In this document: one piece after another, positions 1-24,000 of the stretch
Layout of the letters: each line of letters opens with the position of its first letter
How positions within the stretch are numbered: the first letter of the stretch is position 1
Origin: Jiangella sp. DSM 45060
GTDB lineage: Bacteria > Actinomycetota > Actinomycetes > Jiangellales > Jiangellaceae
Assembly: GCF_900105175.1 (NCBI RefSeq)
Contig: NZ_LT629771.1
Location: 5,700,622-5,724,621, forward strand
Reading direction: 5' to 3'
Length of the DNA stretch: 24,000 nucleotides
Position numbers and translations under genes: made by a program
The notes under the pieces: model-generated
What the model saw: only the letters and a program-made list of their open reading frames with translations
What the model was told of the DNA's origin: nothing
Database searches by the model: none

Positions 1-281
1 GGACTGCTGTGATCGGTCTCCCACCGATACTTGCCGGCTTCAAGAGTGATGGTCCGCCTGGTGCAGGATTCCGAACCGGCAGGAGCCGGATATCGCAGCC
101 AGAGGTACCTCACGTTGCGCGCGCTGCCCTGAGCCGCCACGTCCCCGGCCGGCTGGTAGGCCGCCTGGGCTGTGGCCCTCACCGCGGACGACTCCGTGTG
201 CTCCGCCGCTTGCGCCGTTCCGCCGATTCCCGCCATCGCCAGGGCCAGAACGGCCATCGCTGCGGACATTCTCATCTTCAT
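1..281 (-). CDS. secreted protein of unknown function, N-terminal part only (gene runs off the left edge)
   Basis: My own reverse-strand translation from the ATG at 281-279 stays open to position 3. It reads MKMRMSAAMAVLALAMAGIGGTAQA/AEHTESS..., a Sec-type signal peptide with an AQA-A cleavage motif. GGAGAA (rc of 285-290) lies 3 nt upstream of the ATG. It is absent from the ORF track because it has no in-window stop. Confidence 0.6.
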   Translation of the reverse strand, partial: MKMRMSAAMAVLALAMAGIGGTAQAAEHTESSAVRATAQAAYQPAGDVAAQGSARNVRYLWLRYPAPAGSESCTRRTITLEAGKYRWETDHSS

Positions 282-334
282 GGTTTCTCCGTGCTGAATG
301 GGCATGTCCTCGGCGAGATTAGGCGTCACCGTTT

Positions 335-799
335 TCAGGATCGCTTCAGTGCTGCTTCGCACGGAAAGGAACGTTCAGCCGTCTCCCATGAAGATCCGCT
401 GCAGGTCGCTCGGCTCCGCGATAGGCCCGCGTCGGCGAGCCACACTTCGGCGGGCAGCCGGCGCATGCGGCGGAACGGCCCTTCCGGCATCGAGATCCCG
501 GCGGGCAGGTGCTCATCCGCCGCCACGAGGTCGACGGTGAGCCGGTAGTGCGTGGTGGCGACGTCGCGGACGGTGCCCGGACCGGCCTCGGTGACGTCGT
601 CGTTGGCGCCGAACAGGGCGTCCAACGGCCAGAGCGGATCGTGATGGCCGCCGAGATACGTGCGGCCGCGGCGCCGCTGGCCGAGTGCCAGCGCATCGCC
701 GCCGGCGGGCCCAACGTCATGCAGTCGACCGCTGCGCGACACCCACCGGCTCCGAAATGACCTCCGCAGCCCGCGGCCGGGGCGGATAACGTATGCCAT
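335..799 (-). CDS. hypothetical protein, possibly decayed or frameshifted at the 3' end
   Basis: This is the internal part of track ORF 335..883(-), taken from the Met at 799. The middle segment (YLGGHHDPLWPLDALFGANDDVTEAGPGTVRDVATTHYRLTVDLVAADEHLPAGI...EVWLADAG) looks like a real protein. The N- and C-terminal parts are Arg/Ser-rich and unconvincing. An alternative frame after WLADAG reads PIAEPSDLQRIFMGDG-stop. Confidence 0.3.
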   Translation of the reverse strand: MAYVIRPGRGLRRSFRSRWVSRSGRLHDVGPAGGDALALGQRRRGRTYLGGHHDPLWPLDALFGANDDVTEAGPGTVRDVATTHYRLTVDLVAADEHLPAGISMPEGPFRRMRRLPAEVWLADAGLSRSRATCSGSSWETAERSFPCEAALKRS

Positions 800-822
800 T
801 CCGGTCGAAACGGAGGAGCGGG

Positions 823-1596
823 ATGAGCGTCGACGACGAGCGGGGAGCGGCTTGGGACGTCTCCGGGGGCGCGGCCCGGCCACCCGGACCGGTGCAGGAC
901 CTCAGCATGCCGAGAACGGTGCTGACGGTGCTCTTCGCGCTGACCGCCGTCGTCACCGCGGCCAGTGCGGGCGCGTACGCGAACCGCGCGTCGGTGGTGT
1001 CCGACGCCGCCGGCGCGTCGCCGGAGGCGGATCCGCTGGCGAGCACGGTCGCGGTCGACGCCGACCGGTTGACGCAGGCGGACGACCTCGTGGTGCTCGG
1101 CATGTGGGGCTACACCGTCGCAGCCCTGGCGCTGGCCATCTTCTTCATCATCTGGCAGTACCGGCACGCGCGGAACGCCAAGCTGCTCGGCTCGCGCAGC
1201 GCGCTCGGCCCGGGGTGGGCCATCGGCGGCTGGTTCATCCCGCTGGCCAACCTCGTGCTCCCGGTCCGGCAGCTCTGGACCGCCAGCCGCTCGTCGAACC
1301 CCGGCGGGCGCGGCGCGGGCATCGTCGTGGCGTGGTGGGTGGCGTTCGTGGCGGCCATCCTGATCGACCGCACCGCCGCTCAGCTCGGCGTCGACGGCCC
1401 GAGGGACGACCTCACCGTGGGCGACCTCGCGAACGCGGACTGGCTGGCGGCCGCGGGCGAGATCGTCTTCACGGCCGCCGCCGTCCTGGGGCTGATCATG
1501 GTGCGCCGGCTCACCGACGCCCAGGGCGCGGCGCTCGCGGGCCGGCCCGGAGGAGCCGTCCCGCCCGCACCGCCGCCGCCCCCGCCGGCCTCCTGA
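823..1596 (+). CDS. DUF4328-type integral membrane protein with a Pro-rich C-terminal tail
   Basis: Track ORF 793..1596, with the start moved to the ATG at 823, which follows GGAGGAG (812-818). Several hydrophobic spans are present. The central motif WAIGGWFIPLANLVLPVRQLW is typical of DUF4328 as I recall that family. The protein ends in PPAPPPPPPAS. Confidence 0.75.
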   Translation: MSVDDERGAAWDVSGGAARPPGPVQDLSMPRTVLTVLFALTAVVTAASAGAYANRASVVSDAAGASPEADPLASTVAVDADRLTQADDLVVLGMWGYTVAALALAIFFIIWQYRHARNAKLLGSRSALGPGWAIGGWFIPLANLVLPVRQLWTASRSSNPGGRGAGIVVAWWVAFVAAILIDRTAAQLGVDGPRDDLTVGDLANADWLAAAGEIVFTAAAVLGLIMVRRLTDAQGAALAGRPGGAVPPAPPPPPPAS

Positions 1597-4185
1597 TCAG
1601 GGCCGCCGCCACCTGCCGGTGAACCGGTGCGAGCCCGGCCCGGCGGTGCCGGCGTACGGGTCGGCGAGCGGCAGGTCGAGGTGCACCGTGACGCCGGGCG
1701 GGACCTCGAGGGACAGCTCGAACCGGTCATCGTCGAGGGTCCAGGACACGGCGACGGGGCCGTACGGGCTGAGGTGCCGGGCCGACGCGTGGGTGAGCTG
1801 CCCGGTGACGAGCGGGCGCACCGCGACCTCCCGGTAGCCGGGCGCCGCCGGCGCGAGCCCGGCCACGCAGCGGTGCAGCCAGTCGGCGACCGCGCCGTAC
1901 GCGTAGTGGTTGAACGACGTCATCTCGCCGGGGTTGATCGAGCCGTCCGGCAGCATGGAGTCCCACCGCTCCCAGATCGTCGTGGCCCCCATCGTGACGG
2001 CGTACAGCCAGGACGGCGCGGTGCGGGTGAGCACCATCGAGTGCGCGAGGTCGGGACGGCCGGCCCGGCAGAGCGCGTCCAGCACCAGCGGCGTGCCGAG
2101 GAAGCCGGTGCTGACGTGGAAGCCCGCGGCCTGGACGAGCTCGGCGAGACGACGCCCCGCGCCGGCGCGCTGCTCGGGCGTCTCGAGCAGGTCCCACGCG
2201 ATGGCCAGCGCGTAGACGGTCTGGCAGTCGCTGCGCACCACGCCGTCGACGCCGACGTAGGCCTTGCCGAAGGCGCGGACGACGTCGGCGGCGAGGCTCT
2301 CGTACCGCGAGGCGTCGTCGTCGCGCCCCAGGACGGACGCGGTGCGCGCCAGCAGGTGTGCGCTGCGGGCCAGGTATGCCGTCGCGACGACGGCGGGGTC
2401 GGCCTTGGCCGCGGCGGCGTCGTCGGGCGGGGCGTCGGGGTCGAGCCAGTCGCCGAACTGGAAGCCGGTGTCCCAGAGCAGGGAGTCGCCGGCCAGCGAC
2501 CGCGCCTTCTCGACCCACGCGCGCATCGAGTCGTACTGCCGCTCCAGCACGCCGGTGTCGCCGTAGCGCTCGTACAGCGTCCACGGCACGTGGACGGCGG
2601 CGTCGGCCCAGCCGGCGGGCGGCGAGTGCGGCGGGTCGCCGGGACGCGGGCCGCCGATGTGCTCGTACACGACGTCGGGGACGACGAACGGGACGCCGCC
2701 ATCGGGACGCTGCTCGGCGGCGAGGTCGCGCAGCCACGAGCCGAGGAACCCGCCGACGTCGAAGAGGAAGGCGGCCGTCGGGGCGAACACCTGGATGTCG
2801 CCGGTCCAGCCGAGCCGCTCGTCGCGCTGCGGGCAGTCGGTCGGGACGTCGACGAAGTTGCCGCGCATGCCCCACACGACGTTCTCGTGCAGCCGCTCGA
2901 GGTCGGGCTCGGAGCACTCGAACCAGCCGGTGCGGCGCAGGTCGGAGCTGACGACGACGGCCTCGGCGTCGGATGCCTCGACGGACACGCCGCTGACCTC
3001 GGCGTACCGGAAGCCGTGGAAGGTGTACCGCGGCTCCAGCAGCTCCGGGCCGCCGGACAGGACGTAGCTGTCGGTGGCCTTGGCCGCGCGCAGCGGGCGC
3101 ACGCCGAGCTCGCCGTCCTCGAGCACCTCGGCGTGCCGGAGGGTGACCTCCTGACCCGGCGCTCCGGTCACCCGCAGCCGCACCCAGCCGACGACGTTCT
3201 GCCCGAAGTCGATCAGCTGGGCGCCGGACGGCGACGTGGACACCGACCGGGCCGGCACCGTCGCCACCTCGCGCACCGGCGGCCCGAGCGGCGCGACGAG
3301 GCGTGCGGCGTCGGACTCCAGGACGTCGACCGGCCCGGACGCCGAGACGGACGGGACCAGCGGCAGCCGCAGGTCGGTGCGCTGCCCGTCGTAGAGGTCG
3401 TCGGCGAGGACGCCGGTGGCGCCGGCCCGCCACGCGCCGTCGGTCACCACCGTCTCCTGGCGGCCGTCGGCGTAGGTGATCTCGAGCTGGGCCAGCAGCG
3501 CCAGCCGGTCGCCGTAGTGGTCGCGGCGCAGGTTCCACGTCAGCTGCCCGCGGTACCACCCGTTGCCCAGGCCGACGGCGAGCTGGGTCGGCCCAGCGCC
3601 CTGCAGGTGCGACGTCACGTCGAAGGTCTGGTAGCGCAGCCGCGACGCGTACGCCGTCCAGCCGGGCGCGAGCTGGTGGTCGCCGACCCGGCGGCCGCCG
3701 ATCCACGCGTCGTACACACCGTGCGCGGTGATGTACAACCGCGCGGAGGCCACCGGCCCGGCGAGGTCGAGGTCGCGGACCAGCGCGACGGCGCCGTCGT
3801 CGAGGCCGCCGACGTCGCGCGGGCTGATGAACCGAGCCGTGACGTCCTCGGGCCGCAGCAGACCGGCCTCGACGACGAGCGGCTCGCTCCAGTCGCTCCA
3901 GGCACCGCCGGCCTCGGCCCGCACCTCGACCTCGACGCGCTCGCGCGAGCGCAGCTCCGGGAACGGCCACGGCTGGAAGACCTGCCCGGCGCCGTCGACC
4001 CGAACGGCCCGGACGTCGCCGGAGGCGGCCCGCAGCCGCACCTCGTACGCGGTCTGCTCGCCCCCGCCGGACCGGGACCAGGACAACCTGGGCGCCGCGA
4101 CGCCGATGCCCAGCTCGGGCTCGCCGTACTCGGCCACGACTCTGTCGATGCGCGGCAGGTCGTCCGGGACGGTGCGGTCGGTCAT
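1597..4185 (-). CDS. alpha-L-rhamnosidase, glycoside hydrolase family 78, cytoplasmic (no signal peptide)
   Basis: An 862-aa ORF with GH78 hallmark stretches: APRLSWS near the N-terminus, FHGFRYAEV, DCPQRDERLGWTGD and TIWERWD. GGAGGA lies upstream of the ATG (rc of about 4190-4197). The stop abuts the DUF4328 stop, reading TGATCA at 1594-1599. Confidence 0.93.
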   Translation of the reverse strand: MTDRTVPDDLPRIDRVVAEYGEPELGIGVAAPRLSWSRSGGGEQTAYEVRLRAASGDVRAVRVDGAGQVFQPWPFPELRSRERVEVEVRAEAGGAWSDWSEPLVVEAGLLRPEDVTARFISPRDVGGLDDGAVALVRDLDLAGPVASARLYITAHGVYDAWIGGRRVGDHQLAPGWTAYASRLRYQTFDVTSHLQGAGPTQLAVGLGNGWYRGQLTWNLRRDHYGDRLALLAQLEITYADGRQETVVTDGAWRAGATGVLADDLYDGQRTDLRLPLVPSVSASGPVDVLESDAARLVAPLGPPVREVATVPARSVSTSPSGAQLIDFGQNVVGWVRLRVTGAPGQEVTLRHAEVLEDGELGVRPLRAAKATDSYVLSGGPELLEPRYTFHGFRYAEVSGVSVEASDAEAVVVSSDLRRTGWFECSEPDLERLHENVVWGMRGNFVDVPTDCPQRDERLGWTGDIQVFAPTAAFLFDVGGFLGSWLRDLAAEQRPDGGVPFVVPDVVYEHIGGPRPGDPPHSPPAGWADAAVHVPWTLYERYGDTGVLERQYDSMRAWVEKARSLAGDSLLWDTGFQFGDWLDPDAPPDDAAAAKADPAVVATAYLARSAHLLARTASVLGRDDDASRYESLAADVVRAFGKAYVGVDGVVRSDCQTVYALAIAWDLLETPEQRAGAGRRLAELVQAAGFHVSTGFLGTPLVLDALCRAGRPDLAHSMVLTRTAPSWLYAVTMGATTIWERWDSMLPDGSINPGEMTSFNHYAYGAVADWLHRCVAGLAPAAPGYREVAVRPLVTGQLTHASARHLSPYGPVAVSWTLDDDRFELSLEVPPGVTVHLDLPLADPYAGTAGPGSHRFTGRWRRP

Positions 4186-4262
4186 GGCGATCCTCCGGGG
4201 TCGGTTGGAACGATTTAATCAGCCCGCCCGACGGCGCACGCAAGAGGTTCGGGGTCGGCCAT

Positions 4263-4335
4263 CGGTGACGCCGTCGCCAGCCCGCCCGGCTGGGAGGGAG
4301 TCCCACCCTACGGGCGGGCACCGACACACTCGCGC
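4263..4335. repeat. diverged copy of the ~70-bp hairpin repeat, inverted relative to the copies at 21569-21794
   Basis: Positions 4279-4332 (CAGCCCGCCCGGCTGGGAGGGAGTCCCACCCTACGGGCGGGCACCGACACACTCG) match the reverse complement of 21569-21625 with a handful of substitutions. Internal arms CCCGCCCG (4281-4288) and CGGGCGGG (4311-4318) can pair. The ORF-track shadows share RVCRCPPVGW, seen in 4219..4443(-) and 21620..21973(+). Confidence 0.65.
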
Positions 4336-4761
4336 GAGCAGCAGGGGCGGCGCGCGGGCCGCCTGACTCGAGTGTTGGCCGACGTTCTCCGTGACGACCT
4401 GTCGTCGCTCGAGTGCCGACGAGTGGTGGACGATGACGGCCACCCCGGGTGGCGGGGCCGGTCGTCGTCACCGACAGGTTGACGAGGGTGGCACATGTTG
4501 GCGCTGGTGTCACCACGCCCGCGACCATCACCGCACGCCCGGACGACCCGGCAGGCTCCAGGCATGCAGGGACATGACGGCACCGCGACGACCACACGAC
4601 ATCGCCGGTGACGGCCGGATCTTCATGATCAGTGACGCCGGCATCAGCATCGTCGATGTCGGCCAACGGACTCGGGCGGTGTCGACGAACCGATCACGCG
4701 CAACCCACCCGGGCGAGAGCGGAGCACGAACCCGCTGGTCACACCCCCACACAAACATTTC

Positions 4762-4790
4762 TGGCCAATATCCAGAATTCTGGATAGTAT
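4762..4790 (+). promoter_or_regulatory. putative promoter and operator of the yhfZ-like gene; predicts a leaderless mRNA
   Basis: TGGCCA (4762-4767), a 17-nt spacer, then TAGTAT (4785-4790). The ATG at 4798 lies only 7 nt after the -10 and has no Shine-Dalgarno. A perfect 12-bp palindrome CCAGAATTCTGG (4772-4783) sits between the hexamers, and an extra TTCTGG half-site lies at 4759-4764. GC drops locally. Confidence 0.4.
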
Positions 4791-4797
4791 CCCTGCC

Positions 4798-5712
4798 ATG
4801 TCGCGCATCCAGATGCTGATGTCGAAGGCGGGCACGGTGGCCCACCTCCTGGCCGTCGAGCTGTCCACGGCGTCGGCGGGCGACCGGATGGCGACCGTGC
4901 AGGAGTTGAGCGAGCGGTTCCAGGTCGGCAAGGGCACCGTCCAGGCGGCGCTGGCGCTGCTGGAGGAGGCGGGCGCGGTCGAGATCCGGCCGCGCGGCAA
5001 GCTCGGCACCTTCGTCGCGGCGATCGATCACGGGTTGATCTGGGAGTTCGCGGGCGGCCGATCGATCTCGGTCGCCATGCCGCTGCCGTACTCGCGCCGC
5101 TACGAGGGCCTCGCGACCGGGATGCACACGGCGTTCCAGCAGGCCGGCGTCCCGCTGACGTTGATGTTCGTGCGCGGGTCGACCGACCGCATGCGCGCCC
5201 TGCGGGAAGAACGCGCCGACTTCGCGGTGATGTCGCGGTTCGCCGCGCTGTCCGACCCCGAGCTCGACGTCGTCCGCGACTTCGGGCCGCACTCTTATGT
5301 CGGAGCGCACGGGCTGGTGGTCGCCGAGGGCCGCACGCCGGACGACCCGACGCTGCGGGTGGCCGTCGACCCCGCGTCGGTCGACCAGGCCGAGCTGACC
5401 GCCGCCGTGTTCCCCGGGTTGCCGCCGGCGCAGCGCATCGAAGTGTCGTACAACCAGCTGAACAGGTACTTCGCCGACGGCCTCGTCGACGCCACGGTGT
5501 GGAATCTCGACGAGATCGACGCGCACATCTCCAGCCCGGTCACGGTGCATCCGGTCGAGGGCCTGGAGGACGACGCGACGACGTCGGCCGTCATCGTGGC
5601 GCGCCGCGACGCCGACGCGGTGCCGACCGCGGTGAAGGTCGCTCTCGAGGGCGACCTCGTGCGGTCGGCGGCCGACGACGTCGTGGCCGGCCGGCTCATC
5701 CCCACGTACTGA
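4798..5712 (+). CDS. yhfZ: YhfZ-family transcriptional regulator (N-terminal GntR-like wHTH plus YhfZ C-terminal domain)
   Basis: A 304-aa ORF. The N-terminal wHTH-like segment is TVQELSERFQVGKGTVQAALALLEEAGAVEIRPRGKLGTFV. It is followed by PLPYSRRYEGLATG, which I recognise as YhfZ-like. Its size is close to E. coli YhfZ (about 301 aa as recalled), and it sits first in a yhf-like cluster. Confidence 0.8.
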   Translation: MSRIQMLMSKAGTVAHLLAVELSTASAGDRMATVQELSERFQVGKGTVQAALALLEEAGAVEIRPRGKLGTFVAAIDHGLIWEFAGGRSISVAMPLPYSRRYEGLATGMHTAFQQAGVPLTLMFVRGSTDRMRALREERADFAVMSRFAALSDPELDVVRDFGPHSYVGAHGLVVAEGRTPDDPTLRVAVDPASVDQAELTAAVFPGLPPAQRIEVSYNQLNRYFADGLVDATVWNLDEIDAHISSPVTVHPVEGLEDDATTSAVIVARRDADAVPTAVKVALEGDLVRSAADDVVAGRLIPTY

Positions 5713-5745
5713 CCCCACCCCCGAACCCCACGGACGGAGCGATGC

Positions 5746-6126
5746 ATGGACGACCGACTCCGCCTGCGCCTCGACCTCTTCCGCGACATGGCGCAGACCC
5801 CACCGGGCGTCGTCGACTTCGTGGCGAGCGAGCTCGCCCGGCTCGAACCGGACTTCGACGTCACCGACGACACCGCCGGCTCGCTCACCTCGCACCTGGT
5901 CGCCGCGCTCGGCCGGCTGCTGCGCGGTGAGCCCGACATCGACCCGCCGGCCGACGTCGTCTACCGGCAGGTCGTCGACGAGGCGCCCGCCGCCGTCGAC
6001 GCCGCGGCGCGGGTGTCCGGCCGCGCGGAAGCCGCGCTCGGCGTGCCGCTGTCCGCCGTCGAGCAGCAGTACCTCAGCCTCCATCTCGGCGCCCTCGCGC
6101 TGACCGCGACCAAGGAGAACCGATGA
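5746..6126 (+). CDS. yhfY: stand-alone PRD-domain protein (YhfY-like)
   Basis: A 126-aa ORF. GGACGGAG lies 6 nt upstream of the ATG. Two His residues sit in PRD-like contexts, TSH(50)LVAAL and LSLH(113)LGAL, 63 residues apart. The ATGA overlap with the next gene is at 6123-6126. Confidence 0.75.
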   Translation: MDDRLRLRLDLFRDMAQTPPGVVDFVASELARLEPDFDVTDDTAGSLTSHLVAALGRLLRGEPDIDPPADVVYRQVVDEAPAAVDAAARVSGRAEAALGVPLSAVEQQYLSLHLGALALTATKENR

Positions 6127-6491
6127 AACTCATCGCTGGCGGAGTTGCGAAGATCGAGGTCGCGGAGGCCCTGCGACCACTGCTCGGCCCCGACGACACC
6201 GTCGTCGTGGGCACCGACATGGACGCGGCCGTCCAGCTGCGCTCCGGCGCGGCCGACTACTACCTCGGGACGTGCCACACCGGCGCCGGCGCGAGCCTCG
6301 GCGTGCTGGTGGGCCTGCTCGGCTCGGACAAGACGCACACGTTCGGCCGGACCGTCCCGTCCGCCGCGGCGATCGAGGCCGCGGTCGACGCCGGCAACGT
6401 CGCCTTCGGCTTCGCGCTGGACCAGGTCGAGGACGTCGTGCCGGCGCTCTGGGCGGCGCTGGACGCGAGACGAACGGGGGCGGACGCATGA
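6123..6491 (+). CDS. yhfU: DUF2620 protein (YhfU-like)
   Basis: A 122-aa ORF with a strong AAGGAGAA RBS at 6110-6117. Size and position match E. coli YhfU (about 117 aa as recalled). It contains the motif YYLGTCHTGAGASLG. Confidence 0.78.
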   Translation: MKLIAGGVAKIEVAEALRPLLGPDDTVVVGTDMDAAVQLRSGAADYYLGTCHTGAGASLGVLVGLLGSDKTHTFGRTVPSAAAIEAAVDAGNVAFGFALDQVEDVVPALWAALDARRTGADA

Positions 6492-7879
6492 TCCTCGCCG
6501 CCACCGACACCGCGTCGGTCTCGTTCGACGCCTGGCAGGGCGTGCTGGTCATCGTGCTGTGCGCGTTCGCGGCGCTGATCGCGAACGCCGCGCTCGCGGT
6601 CTTCAACGACGGCGCCCGGCCGTTCCTGCTCGACTACATCCAGGGCCGGTCCACCCGGCTGGCCACCGCGACGATCGTGACGGGGCTGTCGGCCGGGTTC
6701 ATCTTCGGCCTCGGCGCGCCGATGGCGCTGTCGACCGGCGTGCTCAACCCGTGGCTGGTGTTCCTGCCGGTCGAGATCATCGGCCTGATCGCGCCGTGGC
6801 GCTGGCTCGCGGCCACCGGCGGCGCGGCCTGGGGCGCGGTCTGCGTCTTCGGCCTCAACGCCGCCAACAACGCGGCCACGTCGCTGCCGATCGACTTCGT
6901 CACGGCCCTGCAGCAGATCTCCACCCCGATCCTGTGGCTGTTCACGCTGTTCCCGGTGCTGGCGATCACCCGCCAGTTCGGCCGGGCGAAGGGCCTGATC
7001 ACGTTCGGCGCCGAGCTCGCCGTCGTGCTGCTGTCGATGAACGTCTGGGAGACCCTGTTCCCCGGGTCGCTGGCCATGGCGACCGGCGTCGTCATGCTGC
7101 TCGGGTTCGCGCTCACCCAGGACCGGTCCACCCGGCGGGCCGAGCAGCTGGTGCTGGCCGGCGGGTCCGAGGCGGACCGCGTGGCGCACGCCGAGCAGCA
7201 GGCGGCCACCGCGGCCGCGTCCGACCAGCTGTTCGGGCCCAACGCGGAGCGGCTGCGCCGGAACGTCATCCCGCTGGGCATCCTCGGCGGCATGGTCGCG
7301 GCGCTGGCGGCCAGCGGCATCTTCGGTGGCGGCGAGGCCACCAGCTTCCTCGTCGCCGACGGCACCTACGGCGAGGCCGCGCAGGTCGACTTCCTGCGCG
7401 CCTTCGGCTTCGTGCCGCTGATCGCGACGACGGCGCTGGCCTCGGGCGCGTACGCGATGGCCGGGTTCACCTTCGTCTACCCGATCGGCTACCTGTCGCA
7501 CGTCTTCATCGACGCCTGGCCGCTGGCGCTCGCGGTCGCGTTCGTGCTCGGCGCGCTGGTGATGGCCGCGGAGGTGCTGCTGCTCAGCGCCGTCGGACGG
7601 TGGCTGCAGCACTGGCCGAGCGTGCGCGAGTCGGCCGACCATATCAGGCACGCGATCACCGAGACGCTGTCGCTGGCGATCCTGGTCGGCTCGCTGATGG
7701 CCGGCCTCGCGATGGGCGGCGGACTGGGCATCGCGCTGGTCGGCGGGCTGTATCTGCTCAACGAGTCGATGGGGCGGCCGGTCGTGCGCATGGCGGCCGG
7801 ACCCGCGGCGGTCATCGTCGGCGGCATCGTGCTCAACCTGCTGCACCTGGTCGACCTCGTCCAGCCGGTGGCGGGCTGA
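6488..7879 (+). CDS. yhfT: YhfT-like polytopic membrane protein (putative transporter)
   Basis: Same frame as track ORF 6272..7879. The start is set at the ATG at 6488, which forms an ATGA overlap with the yhfU-like stop. The upstream part of the track ORF is Arg-rich out-of-context sequence. From MILAATD onward the protein is highly hydrophobic with many predicted TM spans (463 aa). Confidence 0.82.
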   Translation: MILAATDTASVSFDAWQGVLVIVLCAFAALIANAALAVFNDGARPFLLDYIQGRSTRLATATIVTGLSAGFIFGLGAPMALSTGVLNPWLVFLPVEIIGLIAPWRWLAATGGAAWGAVCVFGLNAANNAATSLPIDFVTALQQISTPILWLFTLFPVLAITRQFGRAKGLITFGAELAVVLLSMNVWETLFPGSLAMATGVVMLLGFALTQDRSTRRAEQLVLAGGSEADRVAHAEQQAATAAASDQLFGPNAERLRRNVIPLGILGGMVAALAASGIFGGGEATSFLVADGTYGEAAQVDFLRAFGFVPLIATTALASGAYAMAGFTFVYPIGYLSHVFIDAWPLALAVAFVLGALVMAAEVLLLSAVGRWLQHWPSVRESADHIRHAITETLSLAILVGSLMAGLAMGGGLGIALVGGLYLLNESMGRPVVRMAAGPAAVIVGGIVLNLLHLVDLVQPVAG

Positions 7880-8790
7880 TGCCGATCCGGACGGCGAGCG
7901 GCCGGGTGCTCGGGCCGGTGGACGTGCCCGGCACGGTCCTCGCGCACGAGCACCTGGTCGTCGACCTCACCCGGTTCGGCGATCCCGAGGCGCGGGTGAG
8001 CGACGACGCCGCGGTGGCGGCCGAGCTGGCCGCGGCCCGCGCGGAGCACGACCTCGGGCTGGTCGTCGACCTCACCGGCCGCGGAATGGGCGCCGACCCG
8101 GCCCGGGCGCGCGCCATCGCCGAGCGGGCCGGCGTCGAGGTCGTGCTCGCGACCGGCTGGTACTACGAGCGGTTCCACCCCGACGGCGAACCCGGCGACT
8201 CCGTCGACCTCGCCACCGAGCTGCTGGTGAACGACATCGGCGCCGGCATCCGGCCCGGCGTCATCGGCGAGATCGGCAGCAGCGGCGAGCAGGCCAGTGC
8301 GGCCGAGCGCGTCGGCCTGCTCGCGTCCGCCGGGGCCGCGCTGGCCACCGGGCTGTCCGTCGCCACCCACGCCCACCTCGGACGCGGCGGACTGGAGCAG
8401 CTCGACCTGCTCACCGGCGCGGGGCTGGCGCCGCACCGCATCTGCATCGGCCACCAGGACCTCATCGACGACACCGGCCAGCACCGCGCCATCGCCGCCG
8501 CCGGCGCGTACGTCGCCTTCGACACCGTCGGCAAGGCGGCCTACCAGCCCGACGAGAAGCGCGTCGAGCTGCTGCTCGCGCTGCTGGACGCCGGCTACGC
8601 CCGGCACCTGCTGCTGAGCAACGACATCTCCCGCGACGGCTACCTGACCAGCCGCGGCGGGCCGGGCTTCGGCCACGTGCTGGGCCCGTTCCGCGCCGAG
8701 CTCGCCGCCCGCGGCGTCGACGCGGCGACGCTCGGTCTGCTCTACCGGGAGAACGCCCTGCGCTGGCTGGACGGAACGGAGCACCCATGA
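7879..8790 (+). CDS. php: phosphotriesterase-homology protein (PHP / COG1735 amidohydrolase-superfamily hydrolase)
   Basis: This is the C-terminal 303 aa of track ORF 6145..8790, starting at the ATG at 7879, which shares its A with the yhfT-like TGA. It carries an HxH metal motif, LAHEHLVVDL (His23/His25, 7945-7953), then VIGEIGSS, ATHAHLG, CIGHQD and LLSNDISRD. Confidence 0.92.
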   Translation: MPIRTASGRVLGPVDVPGTVLAHEHLVVDLTRFGDPEARVSDDAAVAAELAAARAEHDLGLVVDLTGRGMGADPARARAIAERAGVEVVLATGWYYERFHPDGEPGDSVDLATELLVNDIGAGIRPGVIGEIGSSGEQASAAERVGLLASAGAALATGLSVATHAHLGRGGLEQLDLLTGAGLAPHRICIGHQDLIDDTGQHRAIAAAGAYVAFDTVGKAAYQPDEKRVELLLALLDAGYARHLLLSNDISRDGYLTSRGGPGFGHVLGPFRAELAARGVDAATLGLLYRENALRWLDGTEHP

Positions 8791-9896
8791 GCCCCTCGCT
8801 GCCCGCGACCACCCCGCTGCCCATCGCGACCGCCGACGACGCCCTGGCCGCGCAGCAGCGCCTGGTCGGCGCGATCGCGACACACTTCACCGACGGTGCG
8901 CTCTTCCGCGCCGACGTCGGCGTCGTGCCCGGCCTCGGCCGGCCCGACACCACCGCCCGGGCGGAGGCGGTGCTGGCCGAGGCGTTCGGCGCCGACGACG
9001 CCTGCCTGGTGCAGGGCGCGGGCACCGGCGCCATCCGGGCCGCGCTGTCGGCCGGCCCGTGGTCGCAGGGCGAGCGGCGGATCATCGCCCACGACGCGCC
9101 CGACTACTCGACGACGGCGACGACGTTCCGCGACGGCCTGGCCGACGTCGCCCGCGTCGACTTCGACGACAACACCGCGCTCGACGCCGCGCTCGCCGGC
9201 GACCCGGCCCGCTGGGTGTATGTGCAGCACTCCCGGCAGCGGCTGGCCGACCGGCACCAGCCCGCCGACGTCATCGCGCGGGCGGCCGCGTCGGGCCGCG
9301 GCGTCGTCGTCGACGACAACTACGCGGTGTTCCGGACCCCGGGCATCGGCGTCCAGCACGGCGCCACCGTCTCGGCGTTCTCGCTGTTCAAGCTGCACGG
9401 GCCGGAGGGCGTCGGCGTGGTCGTCGGCGACGGCGAGCTGGTCGGCCGGGCGCGGGCGGCCAACTACTCCGGCGGCGGCCAGGTCCAGGGCGGTCAGGCG
9501 CTGGCCGCGTTGCAGGCGCTGGTGATGGTCCCGCTGAACTGGGCCGCGCAGTCGCGGGCGGTGACGGAGCTGGCCGGCCGGCTGGCGGACGGCGACGTGC
9601 CCGGCGTCGTGGACGTCCGGCTGGCGAACGCGCAGGACCTGTGCGTCATCGCGCTGCTGGACCGGCCCGTGGCGGCGAACGTGCCGGCGTGGGCCGCGCG
9701 GCACGGCGCCGCGCCGTTCCCCGTCGGCTCCAACTCGCGGCACGAGATCACCCCGCTGGTCTACCGGCTGTCGTCGTCGGCGCTGGCCGCGCAGCCGGAG
9801 CTGGCGGACTGGGCGGTCCGGGTGAACCCGATGCGCGCCGGTGCCGAGCTGACCGCCCGCATCCTGCGGTCGGCTCTGGCCGAAGGGGATCGTTGA
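8787..9896 (+). CDS. yhfS: PLP-dependent fold-type-I enzyme, YhfS-like (aminotransferase/lyase-type)
   Basis: A 369-aa ORF with an ATGA overlap with the php stop. The candidate PLP-lysine context is VSAFSLFKLHGPEGVGVVVG, preceded by VVVDDNYAV. Its size is close to E. coli YhfS (about 361 aa as recalled). Confidence 0.8.
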   Translation: MSPSLPATTPLPIATADDALAAQQRLVGAIATHFTDGALFRADVGVVPGLGRPDTTARAEAVLAEAFGADDACLVQGAGTGAIRAALSAGPWSQGERRIIAHDAPDYSTTATTFRDGLADVARVDFDDNTALDAALAGDPARWVYVQHSRQRLADRHQPADVIARAAASGRGVVVDDNYAVFRTPGIGVQHGATVSAFSLFKLHGPEGVGVVVGDGELVGRARAANYSGGGQVQGGQALAALQALVMVPLNWAAQSRAVTELAGRLADGDVPGVVDVRLANAQDLCVIALLDRPVAANVPAWAARHGAAPFPVGSNSRHEITPLVYRLSSSALAAQPELADWAVRVNPMRAGAELTARILRSALAEGDR

Positions 9897-11059
9897 TGTT
9901 CCTGGCGATGACCGAGCGGCGCAATCCCGCGCTCGTCCAGGCCGCGATCGACCTGCACCGCTCCGGCGCCGTCGAGCCGGACACGTACGTGATCGACCTC
10001 GACGCGGTGGACCACAACGCGGCCGCGCTGGCGGCGAGCGCCGCGCGGCACGGCGTCGAGCTGTGGTTCGTCGCCAAGCAGTACGGCCGCAACCCGCTGG
10101 TCACCGCCACCGTCGCGCGGCACCTGCCGCTGGCCGCGGCGATCGACCACCGCGAGGCCGTCGCGCTGCTCGGCGCCGGCGCCCGGCTGGGCAACCTGGG
10201 GCATCTGGTCCAGGTGCCGCGCCGGCGGCTGCCCGGCCTCCTCGCCGCCGAACCGGCATACGTGACGGCGGCGGACGAGCAGAACCTGACGGCCGTCGCG
10301 GCGGCCGCGCACGACCTCGGCCGGGTGCAGCCGGTGCTGCTGAAGATCCGCGGCGCGGCGGAGTCGACGTTCCCCGGCCAGGACGGCGGCTTCGAGCCTG
10401 ACGACGTCGCCGGGGTGCTCGAGCGCGCCGCCCGGCTGGACGGCGTCCGCGTCGCCGGAGCGACCGGCTTCCCCTGCCTGAGCTTCGACGCCGGCGCCGG
10501 GCGGCCGCGGCCCACCGGCACCCTCGACCGCGTGCTCGCCGCCGCCGCGACGATGCGGGCGGCCGGCCTCGACCCGGTGCTGTCGCTGCCCAGCCACACC
10601 AGCGTCAGCACGATCCCGCAGATCGCGCGGCTCGGCGGCGCCGTCGGCGAGCCGGGTCACGCGCTCACCGGCACGACGCCCGAGCACGCCGTCGACGCCG
10701 CTCTGGCCGAACGTCCGGCGCTGGTGTACGTCTCGGAGATCGCCCAGCTCGGCTCCGCGCCGAGCGTCTTCGGCGGCGGCTTCTACAGCCGCGGCCGGGC
10801 CCGCGACCTGCTCGTCGCCACCGGCGGCGGAGTGCGCCGGGCGACGCTGCGCGACACCCCGGCGGGCAGCATCGACTACTACCGCCGGTTCGACTGGAGC
10901 GGCGACGGCGACGGCGCGCGGGTCGGCGACACCGCCGTCATGGCGTTCCGCACGCAGATCTTCGTGACCCGCTCCCGGGTGGCCGTGGTCGCCGGGATCG
11001 AGGCGGGACGGCCGCGTGTGGAGGGCGTGTTCGACGCGCTGGGGAGCCGGGTCGCGTGA
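9896..11059 (+). CDS. yhfX: alanine-racemase-N-domain (fold-type III) PLP enzyme, YhfX-like
   Basis: This is the C-terminal 387 aa of track ORF 9059..11059. The start ATG at 9896 shares its A with the preceding TGA. The candidate PLP lysine is in WFVAKQYGRNP. The length equals E. coli YhfX as I recall it (387 aa). Confidence 0.85.
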   Translation: MFLAMTERRNPALVQAAIDLHRSGAVEPDTYVIDLDAVDHNAAALAASAARHGVELWFVAKQYGRNPLVTATVARHLPLAAAIDHREAVALLGAGARLGNLGHLVQVPRRRLPGLLAAEPAYVTAADEQNLTAVAAAAHDLGRVQPVLLKIRGAAESTFPGQDGGFEPDDVAGVLERAARLDGVRVAGATGFPCLSFDAGAGRPRPTGTLDRVLAAAATMRAAGLDPVLSLPSHTSVSTIPQIARLGGAVGEPGHALTGTTPEHAVDAALAERPALVYVSEIAQLGSAPSVFGGGFYSRGRARDLLVATGGGVRRATLRDTPAGSIDYYRRFDWSGDGDGARVGDTAVMAFRTQIFVTRSRVAVVAGIEAGRPRVEGVFDALGSRVA

Positions 11060-12300
11060 GCCCCTCCGCGACCGTCCTCGTCCTCGACGGCTTCGGCGTG
11101 GGCGCGCTGCCCGACGCCGCCACCGTCCGGGCGTCGGACACCGCGGCCGACACCGTCGGCGCCGTCGCCGCGTGGTCGGTGCGCGAGCGGGGCCGGCCGC
11201 TGGACGTGCCGCACCTGGCCGGGCTGGGGCTGGCGGCGCTCCGCCCGGACCTGCGCGACCTGCTCGCCGTCCCGGTCCCGCTGCTGCGCGCGACCGGCGC
11301 CCGGGCCGGGCTCGGCTACCCCGGCGCGGACTCCTTCGCCGGTCACCAGACCCTCATGGGCGCCGACATGTCGCACGTCGTGCTGTGCCGGCTGGCCGAG
11401 CGGATCGACGAGGTGACGGCTGCGCTGCGGGCCCGCGGGCACCGGGTGCGGACGCTGGACGACCGCCCCGTCCTGGTGGTCGACGACGCCGCGCTCGTCC
11501 ACGACAACCTCGAGGCCGACCCCGGCCTGAACTGGAACGTCTCCGCCCGGCTGGACGACCTCGGCTTCGCCGCGATCCTGGCGATCGCGCAGGTGGTGCG
11601 CGCCGTGGCGCCGGTGGCCCGCGTCATCGCCGTCGGCGGGCGCTCCGAGCGGCCGCTGGCCGACGCCGTCCGCCCCGGTCCCGGCGGCACCGTCGGGCTG
11701 GACACCCCCGCCAGCGGGTTCTACCGCAACGGCGGGCTGCGGGTCCGGCACCTCGGCGCGCCGGTCGACCACGCCCGCCAGCTGCACGAGGCGGCGGCGC
11801 GCGCCGGCCACGACGTCGTCCTCATCGGGAAGGCCGCCGACCTGCTGGTGACCGACGCGCCCGTCGACCGCCGTCCGGGCGTCGACACCGCCGCGATCCT
11901 CGCCGACGTCGCGGCGACCGCCGGGCACGGGCTGGTCGTGGCGAACGTGCAGCGGACCGACCTCGCCGGGCACTCCCAGGACGCGGCCGCCTTCGCCGAT
12001 CAACTGGAGGCGGCCGACCGCGCCCTCCCCCGCGTCGCCGGACGGCTCGGCCCGCGCGACCTGCTGGTCGTCACCGGTGACCACGGCAACGACCCCGCCA
12101 TCGGGCACCCCTTCCACACCCGCGAGTGGGTGCCGGTGCTGGCCGCAACCGGCGGCGCCCCCTCGACCCGCCGCGGCCACGATCTCGCCTCCCTCGCCGA
12201 CGTCGGCGCGACGGTCGCGCGGTGGCTCGGTCTCCCGGCCGGCGCCACCGCCGTCGGCGTCGCCGCCGCCGCGCAGGACCTACCCGTGGGCGGCCGGTAG
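11056..12300 (+). CDS. yhfW: phosphopentomutase-like metalloenzyme of the alkaline-phosphatase superfamily, YhfW-like
   Basis: A 414-aa ORF with a GTG start that forms a GTGA overlap with the yhfX-like stop. Metal-ligand-type motifs are present: [22 protein letters not shown] and HTREWVPVL. Confidence 0.85.
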
Positions 12301-13287
12301 CTCGGCGAAGTGGCAGGCGCTCGGGTGCAGGCCGAGCCGGGGCTCGAGGGCGGGCTCGACGTCGGCGCACTCGTCCCGGGCCTTCCAGCAGCGGGTCCGG
12401 AACCGGCAGCCGGACGGCGGGTCGGCCGGTGAGGGGACGTCGCCGGTGAGGAGGATGCGCTCGCGCGGCGGCTGGCTCCACGGCCGCGGCACCGGGACGG
12501 CGGAGAGCAGCGCCTGGGTGTATGGGTGGGTGGGCCGCCGGAAGATCTCCTCCTGCTCGGCCAGCTCGACCACCTTGCCCGCGTACATGACGGCGACCCG
12601 GTCCGAGACGTGACGGACGACGGAGAGGTCGTGGGCGATGAAGAGGTAGGTGAGGCCGAGGTCGGCCTGCAGGTCGGCGAGCAGGTTGAGCACCTGCGCC
12701 TGGATCGACACGTCCAGGGCCGACACCGCCTCGTCGCAGATGACGAGCTTGGGCCGCAGCGCCAGCGCGCGGGCGATGCCGAGGCGCTGCCGCTGACCGC
12801 CGGAGAACTGGTGCGGGTAGCGGTCGGCGTGGCTCGGGTCGAGGCCGACCCGGGCGAGCAGGTCGCGCACCTCGTCGCGCCAGCGGTCGCGCGGCACGAC
12901 GCCGGGGTGGATCTCCCAGGCCTCGGCGACGATCTGGCCGGCGGTGCGGCGCGGGTTCAGCGACGAGTACGGGTCCTGGAAGATCATCTGGACGTCGCGT
13001 CGCGCGGCGCGCAGCTCGGCCGGCGACGCGGCGGTGAGGTCGCGGCCGTCGAAGGTGACGGTGCCCGACGCGGCCCGCTCCAGCCCGATCACCGTCCGGG
13101 CCAGCGTCGACTTGCCCGACCCCGACTCACCCACCAGCCCGAGCGTCTCGCCGCGGCGCAGGTCGAAGGAGACACCGGCGACGGCCTGCACGTGGCCGGT
13201 GACCCGCCGCAGCAGCGCCGAGCGCAGCGGGAACGTCGTGTGCAGGTCGCGCACCGACAGCAGCGGCTCAGACCCGTTCGCGCTCAC
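12280..13287 (-). CDS. oligopeptide/dipeptide-type ABC transporter ATP-binding protein (DppF/OppF-like)
   Basis: Same frame as track ORF 12280..13455, with the start moved to the GTG at 13287 ([15 protein letters not shown]). It has Walker [10 protein letters not shown], the signature LSGGQRQR, Walker B LVICDE and a C-terminal Cys-rich oligopeptide-ABC tail. It overlaps the upstream ATPase gene by 20 nt. Confidence 0.9.
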
Positions 13288-14278
13288 CCGACACCACCTC
13301 CTCGGCGTGGTGGCACGCGGCCCGGTGCTCGGCCGGCCGCCCGTCGACGGCGCGCAGGGCGGGGTCGTCGGCGCGGCACCGGTCGGTGGCGTATGGACAG
13401 CGTGGATGGAAGGAACAGCCGGACGGCAGCGCCAGCAGGTTCGGCGGCGCGCCACGCACCGGCGTCAGCCGCTCGCGCGGCCCGTCGAGGTCCGGGATCG
13501 ACGCCATCAGGCCGCGGGTGTAGGGGTGGGCGGCATGGTCGTAGACCTCGCGGATGGCGCCGGTCTCGACCGCCCGCCCCGCGTACATGAGCAGCGCCCG
13601 GTCAGCGACGTCGGCGACCACGCCGAGGTCGTGCGTGATCAGCACGAGCGCCATGCCCTCCTCGCGGCGCAAGTCCGCCAGCAGCCGCATGATCTGCGCC
13701 TGGACGGTGACGTCGAGCGCCGTCGTCGGCTCGTCAGCGATGAGCAGGCGGGGCCGCAGCGCGAGCGCCATCGCGATCATGATCCGCTGCCGCATGCCGC
13801 CGGAGAACTGGTGCGGGAAGTCGTCGACCCGCCGCCCGGCGGCCGGGATGCCGACCCGCTCCATCAGCTCGACGGCGGCGGCGCGCGCAGCCCGGCGCGA
13901 GGCGCCGCGGTGCCGCCGGAACATCTCGCCGATCTGCCAGCCGACCCGGAACACCGGGTTCAGCGAGCTGAGCGGGTCCTGGAAGACCATCGCGATCTCG
14001 TCACCGCGCAGCCGCCGGACCCGGTTCGGGTCCTCGGTCAGCAGGTCGCGTCCGTCGTAGACGATGCTGCCGCCGGCGATCTCGCCGGCCGGCTTGGGCA
14101 GGATCCCCATGACGGCCTGGGCGGTGACGCTCTTGCCGCTGCCGGACTCGCCGAGGACGGCCAGCGTCTCGCCCCGGCGCACATCGAACGACACCCCGTC
14201 GACGGCTCGGACGACGCCGCCGCCGGTGCGGAAGCGCACGGCGAGGTCGCGCACGCTGAGCAGTGGACTCTCCGTCAC
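13268..14278 (-). CDS. oligopeptide/dipeptide-type ABC transporter ATP-binding protein (DppD/OppD-like)
   Basis: A 336-aa ORF with a GTG start. It has Walker [10 protein letters not shown], the signature FSGGMRQR, Walker [13 protein letters not shown] and a C-terminal [14 protein letters not shown] motif. Confidence 0.92.
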
Positions 14279-14285
14279 GGCCGCC

Positions 14286-15191
14286 TCACAGGTTCTTCAG
14301 CTTCGGGTCGAACCGGTCCCGCAGCGCGTCGCCGAGCAGGCCGAACGACACGACCAGCAGCGCGAGGCAGATACCGGGGATGGTGGAGATCCACCACGCG
14401 TCGCCCAGGTAGTTGCGCCCGTTCGCGATGGTGACGCCCCAGCTCGGCGAGCTGGACGGGGTACCGAGGCCGAGGAAGCTCAGCGACGCCTCGGCCAGGA
14501 TGACGTGCCCGATCTCGACCGTCGCGACCACCAGCACCGGCGCCGCGCAGGCCGGCAGCACGCAGTGCCGCACCAGGTGCCACGACCGCGCGCCCAGCGT
14601 CCGGGTCGCGTCGACGAAGTCGCGGTTCTTCGTGACCAGCACCTGACTGCGGGCCACCCGCGCGAACGTCACCCAGTTCGAGATGGCCAGAACGATGACG
14701 ACGTTGACGACGCTCGGCCCGAGCAGCGCGGCGATGAAGATCGCCAGCAGGATCGACGGGAACGTGAGCTGGACGTCGGCCAGCCGCATCAGCGCGCCGT
14801 CCAGCCACCGTCCGTACCACCCGGCCACGACGCCGACGGTGACGCCGATCAGCCCGGCCAGCAGCAGCGTCGCGACGCCGACCGCGATGGAGATGCGCGC
14901 GCCCTGGAACACCTGCGCGAGCAGGTCCTGGCCCACCTGGTCGGTGCCGAAGATCGCCAGCGAGCCGTCCTCGGTGCGCGAGCCGGGCGGCAGCAGCCGG
15001 TCGCCGGTGCTCGTCGCGACCGGGTCGTAGCCGACCAGCCACGGCCCGAACACCGCCGCGAGCACGTAGAGGGCGATGACGGCGCTCGCGAACCGGATGC
15101 GCCCGGAACCGGGCTTGCGCCTGGGGCGGCCAGCAGCCTCGGGGACGGGGGCGGCCGGCGGGCTGCCGAGGTCGGTCAGTGTGTCGGTCAT
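14286..15191 (-). CDS. ABC transporter permease (DppC/OppC-like)
   Basis: A 301-aa ORF with multiple TM segments, N-terminal and core features of the binding-protein-dependent transport family, and an EAA-loop-like EASLSFLGLG. Confidence 0.92.
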   Translation of the reverse strand: MTDTLTDLGSPPAAPVPEAAGRPRRKPGSGRIRFASAVIALYVLAAVFGPWLVGYDPVATSTGDRLLPPGSRTEDGSLAIFGTDQVGQDLLAQVFQGARISIAVGVATLLLAGLIGVTVGVVAGWYGRWLDGALMRLADVQLTFPSILLAIFIAALLGPSVVNVVIVLAISNWVTFARVARSQVLVTKNRDFVDATRTLGARSWHLVRHCVLPACAAPVLVVATVEIGHVILAEASLSFLGLGTPSSSPSWGVTIANGRNYLGDAWWISTIPGICLALLVVSFGLLGDALRDRFDPKLKNL

Positions 15192-15194
15192 GGG

Positions 15195-16118
15195 TCACCC
15201 GGCCAATCGCACGCGGGGGTCGAGGTAGCCGTACAGGACGTCGACGACGAGGTTCACCAGCACGAACACCGCGGCGATGAACAGCACGGCGGCCTGGACG
15301 ACGCCGTAGTCGCGGTGCGAGATCGCGTCGACCAGCAAGCGCCCGACGCCGGGCCAGGCGAACACCGTCTCGACGATGACGGTGCCGCCGAGCAGCTGGC
15401 CGAACTGCAGGCCGACCACCGTCACGACCGGGATCAGCGCGTTGCGGGCGGCGTGCGGGAAGATCACGACGCTCTCGCGCAGCCCCTTCGCGCGCGCCGT
15501 CTGCACGTAGCCCTCGTGGATGACCTCGAGCAACCCGCTGCGGGTCAGCCGGACCAGGATGGCCAGGAACGGCAGCGCCAGCGTGACCGCCGGGAGCACC
15601 AGGTGCTGCCAGCCGCCGGTGCCGCCGCTGGGCAGCACGTCCAGCGTCCGGGCGAACACCAGGATGAAGACGATGCCGACCCAGAACGCCGGCGTCGACT
15701 GCCCCACCAGCGACAGCACCGAGATGACGCGGTCGGTCAGCGTGTTGGCCTTGAGCGCCGCGATGACGCCGAGCGGGAAGCCGATGAGGATCGACAGCGT
15801 GAGCGCGGCGATCGCCAGCTCGGCGGTGTTCGGCAGCCGCGACAGGACGAGGTCCATGGCGTCGACGTTCATCCGGAACGAGTCGCCGAAGTCCAGCCTG
15901 ACGACGTCGCGCAGGTACGTGCCGTACTGGACGATCAGCGACTCGTCCAGGCCCATCCGCTCGCGCAGCTGGGCGATCTGGTCGGCGGTCGCGTCCGGCC
16001 CGAGCAGCACGGTCGCGGGGTCGCCGGGCACCAGCCGCAGCACCACGAAGATGACCGAGACGGCGCCCCACAGGACGAAGACGGAGAACAGCAGCCGGCG
16101 CGCGAGGTAGGCCGGCAT
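15195..16118 (-). CDS. ABC transporter permease (DppB/OppB-like)
   Basis: Same frame as track ORF 15195..16196. The start is set at the ATG at 16118 (MPAYLARRLLFSVFVLWG, the canonical DppB N-terminus), which forms an ATGA overlap with the IclR stop. Confidence 0.92.
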   Translation of the reverse strand: MPAYLARRLLFSVFVLWGAVSVIFVVLRLVPGDPATVLLGPDATADQIAQLRERMGLDESLIVQYGTYLRDVVRLDFGDSFRMNVDAMDLVLSRLPNTAELAIAALTLSILIGFPLGVIAALKANTLTDRVISVLSLVGQSTPAFWVGIVFILVFARTLDVLPSGGTGGWQHLVLPAVTLALPFLAILVRLTRSGLLEVIHEGYVQTARAKGLRESVVIFPHAARNALIPVVTVVGLQFGQLLGGTVIVETVFAWPGVGRLLVDAISHRDYGVVQAAVLFIAAVFVLVNLVVDVLYGYLDPRVRLAG

Positions 16119-16885
16119 CAGGCGCCCTGCGCGTGCGCCAGGACGGTCACCGGCGGCGCCTCGTCCAGCAGGCCGGCGCCGATGCGGTCGGCGCACGCCG
16201 TGACGGCGGCGGCCAGGCCGCGTAGCTCGGCCGGGTGCCGTACCCGCGACGGGACCCGGACGGCGACGGCGGCGACCGCCAGCCCGTCGTGGTCGAGCAC
16301 CGGGGCCGCGACGGCCCGCCCGGTCTCGGCGTACTCACGGTCCTCGACGGCGTAGCCGCAGGTCCGCGCCCGGGCCAGGGACCGGAGCAGGCCGTAGGCG
16401 TCGGTGACGGTGCGGGCGGTGAGCCGCGGGAACGGCGCCCGCGCCACGAACCGGTCGACCTCGACCCGGGGGCGGTGCGCGAGGTAGGCCTTGCCCAGCG
16501 CCGTCGCGTGCATCGGCAGCGGCGACCCCGGGTCGGCCGCGGGCTGGCCGGCGGTCGCCGTCCGCACCAGGTGCCCGCCGCGGGGTCGGCCGTAGCTGAC
16601 CGCCTGGCCGGTGCTCTCGTGCAGCGCGCTCAGCGCCGGGTGGACGACGGAGTCGGGCCCGGCGTCGCCGCGGGCGGCCCGGGCGAGGTCGAGCGCGCCC
16701 AGGCCCACGACGTACCGGTTGGCCTCGTCGCGGCGGACCAGGCCGAACTCGACGAAGGTCGCGAGCATCCGGTGGACGGTGCTCTTGTGCAACCCGACGG
16801 CGTTGGTGATGTCGGTCAGCGTGCGCGGGTGGCCGTGCCGGCTCAGCTCGGTCAGGACTTCGAGGGCGCGGCTCAGCGACTTCAT
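16118..16885 (-). CDS. IclR-family transcriptional regulator
   Basis: A 255-aa ORF. The N-terminal HTH is SLSRALEVLTELSRHGHPRTLTDITNAVGLHKSTVHRMLATF, followed by an IclR-type effector domain. It is the first gene of the permease/ATPase operon. Confidence 0.92.
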   Translation of the reverse strand: MKSLSRALEVLTELSRHGHPRTLTDITNAVGLHKSTVHRMLATFVEFGLVRRDEANRYVVGLGALDLARAARGDAGPDSVVHPALSALHESTGQAVSYGRPRGGHLVRTATAGQPAADPGSPLPMHATALGKAYLAHRPRVEVDRFVARAPFPRLTARTVTDAYGLLRSLARARTCGYAVEDREYAETGRAVAAPVLDHDGLAVAAVAVRVPSRVRHPAELRGLAAAVTACADRIGAGLLDEAPPVTVLAHAQGA

Positions 16886-16960
16886 CGATCACTCACCCCT
16901 GTGCACTCGTCGGGTGGTTCGGCGTCGTTACATTAACGTTAACGGTAGCGTTCATGGGCG

Positions 16961-16990
16961 ACGCTAGAGGACGGCCCAGAACGGTGTCAA
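16961..16990 (-). promoter_or_regulatory. putative promoter of the IclR-dppBCDF operon
   Basis: Reverse strand reads TTGACA (rc of 16985-16990), an 18-nt spacer, then TAGCGT (rc of 16961-16966). It is embedded in the 13-mer AACGGTGTCAAGG (16980-16992), the exact inverted partner of 17051-17063. Confidence 0.4.
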
Positions 16991-17052
16991 GGGTCGGCTC
17001 AGCGAATGGGTGAACCTGCTGGTCAGCCGGGTTGCGAGGGATGCAACGCGCC

Positions 17053-17082
17053 TTGACACCGTTGTTCCGTGAACGTTAACGT
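17053..17082 (+). promoter_or_regulatory. putative promoter of the unknown two-gene module
   Basis: TTGACA (17053-17058), an 18-nt spacer, then TAACGT (17077-17082). The -10 overlaps the palindrome ACGTTAACGT. This arrangement mirrors the reverse-strand promoter. Confidence 0.4.
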
Positions 17083-17145
17083 CCGAACTGGCGCAGGCCG
17101 TTGGAATTCATCTGTGAAGCGGCCCCCATTCGCGAGGAGGCGACT

Positions 17146-18111
17146 TTGTCCGTCGATACTGCAGGCGATATGACCGGCCAGTTCAGGAGGGCCCTCGTGG
17201 CGGCCGATCCGCGCCTGTCGAAATTCAATCCGCTCGGCCGCATCCTCGCGCACGACGACTTCGACTCCGGCACCCACGGCTGGTGCGAACTGATCGGCAA
17301 CTACGACGGCAACGGCAACCTCGACACCGTCGACGACCACATGCGCGACTTCCGCCCGCCGCAGCTGAGCGCCTGCAATTTCTTCGACATCGGCACCCAC
17401 GGCACGCTCGGCGGCACGTACGCCCTGAAACTGGCCACGCGGCCGTATCCGGGGCACACCGCGGTCGCCATCCGCCGTCTGACGATGAGCGGGCGCGGCC
17501 GAGTGCAGCTGGAGACGTACTTCACCTTCAAGGCCGAGGCCACGCTGGGTTCCGACCCCGCCAACGACACGTTCGGCGAGGTCGTGTGGGACGGCAACCT
17601 GCACCCGTCGGAGGCCCAGTTCGGCGCGCTGACGGTGGCCACCGACCTGTGCGGCGACGGCGGCGTCCGCTACCACACCGTCGCGCGCTACCAGAACACC
17701 GACCACCAGCACCGGCTGACCCGGCAGTGGATGTACCCGGGGGTGCCCGAGCCGACGCCGCGCGAGCACCTCGAGGGCAAGGTGAAGCTGGGCTACGCGG
17801 CCGACTTCACGGCGCCGAACCCGGAGGACTGGCACCCGTTCGGCGAGCCCCAGGAACTCTGCTACAACGAGGTCCCGACGAAGGTGAACTGGCATTATCT
17901 GCGGTGGGTCGTCGACACCGCCGCGCGCAAGAACGTCGAATTGCAGATCAACGACCGGGTCATGGACATGAGCGATGTCCCGGTGCCGATCTACGAAGAC
18001 CGGTACGAGTCGTTGGAGAATCTGCTGAACTTCTATTTCAGTGTGCGCACGCATTCGTCGGTGCGCAATTTCCTGTACCTGGACTCCGTTCTCGTCTCGG
18101 TGGATTGGTAG
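17146..18111 (+). CDS. conserved-looking hypothetical protein, probably a cytoplasmic beta-sandwich/jelly-roll-like fold; function unknown
   Basis: Same frame as track ORF 17101..18111. The preferred start is the TTG at 17146, 5 nt after GAGGAGG (17134-17140); the ATG at 17170 is an alternative. It has strong GC3 bias and a balanced amino-acid composition rich in W/Y/F/N/K. The antisense 424-aa ORF, by contrast, is Arg/Val/Gly-rich. I recognise no family motif. Confidence 0.75.
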   Translation: MSVDTAGDMTGQFRRALVAADPRLSKFNPLGRILAHDDFDSGTHGWCELIGNYDGNGNLDTVDDHMRDFRPPQLSACNFFDIGTHGTLGGTYALKLATRPYPGHTAVAIRRLTMSGRGRVQLETYFTFKAEATLGSDPANDTFGEVVWDGNLHPSEAQFGALTVATDLCGDGGVRYHTVARYQNTDHQHRLTRQWMYPGVPEPTPREHLEGKVKLGYAADFTAPNPEDWHPFGEPQELCYNEVPTKVNWHYLRWVVDTAARKNVELQINDRVMDMSDVPVPIYEDRYESLENLLNFYFSVRTHSSVRNFLYLDSVLVSVDW

Positions 18112-18118
18112 GCACACG

Positions 18119-18454
18119 ATGCGGCAATCGCTGACCGCTGTACTCGAGCGGAACACCACGGTGCGGGGCGAGTTCGCGACCGAGCCGTACGAGGTCGCGT
18201 GGGCGTCCGAGGCGCGCTGGTTCGTCCAGGTGCTGTCGGCCGCCGGCGACCCGGCCGAGCTGGACGTCGTCACGCAGATCTCACCCGACGGCATCACCTG
18301 GTGCGATCACGAGGAGGCGCCACACGCCACGGCGGGTCCGGGCCTGACCAGCTGGACGGTGCGCGAGTTCGGCCACTGGCTGCGTCTGCGCGGACGCGTC
18401 CGCGGCGACGACGCCGAGGTTAAGCTGCGCGTGTACCTGGCGGCCAAGAGCTGA
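18119..18454 (+). CDS. small hypothetical protein (111 aa), partner of the preceding gene
   Basis: This is the internal Met of track ORF 18041..18454, lying 7 nt after the upstream TAG (18109-18111). The sequence MRQSLTAVLERNTTVRGEFATEPYEVAWASEARWFVQVL...ITWCDHEE...LRVYLAAKS has a protein-like composition and GC3 bias. Confidence 0.62.
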   Translation: MRQSLTAVLERNTTVRGEFATEPYEVAWASEARWFVQVLSAAGDPAELDVVTQISPDGITWCDHEEAPHATAGPGLTSWTVREFGHWLRLRGRVRGDDAEVKLRVYLAAKS

Positions 18455-18492
18455 GAGCCCGCTGTGGCCGGCAACACGAGAACGAGGACACG

Positions 18493-19530
18493 GTGACCGA
18501 CACCCGCAGGGCGCGGCTGCGCGACATCGCCACCGCCCTGGGCGTGTCGGTCAACACCGTCTCACGGGCGCTGGGCGGCAAGGACAGCGTCAGCGAGCAC
18601 ACCCGCGAGCGCATCATCGCCGAGGCCGAGCGCATCGGCTACGTGCCCAACACGCACGCGCGCTCGCTCGTGCTCGGCTCGGCCATGACCATCGGGCTGG
18701 TCATCACCAACCCGTCGAACCCGTTCTACGCCCAGCTGATCAACGGCATCGAGCCGCACGGCCGCGGGCGCGGCTACTCGCTGCTGCTCATGGTCACCGA
18801 CGAGAGCGTCGAGAACGAGCGGCGGGCGGCGGAGTCGCTGCTGCGCTCGGCCGTCGACGGCGCCATCGTCGTGCCGGTGCAGGGCGAAACCGCGCACTGG
18901 ACGCGGGTGCAGGCGGCCGGCGTGCCGATCGTGTTCGCCAACCGCGACGTGCCCGAGCTGGGCTGCGACTTCGTCGGCATCGACAACGAGCACGGCGCCT
19001 ACGAGTCCACCCGGCACCTGATCGCGTCCGGAGCCCGGCGCATCCAGGTGCTCGAGGAGGACCTCCCGATCACCACGATCGCCGGGCGCATCGCCGGCTT
19101 CCACCTGGCCATGGCCGACGCCGGCCTGCCCAGCTCCGACGCCGACGTCATCTCGGTGCCGACCCGCCGGCACGACTCCGCCGTCCTGCCGTGGCAGCCG
19201 GCCGAGGCGTACCGGCTGGCCCGCGAGCTGGTCGCCGGCGACGACCGTCCCGACGCCGTCGTGGCGGGCAACGACTTCTTCGCGCTCGGGCTGTACCGCG
19301 CGCTGGCCGAGCGCGGGCTGCGCGCCCCGGGCGACCTCGCGATCGTCGGCTACGGCGACCACCCGTACGCGGCGTACATGGATCCGCCGCTGACGACGGT
19401 GCACCTGCCGGCCCGCCGCATCGGCGAGACCGCCGTCGACCTGCTGCTGCGCCGTCTGCGCGACGGCGCCGACGCCGCGCCGCGCAAGCAGCGGCTGACG
19501 CCCGAGCTGGTCGTCCGCGCCTCCACGTGA
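18493..19530 (+). CDS. LacI-family transcriptional regulator
   Basis: A 345-aa ORF with a GTG start after GAGGA. The HTH is ARLRDIATALGVSVNTVSRALGGKDSVSEHTRERIIAEAERIGYVPN, followed by a periplasmic-binding-protein-like sugar-binding core. Confidence 0.93.
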   Translation: MTDTRRARLRDIATALGVSVNTVSRALGGKDSVSEHTRERIIAEAERIGYVPNTHARSLVLGSAMTIGLVITNPSNPFYAQLINGIEPHGRGRGYSLLLMVTDESVENERRAAESLLRSAVDGAIVVPVQGETAHWTRVQAAGVPIVFANRDVPELGCDFVGIDNEHGAYESTRHLIASGARRIQVLEEDLPITTIAGRIAGFHLAMADAGLPSSDADVISVPTRRHDSAVLPWQPAEAYRLARELVAGDDRPDAVVAGNDFFALGLYRALAERGLRAPGDLAIVGYGDHPYAAYMDPPLTTVHLPARRIGETAVDLLLRRLRDGADAAPRKQRLTPELVVRAST

Positions 19531-19563
19531 ACGGACCCGCCGGCTGCGCGCCGGCGGGTCCGT
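19531..19563. terminator. bidirectional intrinsic-terminator-like hairpin between convergent genes
   Basis: ACGGACCCGCCGGC (19531-19544), loop TGCGC, then GCCGGCGGGTCCGT (19550-19563), giving a perfect 14-bp GC-rich stem. It lies exactly between the lacI-type stop (19530) and the SBP stop (19580). No clear U-tract follows. Confidence 0.6.
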
Positions 19564-19579
19564 CAGTCCGTCTCCCGGG

Positions 19580-21124
19580 TCAGTACACCTCGGCGGCCTC
19601 GCCGGTGACCGACACCTCGTGGAAGCGGGCCCGGCCGTTGGCCGGCATCTCGAACCCCTCGACGCGCTCGCGGTATGCGACGTTGTTGCCGAGGTCCATC
19701 GGGAAGATGCCGACCGCCTGCTCCCAGATCAGCGTCGCGGCCTGCTCGTACAGCGTGGCGCGCTCCTCCGGGTCCAGTGCCGACTTCGCCGCCAGCAGCA
19801 GCTGGTCCAGCTCCTCGCTGCAGAACCCGTTGCGGTTCGCCTCGCACGTGTAGAGCCGGCCGAGCGTGTAGTCGGCGTCACCGGTGCCGACGCTGTTGGT
19901 CTGCAGGTTCAGGTCCCAGCTCAGCGCGTTGAGGTCGTCGATCCACTGGGCCCGCTCCTTCTCCAGCGGCTCGACCGTGATGCCGACCTCGGCCCAGTGC
20001 GACATCAGCGTCTGCGCGAGCGCGCGGATGTTCGCGCCGGACTCGCGCGGCCACTGCAGCGTCGTGCTGAAGCCGTCGGGGTAGCCGGCCTGGGCCAGCA
20101 GCTGCCGAGCCAACTCCGGGTCGTACTCGTACGGCTGCTGCTCGCTGGCGCCGAAGACGTCCTGCGGGATCGGGCCGCGCGCCACCGTCGCGGCGTCGCC
20201 GAACAGGTCGGCCACGATGGTCTCGACGTCGACGGCGTGCCACATCGCCTGCCGCACCCGCGGGTCGGTGAACGGCTCGCGGCTGGAGTTGAACCACATG
20301 AAGTAGTACGTGTAGCTGGGCGACGTCTCGAAGACGATGTCGTCGTTGTCCTGGATCGACGGCGCCTGGTCCGGCGGCACGCCGGTCGTGAGGTCGACCT
20401 CGCCCGTCTCCAGCGCGGTCAGGCGGGCGGAGATCTCCGGAATGTAGGTGAACTCCAGCCGGTCCAGTTCCGGCGCGCCGCCCCAGTAGTCCTCGTTCGC
20501 GGTCATCACGACCCGCTCGTCGGGCAGGAACTCGTCGAACACGAACGGCCCCGAGCCCACCGGCGCCCGCCAGAAGTCCGCCTCGCCGATGCGGTCGGCC
20601 GGGCCGACGAACAGCAGCGAGACGGTGCTGATCACGGTGCCCAGTGGCTGCGCCGTCCGGATGGTCACGGTGTGCTCGTCGGTCGCCTCGATCGCCGCGA
20701 CGCCCGCCCACAGCGGCGCGAGCGGCCCGTTCAGCTCGATCAGCCGCTCCGCCGACGCCTTGACGTCGGCCGCCGTGAGCGGGGTCCCATCGTGGAACGT
20801 GACGTCGTCGCGCAGGTGGAAGACCCAGGTCAGGTCGTCGGGGTTCTCCCACGACTCGGCCAGGACCGGGACGAACTCGCCGTCCTCCAGGCGGACCAGC
20901 GGGTCGAGCAGGTGCTGGACGATCTCTTGGACGCCCTCCTCGGCGGACTGCTCGCCGTGCGGGTCGAGCGAGACCGGCGCCACACTTGGCGCGACGCGGA
21001 GCACCTGGTCACCACCGCCCCCGGCCGCGCCCTCGTCGTCGTCCCCTCCGCAGGCGGCGAGGGCCACGGCCAGGACGGCCGCGAGCCCCAGTGCCAGCGG
21101 ACGGTGTGCCCGGCTGCGCATCAT
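19580..21124 (-). CDS. ABC transporter substrate-binding lipoprotein, family 5 (peptide/nickel/opine type, DppA/OppA-like)
   Basis: Same frame as track ORF 19580..21436. The start is set at the ATG at 21124 (MMRSRAHRPLALGLAAVLAVALAACGG, a signal peptide with lipobox LAAC), preceded by GGAGAA. This ATG forms an ATGA overlap with the upstream EEP stop. The protein is 514 aa with a typical SBP_bac_5 length and composition. Confidence 0.92.
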   Translation of the reverse strand: MMRSRAHRPLALGLAAVLAVALAACGGDDDEGAAGGGGDQVLRVAPSVAPVSLDPHGEQSAEEGVQEIVQHLLDPLVRLEDGEFVPVLAESWENPDDLTWVFHLRDDVTFHDGTPLTAADVKASAERLIELNGPLAPLWAGVAAIEATDEHTVTIRTAQPLGTVISTVSLLFVGPADRIGEADFWRAPVGSGPFVFDEFLPDERVVMTANEDYWGGAPELDRLEFTYIPEISARLTALETGEVDLTTGVPPDQAPSIQDNDDIVFETSPSYTYYFMWFNSSREPFTDPRVRQAMWHAVDVETIVADLFGDAATVARGPIPQDVFGASEQQPYEYDPELARQLLAQAGYPDGFSTTLQWPRESGANIRALAQTLMSHWAEVGITVEPLEKERAQWIDDLNALSWDLNLQTNSVGTGDADYTLGRLYTCEANRNGFCSEELDQLLLAAKSALDPEERATLYEQAATLIWEQAVGIFPMDLGNNVAYRERVEGFEMPANGRARFHEVSVTGEAAEVY

Positions 21125-22137
21125 GGCTTCTCCAATGTGTAGGTGACGACCACCGGCTTGTGGTCGGAGGGCGCGACGCCCTCGTGGAAGAACTCGACGA
21201 CCTCGGCGCAGCGCGGCCGCAGCGGACCGCGGTGGAACTGCCAGTCGATCGCCTTGGCGACTGGCTCCGGTGCGGCCCAGCCGGGGCGGGGGCCGGTGCC
21301 GGGGCCCGGCAGCGGCACGACCGGGTGCGTGATCGGCGAGCTGCGGCCCAGCGCCGCGAACGCGTCGGCGAACCCGGCCTCGCGCAGCACCCACAACGGC
21401 CGCGCGTAGTCGTTGACGTCGGCGGTGAAGATGCACGGCCCGTCGCCGGCCAGCCGGTCCAGCGCGGCGACGATGTTGCGGGCCTGCCCGACCCGCGGAC
21501 TCACGTCGTCGGCGCGCTCCTGCGGATGGCCGGGCCAGGTCAGGTGGGCCGTGGCGTAGACGAACGCGCGAGTCTGTCGGTGCCCGCCCGTAGGGTGGGG
21601 GCCCTCCCGGCCGGGCGGGGTGTCACTCCCGGCGAACGCGACGTCATCCGGGCCGAGCGAGGCGTCGGTGGCGCCGAGCGAGCGAGTCTGTCGGTGCCCG
21701 CCCGTAGGGTGGGGGCCCTCCCGGCCGGGCGGGGTGTCACTCCCGGCGAACGAAGCGTCGCGCGAGCCGGGCGGGGTGTCACTCCCGGCGAACGCGGCGT
21801 CAACCGGCTCTGACGTGGCGCGGGTGCGCAGCCGCACCCAGAAGAGCCGCGCATGCTCGGCCCTGATGCCGACGTCCTCGGCGCCGTGCTCCTCCGGCGT
21901 GAACAGGTCGTCGCGCCACCAGAGGTTGCTCTGCGTGCTCCAGCCCGGGAACGGGTCGTCCACCCGGCGGTGACCAGGCAGGGCGGCGTCGATGAGCTCG
22001 CGCAGGCGCGGCGTCAGCTCCTGGACGGACAGCAGGTCGGGCGGGCGGACCTCGAACAGCGACCGCAGCGCCGGCACGCGCGCGTCCAGGTGGTGGCCGC
22101 CCCAGAGGTTGCAGGTCATCGACACGAACGTGGTCAC
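21121..22137 (-). CDS. endonuclease/exonuclease/phosphatase (EEP) family protein carrying an in-frame repeat insertion
   Basis: A 338-aa ORF with a GTG start that forms a GTGA overlap with the upstream stop. EEP motifs are present: SMTCNLWGG, LSVQELTP, IFTADVND and the C-terminal APSDHKPVVV. About 95 aa between RLRTRA and FVYATAHL are encoded by the repeat array and have no EEP counterpart. Confidence 0.85.
   Translation of the reverse strand: MTTFVSMTCNLWGGHHLDARVPALRSLFEVRPPDLLSVQELTPRLRELIDAALPGHRRVDDPFPGWSTQSNLWWRDDLFTPEEHGAEDVGIRAEHARLFWVRLRTRATSEPVDAAFAGSDTPPGSRDASFAGSDTPPGREGPHPTGGHRQTRSLGATDASLGPDDVAFAGSDTPPGREGPHPTGGHRQTRAFVYATAHLTWPGHPQERADDVSPRVGQARNIVAALDRLAGDGPCIFTADVNDYARPLWVLREAGFADAFAALGRSSPITHPVVPLPGPGTGPRPGWAAPEPVAKAIDWQFHRGPLRPRCAEVVEFFHEGVAPSDHKPVVVTYTLEKP
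21569..21638. repeat. hairpin repeat, full copy 1 (inside the EEP CDS)
   Basis: CGAGTCTGTCGGTGCCCGCCCGTAGGGTGGGGGCCCTCCCGGCCGGGCGGGGTGTCACTCCCGGCGAACG. It is 70/70 identical to copy 2, which lies 114 bp (38 codons) away. Confidence 0.85.
21683..21752. repeat. hairpin repeat, full copy 2 (inside the EEP CDS)
   Basis: Identical to 21569-21638. Both copies encode FAGSDTPPGREGPHPTGGHRQTR in the EEP reading frame. Confidence 0.85.
21767..21794. repeat. hairpin repeat, truncated copy 3 (internal-deletion derivative)
   Basis: CCGGGCGGGGTGTCACTCCCGGCGAACG matches the 3' 28 bp of the full copies. It is preceded by GCGAG, as the full copies are, so it looks like a copy that lost the central ~40 bp. 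It lies 42 bp (14 codons) from the equivalent point in copy 2. Confidence 0.75.
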
Positions 22138-22877
22138 GCGGTCCTCCTCGCGGCAGCGACGTCATCGTCCGCCGCGGCCGGCCCGGCGGCCGCCAAGGCC
22201 TGTCCGAGCGGATCGTGGTTGTAGCCGGCCAGCCGCCGCGCGAGCGTCGCCCCGTCCGGCCCGACCAGGACGGACAGCTCGGTCACCGAGCAGTTGCCGG
22301 GCGGCTCGAGCAGGGCGTGGCCGCCGGCCGGCAACCCCATGGCCGCGGCGACGGCGACCCGGATCGGCCCGCCGTGGGTGAAGACCAACGCGACCGGCTC
22401 GGCGGCGAGCCGACCGGCCAGCTCCCGCAGCGCAGCGTCGACCCGGGCGGTCAGTTGGGCGAACGTCTCGCCGCCGCCGCGCGGGAGGTCCTCGCCGCGG
22501 CGGATCGCGGCGATCTGCTCGGGGTACGCGGCCGCCACCTCGGCGGTGGTGCGGCCGCTCCACTCGCCGTTGTCGATCTCGCGCAGCCGCGGGTCGGTGA
22601 CGACGGCGGACGGAGCGAGGTCCAGGTAGGCGGCGGCGGTCTCGGTGACCCGCGGGAGGTCGCTGACAGCGACGGCGCCGACCCGCGGGTGGTGGTCGCG
22701 CAGCCACCGCGCGACCGTCGCCGCCTGGTCGCGGCCGCGGCCGGACAGTCCCGGCCCGAGCTGCCCCTGGATGCGGCCCTCCGCGTTCCACGTCGATTCG
22801 CCATGCCGGATCAGCACCAGACGCACCCGGCGGGCGCCGTCCACCGCCGGCTCGTCGACCTGCCATCTCGCGTTCAC
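22134..22877 (-). CDS. histidine phosphatase family protein (phosphoglycerate-mutase-like)
   Basis: Same frame as track ORF 22134..23159. The start is placed at the GTG at 22877 (VNARWQVDEPAVDGARRVRLVLIRHGESTWN). It has the RHG catalytic motif and a second His in FTHGGPIR. The upstream part of the track ORF is low-complexity and overlaps the divergent gene. Confidence 0.82.
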   Translation of the reverse strand: MNARWQVDEPAVDGARRVRLVLIRHGESTWNAEGRIQGQLGPGLSGRGRDQAATVARWLRDHHPRVGAVAVSDLPRVTETAAAYLDLAPSAVVTDPRLREIDNGEWSGRTTAEVAAAYPEQIAAIRRGEDLPRGGGETFAQLTARVDAALRELAGRLAAEPVALVFTHGGPIRVAVAAAMGLPAGGHALLEPPGNCSVTELSVLVGPDGATLARRLAGYNHDPLGQALAAAGPAAADDDVAAARRTA

Positions 22878-22907
22878 CGGCTCAGGGTCGGGCACCCCGC
22901 CACGGCC

Positions 22908-22944
22908 GGGCAACGCGGTTCCGCCCTGTGCAACCGCGTTGCCC
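22908..22944. promoter_or_regulatory. perfect 13-bp inverted repeat in a divergent intergenic region (candidate operator)
   Basis: GGGCAACGCGGTT (22908-22920), an 11-nt spacer, then AACCGCGTTGCCC (22932-22944). It lies between the histidine-phosphatase operon start (22877, -) and the LTD gene start (23002, +), so it is not positioned as a terminator. Confidence 0.45.
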
Positions 22945-23001
22945 CGGCGGCCCACTGAGCAGCAGGGTGGCCGGCGCCGGACCACACGAGAGGTGACCAG
23001 C

Positions 23002-24000
23002 ATGCTGCGTTCCACCCGCCGAGCGGCGGCCCTGCTCACCGCGGCGATCCTCGCCGCCAGCGCGGGCGTGGCCACGCCCGCGGCGGGGAGCGCCCGCCCG
23101 GACGTCCTCGTCAGCGAGGTCGCCGCCGGCGGCCCGGGCGGCGCCGACGACGCCTTCATCGAGCTGACGAATTACGGCGACGCGCCCGCCGACCTCGACG
23201 CCTGGCGCGTCTACCACTGCGGCGCCAGCGGCAGCCGCGGCGCCAGCCCGCTGGTGCCGGCGCTGGCGGGGGTGACGTTGGCGCCCGGCGAGACGTTCCT
23301 GCTGGCGCACCGCTCGTCCAGCCTGGCCGCGACGGCGGACGCGGTGTTCGGCACGTCGCTGGCCGACGACGCGATGGGCGTGTGGCTGGAGGACGGCGAC
23401 GCCCGGCTGGTCGACCGGATCGCCGTGTCACCGGCGTCGCGCGACAGCATCTGCGGCCCGCCGGTGCCGAGCACGCTGGACTTCGCCCGCGGCCAGTCCT
23501 ACCAGCGGGTCGGCGCGACCGGCGACGTGGGCGCCGACTTCGTCCGGGCCGCGCGCACGCCGAGCGCCGCCAACGCCGAGCGGCCGGACCCCGGCGTCCA
23601 GCGCGGCGACGTGCTGGTCGGCGAGCTGGCGAACGGCGGCCCGGGCGGCGACGCCGACGAGTTCGTGGCGCTGGAGAACACCGGCGCCGAGCCGGTGGAC
23701 GTCGGCGGCTGGCGGCTCTCGGTGTGCACGACGCTCGGGGCGCGGCAGACCGCGGGGCTGCTCGCGCAGGTCCCGGCCGGGACGACGCTGCCGCCCGGCG
23801 AGCGGCTGCTGGTGGCGCACGAGTCCGCGCAGGTGCAGGAAGACGGCGCCGTCGTGCGCTACCCGGACCCGGCGCTGGCCGAGGACGGTTTCGGTGTGCT
23901 GGTGGAGGACGCCGCGGGCACCGTGGTCGACGCCGTCGGCGTGTACGAGTCCGACGCCGTCCACGAGCCCGCCGTCGACAGCGCCTGCACGCAGGGGACG
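23002..24000 (+). CDS. secreted protein with tandem lamin-tail (LTD) domains, N-terminal 333 aa (runs off the right edge)
   Basis: My own translation from the ATG at 23002 (GAGAGG upstream) stays open to the window end. It reads MLRSTRRAAALLTAAILAASAGVATPAAG (signal peptide). Two LTD-like modules follow, beginning VLVSEVAAGGPGGADDAFIELTNYGDAPADLDAWRV and VLVGELANGGPGGDADEFVALENTGAEPVDVGGWRL. It is not in the ORF track because it has no stop. Confidence 0.8.
   Translation, partial: MLRSTRRAAALLTAAILAASAGVATPAAGSARPDVLVSEVAAGGPGGADDAFIELTNYGDAPADLDAWRVYHCGASGSRGASPLVPALAGVTLAPGETFLLAHRSSSLAATADAVFGTSLADDAMGVWLEDGDARLVDRIAVSPASRDSICGPPVPSTLDFARGQSYQRVGATGDVGADFVRAARTPSAANAERPDPGVQRGDVLVGELANGGPGGDADEFVALENTGAEPVDVGGWRLSVCTTLGARQTAGLLAQVPAGTTLPPGERLLVAHESAQVQEDGAVVRYPDPALAEDGFGVLVEDAAGTVVDAVGVYESDAVHEPAVDSACTQGT

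What the first reader, a model, noticed from the sequence alone, without database searches (positions are those of the whole stretch)
4798..12300. Actinobacterial version of the orphan E. coli yhfZ-yhfS/php cluster: eight tightly coupled genes of unknown pathway
Seen in the sequence:
- Eight co-directional ORFs. Six of the seven junctions are 1-4 nt start/stop overlaps (ATGA, TGATG, GTGA); the only real gap (33 bp) follows the regulator.
- Their inferred families are a YhfZ-type regulator, a stand-alone PRD protein, DUF2620, a YhfT membrane protein, a phosphotriesterase-homology protein, a YhfS-like PLP enzyme, a YhfX-like alanine-racemase-fold PLP enzyme and a YhfW-like phosphopentomutase-type metalloenzyme.
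- Sizes are 304/126/122/463/303/369/387/414 aa.

Established knowledge, as I recall it:
- The same eight families make up the E. coli yhfZ-yhfY-yhfX-yhfW-php-yhfU-yhfT-yhfS locus. No substrate or physiological role has been established for it, even though a Php crystal structure exists.
- Other COG1735 members were shown to be sugar-lactone-5-phosphate lactonases.

Inference:
- All eight families are retained across phyla while gene order is shuffled: here Z-Y-U-T-php-S-X-W, versus Z-Y-X-W-php-U-T-S in E. coli. That argues for one obligate multi-step pathway.
- The pathway plausibly acts on a phosphorylated sugar, amino-sugar or amino-acid conjugate, using lactonase/esterase, phosphomutase, two PLP steps and a dedicated membrane component.
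Basis: partly seen in the sequence, partly recalled or inferred. Interest (0 to 1): 0.8.

Follow-up and report, generated by a model that had tools for sequence, protein, structure and literature searches.

The report
Orphan yhf operon, likely PTS-linked
This Jiangella window carries a complete, tightly packed copy of the eight-gene yhfZ-to-yhfW cluster, which E. coli also has and nobody has explained; comparison across six phyla suggests it imports and breaks down an amino-acid-like sugar acid using the bacterial sugar-phosphorylating transport system.

Summary
Eight co-directional genes lie at 4798-12300 with the stated sizes, junctions and families. They match the E. coli K-12 yhfZ-yhfY-yhfX-yhfW-php-yhfU-yhfT-yhfS locus, which RefSeq still labels putative.

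- **Distribution.** The window's order, Z-Y-U-T-php-S-X-W, is the common one. It occurs in 72 of 80 actinobacterial loci and in Clostridia, Negativicutes, Fusobacteriota and Spirochaetota. E. coli's order is the rearranged one.
- **Catalytic residues.** All checked residues are invariant.
- **Literature.** I found no published pathway.

New points:
1. A conserved promoter with a perfect 16-bp palindrome sits 12 nt upstream of a probably leaderless yhfZ.
2. Many non-actinobacterial versions carry a ninth gene, a divergent amidase-signature protein.
3. YhfU models as an RpiB-like alpha/beta protein with an invariant Cys-x-Thr loop.
4. YhfT's confident model matches no solved transporter.
5. A natural DUF2620-PRD fusion sits in an operon with YhfW, YhfX, HPr, Enzyme I and an Eda-type aldolase, with no canonical EII.

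Best reading: one YhfZ-repressed catabolic operon whose YhfT/YhfU/YhfY module is coupled to the phosphotransferase system (PTS). It probably feeds a phosphorylated hydroxy-amino acid to Php, YhfW and the two PLP enzymes. The substrate is unknown. The locus is a new member of a known orphan cluster.

The parts
4762..4767 (+). Candidate -35 hexamer (TGGCCA; TTGnCA in the actinobacterial consensus).
   Evidence: It lies 17 nt upstream of the -10. The position and sequence are conserved upstream of yhfZ in actinobacterial loci. The assignment is inferred, not mapped.
4770..4785 (.). Perfect 16-bp palindrome ATCCAGAATTCTGGAT, the candidate YhfZ (GntR-type) operator between -35 and -10.
   Evidence: It is the only match in the window even with 3 mismatches allowed; 0.01 are expected by chance. 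The core TCCAGnATnnTGG lies at -27/-26 from the yhfZ start in 74 of 78 actinobacterial loci. The other 4 carry 1-2 changes at the same place.
4785..4790 (+). Candidate -10 hexamer (TAGTAT), 7 nt before the yhfZ ATG, implying a leaderless or near-leaderless yhfZ mRNA.
   Evidence: Sequence. The consensus is TACTGT followed by 7-8 nt and then the start codon. yhfZ has no Shine-Dalgarno-like motif, whereas the upstream 20 nt of the other seven genes contain GGAG/GGGG-type motifs.
4798..5712 (+). yhfZ: GntR-type HTH regulator with a YhfZ_C (binding-protein-like) domain, 304 aa.
   Evidence: Pfam HTH_41 plus YhfZ_C. NCBIfam YhfZ_full scores 288.9 bits (cutoff 260). It is 31% identical to E. coli YhfZ.
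5746..6126 (+). yhfY: stand-alone single PRD domain, 126 aa.
   Evidence: The Pfam PRD hit is 19.9 bits, below the gathering score. All 9 diverse relatives hit PRD. His50 is invariant in all 79 aligned YhfY sequences. His112 is kept in Actinobacteria and Bacillus but is Asn in E. coli, Vibrio and Cetobacterium.
6123..6491 (+). yhfU: DUF2620, a small alpha/beta protein with an invariant Cys51-x-Thr53-Gly-x-Gly loop, 122 aa.
   Evidence: Pfam DUF2620. AF2 model with pLDDT 93.6. The best PDB fold match is RpiB 5ifz at TM 0.65-0.67. hhalign aligns Cys51 and Thr53 with RpiB Cys66 and Thr68. Cys51, Thr53 and Asp32 are invariant in 81 sequences.
6488..7879 (+). yhfT: polytopic membrane protein, the only membrane component of the cluster, 463 aa.
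   Evidence: Pfam YhfT (E 4e-135). AF2 model with pLDDT 86.4 and pTM 0.85, consisting of many helices and short hairpin-like elements. No Foldseek match in the PDB; best TM 0.23. No other Pfam family appears even at E 10. A weak two-fold internal repeat is seen.
7879..8790 (+). php: phosphotriesterase-homology protein of the binuclear-metal amidohydrolase superfamily, 303 aa.
   Evidence: Pfam PTE. The best PDB relatives are E. coli PHP 1bf6 and 4lef. All six metal ligands (H23, H25, E131, H164, H192, D249) are invariant in 79 sequences.
8787..9896 (+). yhfS: fold-type I PLP enzyme, 369 aa.
   Evidence: YhfS-like_C plus Aminotran_5. PDB 4j8l (E. coli YhfS) at E 7e-82. Lys202 is invariant. The profile's nearest characterised relatives are methionine/cystathionine gamma-lyases and cysteine desulfurases.
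9896..11059 (+). yhfX: fold-type III (alanine-racemase-fold) PLP enzyme, 387 aa.
   Evidence: Ala_racemase_N plus YhfX-like_C. PDB 4kbx (E. coli YhfX) at E 8e-67. Lys61 is invariant. The nearest characterised relatives are D-threonine aldolase, alanine racemase, and D-3-hydroxyaspartate aldolase and dehydratase.
11056..12300 (+). yhfW: phosphopentomutase-like enzyme of the alkaline-phosphatase superfamily, 414 aa.
   Evidence: Pfam Metalloenzyme, and NCBIfam PRK12383 at 369 bits (cutoff 254). Only the core domain aligns with B. cereus phosphopentomutase; the cap domain does not. D11, D302, H306, D342, H343 and H354 are invariant. The nucleophile position is Ser93 here and Thr in most orthologues.

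Best explanation
The eight genes form one operon that is probably repressed by its own first product, YhfZ. They encode a self-contained catabolic route for one small amino compound whose identity is not yet known.

**Regulation (inferred).** Transcription starts at or next to the yhfZ ATG, from a promoter whose spacer is filled by a 16-bp palindrome. YhfZ binds this operator until an inducer is present. The single-PRD protein YhfY modulates YhfZ according to its phosphorylation state at His50.

**Uptake (inferred).** YhfT is the permease. YhfU works with it as a PTS-coupled partner. YhfU's invariant Cys51 may take a phosphoryl group from HPr or an EIIA and pass it to the incoming substrate or to YhfY. 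That would explain why no variant of the cluster that I read encodes a recognisable kinase.

**Enzymes (each catalytically intact; reactions inferred).**
- Php opens a ring or ester, such as a lactone or lactam.
- YhfW shifts or removes the phosphate.
- YhfX and YhfS carry out PLP-dependent epimerisation, then deaminating elimination or C-C cleavage at an alpha-amino, beta-hydroxy centre.
- The product is a 2-keto-3-deoxy(-phospho) acid that a housekeeping Eda-type aldolase can split.

The most likely substrate class is a 2-amino-2-deoxy-aldonate or its lactone, by analogy with the D-glucosaminate pathway.

**Shown:** gene set, order, coupling, family membership, intact active sites, conserved operator, and cross-phylum conservation.

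**Inferred:** repression by YhfZ, PTS coupling, every reaction, and the substrate.
For: **One unit.**
- Six start/stop overlaps link the genes, and no + strand terminator lies inside the cluster.
- The same eight genes occur in the same order in 72 of 80 actinobacterial loci. Nothing else is conserved in the flanks across genera.
- The same set occurs in Clostridia, Negativicutes, Fusobacteriota, Spirochaetota and Gammaproteobacteria.

**Regulation.**
- The palindrome is unique in the window.
- It sits at a fixed distance from yhfZ in 74 of 78 loci, between -35-like and -10-like hexamers.

**Active enzymes.** All checked metal ligands, the nucleophile and the PLP lysines are invariant in 77-81 sequences.

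**PTS link.**
- A PRD protein is present in every cluster of two or more yhf genes that I read.
- U and T are adjacent in every lineage despite rearrangements, often with a 4-nt overlap.
- A genuine DUF2620-PRD fusion is seen on 14 contigs. It has DUF2620 first, so read-through of the usual Y-U gene order cannot have produced it.
- That fusion lies in an operon with YhfW, YhfX, HPr and Enzyme I, with YhfT nearby and no canonical EII. HPr and Enzyme I pass the NCBIfam cutoffs.
- Brachyspira places Y-U-T directly after PTS IIB, IIC, MupG and IIA genes.
- Vibrio has an EIIC gene just upstream.
- No recognisable kinase appears in any variant.

**Chemistry.**
- An Eda-type aldolase sits in the variant operon.
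- YhfX is nearest to enzymes acting on D-beta-hydroxy-alpha-amino acids.
- YhfS is nearest to PLP lyases.
- YhfW has a phosphomutase core.
- Overexpressed E. coli php opens a route to 2-oxo-3-hydroxy-4-phosphobutanoate, so Php can act on small phosphorylated hydroxy-acid metabolites (PMC3010111).
Against: - YhfU's best structural match is RpiB, not an EIIB. The chitobiose EIIB ranks only 38th (TM 0.46-0.53).
- YhfU's cysteine follows strand 3, as in RpiB, not strand 1 as in EIIB proteins.
- No EIIA, HPr or Enzyme I gene lies in the window or in most clusters.
- The Enzyme I/HPr association rests on one divergent lineage. Its YhfT is only 25% identical to the window's, and it lacks Php.
- The second PRD histidine is Asn in E. 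coli, Vibrio and Cetobacterium.
- No dehydrogenase is present to make a lactone from a sugar, so Php's substrate would have to arrive already cyclised or esterified.
- Nothing identifies the substrate directly.
Confidence: 0.5

Rival explanations
1. Ordinary transporter plus cytosolic isomerase. YhfT is a plain secondary permease. YhfU is a soluble RpiB/LacAB-type aldose-ketose isomerase acting on a sugar-phosphate intermediate. Phosphorylation is done by an unlinked kinase. YhfY only relays general carbon-catabolite status from HPr to YhfZ.
For: - RpiB (5ifz) is the only PDB fold match that stands out: probability 1.0, TM 0.65-0.67.
- hhalign aligns the YhfU loop 35-60 with RpiB 50-75, placing Cys51 and Thr53 on the catalytic Cys66 and Thr68.
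- The cysteine follows strand 3, as in RpiB.
- YhfW resembles phosphopentomutase, which acts next to ribose-5-phosphate isomerase in pentose handling.
Against: - Sequence support is marginal: hhalign E 0.053, and only 1 of 36 members touches Pfam LacAB_rpiB, at E 0.068.
- YhfU is about 30 residues shorter than RpiB. From memory, it lacks RpiB's Asp-His pair after strand 1 and its C-terminal phosphate-binding arginines; this was not tested here.
- An isomerase gives no reason for the strict U-T adjacency in all lineages, for a DUF2620-PRD fusion, or for Enzyme I and HPr in that operon.
- The variant with the fusion carries separate cupin and SIS isomerase-type genes.
Confidence: 0.22
2. Cell-wall fragment salvage. 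The cluster degrades a peptidoglycan-derived compound, such as a MurNAc-6-phosphate derivative, muramic lactam, or a D-amino-acid-containing stem peptide.
For: - In Brachyspira the genes follow PTS IIB, IIC, MupG and IIA in one co-directional run.
- In a Selenomonadales genome the cluster is followed by GntR/UTRA, PTS EIIBC, MupG and a SIS protein, which looks like a MurP-MupG-MurQ set.
- A divergent amidase-signature gene sits between YhfT and Php in six lineages.
- A PF00144 DD-peptidase/beta-lactamase-family gene sits next to the cluster or to a lone YhfT in two cases.
- YhfX is related to alanine racemase and to D-amino-acid enzymes.
Against: - MupG adjacency is seen in 2 of about 14 non-actinobacterial contexts, and in none of the 80 actinobacterial loci or E. 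coli.
- The amidase and PF00144 genes are absent from the window.
- Sugar-utilisation genes often cluster without sharing a pathway.
- None of the enzymes belongs to a known muropeptide-recycling family.
Confidence: 0.13
3. Glycated amino acid (Amadori or Heyns product) catabolism, related to the neighbouring E. coli frl fructoselysine operon.
For: In E. coli K-12, yhfS lies 151 bp from frlR, directly beside frlABCDR. The cluster combines sugar-phosphate-type and amino-acid-type enzymes.
Against: - The frl adjacency is not seen in the window, in the 80 actinobacterial loci or in any other lineage read.
- No fructosamine kinase or deglycase family is present.
Confidence: 0.05
4. The eight genes are not one pathway. 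They would be a regulatory/transport module and unrelated enzymes that happen to be neighbours, or else a biosynthetic cluster.
For: Some variants drop individual genes: no YhfS in Vibrio, no YhfZ or YhfW on the B. thuringiensis plasmid, no Php in L095. The B. thuringiensis copy is followed by three ATP-grasp ligase genes.
Against: - The set is conserved across six phyla through rearrangements, with three sub-blocks kept intact (Z-Y, U-T and X next to W).
- The genes are translationally coupled.
- A single operator lies in front of the first gene, and no other copy occurs in the window.
- A GntR-type repressor and a permease are typical of catabolic operons.
Confidence: 0.05

Closest known systems
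E. coli K-12 yhfZ-yhfY-yhfX-yhfW-php-yhfU-yhfT-yhfS locus (b3383-b3376)
   Same: It has the same eight protein families, 31-44% identical for seven of them. All genes lie on one strand, beginning with the regulator and the PRD protein. The same catalytic residues are present. Solved structures exist for Php (1bf6, 4lef), YhfS (4j8l) and YhfX (4kbx). Its function is equally unknown.
   Different: The gene order differs: Z-Y-X-W-php-U-T-S in E. coli, Z-Y-U-T-php-S-X-W here. The E. coli genes are separated by short gaps rather than overlaps. The second PRD histidine is Asn in E. coli. E. coli YhfU has Asn where Actinobacteria have His52. The actinobacterial operator sequence is not visible upstream of E. 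coli yhfZ.
Salmonella D-glucosaminate pathway (dgaABCDEF): PTS uptake, PLP-dependent D-glucosaminate-6-phosphate ammonia-lyase, KDPG aldolase. Recalled from the literature, not tested here.
   Same: The proposed logic is the same: group translocation yields a phosphorylated amino-aldonate, a PLP enzyme removes the amine by elimination, and an Eda-type aldolase splits the 2-keto-3-deoxy product. An Eda-type aldolase, Enzyme I and HPr occur in one yhf-type variant operon.
   Different: No mannose-family EII, no SelA-like DgaE and no sigma-54 activator are present. The yhf cluster adds Php, YhfW, YhfU and a second PLP enzyme. The resemblance is in how it may work, not in family membership.
COG1735 phospho-sugar-lactone lactonases (Lmo2620, Bh0225, MS53_0025)
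   Same: They share the PTE-family fold and a binuclear metal centre. Their substrates are 5-phosphorylated pentono-1,4-lactones, which fits the phosphate-handling partners found here.
   Different: The window's Php scores only 36 bits against NCBIfam 'phospho-furanose lactonase' (cutoff 630). It is closest to E. coli PHP, which has no known substrate.
PRD-containing PTS regulators with EIIB-like domains (MtlR, LicR, ManR type)
   Same: A PRD is combined with a small Cys-containing alpha/beta domain, as in the natural DUF2620-PRD fusion. Control of a sugar operon by PTS phosphorylation is the expected role of any PRD.
   Different: Here the PRD is a stand-alone single domain, the DNA-binding protein is a separate GntR-type regulator, and DUF2620 is not a recognised EIIB family.
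RpiB/LacAB sugar-phosphate isomerases
   Same: This is the best fold match for YhfU. Both share a Cys-x-Thr-Gly-x-Gly-x-Ser loop after strand 3.
   Different: YhfU is about 30 residues shorter. No significant sequence match was found. Its conserved gene partners are a membrane protein and a PRD protein.

Membership tests
yhf/php orphan gene cluster (E. coli type) | All eight families (YhfZ, PRD, DUF2620, YhfT, PTE, YhfS-like, YhfX-like, YhfW-type Metalloenzyme) are contiguous on one strand. | tested here: met
   The E. coli reference was read.
yhf/php orphan gene cluster (E. coli type) | The sub-blocks Z-Y, U-T and X-W are conserved. | tested here: met
   All three are present in the window, E. 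coli, Cetobacterium and Vibrio, and in 72 of 80 actinobacterial loci.
YhfZ (GntR-type regulator) | Full-length match above the NCBIfam equivalog cutoff, with HTH_41 plus YhfZ_C domains. | tested here: met
   NF041241 scores 288.9 bits (cutoff 260). Pfam YhfZ_C E 1e-52 and HTH_41 E 1.2e-14.
PRD domain (YhfY) | Pfam PRD match at or above the gathering score. | tested here: inconclusive
   The window protein scores 19.9 bits against a gathering score of 23. All 9 diverse YhfY relatives match PRD, the best at 3.9e-11. There is a weak hit to the PRD structure 3nuf.
PRD domain (YhfY) | Two conserved phosphorylatable histidines about 60 residues apart. | tested here: met
   His50 and His112 are present in the window. 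His50 is invariant in all 79 aligned sequences. His112 is replaced by Asn in E. coli, Vibrio and Cetobacterium.
DUF2620 (YhfU) | Pfam match above the gathering score, with the invariant Cys-x-Thr-Gly-x-Gly loop. | tested here: met
   114.5 bits (cutoff 25). Cys51 and Thr53 are invariant in 81 sequences.
YhfT membrane protein | Pfam match above the gathering score over the full length. | tested here: met
   451.5 bits, covering profile positions 3-429 of 430.
Php (phosphotriesterase-homology protein) | PTE fold with six metal ligands, including a bridging Glu in place of the carboxylated Lys of true phosphotriesterases. | tested here: met
   H23, H25, E131, H164, H192 and D249 align with E. coli H12, H14, E125, H158, H186 and D243, and are invariant. 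The E. coli residue numbering is from memory of the 1bf6 structure paper.
Php (phosphotriesterase-homology protein) | NCBIfam equivalog cutoff for PRK09875. | tested here: not met
   169.1 bits against a cutoff of 486. It is the best-scoring family and the gene is syntenic, so this is a divergent orthologue rather than a member of the narrow equivalog.
Phospho-furanose lactonase (NF045706) | Equivalog cutoff. | tested here: not met
   36.2 bits against a cutoff of 630.
YhfS-like PLP enzyme | YhfS-like_C domain plus the PLP-binding lysine. | tested here: met
   PF22475 scores 119.5 bits. PDB 4j8l matches at E 7e-82. Lys202 is invariant.
YhfX-like PLP enzyme | Ala_racemase_N plus YhfX-like_C domains, with the PLP-binding lysine. 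| tested here: met
   46 and 78 bits respectively. PDB 4kbx matches at E 8e-67. Lys61 is invariant.
YhfW-type mutase (PRK12383) | Equivalog cutoff, with the alkaline-phosphatase-type metal ligands and a Ser/Thr nucleophile. | tested here: met
   369.1 bits (cutoff 254). D11, S93, D302, H306, D342, H343 and H354 are conserved.
DeoB phosphopentomutase proper | Equivalog cutoffs PRK05362 and TIGR01696, with an alignable cap domain. | tested here: not met
   112.7 bits (cutoff 256) and 87.4 bits (cutoff 341). Only the core domain aligns with B. cereus phosphopentomutase.
PTS EIIC (considered for YhfT) | Sequence or fold similarity to a known EIIC family. | tested here: not met
PTS EIIB (considered for YhfU) | EIIB fold with the phosphorylatable Cys after strand 1. 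| tested here: not met
   The Cys follows strand 3. The chitobiose EIIB ranks 38th, TM 0.46-0.53.
PTS-coupled system (functional, not family) | Phosphoryl transfer from Enzyme I and HPr to YhfU or YhfY. | not testable with these tools
   The support is indirect: a DUF2620-PRD fusion in an operon with HPr and Enzyme I, and PTS genes adjacent in Brachyspira and Vibrio.
RpiB/LacAB isomerase (considered for YhfU) | Pfam LacAB_rpiB match. | tested here: not met
   1 of 36 members matches, at E 0.068. A profile search of 1.84 billion representatives returned 147 proteins at E <= 0.001. The 10 longest or fused ones I checked all carried DUF2620, and none hit LacAB_rpiB.
RpiB/LacAB isomerase (considered for YhfU) | Fold and catalytic Cys/Thr loop at the equivalent position. 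| tested here: inconclusive
   It is the top fold hit (TM 0.65-0.67, E 2.8e-3). The loop alignment has E 0.053.

The most novel reading that the evidence does not exclude
YhfT and YhfU, with YhfY as the sensor, would be a previously unrecognised family of PTS permease. It would consist of a new EIIC-type membrane fold and a new RpiB-fold phosphocarrier that use Enzyme I and HPr. The permease would deliver a phosphorylated 2-amino-2-deoxy-aldonate, or a similar hydroxy-amino acid, into a PLP-dependent route. That route ends in a 2-keto-3-deoxy-phospho acid split by an Eda-type aldolase.
Probability: 0.3. Interest if true: 0.85.

Novelty: new member of a known kind. Interest (0 to 1): 0.6.

Why it matters
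The yhf/php cluster is one of the larger blocks of E. coli K-12 genes still without a function. It has stayed unexplained even though three of its proteins have crystal structures.

This work shows that the same unit is kept across at least five phyla (six major lineages). It has intact active sites and, in Actinobacteria, a sharply conserved operator. It is therefore a real and widespread pathway, not an E. coli oddity.

The link to Enzyme I and HPr, the DUF2620-PRD fusion and the Eda-type aldolase turn an open-ended question into specific experiments:
- phosphotransfer to Cys51 and His50;
- YhfZ binding to the palindrome;
- enzyme screens centred on phosphorylated amino-aldonates and their lactones.

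If the YhfT/YhfU module is a new kind of PTS permease, it would be the first addition to that system's permease families in many years.

Tried and rejected
**Literature.** Five of my six full-text searches were aimed at finding a pathway, using the yhf gene names, b-numbers, DUF2620 and php. None found one. Hits for yhfT, yhfU, yhfS and yhfW were mostly unrelated Bacillus or Staphylococcus genes with the same names. 'b3379' turned out to be a strain name. A gap-filling paper lists yhfW only as a very weak guess, E 0.47.

**YhfU as an EIIB by fold.** Not supported.

**Extra conserved genes in the flanks.** Clustering the ORFs from 80 loci showed only Streptomyces housekeeping synteny: ffh, glnD, proS and trmD. 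The neighbouring Opp/Dpp-type ABC transporter in the window has no copy of the operator and is not conserved with the cluster, so I did not include it.

**Fusion proteins in the protein searches.** The YhfS-YhfT, Php-YhfT, Php-DUF2620 and DUF2620-YhfT fusions follow the E. coli gene order. They are most simply read-through or assembly artefacts, so I did not use them as evidence.

**Simple consensus scans.** The sigma-70 scan found no promoter. The promoter proposed here rests on conservation, not on that scan.

**Divergent DUF2620 contexts.** The two further contexts I looked up, three loci in all (L097 and L098; L099), were too short or cut at a contig end to add much.

Full report
**1. What is in the sequence**

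The window is high-GC DNA (about 74% GC) from a Jiangella species. Its YhfU product is 100% identical to a protein of Jiangella sp. DSM 45060. Its YhfT is 94% identical to those of J. alkaliphila and J. anatolica.

The junctions are as stated too. A 33-nt gap follows the first gene, and then come overlaps of 4, 4, 1, 4, 1 and 4 nt (ATGA, ATGA, TGATG, ATGA, TGATG, GTGA).

High-GC DNA is full of long chance ORFs; 49 ORFs of 90 aa or more overlap this stretch. I therefore checked codon-position composition. All eight frames have third-position GC of 0.92-0.98 and second-position GC of 0.46-0.55, the signature of real coding sequence.

**2. Family assignments**

Pfam and NCBIfam place seven of the eight products firmly:
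- YhfZ: HTH_41 plus YhfZ_C, and above the NCBIfam equivalog cutoff.
- YhfU: DUF2620.
- YhfT: YhfT family.
- Php: PTE.
- YhfS: YhfS-like_C plus Aminotran_5.
- YhfX: YhfX-like_C plus Ala_racemase_N.
- YhfW: Metalloenzyme and PRK12383, above cutoff.

The PRD assignment of the second product is weak on its own, at 19.9 bits against a gathering score of 23. However, nine diverse YhfY-position proteins all hit PRD, the best at 3.9e-11. The characteristic histidine (His50) is invariant in all 79 aligned sequences.

Solved structures exist for E. coli Php, YhfS and YhfX, and these match strongly. None exists for YhfU or YhfT.

Two narrower labels fail:
- YhfW is not a DeoB-type phosphopentomutase by NCBIfam cutoffs, and only its core domain aligns with that enzyme.
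- Php is not a member of the characterised phospho-furanose lactonase equivalog.

**3. Are the enzymes likely to be active?**

I extracted the orthologues from 81 loci and checked the catalytic positions. All of the following are invariant:
- the six Php metal ligands, including the bridging Glu typical of E. coli PHP;
- the YhfW metal ligands, with Ser or Thr at the nucleophile position;
- the PLP lysines of YhfS and YhfX;
- Cys51, Thr53 and Asp32 of YhfU.

**4. Comparison with E. coli and other organisms**

The E. coli K-12 locus has the order Z-Y-X-W-php-U-T-S, and RefSeq still labels it 'putative' or 'uncharacterized'.

A scan of one genome per species found 360 YhfT-encoding stretches. 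The 80 best were all actinobacterial: Jiangella, Aeromicrobium, Georgenia, Enemella, Boudabousia, Streptomonospora and many Streptomyces. Of these, 72 carry all eight genes in the window's order. The rest are contig-end truncations or cases where the short, divergent YhfY escaped my threshold. Across genera, nothing else in the flanks is conserved.

Outside Actinobacteria:

| Organism or locus | Arrangement |
|---|---|
| Clostridium hydrogeniformans; a Clostridium-type metagenomic contig (L092) | Same order as the window |
| Cetobacterium, Caloramator, a Selenomonadales genome, two metagenomic contigs | Same order plus a ninth gene between YhfT and Php |
| Brachyspira aalborgi | Ninth gene present, no YhfZ |
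| Bacillus thuringiensis plasmid | Y-U-T-php-S-X only |
| Lactobacillus rhamnosus | Consecutive accessions for PRD, DUF2620, a membrane protein and a YhfX-family enzyme in a strain-variable set (PMC7513527) |

The window's order is therefore the common one and E. coli's is derived. Three pairs stay together wherever both genes are present: Z-Y, U-T and X-W. The ninth gene is a very divergent amidase-signature protein.

**5. Regulation**

Immediately upstream of yhfZ lies a perfect 16-bp palindrome, ATCCAGAATTCTGGAT (4770-4785). It is unique in the window even with three mismatches allowed.

Aligning the upstream regions of the actinobacterial loci gives the consensus CCCTTGnCAgTATCCAGAATCCTGgTTACTGT, followed by 7-8 nt and the start codon. 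The palindrome core sits at -27 or -26 in 74 of 78 loci. This reads as a -35 (TGGCCA here), a 17-nt spacer filled by the operator, and a -10 (TAGTAT) only 7 nt from the ATG.

yhfZ has no ribosome-binding motif, whereas the other seven genes do. A leaderless yhfZ mRNA, repressed by a protein bound between -35 and -10, is the simplest reading. YhfZ is the obvious candidate repressor. No + strand terminator-like site lies inside the cluster. All of this is inferred from sequence.

**6. The transport and sensing module**

*YhfU.* It modelled with high confidence (pLDDT 93.6) as a five-stranded alpha/beta protein. The only PDB match that stands out from generic flavodoxin-like hits is ribose-5-phosphate isomerase B (TM 0.65-0.67). 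A profile alignment places YhfU Cys51 and Thr53 on the catalytic Cys66 and Thr68 of E. coli RpiB (E 0.053). Sequence support is otherwise absent. A profile search of 1.84 billion representatives found only 147 proteins at E 0.001 or better. The ten I checked all carried DUF2620, so this is a small, isolated family.

*YhfT.* It modelled confidently (pLDDT 86.4, pTM 0.85), but Foldseek found nothing similar in the PDB (best TM 0.23). It has no weak Pfam relatives. A faint two-fold internal repeat and many short helices suit a transporter, but the fold is not one I could name.

*The fusion.* The most informative result came from the DUF2620 search. One cluster of proteins, seen on 14 contigs from three sources, is a DUF2620-PRD fusion. 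It has DUF2620 first, which read-through of the usual Y-U gene order cannot produce. It keeps the cysteine and both PRD histidines.

Its loci read as follows:
- + strand: YhfT, a short-chain dehydrogenase, a shikimate-dehydrogenase-like protein.
- Opposite strand: a GntR regulator.
- + strand: DUF2620-PRD, YhfW, YhfX, HPr, Enzyme I, an Eda-type aldolase.
- Opposite strand: a 2-hydroxyacid dehydrogenase, a cupin, a YhfS-like enzyme and a class-III aminotransferase.

HPr, Enzyme I and Eda all pass their NCBIfam cutoffs. No canonical EII gene is present.

*Other PTS neighbours.* In Brachyspira, Y-U-T follows PTS IIB, IIC, MupG and IIA in one run, with HPr and a PRD/EIIA regulator alongside. In Vibrio an EIIC gene lies just upstream.

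*Conclusion for this module.* Four facts point to PTS coupling: a PRD protein in every cluster of two or more yhf genes that I read, strict U-T adjacency, an invariant cysteine, and no recognisable kinase in any variant. The YhfT/YhfU/YhfY module is therefore probably coupled to the PTS. Whether YhfU actually carries phosphate to the substrate is not shown. Its RpiB-like topology argues for caution.

**7. The chemistry**

- YhfX's nearest characterised relatives act on D-amino acids, especially D-beta-hydroxy-alpha-amino acids: D-threonine aldolase, D-3-hydroxyaspartate aldolase and dehydratase, and alanine racemase.
- YhfS is nearest to PLP gamma-lyases and cysteine desulfurases.
- YhfW has a phosphomutase core with its own cap domain.
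- Php's family includes lactonases for 5-phosphorylated pentonolactones (recalled, not tested).
- Overexpressed E. coli php opens a bypass that produces 2-oxo-3-hydroxy-4-phosphobutanoate, while Php's own function remained unknown in 2010 and 2021 (PMC3010111, PMC7954711).

The Eda-type aldolase in the variant operon points to a 2-keto-3-deoxy(-phospho) acid as the end product. Together these fit a phosphorylated hydroxy-amino acid, such as a 2-amino-2-deoxy-aldonate or its lactone. The logic resembles the D-glucosaminate pathway but uses unrelated proteins. This is a hypothesis that fits the parts. No result here identifies the substrate.

**8. Rivals**

- *YhfU as a plain cytosolic isomerase, with YhfT as an ordinary permease.* The fold evidence keeps this alive.
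- *A peptidoglycan-fragment pathway.* MupG adjacency in two phyla, the amidase-like ninth gene and two PF00144 neighbours suggest it. These features are missing from the window, from E. coli and from all 80 actinobacterial loci.
- *An Amadori-compound pathway.* This rests only on the E. coli frl neighbourhood.
- *Chance grouping.* The conservation data exclude it.

**9. Verdict**

The locus is a new member of a known but functionally orphan cluster, and databases already give its proteins the same family names.

The value added here is fivefold:
- the breadth and direction of the conservation;
- the operator and leaderless promoter;
- the ninth gene;
- the unusual status of YhfT and YhfU;
- the Enzyme I/HPr/Eda context, which makes the long-standing question testable.

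Noticed in passing
window 1597-4185 (- strand) and 793-1596 (+): A GH78-type alpha-L-rhamnosidase (five rhamnosidase domains) is transcribed divergently from yhfZ across a 612-bp intergenic region. Beyond it lies a DUF4328 protein. It is not conserved next to the cluster in other genera.
   Followed up: partly
window 12280-16196 (- strand), 19580-21436 (- strand): An Opp/Dpp-type ABC transporter (two ATPases and two permeases) converges on yhfW, and its last gene overlaps the yhfW stop by 21 bp. The matching family-5 solute-binding protein lies 3 kb further on, separated by IclR, DUF6772 and LacI genes. A divergent DUF2620 gene in L099 also sits near an Opp-type transporter with two family-5 binding proteins. 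No copy of the yhf operator occurs here.
   Followed up: partly
window 17101-18111 (+), 21121-23159 (-): A DUF6772 protein (E 1.8e-128) lies between an IclR and a LacI regulator. Further on, on the - strand, are an endonuclease/exonuclease/phosphatase-family protein and a histidine-phosphatase-family protein.
   Followed up: no
L060, L061, L081 about 7666-9053; also L068: Streptomyces varsoviensis and three related strains carry a second, divergent YhfT paralogue (459 aa) inserted between yhfZ and yhfY, giving Z-T'-Y-U-T-php-S-X-W.
   Followed up: partly
L069 13646-15070, L074 13581-14990: In two Streptomyces strains YhfX carries an insertion of about 80 residues of low-complexity Gly/Asp/Arg/Leu-rich sequence in the middle of the barrel domain.
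   Followed up: no
L084 11279-12310; L086 11299-12333; L087 11339-12448; L089 11364-12494; L091 11328-12569; L093 11358-12467: A ninth gene sits between yhfT and php in Fusobacteriota, Spirochaetota, Negativicutes and Clostridia. Its products are 343-413 aa and 36-52% identical to each other. They keep the GSSS and GTDGGGS motifs of amidase-signature enzymes but are otherwise barely recognisable as such.
   Followed up: yes
L095 4243-5049 and L096 4275-5081: A natural DUF2620-PRD fusion protein lies in an operon with YhfW, YhfX, HPr, Enzyme I and an Eda-type aldolase. The contigs are metagenomic with 64% GC.
   Followed up: yes
L088 8352-11293; L091 6141-7724: A PF00144 (beta-lactamase/DD-peptidase family) protein of about 525 aa lies directly upstream of a lone YhfT in Clostridium swellfunianum, and upstream of yhfZ in a metagenomic contig.
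   Followed up: no
L085 3393-7142: In Vibrio halioticoli the cluster is preceded by a PTS EIIC gene, a DUF7916 protein (E 1.7e-102) and a porin, and followed by a Tn3-family transposase. The copy therefore sits on a mobile or recently acquired segment of a 244-kb plasmid.
   Followed up: partly
protein P0010: A 768-aa YhfS-YhfT fusion that follows the E. coli gene order is named 'Gasdermin-D [Trichuris trichiura]' in a public source. This is almost certainly bacterial contamination of a worm assembly combined with a mis-transferred name.
   Followed up: no
window 6488-7879 (YhfT residues 57-135 versus 294-378): There is a weak internal repeat between the two halves of YhfT (hhalign E 0.02), hinting at a two-fold pseudo-symmetric membrane architecture.
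   Followed up: partly

Follow-up and report, generated by a model that had tools for sequence, protein, structure and literature searches.

Family GH16 (clan GH-B) and the L-type lectins have in common the concanavalin-A-like (ConA-like) fold, a curved beta-sandwich. DUF2961 is a former DUF with a jelly-roll architecture and some cytoplasmic members, one of which led to the new glycoside hydrolase family GH172; its genes adjoin those for solute-binding proteins, ABC transporters and FGGY kinases (PMC8812541). [quoted passage not shown]

We analyzed a stretch of 24,000 nucleotides from Jiangella sp. DSM 45060 (hereafter the window), in which two adjacent genes, here called A and B, are found together with regulator, transporter and phosphoesterase-type genes:

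12280-16196, minus strand: Opp/Dpp-type ABC importer, four genes (Pfam BPD_transp_1, OppC_N, ABC_tran and oligo_HPY)
15195-16196 and 14286-15191, minus strand: the Opp/Dpp permeases (Pfam)
13268-14278 and 12280-13464, minus strand: the Opp/Dpp ATPases (Pfam)
16118-16885, minus strand: IclR-family regulator that heads the divergent ABC operon (Pfam HTH_IclR and IclR_C)
17146/17170-18111, plus strand: gene A, a DUF6772 protein (PF20562 match, 895 homologues, AF2 and Foldseek, dN/dS, GC3)
18119-18454, plus strand: gene B, its 111-aa partner (PF19912 edge match, 647 homologues, AF2 and Foldseek, synteny)
18493-19530, plus strand: LacI/RbsR-PurR-like repressor (Pfam LacI and Peripla_BP)
19580-21142, minus strand: the importer's family-5 solute-binding lipoprotein, convergent with the LacI gene (SBP_bac_5, E 6e-95; lipobox LAAC)
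21121-22161, minus strand: endonuclease/exonuclease/phosphatase-fold (EEP) protein, a candidate cytoplasmic phosphodiesterase (Pfam Exo_endo_phos, 30 bits)
22134-22866, minus strand: candidate phosphomonoesterase of the histidine-phosphatase type (PGM-like, branch 1; His_Phos_1, E 3e-47)

The logic of the acc locus matches that of the window locus. Its component types (family-5 binding protein, Opp-type ABC importer, candidate phosphodiesterase and candidate phosphatase) are present, as judged by sequence, both in the window and in Kribbella, and the window binding protein counts AccA among its PDB relatives (E 4e-36). However, the window enzymes come from families other than those of AccF and AccG (EEP fold and histidine phosphatase), the regulators are of the IclR and LacI types rather than AccR, and the acc locus lacks the DUF6772 pair.

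Gene A, gene B and their families

The open frame of gene A extends from 17101 to 18111 on the plus strand, the TTG at 17101 being only its first possible start. Translation probably begins at the TTG at 17146, since GAGGAGG lies 5 nt upstream and the resulting 321 aa is the modal length of the homologues; the alternative ATG at 17170, as annotated in Jiangella alba, gives a product of 313 aa. The ATG of gene B (18119) begins 7 nt past the TAG of gene A. A preliminary description had reported these two frames, the second within a longer one, with clear coding bias and without signal peptide or transmembrane segment, and all of this holds. Codon-position GC was 0.63/0.43/0.92 for gene A and 0.71/0.53/0.90 for gene B, the 19-residue Kyte-Doolittle mean reached maxima of only 0.51 and 0.75, respectively, and no signal peptide or transmembrane segment was found in either product, so both proteins are predicted to be cytoplasmic. 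The same description placed the lowest GC of the window at the 5' end of the locus, as we also found (bin 17001-17500, 0.656 versus a mean of 0.739). The drop is confined to codon positions 1 and 2, with GC3 of gene A at 0.92, and a foreign origin was therefore rejected. Both genes are under purifying selection, with dN/dS values against Jiangella and Phytoactinopolyspora orthologues of 0.06–0.09 (A) and 0.07–0.17 (B), far from the value of around 1 against which conservation was to be checked.

The gene A product is an ordinary member of DUF6772, an already catalogued Pfam family. With membership defined by a whole-protein HMM score above the gathering cut-off of 27 bits and a profile covered end to end, PF20562 gave 428.2 bits (E 1.8e-128; profile 1-284/284), typical of the family and no outlier. 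The protein is 99% identical to the NCBI entry 'DUF6772 family protein [Jiangella alba]'; identity among its homologues is 70–86% across actinobacterial orders, and in every comparison it was the most conserved protein of the locus (71–84% versus 44–70% for LacI). The family is small: a set of 1.84 billion proteins yields 252 representatives of it at 50% identity. Clade-specific insertions occur in DUF6772 proteins. The exhaustive search of representatives gave mostly fragments and no informative domain fusions; its single 441-aa match appears chimeric. Gene B lies at the edge of DUF6385: PF19912 matched its product at 25.3 bits, below the gathering cut-off of 26.8 (E 1.6e-5; profile 18-81/82), and a precomputed match to this profile is present in 32 of the 120 gene B orthologues listed.

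Homology to a characterised family was not detected for either protein. NCBIfam had no match for the pair, phmmer against the PDB returned noise only for both products, and PDB profile searches with a divergent gene A alignment and a gene B alignment were empty even at E = 10. A Pfam scan of the gene A product down to E = 1 gave DUF6772 and one spurious match only, and a literature search for DUF6772, DUF6385, PF20562 and PF19912 retrieved no relevant paper. The preliminary description regarded this as the part of the window that family knowledge explains least; the larger protein was already catalogued as DUF6772.

Folds of the two proteins

The AF2 model of the gene A product (pLDDT 84.5, pTM 0.86) was found by Foldseek against the PDB to be a ConA-like lectin/glucanase beta-sandwich (best E about 1e-5), as the preliminary guess of a lectin/LamG-like sandwich had anticipated. 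The best matches were TtX122B, GH16 O-glycanases, Emp46p, legume lectins and calreticulin, and those with the L-type lectin fold, for which the fold alone was compared, were Emp46p, FRIL, PAL and VIP36. All are matches at the fold level only (TM 0.3–0.5), and the majority are non-catalytic lectins. The GH16 structures among the best matches, O-glycanases 6t2p/6t2o and the Rv0315-like glucanase 5dxd, had E values of 2.5e-5 to 5e-4 and TM values of 0.31–0.44. The gene A model therefore has the concanavalin-A-like beta-jelly-roll of GH16 at fold level, and two of its homologues are labelled 'GH16 domain-containing protein' in UniRef. However, the GH16 catalytic motif E-[ILV]-D-[IVAF]-[VILMF](0,1)-E is absent from the protein, as is a loose E.D..?E, and for this reason membership in GH16 was rejected despite the common fold. 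No GH16 Pfam profile matched down to E = 1. Unlike GH16 enzymes, which are secreted, the gene A product is predicted to be cytoplasmic; it has no sequence similarity to them, is about 80 residues larger and is always accompanied by a small, separately encoded partner.

About 15 polar residues are kept across the DUF6772 family and cluster on consecutive strands. Family-wide conserved positions (313-aa numbering) are R103, E115, D159, R167, Y174, N176, W187, Q228, N233/E234, K238, W241 and Y243, with E115 as the sole strictly invariant acidic residue across the divergent family. This clustering is more typical of an active-site cleft than of a non-catalytic, lectin-like pair serving in the cytoplasm for sensing, for buffering by sequestration or as an accessory (e.g., one modulating LacI or the importer), a reading we regard as unlikely. 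Its attraction lies in the structural neighbours, which for gene A are mostly lectins (Emp46p/47p, legume lectins, calreticulin, ERGIC-53) and for gene B binding or assembly jelly rolls (BC2L-C N-domain, TNF-like and phage tail-fibre-type domains), together with the absence of a known catalytic motif, the location in one operon with a repressor and a very high conservation that would suit extensive protein-protein surfaces. Non-enzymatic cytoplasmic lectins are, though, unusual in bacterial catabolic operons. If the two proteins did form a binding pair, they would constitute an unusual cytoplasmic lectin system.

The conserved R103, R167 and K238 could bind phosphate or carboxylate, as would suit an enzyme other than a glycosidase: an isomerase, epimerase or mutarotase, a lyase acting on a dehydrogenase-made keto sugar, or an enzyme acting on phosphodiesters. 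Polysaccharide lyases and the DUF1080 '3-keto-disaccharide hydrolase' family likewise have ConA-like folds, but neither DUF1080 nor the lyase families matched in Pfam to E = 1 or appeared among the best 50 Foldseek matches. Mutarotases and sugar isomerases in operons of this kind are, moreover, normally single small proteins of other folds. This reading also appears doubtful to us, although nothing in the data positively separates it from a glycosidase.

The gene B product was modelled as a single 8-strand jelly roll (pLDDT 92.3), the same small fold as that of the XepA C-terminal domain (TM 0.65, rmsd 3.5 over 111 columns) and YomS; further Foldseek matches were PirA, a Cry1Ac domain, the BC2L-C lectin N-domain and TNF-like proteins, and phage proteins, many of them uncharacterised, matched up to TM 0.85. 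Its resemblance to PirA, XepA-C/YomS and phage tail-fibre domains raises the idea of a remnant or domesticated phage or toxin module, in which the pair could serve as a binary toxin or in lysis and have nothing to do with nutrient uptake; XepA is indeed cytotoxic (PMC6834076). However, gene B is only 10–15% identical to XepA/YomS, the likeness measured being one of monomer fold, and has no phage context, and the gene A product resembles neither PirB nor the XepA N-domain. No PHROG or PADLOC family matched either product, phage genes were absent from every locus examined, GC3 is host-typical, purifying selection acts across two phyla and the linkage to transporters and sugar regulators is constant. 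A phage or defence origin was thus rejected as largely refuted by context, and we consider it very improbable.

The LacI repressor and the divergent promoter region

The GTG of lacI (18493) starts 38 nt after the TGA of gene B. The encoded repressor is nearest to RbsR and PurR, below equivalog cut-offs, and its gene is present in the DUF6772 loci of 25/25 genera (70/71 loci), in most of them right after B or after B and a binding-protein gene. The preliminary description, which correctly gave the IclR, ABC, LacI and binding-protein neighbours and the 38-nt spacing, treated LacI as one of two bracketing regulators; LacI does adjoin the pair, but it is more than a bracket, being the third constant member of the unit. 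The IclR neighbour, on the other hand, is lineage-specific (5 genera).

The region between gene A and the divergent operon contains the following elements:

16931-16944, no strand: operator-like palindrome O1 (CATTAACGTTAACG), on the IclR/ABC side, agreeing at every position with the consensus CRTKAACGTTMAYG
16980-17063, no strand: 13-nt perfect inverted repeat (AACGGTGTCAAGG / CCTTGACACCGTT) with an outward-facing TTGACA in each arm
17068-17081, no strand: operator-like palindrome O2 (CGTGAACGTTAACG), where, by eye, the gene A promoter has an overlapping -10-like hexamer (TANNNT)

The 14-bp consensus palindrome thus occurs twice in the divergent intergenic region, to which all 4 motif matches in the window were confined (0.36 expected). 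Across loci, too, the motif was confined to the region upstream of gene A: at least one site of this type was present in 66/82 loci and two in 54/82, and 127 of the 172 AACGTT cores in 1.6 Mb fell within the 250-nt bin just upstream of gene A. No such site was found in the window upstream of the histidine phosphatase-EEP-binding protein unit, nor was the motif found in the MFS-type loci, in which LacI is only 44–47% identical. As a central-CG palindrome located in the promoter region and conserved with the regulator, the motif has the features of a LacI-type operator, and it is a probable, if putative, operator of this repressor. The promoter elements were read by eye according to the actinobacterial TTGACA / TANNNT pattern. 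Because each arm of the inverted repeat carries an outward-facing TTGACA, the two arms are probably mirrored -35 boxes of two divergent promoters; scans for sigma-70 consensus promoters and intrinsic terminators over 16850-19650 returned nothing.

Genomic context and proposed function

Genes A and B form a true pair and are translated together. Gene B lay 5–21 nt downstream of gene A in 82/82 actinobacterial and Chloroflexota loci, the pair is also present on four alphaproteobacterial megaplasmids, and the partner is retained by metagenomic relatives of gene A that are only 31–42% identical, the stop codon of the first gene overlapping or abutting the start codon of the second. From this coupling, we infer that the two products may form a physical complex. 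The three-gene unit A-B-lacI, found in many soil bacteria, is constant across at least 25 genera, and it is the transporter and accessory enzymes that change between lineages. In a tally of the neighbours of DUF6772 genes (71 loci, 25 genera), LacI occurred in 25 genera, an Opp-type ABC transporter adjoining the pair in 20, histidine phosphatase in 13, secreted PLD in 12, MFS in 9, and Zn-ADH and FGGY in 7 each. In the co-occurrence check suggested earlier, the two genes lay together without exception in the 82 loci, and the family-5 binding-protein gene was found in the loci of 18/25 genera. The split importer of the window is a rearrangement seen in Jiangella and Phytoactinopolyspora (loci L001, L002, L008 and L034); in Kribbella, the genes for the ABC importer, the phosphatase and the binding protein follow one another without a break.

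The recurrent partners of the pair were phosphoesterases, a Zn-dehydrogenase or SDR, FGGY kinases and acid-sugar dehydratases, and no recognised glycoside hydrolase recurred among the annotated neighbour clusters, which were all but some small ones. The alphaproteobacterial arrangement was FadR/GntR | MR/MLE dehydratase - CUT1 sugar permeases - A - B - SDR, with an SMP-30 lactonase in addition in Rhizobium sp. Q54 and without phosphoesterases. The pair thus sits there among catabolic enzymes under a FadR/GntR regulator, which counts against a lectin-like function and makes a role as a LacI-specific partner unlikely. It also counts against a lectin-like function that the operons would otherwise have no enzyme to split a conjugate taken up by importers of the oligosaccharide or oligopeptide type. 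The dehydrogenase (Zn-ADH or SDR) is the accessory enzyme common to actinobacterial and alphaproteobacterial contexts, a point in favour of an enzyme other than a glycosidase.

The PDB relatives of the family-5 binding protein were mixed (unknown, GsiB, HbpA, AgaA, DppA and AccA), those of the histidine phosphatase were phosphoserine phosphatase and glucosyl-3-phosphoglycerate phosphatase, and no accessory enzyme had an equivalog-level (NCBIfam) match. Since the closest solved or curated relatives vary in specificity and no match was at equivalog level, a substrate was not assigned on the strength of the binding protein, EEP protein, histidine phosphatase, LacI, Zn-ADH, FGGY or MR/MLE.

In two phyla, the pair always has an importer and a regulator of the sugar type beside it, which fits the suggestion of the preliminary description that it serves the neighbouring transporter as a module for binding or processing; its biochemical role is a prediction. 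The pair is probably a sugar-processing enzyme not recognised so far. As to its action, we tentatively favour the reading, quite possible rather than probable, that A and B are the two subunits of a carbohydrate-cleaving enzyme of the cytoplasm whose substrate is the imported solute. The LacI repressor would bind the palindromes and keep the A-B-lacI operon and the divergent IclR-ABC operon both silent in the absence of a sugar-like effector. The solute would be a small conjugate of a carbohydrate; in Actinobacteria, it would probably contain a sugar or polyol linked through a phosphodiester or phosphate. It might be trimmed by secreted enzymes of the PLD or PhoD type or, in the cytoplasm, by those of the EEP and histidine-phosphatase types. 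The A-B complex would then cleave a glycosidic (or comparable) bond, a step for which no recognised enzyme is encoded; the ConA-like large subunit would supply the cleft lined by the family-wide conserved residues, with the small jelly-roll subunit assisting in structure or in substrate binding. The freed sugar or polyol could be oxidised by the Zn-dehydrogenase or SDR and phosphorylated by the FGGY kinase, or dehydrated by the MR/MLE enzyme. The alphaproteobacterial loci have no phosphoesterases, and the idea of a phospho-conjugate may therefore apply to part of the family only.

DUF2961/GH172 provides a functional precedent for this carbohydrate-cleaving reading. In DUF2961, however, two jelly rolls are fused in one chain, the proteins form trimers and the sequence family is different, whereas the A and B sandwiches are separate polypeptides of unequal size; the likeness is one of precedent, and no homology is claimed. 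If the pair is an enzyme, it would be a new carbohydrate-active family and would help to explain the use of phosphate-linked sugar or polyol compounds by actinomycetes in soil. The narrower prediction that DUF6772 and its partner of about 110 aa are a new two-subunit CAZy-type family cleaving an imported glycosyl- or polyol-phosphate conjugate, examples of which would be teichoic-acid-like polymer fragments or opine-like sugar phosphodiesters, strikes us as rather unlikely; it would imply that a salvage pathway under LacI control is widespread among soil Actinobacteria and that Alphaproteobacteria have a variant of it for sugar acids. DUF6772, so far catalogued with no function assigned, becomes a concrete experimental target, with a constant and specific small partner, its own repressor and putative operator, and uptake loci without a recognised glycosidase.

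In Microlunatus, a second A-B copy was found behind an MFS gene. An EEP gene occupies the same position in 21 loci, mostly of Kribbella, and the window copy contains an internal 21-nt tandem repeat.

A conserved gene pair and its family

The preliminary description recognised two open frames, here called genes A and B, and both are genuine. Gene A encodes a DUF6772 protein and gene B its partner. Third-position coding bias is clear (GC3 0.92 and 0.90, respectively), and dN/dS values are low (0.06–0.09 for A, 0.07–0.17 for B, against orthologues from two other Jiangella species and Phytoactinopolyspora).

17101-18111, + strand: open frame of gene A
18119-18454, + strand: gene B, 111 aa, starting 7 nt past the gene A stop codon

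A Jiangella alba protein shares 99% identity with the A product. NCBI annotation places the start of gene A at ATG 17170 (313 aa, the form used here for residue numbers); the likely start is TTG 17146, which has GAGGAGG 5 nt before it and yields 321 aa, the modal homologue length. As had been stated, signal peptides and membrane segments are lacking: no stretch of either protein is hydrophobic enough for one. The window consists of actinobacterial DNA of high GC content (73.9%), and gene A has a low overall GC content (65.8%). This low value is not a sign of foreign origin, because the drop is found in codon positions 1 and 2 and not in GC3.

Gene B was found 5–21 nt 3' of gene A in all 82 loci compared (80 species genomes and two Glutamicibacter assemblies, mainly from Actinomycetota, and two from Chloroflexota). 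Metagenomic members 42% and 31% identical to A also retain the partner (hhalign probabilities of 99.9 and 99.7), as do four alphaproteobacterial megaplasmids, the stop codon of A and the start codon of B overlapping or abutting in both sets, and Microlunatus has a second A-B copy behind an MFS gene. Given this constant coupling, distant members included, the pairing of A and B is obligate, and the simplest reading is that they are two subunits of one entity. In every comparison made, A was the most conserved of the locus proteins.

A belongs to Pfam DUF6772, matching the whole profile (428 bits), and B scored 25.3 bits against DUF6385, slightly below the 26.8-bit cut-off; about one third of the B orthologues carry this match. 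No NCBIfam model matched either protein, and no sequence relative was found in the PDB, profiles at E = 10 included. When 1.84 billion cluster representatives were searched exhaustively with an HMM, only 252 DUF6772 matches, mainly fragments, came up; the family is thus a small, compact one. Our literature search retrieved no paper mentioning DUF6772 or DUF6385, and no description of the obligate pairing, of the attached repressor and operator-like palindrome, or of the recurrent phosphoesterase and polyol-enzyme context. The A and B proteins of the window are ordinary members of a catalogued, uncharacterised family; on present evidence the unit is not a surprising new type of system, and it is best seen as a good "known unknown" that offers a clear route for experiments.

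Regulator, operator-like sites and transporters

In all 25 genera having loci of at least 15 kb, the pair is found together with a LacI gene, which in most of them lies directly 3' of gene B or after gene B and the binding-protein gene. In the window the LacI gene begins 38 nt past the gene B stop codon, in agreement with the preliminary description. The repressor is nearest to RbsR and PurR, the known operators of which share an AACGTT core. The palindrome CRTKAACGTTMAYG is strongly enriched 5' of gene A: the 1.6 Mb of locus sequence contains 172 AACGTT cores, of which 127 lie in one 250-nt bin preceding this gene, and 54 of the 82 loci have exactly two sites. Four matches with at most two mismatches occur in the window (0.36 expected), all in the IclR/gene A intergenic region. 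This conserved operator-like palindrome is a putative repressor site accompanying the unit. The LacI proteins of MFS-type loci are only 44–47% identical, and the palindrome was not found in these loci.

16931-16944 and 17068-17081: operator-like sites matching CRTKAACGTTMAYG
16980-16992 and 17051-17063: 13-nt perfect inverted repeat AACGGTGTCAAGG / CCTTGACACCGTT, arms 58 nt apart, in the IclR/gene A intergenic region

Each arm of the inverted repeat contains TTGACA, one per strand, and the arms may be mirrored −35 boxes or an IclR binding site. By eye, the second operator-like site (17068-17081) would overlap a TAACGT −10 box. We infer this promoter arrangement only, since a consensus promoter scan of the region found nothing.

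The pair was invariably linked to an importer and to a regulator of the sugar type. An Opp/Dpp-type ABC system adjoins it in 20 of the 25 genera, with a family-5 binding protein in 18, and an MFS metabolite symporter is present in nine. In Microlunatus speluncae (L083, 7328-9896), the second pair (DUF6772 and a 106-aa protein) is paralogous; it is co-transcribed after an MFS transporter and diverges from the canonical unit of pair plus LacI. Genes for a 1426-aa Metallophos/5'-nucleotidase and a secreted Endonuclease_1 protein are located nearby.

In Alphaproteobacteria, the transporter is a CUT1 sugar ABC system, and the pair lies inside FadR/GntR-controlled operons with an MR/MLE acid-sugar dehydratase and an SDR, plus an SMP-30 lactonase in one of them. 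The megaplasmid operons (L088–L091) have two adjacent family-1 solute-binding protein genes; three of the four lack an ATPase gene, a UgpC-type ATPase being present only in L090 (Rhizobium sp. Q54). Recurrent in actinobacterial loci are a branch-1 histidine phosphatase (13 genera), a secreted PLD-like protein (12), a Zn-dependent dehydrogenase (7) and FGGY kinases (7), together with an endonuclease/exonuclease/phosphatase (EEP)-fold protein and PhoD. No recurrent recognised glycoside hydrolase was detected among the annotated neighbour clusters, some small clusters lying outside the scan.

The importer had been described as split. This holds for the window, where the A-B-lacI unit separates the block of histidine-phosphatase (HisPhos), EEP and family-5 binding-protein (SBP5) genes from the IclR and ABC genes, as in the other Jiangella and the Phytoactinopolyspora loci (L001, L002, L008, L034). 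In Kribbella, the genes run contiguously on one strand (IclR-perm-perm-ATPase-ATPase-HisPhos-EEP-SBP5), with A-B-lacI divergent from them; the split is thus a rearrangement in Jiangella and Phytoactinopolyspora.

Predicted folds and possible function

The pair forms a real, constrained, cytoplasmic two-protein module, for which the models predict a concanavalin-A-like (A) and a jelly-roll (B) fold. In the AlphaFold2 model of A, a confident one (pLDDT 84.5, pTM 0.86), a large beta-sandwich comes after an N-terminal helix, and Foldseek assigned the model to the concanavalin-A-like lectin/glucanase fold, with the Teredinibacter X122 domain, GH16 O-glycanases, Emp46p/47p, legume lectins and calreticulin as top matches (E ~1e-5). 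Since TM scores were just 0.3–0.5, the likeness to lectins and GH16 is at the level of fold, and the GH16 catalytic motif was not found in A. A non-catalytic binding or regulatory pair has to be weighed here, and we consider it rather improbable. Members down to 25–30% identity conserve D29, F31, G37, W38, G75, R103, E115 (invariant), D159, R167, Y174, N176, W187, Q228, N233, K238, W241 and Y243, a set of polar and aromatic residues such as clefts for sugar binding or catalysis typically have.

B was modelled very confidently as one eight-stranded jelly roll (pLDDT 92.3). Among solved structures the XepA C-domain comes nearest to it (TM 0.65), other matches being YomS, PirA and TNF-like proteins, and many uncharacterised phage proteins reached TM values of up to 0.85. 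Neither A nor B matched a PHROG or PADLOC family, and an origin from a phage or a toxin can be all but excluded.

We tentatively suggest that A-B performs a carbohydrate-processing step. The module would act on the solute brought in by the adjoining importer, and the most economical guess is that it would split a glycosidic or similar bond, because glucanases are among the proteins with a concanavalin-A-like fold, the importers belong to the type that takes up oligomeric or conjugated solutes, and these operons encode no other enzyme able to split a conjugate. DUF2961, which became GH172 (PMC8812541), provides a close precedent. The acc agrocinopine locus, in which Opp-type import of sugar phosphodiesters is followed by phosphodiesterase and phosphatase action (PMC4526662), offers a model for import and then processing. 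The pair might instead be an isomerase, a lyase acting on an oxidised sugar or a phosphodiester-acting enzyme, which we likewise consider rather improbable. Relatives of the binding protein and accessory enzymes did not identify the substrate.

Other features of the window

SBP5 (19580-21142, − strand) has an N-terminal lipoprotein signal (…LAVALAAC, lipobox LAAC), the norm for a Gram-positive ABC binding protein, and translation probably begins not at the listed GTG but at one of the ATGs shortly after it. The EEP gene (21121-22161, − strand) contains a degenerate 21-nt tandem repeat (21604-21802, ~9 copies, 62% match) encoding repeated 'AFAGSDTPPGREGPHPTGGHRQTR'-like segments, to which its protein (346 aa versus 262–265 aa in Kribbella) owes ~80 extra residues. 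Between the HisPhos gene and a divergent secreted lamin-tail-domain gene lies a 13-nt perfect inverted repeat, GGGCAACGCGGTT ... AACCGCGTTGCCC (− strand; 22908-22920 and 22932-22944), a candidate operator for the HisPhos-EEP-SBP5 unit, at which no LacI-type site was found in the window.

10879-12279, − strand: 466-aa ORF, directly downstream of the ABC ATPase genes
1597-4218, − strand: GH78 alpha-L-rhamnosidase, adjoining the YhfZ-like regulator
4636-5712: YhfZ-like regulator, neighbour of the GH78 gene
5713-6126: 137-aa ORF, no Pfam match
6104-7879: YhfT-like membrane protein, same cluster as the GH78 and YhfZ-like genes

The 466-aa ORF has an unusually high GC content at codon position 1 (0.92; GC3 0.87), with no Pfam match, and none of the 82 related loci has a counterpart. 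It could be a gene restricted to this lineage, or no gene at all. The cluster at 1597-7879 is another poorly understood set, outside the conserved DUF6772 neighbourhood.

What the first reader, a model, noticed from the sequence alone, without database searches (positions are those of the whole stretch)
21560..21810. Hairpin-forming repeat amplified in frame inside an EEP phosphoesterase gene
Seen in the sequence:
- Two 70-bp units (21569-21638 and 21683-21752) are 100% identical and lie 114 bp apart, which is exactly 38 codons.
- A third unit (21767-21794) looks like the same element with its central ~40 bp deleted, offset by 42 bp, which is 14 codons.
- Each unit contains imperfect inverted arms (CCCGCCCGTAGGGTGGG / CCCTCCCGGCCGGGCGGG).
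- The array adds about 95 aa (DAAFAGSDTPPG...REGPHPTGGHRQTR, twice) between two EEP core strands, RLRTRA and FVYATAHL. It introduces no stop, and the downstream catalytic motifs ADVND and SDHKP stay in frame.

Inference, with three alternatives:
- A small non-autonomous (REP/MITE-like) element inserted into a surface loop and was tolerated or exapted as a Pro/Gly/His-rich loop.
- The gene is a very recent pseudogene in the making.
- The duplication is an assembly artefact.

All offsets being multiples of three suggests selection to keep the ORF and the translationally coupled SBP gene downstream.
Basis: seen in the sequence. Interest (0 to 1): 0.7.

Follow-up and report, generated by a model that had tools for sequence, protein, structure and literature searches.

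The report
Small palindromic repeat inserted in-frame in genes
A roughly 65-70 bp GC-rich palindromic repeat scattered through Jiangella genomes has landed inside a working phosphoesterase gene, been duplicated in frame, and now encodes a floppy ~81-residue surface loop; this resembles the Rickettsia palindromic elements but occurs in a free-living high-GC actinobacterium.

Summary
Window 21569-21638 and 21683-21752 are identical 70-mers 114 bp apart, and 21767-21794 is a 28-nt partial copy. All sit in frame in an EEP gene (21121-22137, minus strand) of Jiangella sp. DSM 45060.

The unit belongs to a dispersed, so far Jiangella-only repeat family.
- Other copies lie in intergenic DNA, including window 4279-4332.
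- Further copies lie in frame in three other genes: a 2-oxoacid dehydrogenase E2 linker, an AXE1-like hydrolase and an FAD/Fe-S oxidase. They use different reading frames and both orientations, so this is DNA-level copying, not a protein domain.

The EEP insert is shared by three close species and absent from J. asiatica and all other genera.
- The flanking gene is under purifying selection (dN/dS 0.08-0.18).
- AlphaFold places the insert as a low-confidence loop between two confident beta-strands.
- Pseudogene and assembly-artefact readings are rejected.

Genic copies repeatedly carry adjacent tandem repeats with periods that are multiples of three. Copy number varies: the E2 gene has two copies in this genome and one in relatives. 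The core diverges more slowly than the host genes.

The mobilising mechanism is unknown. I score this as a new member of a known kind (RPE/REP/MITE-like), of moderate interest.

The parts
21121..22137 (-). Host gene: endonuclease/exonuclease/phosphatase (EEP) family protein, 338 aa, identical to the Jiangella sp. DSM 45060 protein P0001.
   Evidence: ORF. Pfam PF03372 match. 100% identity to P0001. EEP fold confirmed by the AF2 model and Foldseek against PDB (TM 0.75-0.8 to TDP2 and bacterial EEP chains).
21565..21825 (-). Loop region (residues 105-191) holding the whole insert. It has 87 codons where J. asiatica has 7.
   Evidence: Protein alignment. DNA of the loop in four species. pLDDT 37-61 and no secondary structure between strands 98-105 and 191-198.
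21683..21752 (-). Full element copy 1 in gene order, encoding FAGSDTPPGREGPHPTGGHRQTR.
   Evidence: Exact 70-mer. nhmmer E=3e-16 against the family profile.
21569..21638 (-). Full element copy 2 in gene order, identical to copy 1.
21767..21794 (-). Partial copy (head plus left arm only, CGTTCGCCGGGAGTGACACCCCGCCCGG), forming a 42-nt tandem step with copy 1.
21639..21682 (-). 44-nt spacer between the two full copies (SLGATDASLGPDDV). Its length and sequence differ between species.
   Evidence: core spacing is 114 nt here, 177 nt in J. alba and 156 nt in J. muralis.
4279..4332 (+). Diverged member of the same repeat family in intergenic DNA, about 95 nt upstream of the start (4185) of the minus-strand gene 1597-4185. 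The stems are kept and the loop differs (AGT).
   Evidence: nhmmer E=2e-10 and 5e-12. Sequence and ORFs. Fold z -2.9.
19580..21124 (-). Downstream SBP_bac_5 solute-binding protein gene. Its ATG overlaps the EEP stop as ATGA.
   Evidence: Pfam match. Sequence. The same 4-nt overlaps appear in the J. alba gene calls.
22134..23159 (-). Upstream histidine-phosphatase (His_Phos_1) gene, given as the maximal ORF. Its stop overlaps the EEP GTG start as GTGA.

Best explanation
The 70-bp unit is one copy of a short (about 50-nt conserved core, 65-70 nt with head and tail) GC-rich, imperfectly palindromic repeat family. The copies must have been spread by DNA-level copying within a subclade of the genus Jiangella.

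Proposed history of the EEP locus:
- One copy entered the loop between two beta-strands of the EEP enzyme in the common ancestor of Jiangella sp. DSM 45060, J. alba and J. muralis.
- Type A copies have no stop codon in four of six frames. The loop is solvent-exposed, so the insertion was tolerated.
- The element and pieces of it were then locally duplicated, probably by slippage or unequal recombination promoted by the palindrome. Only changes in multiples of three survived, because the gene and the translationally coupled downstream gene are under selection.
- The result is a disordered Pro/Gly/His-rich loop of about 81 extra residues.

What is shown:
- the dispersed family;
- several frames and both orientations in different genes;
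- presence/absence among species;
- purifying selection on the host gene;
- the disordered-loop location;
- copy-number and spacer variation.

What is inferred:
- mobility as the origin of the copies;
- slippage as the amplification mechanism;
- neutrality or tolerance of the encoded peptide.
For: Family:
- An exact 24-mer scan of species-representative genomes hit only Jiangella: J. muralis at the EEP locus plus four other loci, and J. ureilytica at one.
- A profile search of 175 kb of held Jiangella DNA added window 4279-4332 and L002 616-683.

Contexts:
- intergenic between divergent genes (L006);
- upstream of a gene start (window 4279-4332);
- overlapping a NUDIX gene stop (L002);
- the E2 acyltransferase linker, read as VTPRPAGRAPTLRAGTD (L007);
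- an AXE1-like hydrolase, opposite orientation, read as SAPARRVGALPAGRGDTP (L008);
- an FAD/Fe-S oxidase interdomain region, read as SVPARRVGALPHGAGST (L009, with an orthologous copy in L004).

Frames: four of six frames of type A are open, and every genic copy uses an open frame.

Presence/absence:
- The EEP insert is in three species and absent in J. asiatica and in the other genera shown. All other hits are 251-306 aa.
- The E2 insert is in DSM 45060 (two copies), J. muralis, L011 and L010 (one each). The site is empty in six other Jiangella species.

Host gene function:
- dN/dS is 0.075-0.18.
- Catalytic residues are invariant.
- AF2 gives a core pLDDT above 90 and an insert pLDDT of 37-61.

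Local amplification: tandem repeats of period 21/42/177, 21, 21/51/18 and 27 nt abut or overlap genic copies. The J. alba 21-mer matches the element head at 16 of 21 positions.

Core conservation:
- No change in 56 nt x 2 copies among three species whose flanks are 94-96% identical (P 8e-4 to 9e-3 per pair).
- E2 copies: 68/68 identical where flanks are 90% identical, and 50/52 where flanks are 82% identical (P about 8e-4 and 3e-3).
Against: - No transposase, RAYT or parent IS was identified, and none could be searched for genome-wide with the tools and caps available.
- No clear target-site duplication was found. The termini are asymmetric rather than clean terminal inverted repeats.
- Only about 10 independent loci were seen. 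The genome-wide copy number is a rough extrapolation: 2 bystander copies in about 146 kb, so of the order of 100 per genome, with a Poisson range of about 12-365.
- The hairpin stability of the EEP copy is not significant against shuffles.
- The older oxidase copy is not significantly better conserved than its flanks (5/60 differences, P=0.15).
- The strong conservation of the core could reflect a cellular function rather than recent mobility.
Confidence: 0.8

Rival explanations
1. The element is maintained mainly because it does something for the cell at the DNA or RNA level. Examples would be a binding site for a nucleoid or regulatory protein, or a hairpin or G-quadruplex-forming motif affecting replication, transcription or mRNA stability. 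On this view the EEP copies are functional cis-elements that happen to be translated. This is not exclusive of a mobile origin.
For: - The core changes more slowly than host coding sequence, including at synonymous positions.
- Variation among family members falls in the loop and bulge, while the stems stay invariant.
- One member converts the A.A mismatch to a T-A pair.
- All four representative copies examined keep a G3-N1-G3-N12-14-G3-N1-G3 pattern on both strands.
Against: - Copies occur in both orientations relative to transcription and in unrelated positions (promoter region, gene 3' end, mid-gene), with no consistent placement.
- There is no Rfam match.
- The hairpin z-scores are modest.
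- Gene conversion among copies, or recent spread, would equally explain the identity.
Confidence: 0.25
2. The repeated segment is a genuine protein-level repeat or domain (SDTPPGREGPHPTGGHRQT) selected for its amino-acid sequence, and the DNA repeat is a by-product.
For: - The peptide is identical in all six EEP copies of the three species.
Against: - The same DNA is read in three other frames or orientations in other genes and also lies in intergenic DNA.
- Synonymous sites are also invariant.
- AF2 predicts no structure for the segment.
- A search of 1.84 billion representative proteins with the reverse-frame translation (SVPARRVGALP...) found only unrelated low-complexity hits. The EEP-frame peptide itself was not searched there, and the word-index search that included it was uninformative.
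Confidence: 0.03
3. The gene is a recent pseudogene disrupted by repeat expansion.
For: - The insertion is large, about a third of the original protein length, and sits in the catalytic domain.
Against: - The reading frame is open in three species despite different insert lengths (338, 382 and 359 aa).
- dN/dS of the flanks is 0.075-0.18.
- The residues invariant across the family (N10, E40, H198, D240, N242, D243, D298, D325, H326) are kept.
- The core folds confidently.
- The gene overlaps its neighbours as GTGA and ATGA.
Confidence: 0.03
4. The duplication is an assembly artefact.
For: - Exact 70-bp repeats can be mis-assembled.
Against: - The source record is a 7.49-Mb contig.
- J. alba and J. 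muralis, assembled independently, also show two full cores at the same site, with different spacers.
- The E2 protein of the same genome also carries two copies.
Confidence: 0.02

Closest known systems
Rickettsia palindromic elements (RPEs)
   Same: - Short palindromic dispersed repeats found both between genes and inside many unrelated ORFs.
- Inserted in frame, adding a peptide that is compatible with the host protein's fold (review PMC10969869, read).
- Here four host genes carry copies in loops or linkers.
   Different: - No sequence relationship.
- RPEs are about 100-150 bp, AT-rich, and confined to obligate intracellular alphaproteobacteria.
- This element is about 65-70 bp, about 80% G+C, and sits in a free-living 7.5-Mb actinobacterium.
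- Local tandem amplification and flanking 21-27-nt repeats are prominent here.
REP / REPIN elements mobilised by RAYT transposases
   Same: - A short imperfect palindrome with asymmetric conserved head and tail.
- Dispersed copies that are highly similar to each other.
- No evident target-site duplication.
   Different: - REPs are essentially extragenic and often occur as inverted pairs (REPINs/BIMEs). Here half the loci are intragenic and the pairs are direct tandem copies.
- No 5' GTAG-type head at the canonical place.
- The presence of a RAYT gene is untested.
Bacterial MITEs (for example ERIC, BOX, Correia, Nezha)
   Same: - Non-coding size class.
- Palindromic.
- Occasional in-frame fusions with host ORFs (PMC10969869).
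   Different: - No clean terminal inverted repeats and no demonstrable target-site duplication.
- No related full-length IS in 196 kb of Jiangella DNA examined.
Mycobacterial interspersed repetitive units (MIRU-VNTR); from my own knowledge, not from a paper read here
   Same: - Actinobacterial.
- Units of 40-100 bp that vary in tandem copy number between close relatives.
- Units preserve reading frames and translational coupling in operons.
   Different: - MIRUs lie between genes of operons, not inside enzyme domains.
- There is no sequence similarity.

Membership tests
Rickettsia palindromic elements (RPE) | In-frame insertion in several unrelated protein-coding genes | tested here: met
   EEP, E2 acyltransferase, AXE1-like hydrolase and FAD/Fe-S oxidase carry copies.
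Rickettsia palindromic elements (RPE) | Insertion at positions compatible with the host fold (surface loops or linkers) | tested here: met
   - EEP: a low-pLDDT loop between confident strands.
- E2: between the lipoyl and E3-binding domains.
- Oxidase: between the Fer4 and CCG domains.
Rickettsia palindromic elements (RPE) | Sequence homology to one of the RPE families and occurrence in Rickettsia | tested here: not met
   The organism is Jiangella. The exact scan hit only Jiangella. The relation to RPEs is therefore an analogy, not membership.
REP/RAYT | Short imperfect palindrome (20-40 nt) with a conserved asymmetric head | tested here: inconclusive
   The palindrome of about 38-46 nt and the conserved tail CACCGACA are present. 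There is no canonical 5' GTAG head; a GTAG occurs only inside the hairpin on the opposite strand.
REP/RAYT | Predominantly extragenic, hundreds of copies, often in inverted pairs | tested here: not met
   Of the 7 independent loci catalogued, 4 are intragenic. The paired copies are direct, not inverted. Copy number is only extrapolated.
REP/RAYT | Cognate RAYT (Y1 transposase) gene in the genome | not testable with these tools
   Whole Jiangella genomes could not be scanned.
MITE | Terminal inverted repeats | tested here: inconclusive
   The inverted arms CCCGCCC(G)/(C)GGGCGGG are internal. The outermost head (GGCCGRRGTGACA) and tail (CACCGACAnnCTCG) are not complementary.
MITE | Target-site duplication | tested here: inconclusive
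   The filled E2 site (L010) was compared with the empty site (J. mangrovi, L012). Both flanks resemble one stretch of about 15 nt in the empty site, but the sequence is Ala-codon-rich and diverged. No duplication is discernible at the EEP site.
MITE | Related autonomous IS with the same ends | not testable with these tools
   No second copy lies within 8-20 kb of any element in the DNA held. A genome-wide search was not possible.
Endonuclease/exonuclease/phosphatase (Pfam PF03372), the host gene | Profile match, conserved catalytic residues and the EEP fold | tested here: met
   - 30.7 bits against a cut-off of 24.5.
- Invariant N10, E40, D240, N242, D325 and H326.
- Foldseek hits to TDP2 and bacterial EEP structures, E=1e-15.

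The most novel reading that the evidence does not exclude
The element is more than tolerated junk. It would be a structure-forming (hairpin or G-quadruplex) repeat that is kept near-identical by selection or conversion. It would spread by a mechanism that needs no classical transposase ends. Wherever it lands in a gene it would seed in-frame tandem-repeat expansion, creating new disordered loops and lengthening linkers in enzymes. That would make it a lineage-specific generator of protein length variation in a culturable, free-living actinobacterium.
Probability: 0.2. Interest if true: 0.7.

Novelty: new member of a known kind. Interest (0 to 1): 0.5.

Why it matters
In-frame colonisation of working genes by small palindromic repeats is best known from Rickettsia, which is hard to manipulate. 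I found no description of such a family in Jiangella or other Actinomycetota in the searchable literature.

Jiangella is free-living and culturable, and this family offers natural comparisons:
- natural 'with' and 'without' alleles of the same enzymes in sister species (EEP: 257 vs 338-382 aa; E2: 407-445 vs 528-569 aa);
- natural copy-number variants.

Questions that become directly testable:
- how proteins tolerate or exploit inserted selfish DNA;
- how new loops and linkers arise;
- whether palindromes drive local tandem expansion.

There is also a practical point for annotation. These inserts lower Pfam scores: the EEP match is only 30.7 bits. They also inflate apparent protein divergence among close species.

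Tried and rejected
- Protein word-index search with a concatenate of five frame translations found nothing. A local phmmer run showed the known carriers should have scored, so the result is uninformative rather than negative.
- HMMER search of 1.84 billion representative proteins with the reverse-frame translation gave only unrelated low-complexity repeats. The 50% clustering probably hides insert-bearing Jiangella proteins behind insert-free representatives.
- Exact scans of metagenome and viral contigs with the most conserved 24-mer gave 0 hits.
- blastn against plasmids gave only chance-level 24-36-nt matches.
- Rfam gave no match at E<=1.
- The look-up of encoding contigs holds no record for the DSM 45060 proteins, so no more of this genome could be read. 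It also had no record for the J. aurantiaca E2 protein.
- A covariation test was not pursued. The stems are nearly invariant, and type B copies align one nucleotide out of register.
- Sequence search of PDB with the insert-free orthologue found nothing. The fold search was used instead.
Full report
**1. The observation**

The window is 73.9% G+C.
- On the + strand, 21569-21638 and 21683-21752 are identical 70-mers (71 nt with one extra base). Their starts are 114 nt apart.
- 21767-21794 repeats the last 28 nt of the unit, 42 nt further on.
- An exact 70-mer pair is expected about 3e-28 times by chance in 24 kb of this composition.
- Tandem Repeats Finder also sees a loose 21-nt periodicity over 21604-21802.
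- The array lies in the minus-strand ORF 21121-22137 (338 aa). This ORF matches Pfam Exo_endo_phos end to end.
- It is 100% identical to the annotated EEP-family protein of Jiangella sp. DSM 45060, which comes from a 7.49-Mb contig.
- The EEP start overlaps the stop of an upstream histidine-phosphatase gene as GTGA. The EEP stop overlaps the start of a downstream SBP_bac_5 gene as ATGA. The same 4-nt overlaps appear in the J. alba gene calls.

**2. Orthologues**

Among 195 homologues, only three are long: DSM 45060 (338 aa), J. alba (382 aa) and J. muralis (359 aa).
- J. asiatica (257 aa) and the homologues from other genera (Phytoactinopolyspora, Kribbella, Asanoa, Thermasporomyces and others, 251-306 aa) have a 4-7-residue turn at this point.
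- The loci are syntenic.
- At the DNA level each long orthologue carries two copies of a 56-nt core: AGTGACACCCCGCCCGGCCGGGAGGGCCCCCACCCTACGGGCGGGCACCGACAGACT.
- All six copies are identical. The material between and around them differs in length and sequence: the core spacing is 114, 177 and 156 nt.
- In J. alba and J. muralis that material consists largely of 21-nt tandem repeats.
- The J. alba 21-mer matches the first 21 nt of the core at 16 of 21 positions. The short repeats therefore look like amplified, diverged copies of the element's head.

**3. A dispersed family, not a protein domain**

An exact 24-mer from the centre of the core was scanned against one genome per prokaryotic species.
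- It hit only Jiangella: the J. muralis EEP locus, four other J. muralis contigs, and one J. ureilytica contig.
- DSM 45060 and J. alba did not appear even at the EEP locus. I infer they are not species representatives in that collection.
- A profile built from these copies was run over all Jiangella DNA held (175 kb). It found two more diverged members: window 4279-4332 and L002 616-683.

The contexts are as follows.

| Locus | Context | Orientation and reading |
|---|---|---|
| L006 | Between divergent genes | Intergenic |
| Window 4279-4332 | About 95 nt upstream of the start of gene 1597-4185 | Intergenic |
| L002 616-683 | Overlaps the stop codon of a NUDIX gene | Gene 3' end |
| L007 | Linker between the lipoyl and E3-binding domains of a 2-oxoacid dehydrogenase E2 | VTPRPAGRAPTLRAGTD |
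| L008 | AXE1-like hydrolase, just before a beta-strand | Opposite orientation, SAPARRVGALPAGRGDTP |
| L009 (J. muralis), with orthologous copy in L004 (J. ureilytica) | Between the Fe-S and CCG domains of an FAD-linked oxidase | Opposite orientation, SVPARRVGALPHGAGST |

- With the EEP frame (SDTPPGREGPHPTGGHRQT), three distinct readings of the element are in use. The two opposite-orientation copies share one.
- Type A copies are stop-free in four of six frames, and every genic copy uses an open frame.
- One nucleotide sequence read in different frames and orientations, and also present in non-coding DNA, cannot be explained by selection on a peptide. It requires DNA-level copying.

**4. Anatomy**

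Two subtypes share the invariant segment GGGAGGG..CCCACCCTACGGGCGGGCACCGACA.
- An outer stem CCCGCCC(G)/(C)GGGCGGG encloses a bulge and an inner stem GGGAGGG/CCCACCC, which has an A.A mismatch.
- Differences between family members fall in the loop (CC, AGT, TGG) and the bulge.
- One member has GGGTGGG, which turns the mismatch into a T-A pair.
- The predicted hairpins are stable in absolute terms, -15 to -21 kcal/mol as DNA.
- Only the two intergenic members clearly exceed dinucleotide shuffles (z -2.5 to -2.9 as DNA, -1.8 to -2.8 as RNA). The EEP copy does not (z -1.2 as DNA, -0.55 as RNA).
- The outermost head (GGCCGRRGTGACA) and tail (CACCGACAnnCTCG) are conserved within type A but are not complementary to each other. 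The element is therefore asymmetric, more REP-like than MITE-like.
- Both strands of the four representative copies examined fit G3-N1-G3-N12-14-G3-N1-G3. This is only a sequence pattern; nothing was tested.
- Rfam has no match.

**5. The host gene is alive**

- For the 714 alignable flanking nucleotides, DSM 45060, J. alba and J. muralis differ at 4-6% of sites. pS is 0.13-0.16 and dN/dS is 0.075-0.18.
- The residues invariant across 120 family members are retained. They include N10, E40, H198, D240, N242, D243, D298, D325 and H326.
- AlphaFold2, run with that alignment, gives 225 residues at pLDDT of 90 or more.
- The model has a canonical EEP fold. Foldseek against PDB gives E=1e-15 and a target-normalised TM-score of 0.75-0.8 to TDP2 and bacterial EEP structures.
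- Residues about 106-190 have pLDDT 37-61 and no secondary structure. They lie between strands 98-105 and 191-198.
- The pseudogene reading is therefore rejected.
- The artefact reading is rejected because two independent assemblies show the same two-core layout.

**6. The same behaviour at a second gene**

- The E2 orthologue of DSM 45060 itself (P0131, 569 aa) has two copies, ISAEVTPRPAGRAPTLRAGTDNLE twice, 63 residues apart.
- J. muralis, an ENA assembly (L011) and a Logan assembly (L010) have one copy each.
- J. endophytica, J. aurantiaca, J. alkaliphila, J. mangrovi, J. ureilytica and J. asiatica have a short empty linker.
- The genic copies in E2 and the hydrolase are again abutted or overlapped by tandem repeats, with periods of 21, 51/18 and 27 nt.
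- All tandem-repeat periods at genic copies are multiples of three, apart from a weak secondary 20-nt TRF consensus in J. alba. This is what selection for an open frame would leave.
- Insertion, in-frame local amplification and variable flanking repeats are thus a recurring property of this family. The EEP gene is not an oddity.

**7. Conservation of the core**

| Comparison | Core | Flanks | P |
|---|---|---|---|
| EEP, three species pairwise | 0 differences in 112 nt | 94-96% identical | 8e-4 to 9e-3 |
| E2, J. muralis vs L011 | 68/68 identical | 90% identical | 8e-4 |
| E2, J. muralis vs L010 | 50/52 identical | 82% identical | 3e-3 |
| Oxidase, J. ureilytica vs J. muralis | 55/60 identical | 86% identical | 0.15 |

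- The core tends to evolve more slowly than coding sequence that is itself constrained.
- Possible reasons are gene conversion among copies, recent spread, or a sequence-level function. I cannot separate these.

**8. Distribution and abundance**

- There were no exact matches in metagenome or viral contigs. Plasmids gave only chance-level matches.
- No copy was found in 21 kb of J. asiatica or 21 kb of J. mangrovi.
- In about 146 kb of DNA from element-bearing Jiangella that was fetched for other reasons, two bystander copies were found. This implies of the order of 100 copies per 7.4-Mb genome, with a Poisson range of roughly 12-365. This is an extrapolation, not a count.

**9. Mechanism, committed**

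The most likely account has five steps.
1. A non-autonomous palindromic repeat spread in the DSM 45060 / J. alba / J. muralis lineage. Its origin by mobility is inferred; the mobilising enzyme is unknown.
2. Insertions in genes survived only in stop-free frames and in loops or linkers. The pattern is shown; the selective filter is inferred.
3. The palindrome promoted local slippage or unequal exchange. This produced extra full and partial copies and short derivative repeats. The association is shown at three genes; the cause is inferred.
4. Only length changes in multiples of three persisted, because the enzyme and its translationally coupled neighbour are under selection. The dN/dS values and the gene overlaps are shown.
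5. The encoded Pro/Gly/His-rich segment is a disordered surface loop. This is predicted, not measured.

**10. Comparison with known systems and novelty**

- The closest analogue in behaviour is the Rickettsia palindromic element. The MITE review read (PMC10969869) describes it as inserted in frame in many unrelated genes, with apparent compatibility with protein structure.
- Membership is excluded: there is no homology and the taxon differs.
- REP/RAYT and MITE membership each fail or remain untested on defining features (see the membership table).
- Literature searches found no description of such a family in Jiangella or other Actinomycetota. The library is incomplete, so this is absence of evidence.
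- I classify the finding as a new member of a known kind and give it moderate interest (0.5).

Noticed in passing
window 4279-4332 (+): A second, diverged copy of the same repeat family lies in this window. It is intergenic, about 95 nt upstream of the ATG (4185) of the 862-aa minus-strand gene 1597-4185. Its loop is AGT instead of CC, and its hairpin is better supported (z -2.9).
   Followed up: yes
Not in the window: E2 acyltransferase of the same genome (protein P0131); related loci L007 5442-5510, L011 10569-10637, L010 10378-10445: The 2-oxoacid dehydrogenase E2 linker of Jiangella sp. DSM 45060 carries two in-frame copies of the element in a different reading frame. Close relatives carry one copy, and six other Jiangella species carry none.
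   Followed up: yes
L001 10323-10700; L002 8976-9185; L007 5412-5451 and 5519-5630; L008 6248-6347: Genic copies of the element are directly flanked or overlapped by short tandem repeats, with periods of 21, 42, 177, 51/18 and 27 nt. The J. alba 21-mer resembles the element's first 21 nt (16/21). This suggests the palindrome seeds local repeat expansion.
   Followed up: partly
window 21576-21620 and the other representative copies examined (type B L006, window 4279-4332, L002 NUDIX-end): Both strands of the four representative copies examined fit a G-quadruplex-like pattern: G3-N1-G3-N12-14-G3-N1-G3. This competes with the hairpin. It is a sequence pattern only.
   Followed up: no
window 21121-21124 and 22134-22137: Three genes (His_Phos_1, EEP, SBP_bac_5) are chained by 4-nt GTGA and ATGA start/stop overlaps, conserved in J. 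alba, J. muralis and J. asiatica. The operon sits next to a LacI regulator and an Opp/Dpp-type ABC transporter. The substrate is unknown.
   Followed up: partly
L010 10316-10496 vs L012 (J. mangrovi E2 linker): Comparing a filled E2 site with an empty one, both flanks of the element resemble one stretch of about 15 nt in the empty site (GCGGCCAGTGCGGCG). This may be a long target duplication, but the sequence is Ala-codon-rich and diverged.
   Followed up: partly
tools: The word-indexed protein search failed to retrieve proteins that contain 23-residue exact matches to the query. A local phmmer run scored them at E=1e-10 to 1e-16. Short-motif queries are not reliable with that tool.
   Followed up: yes
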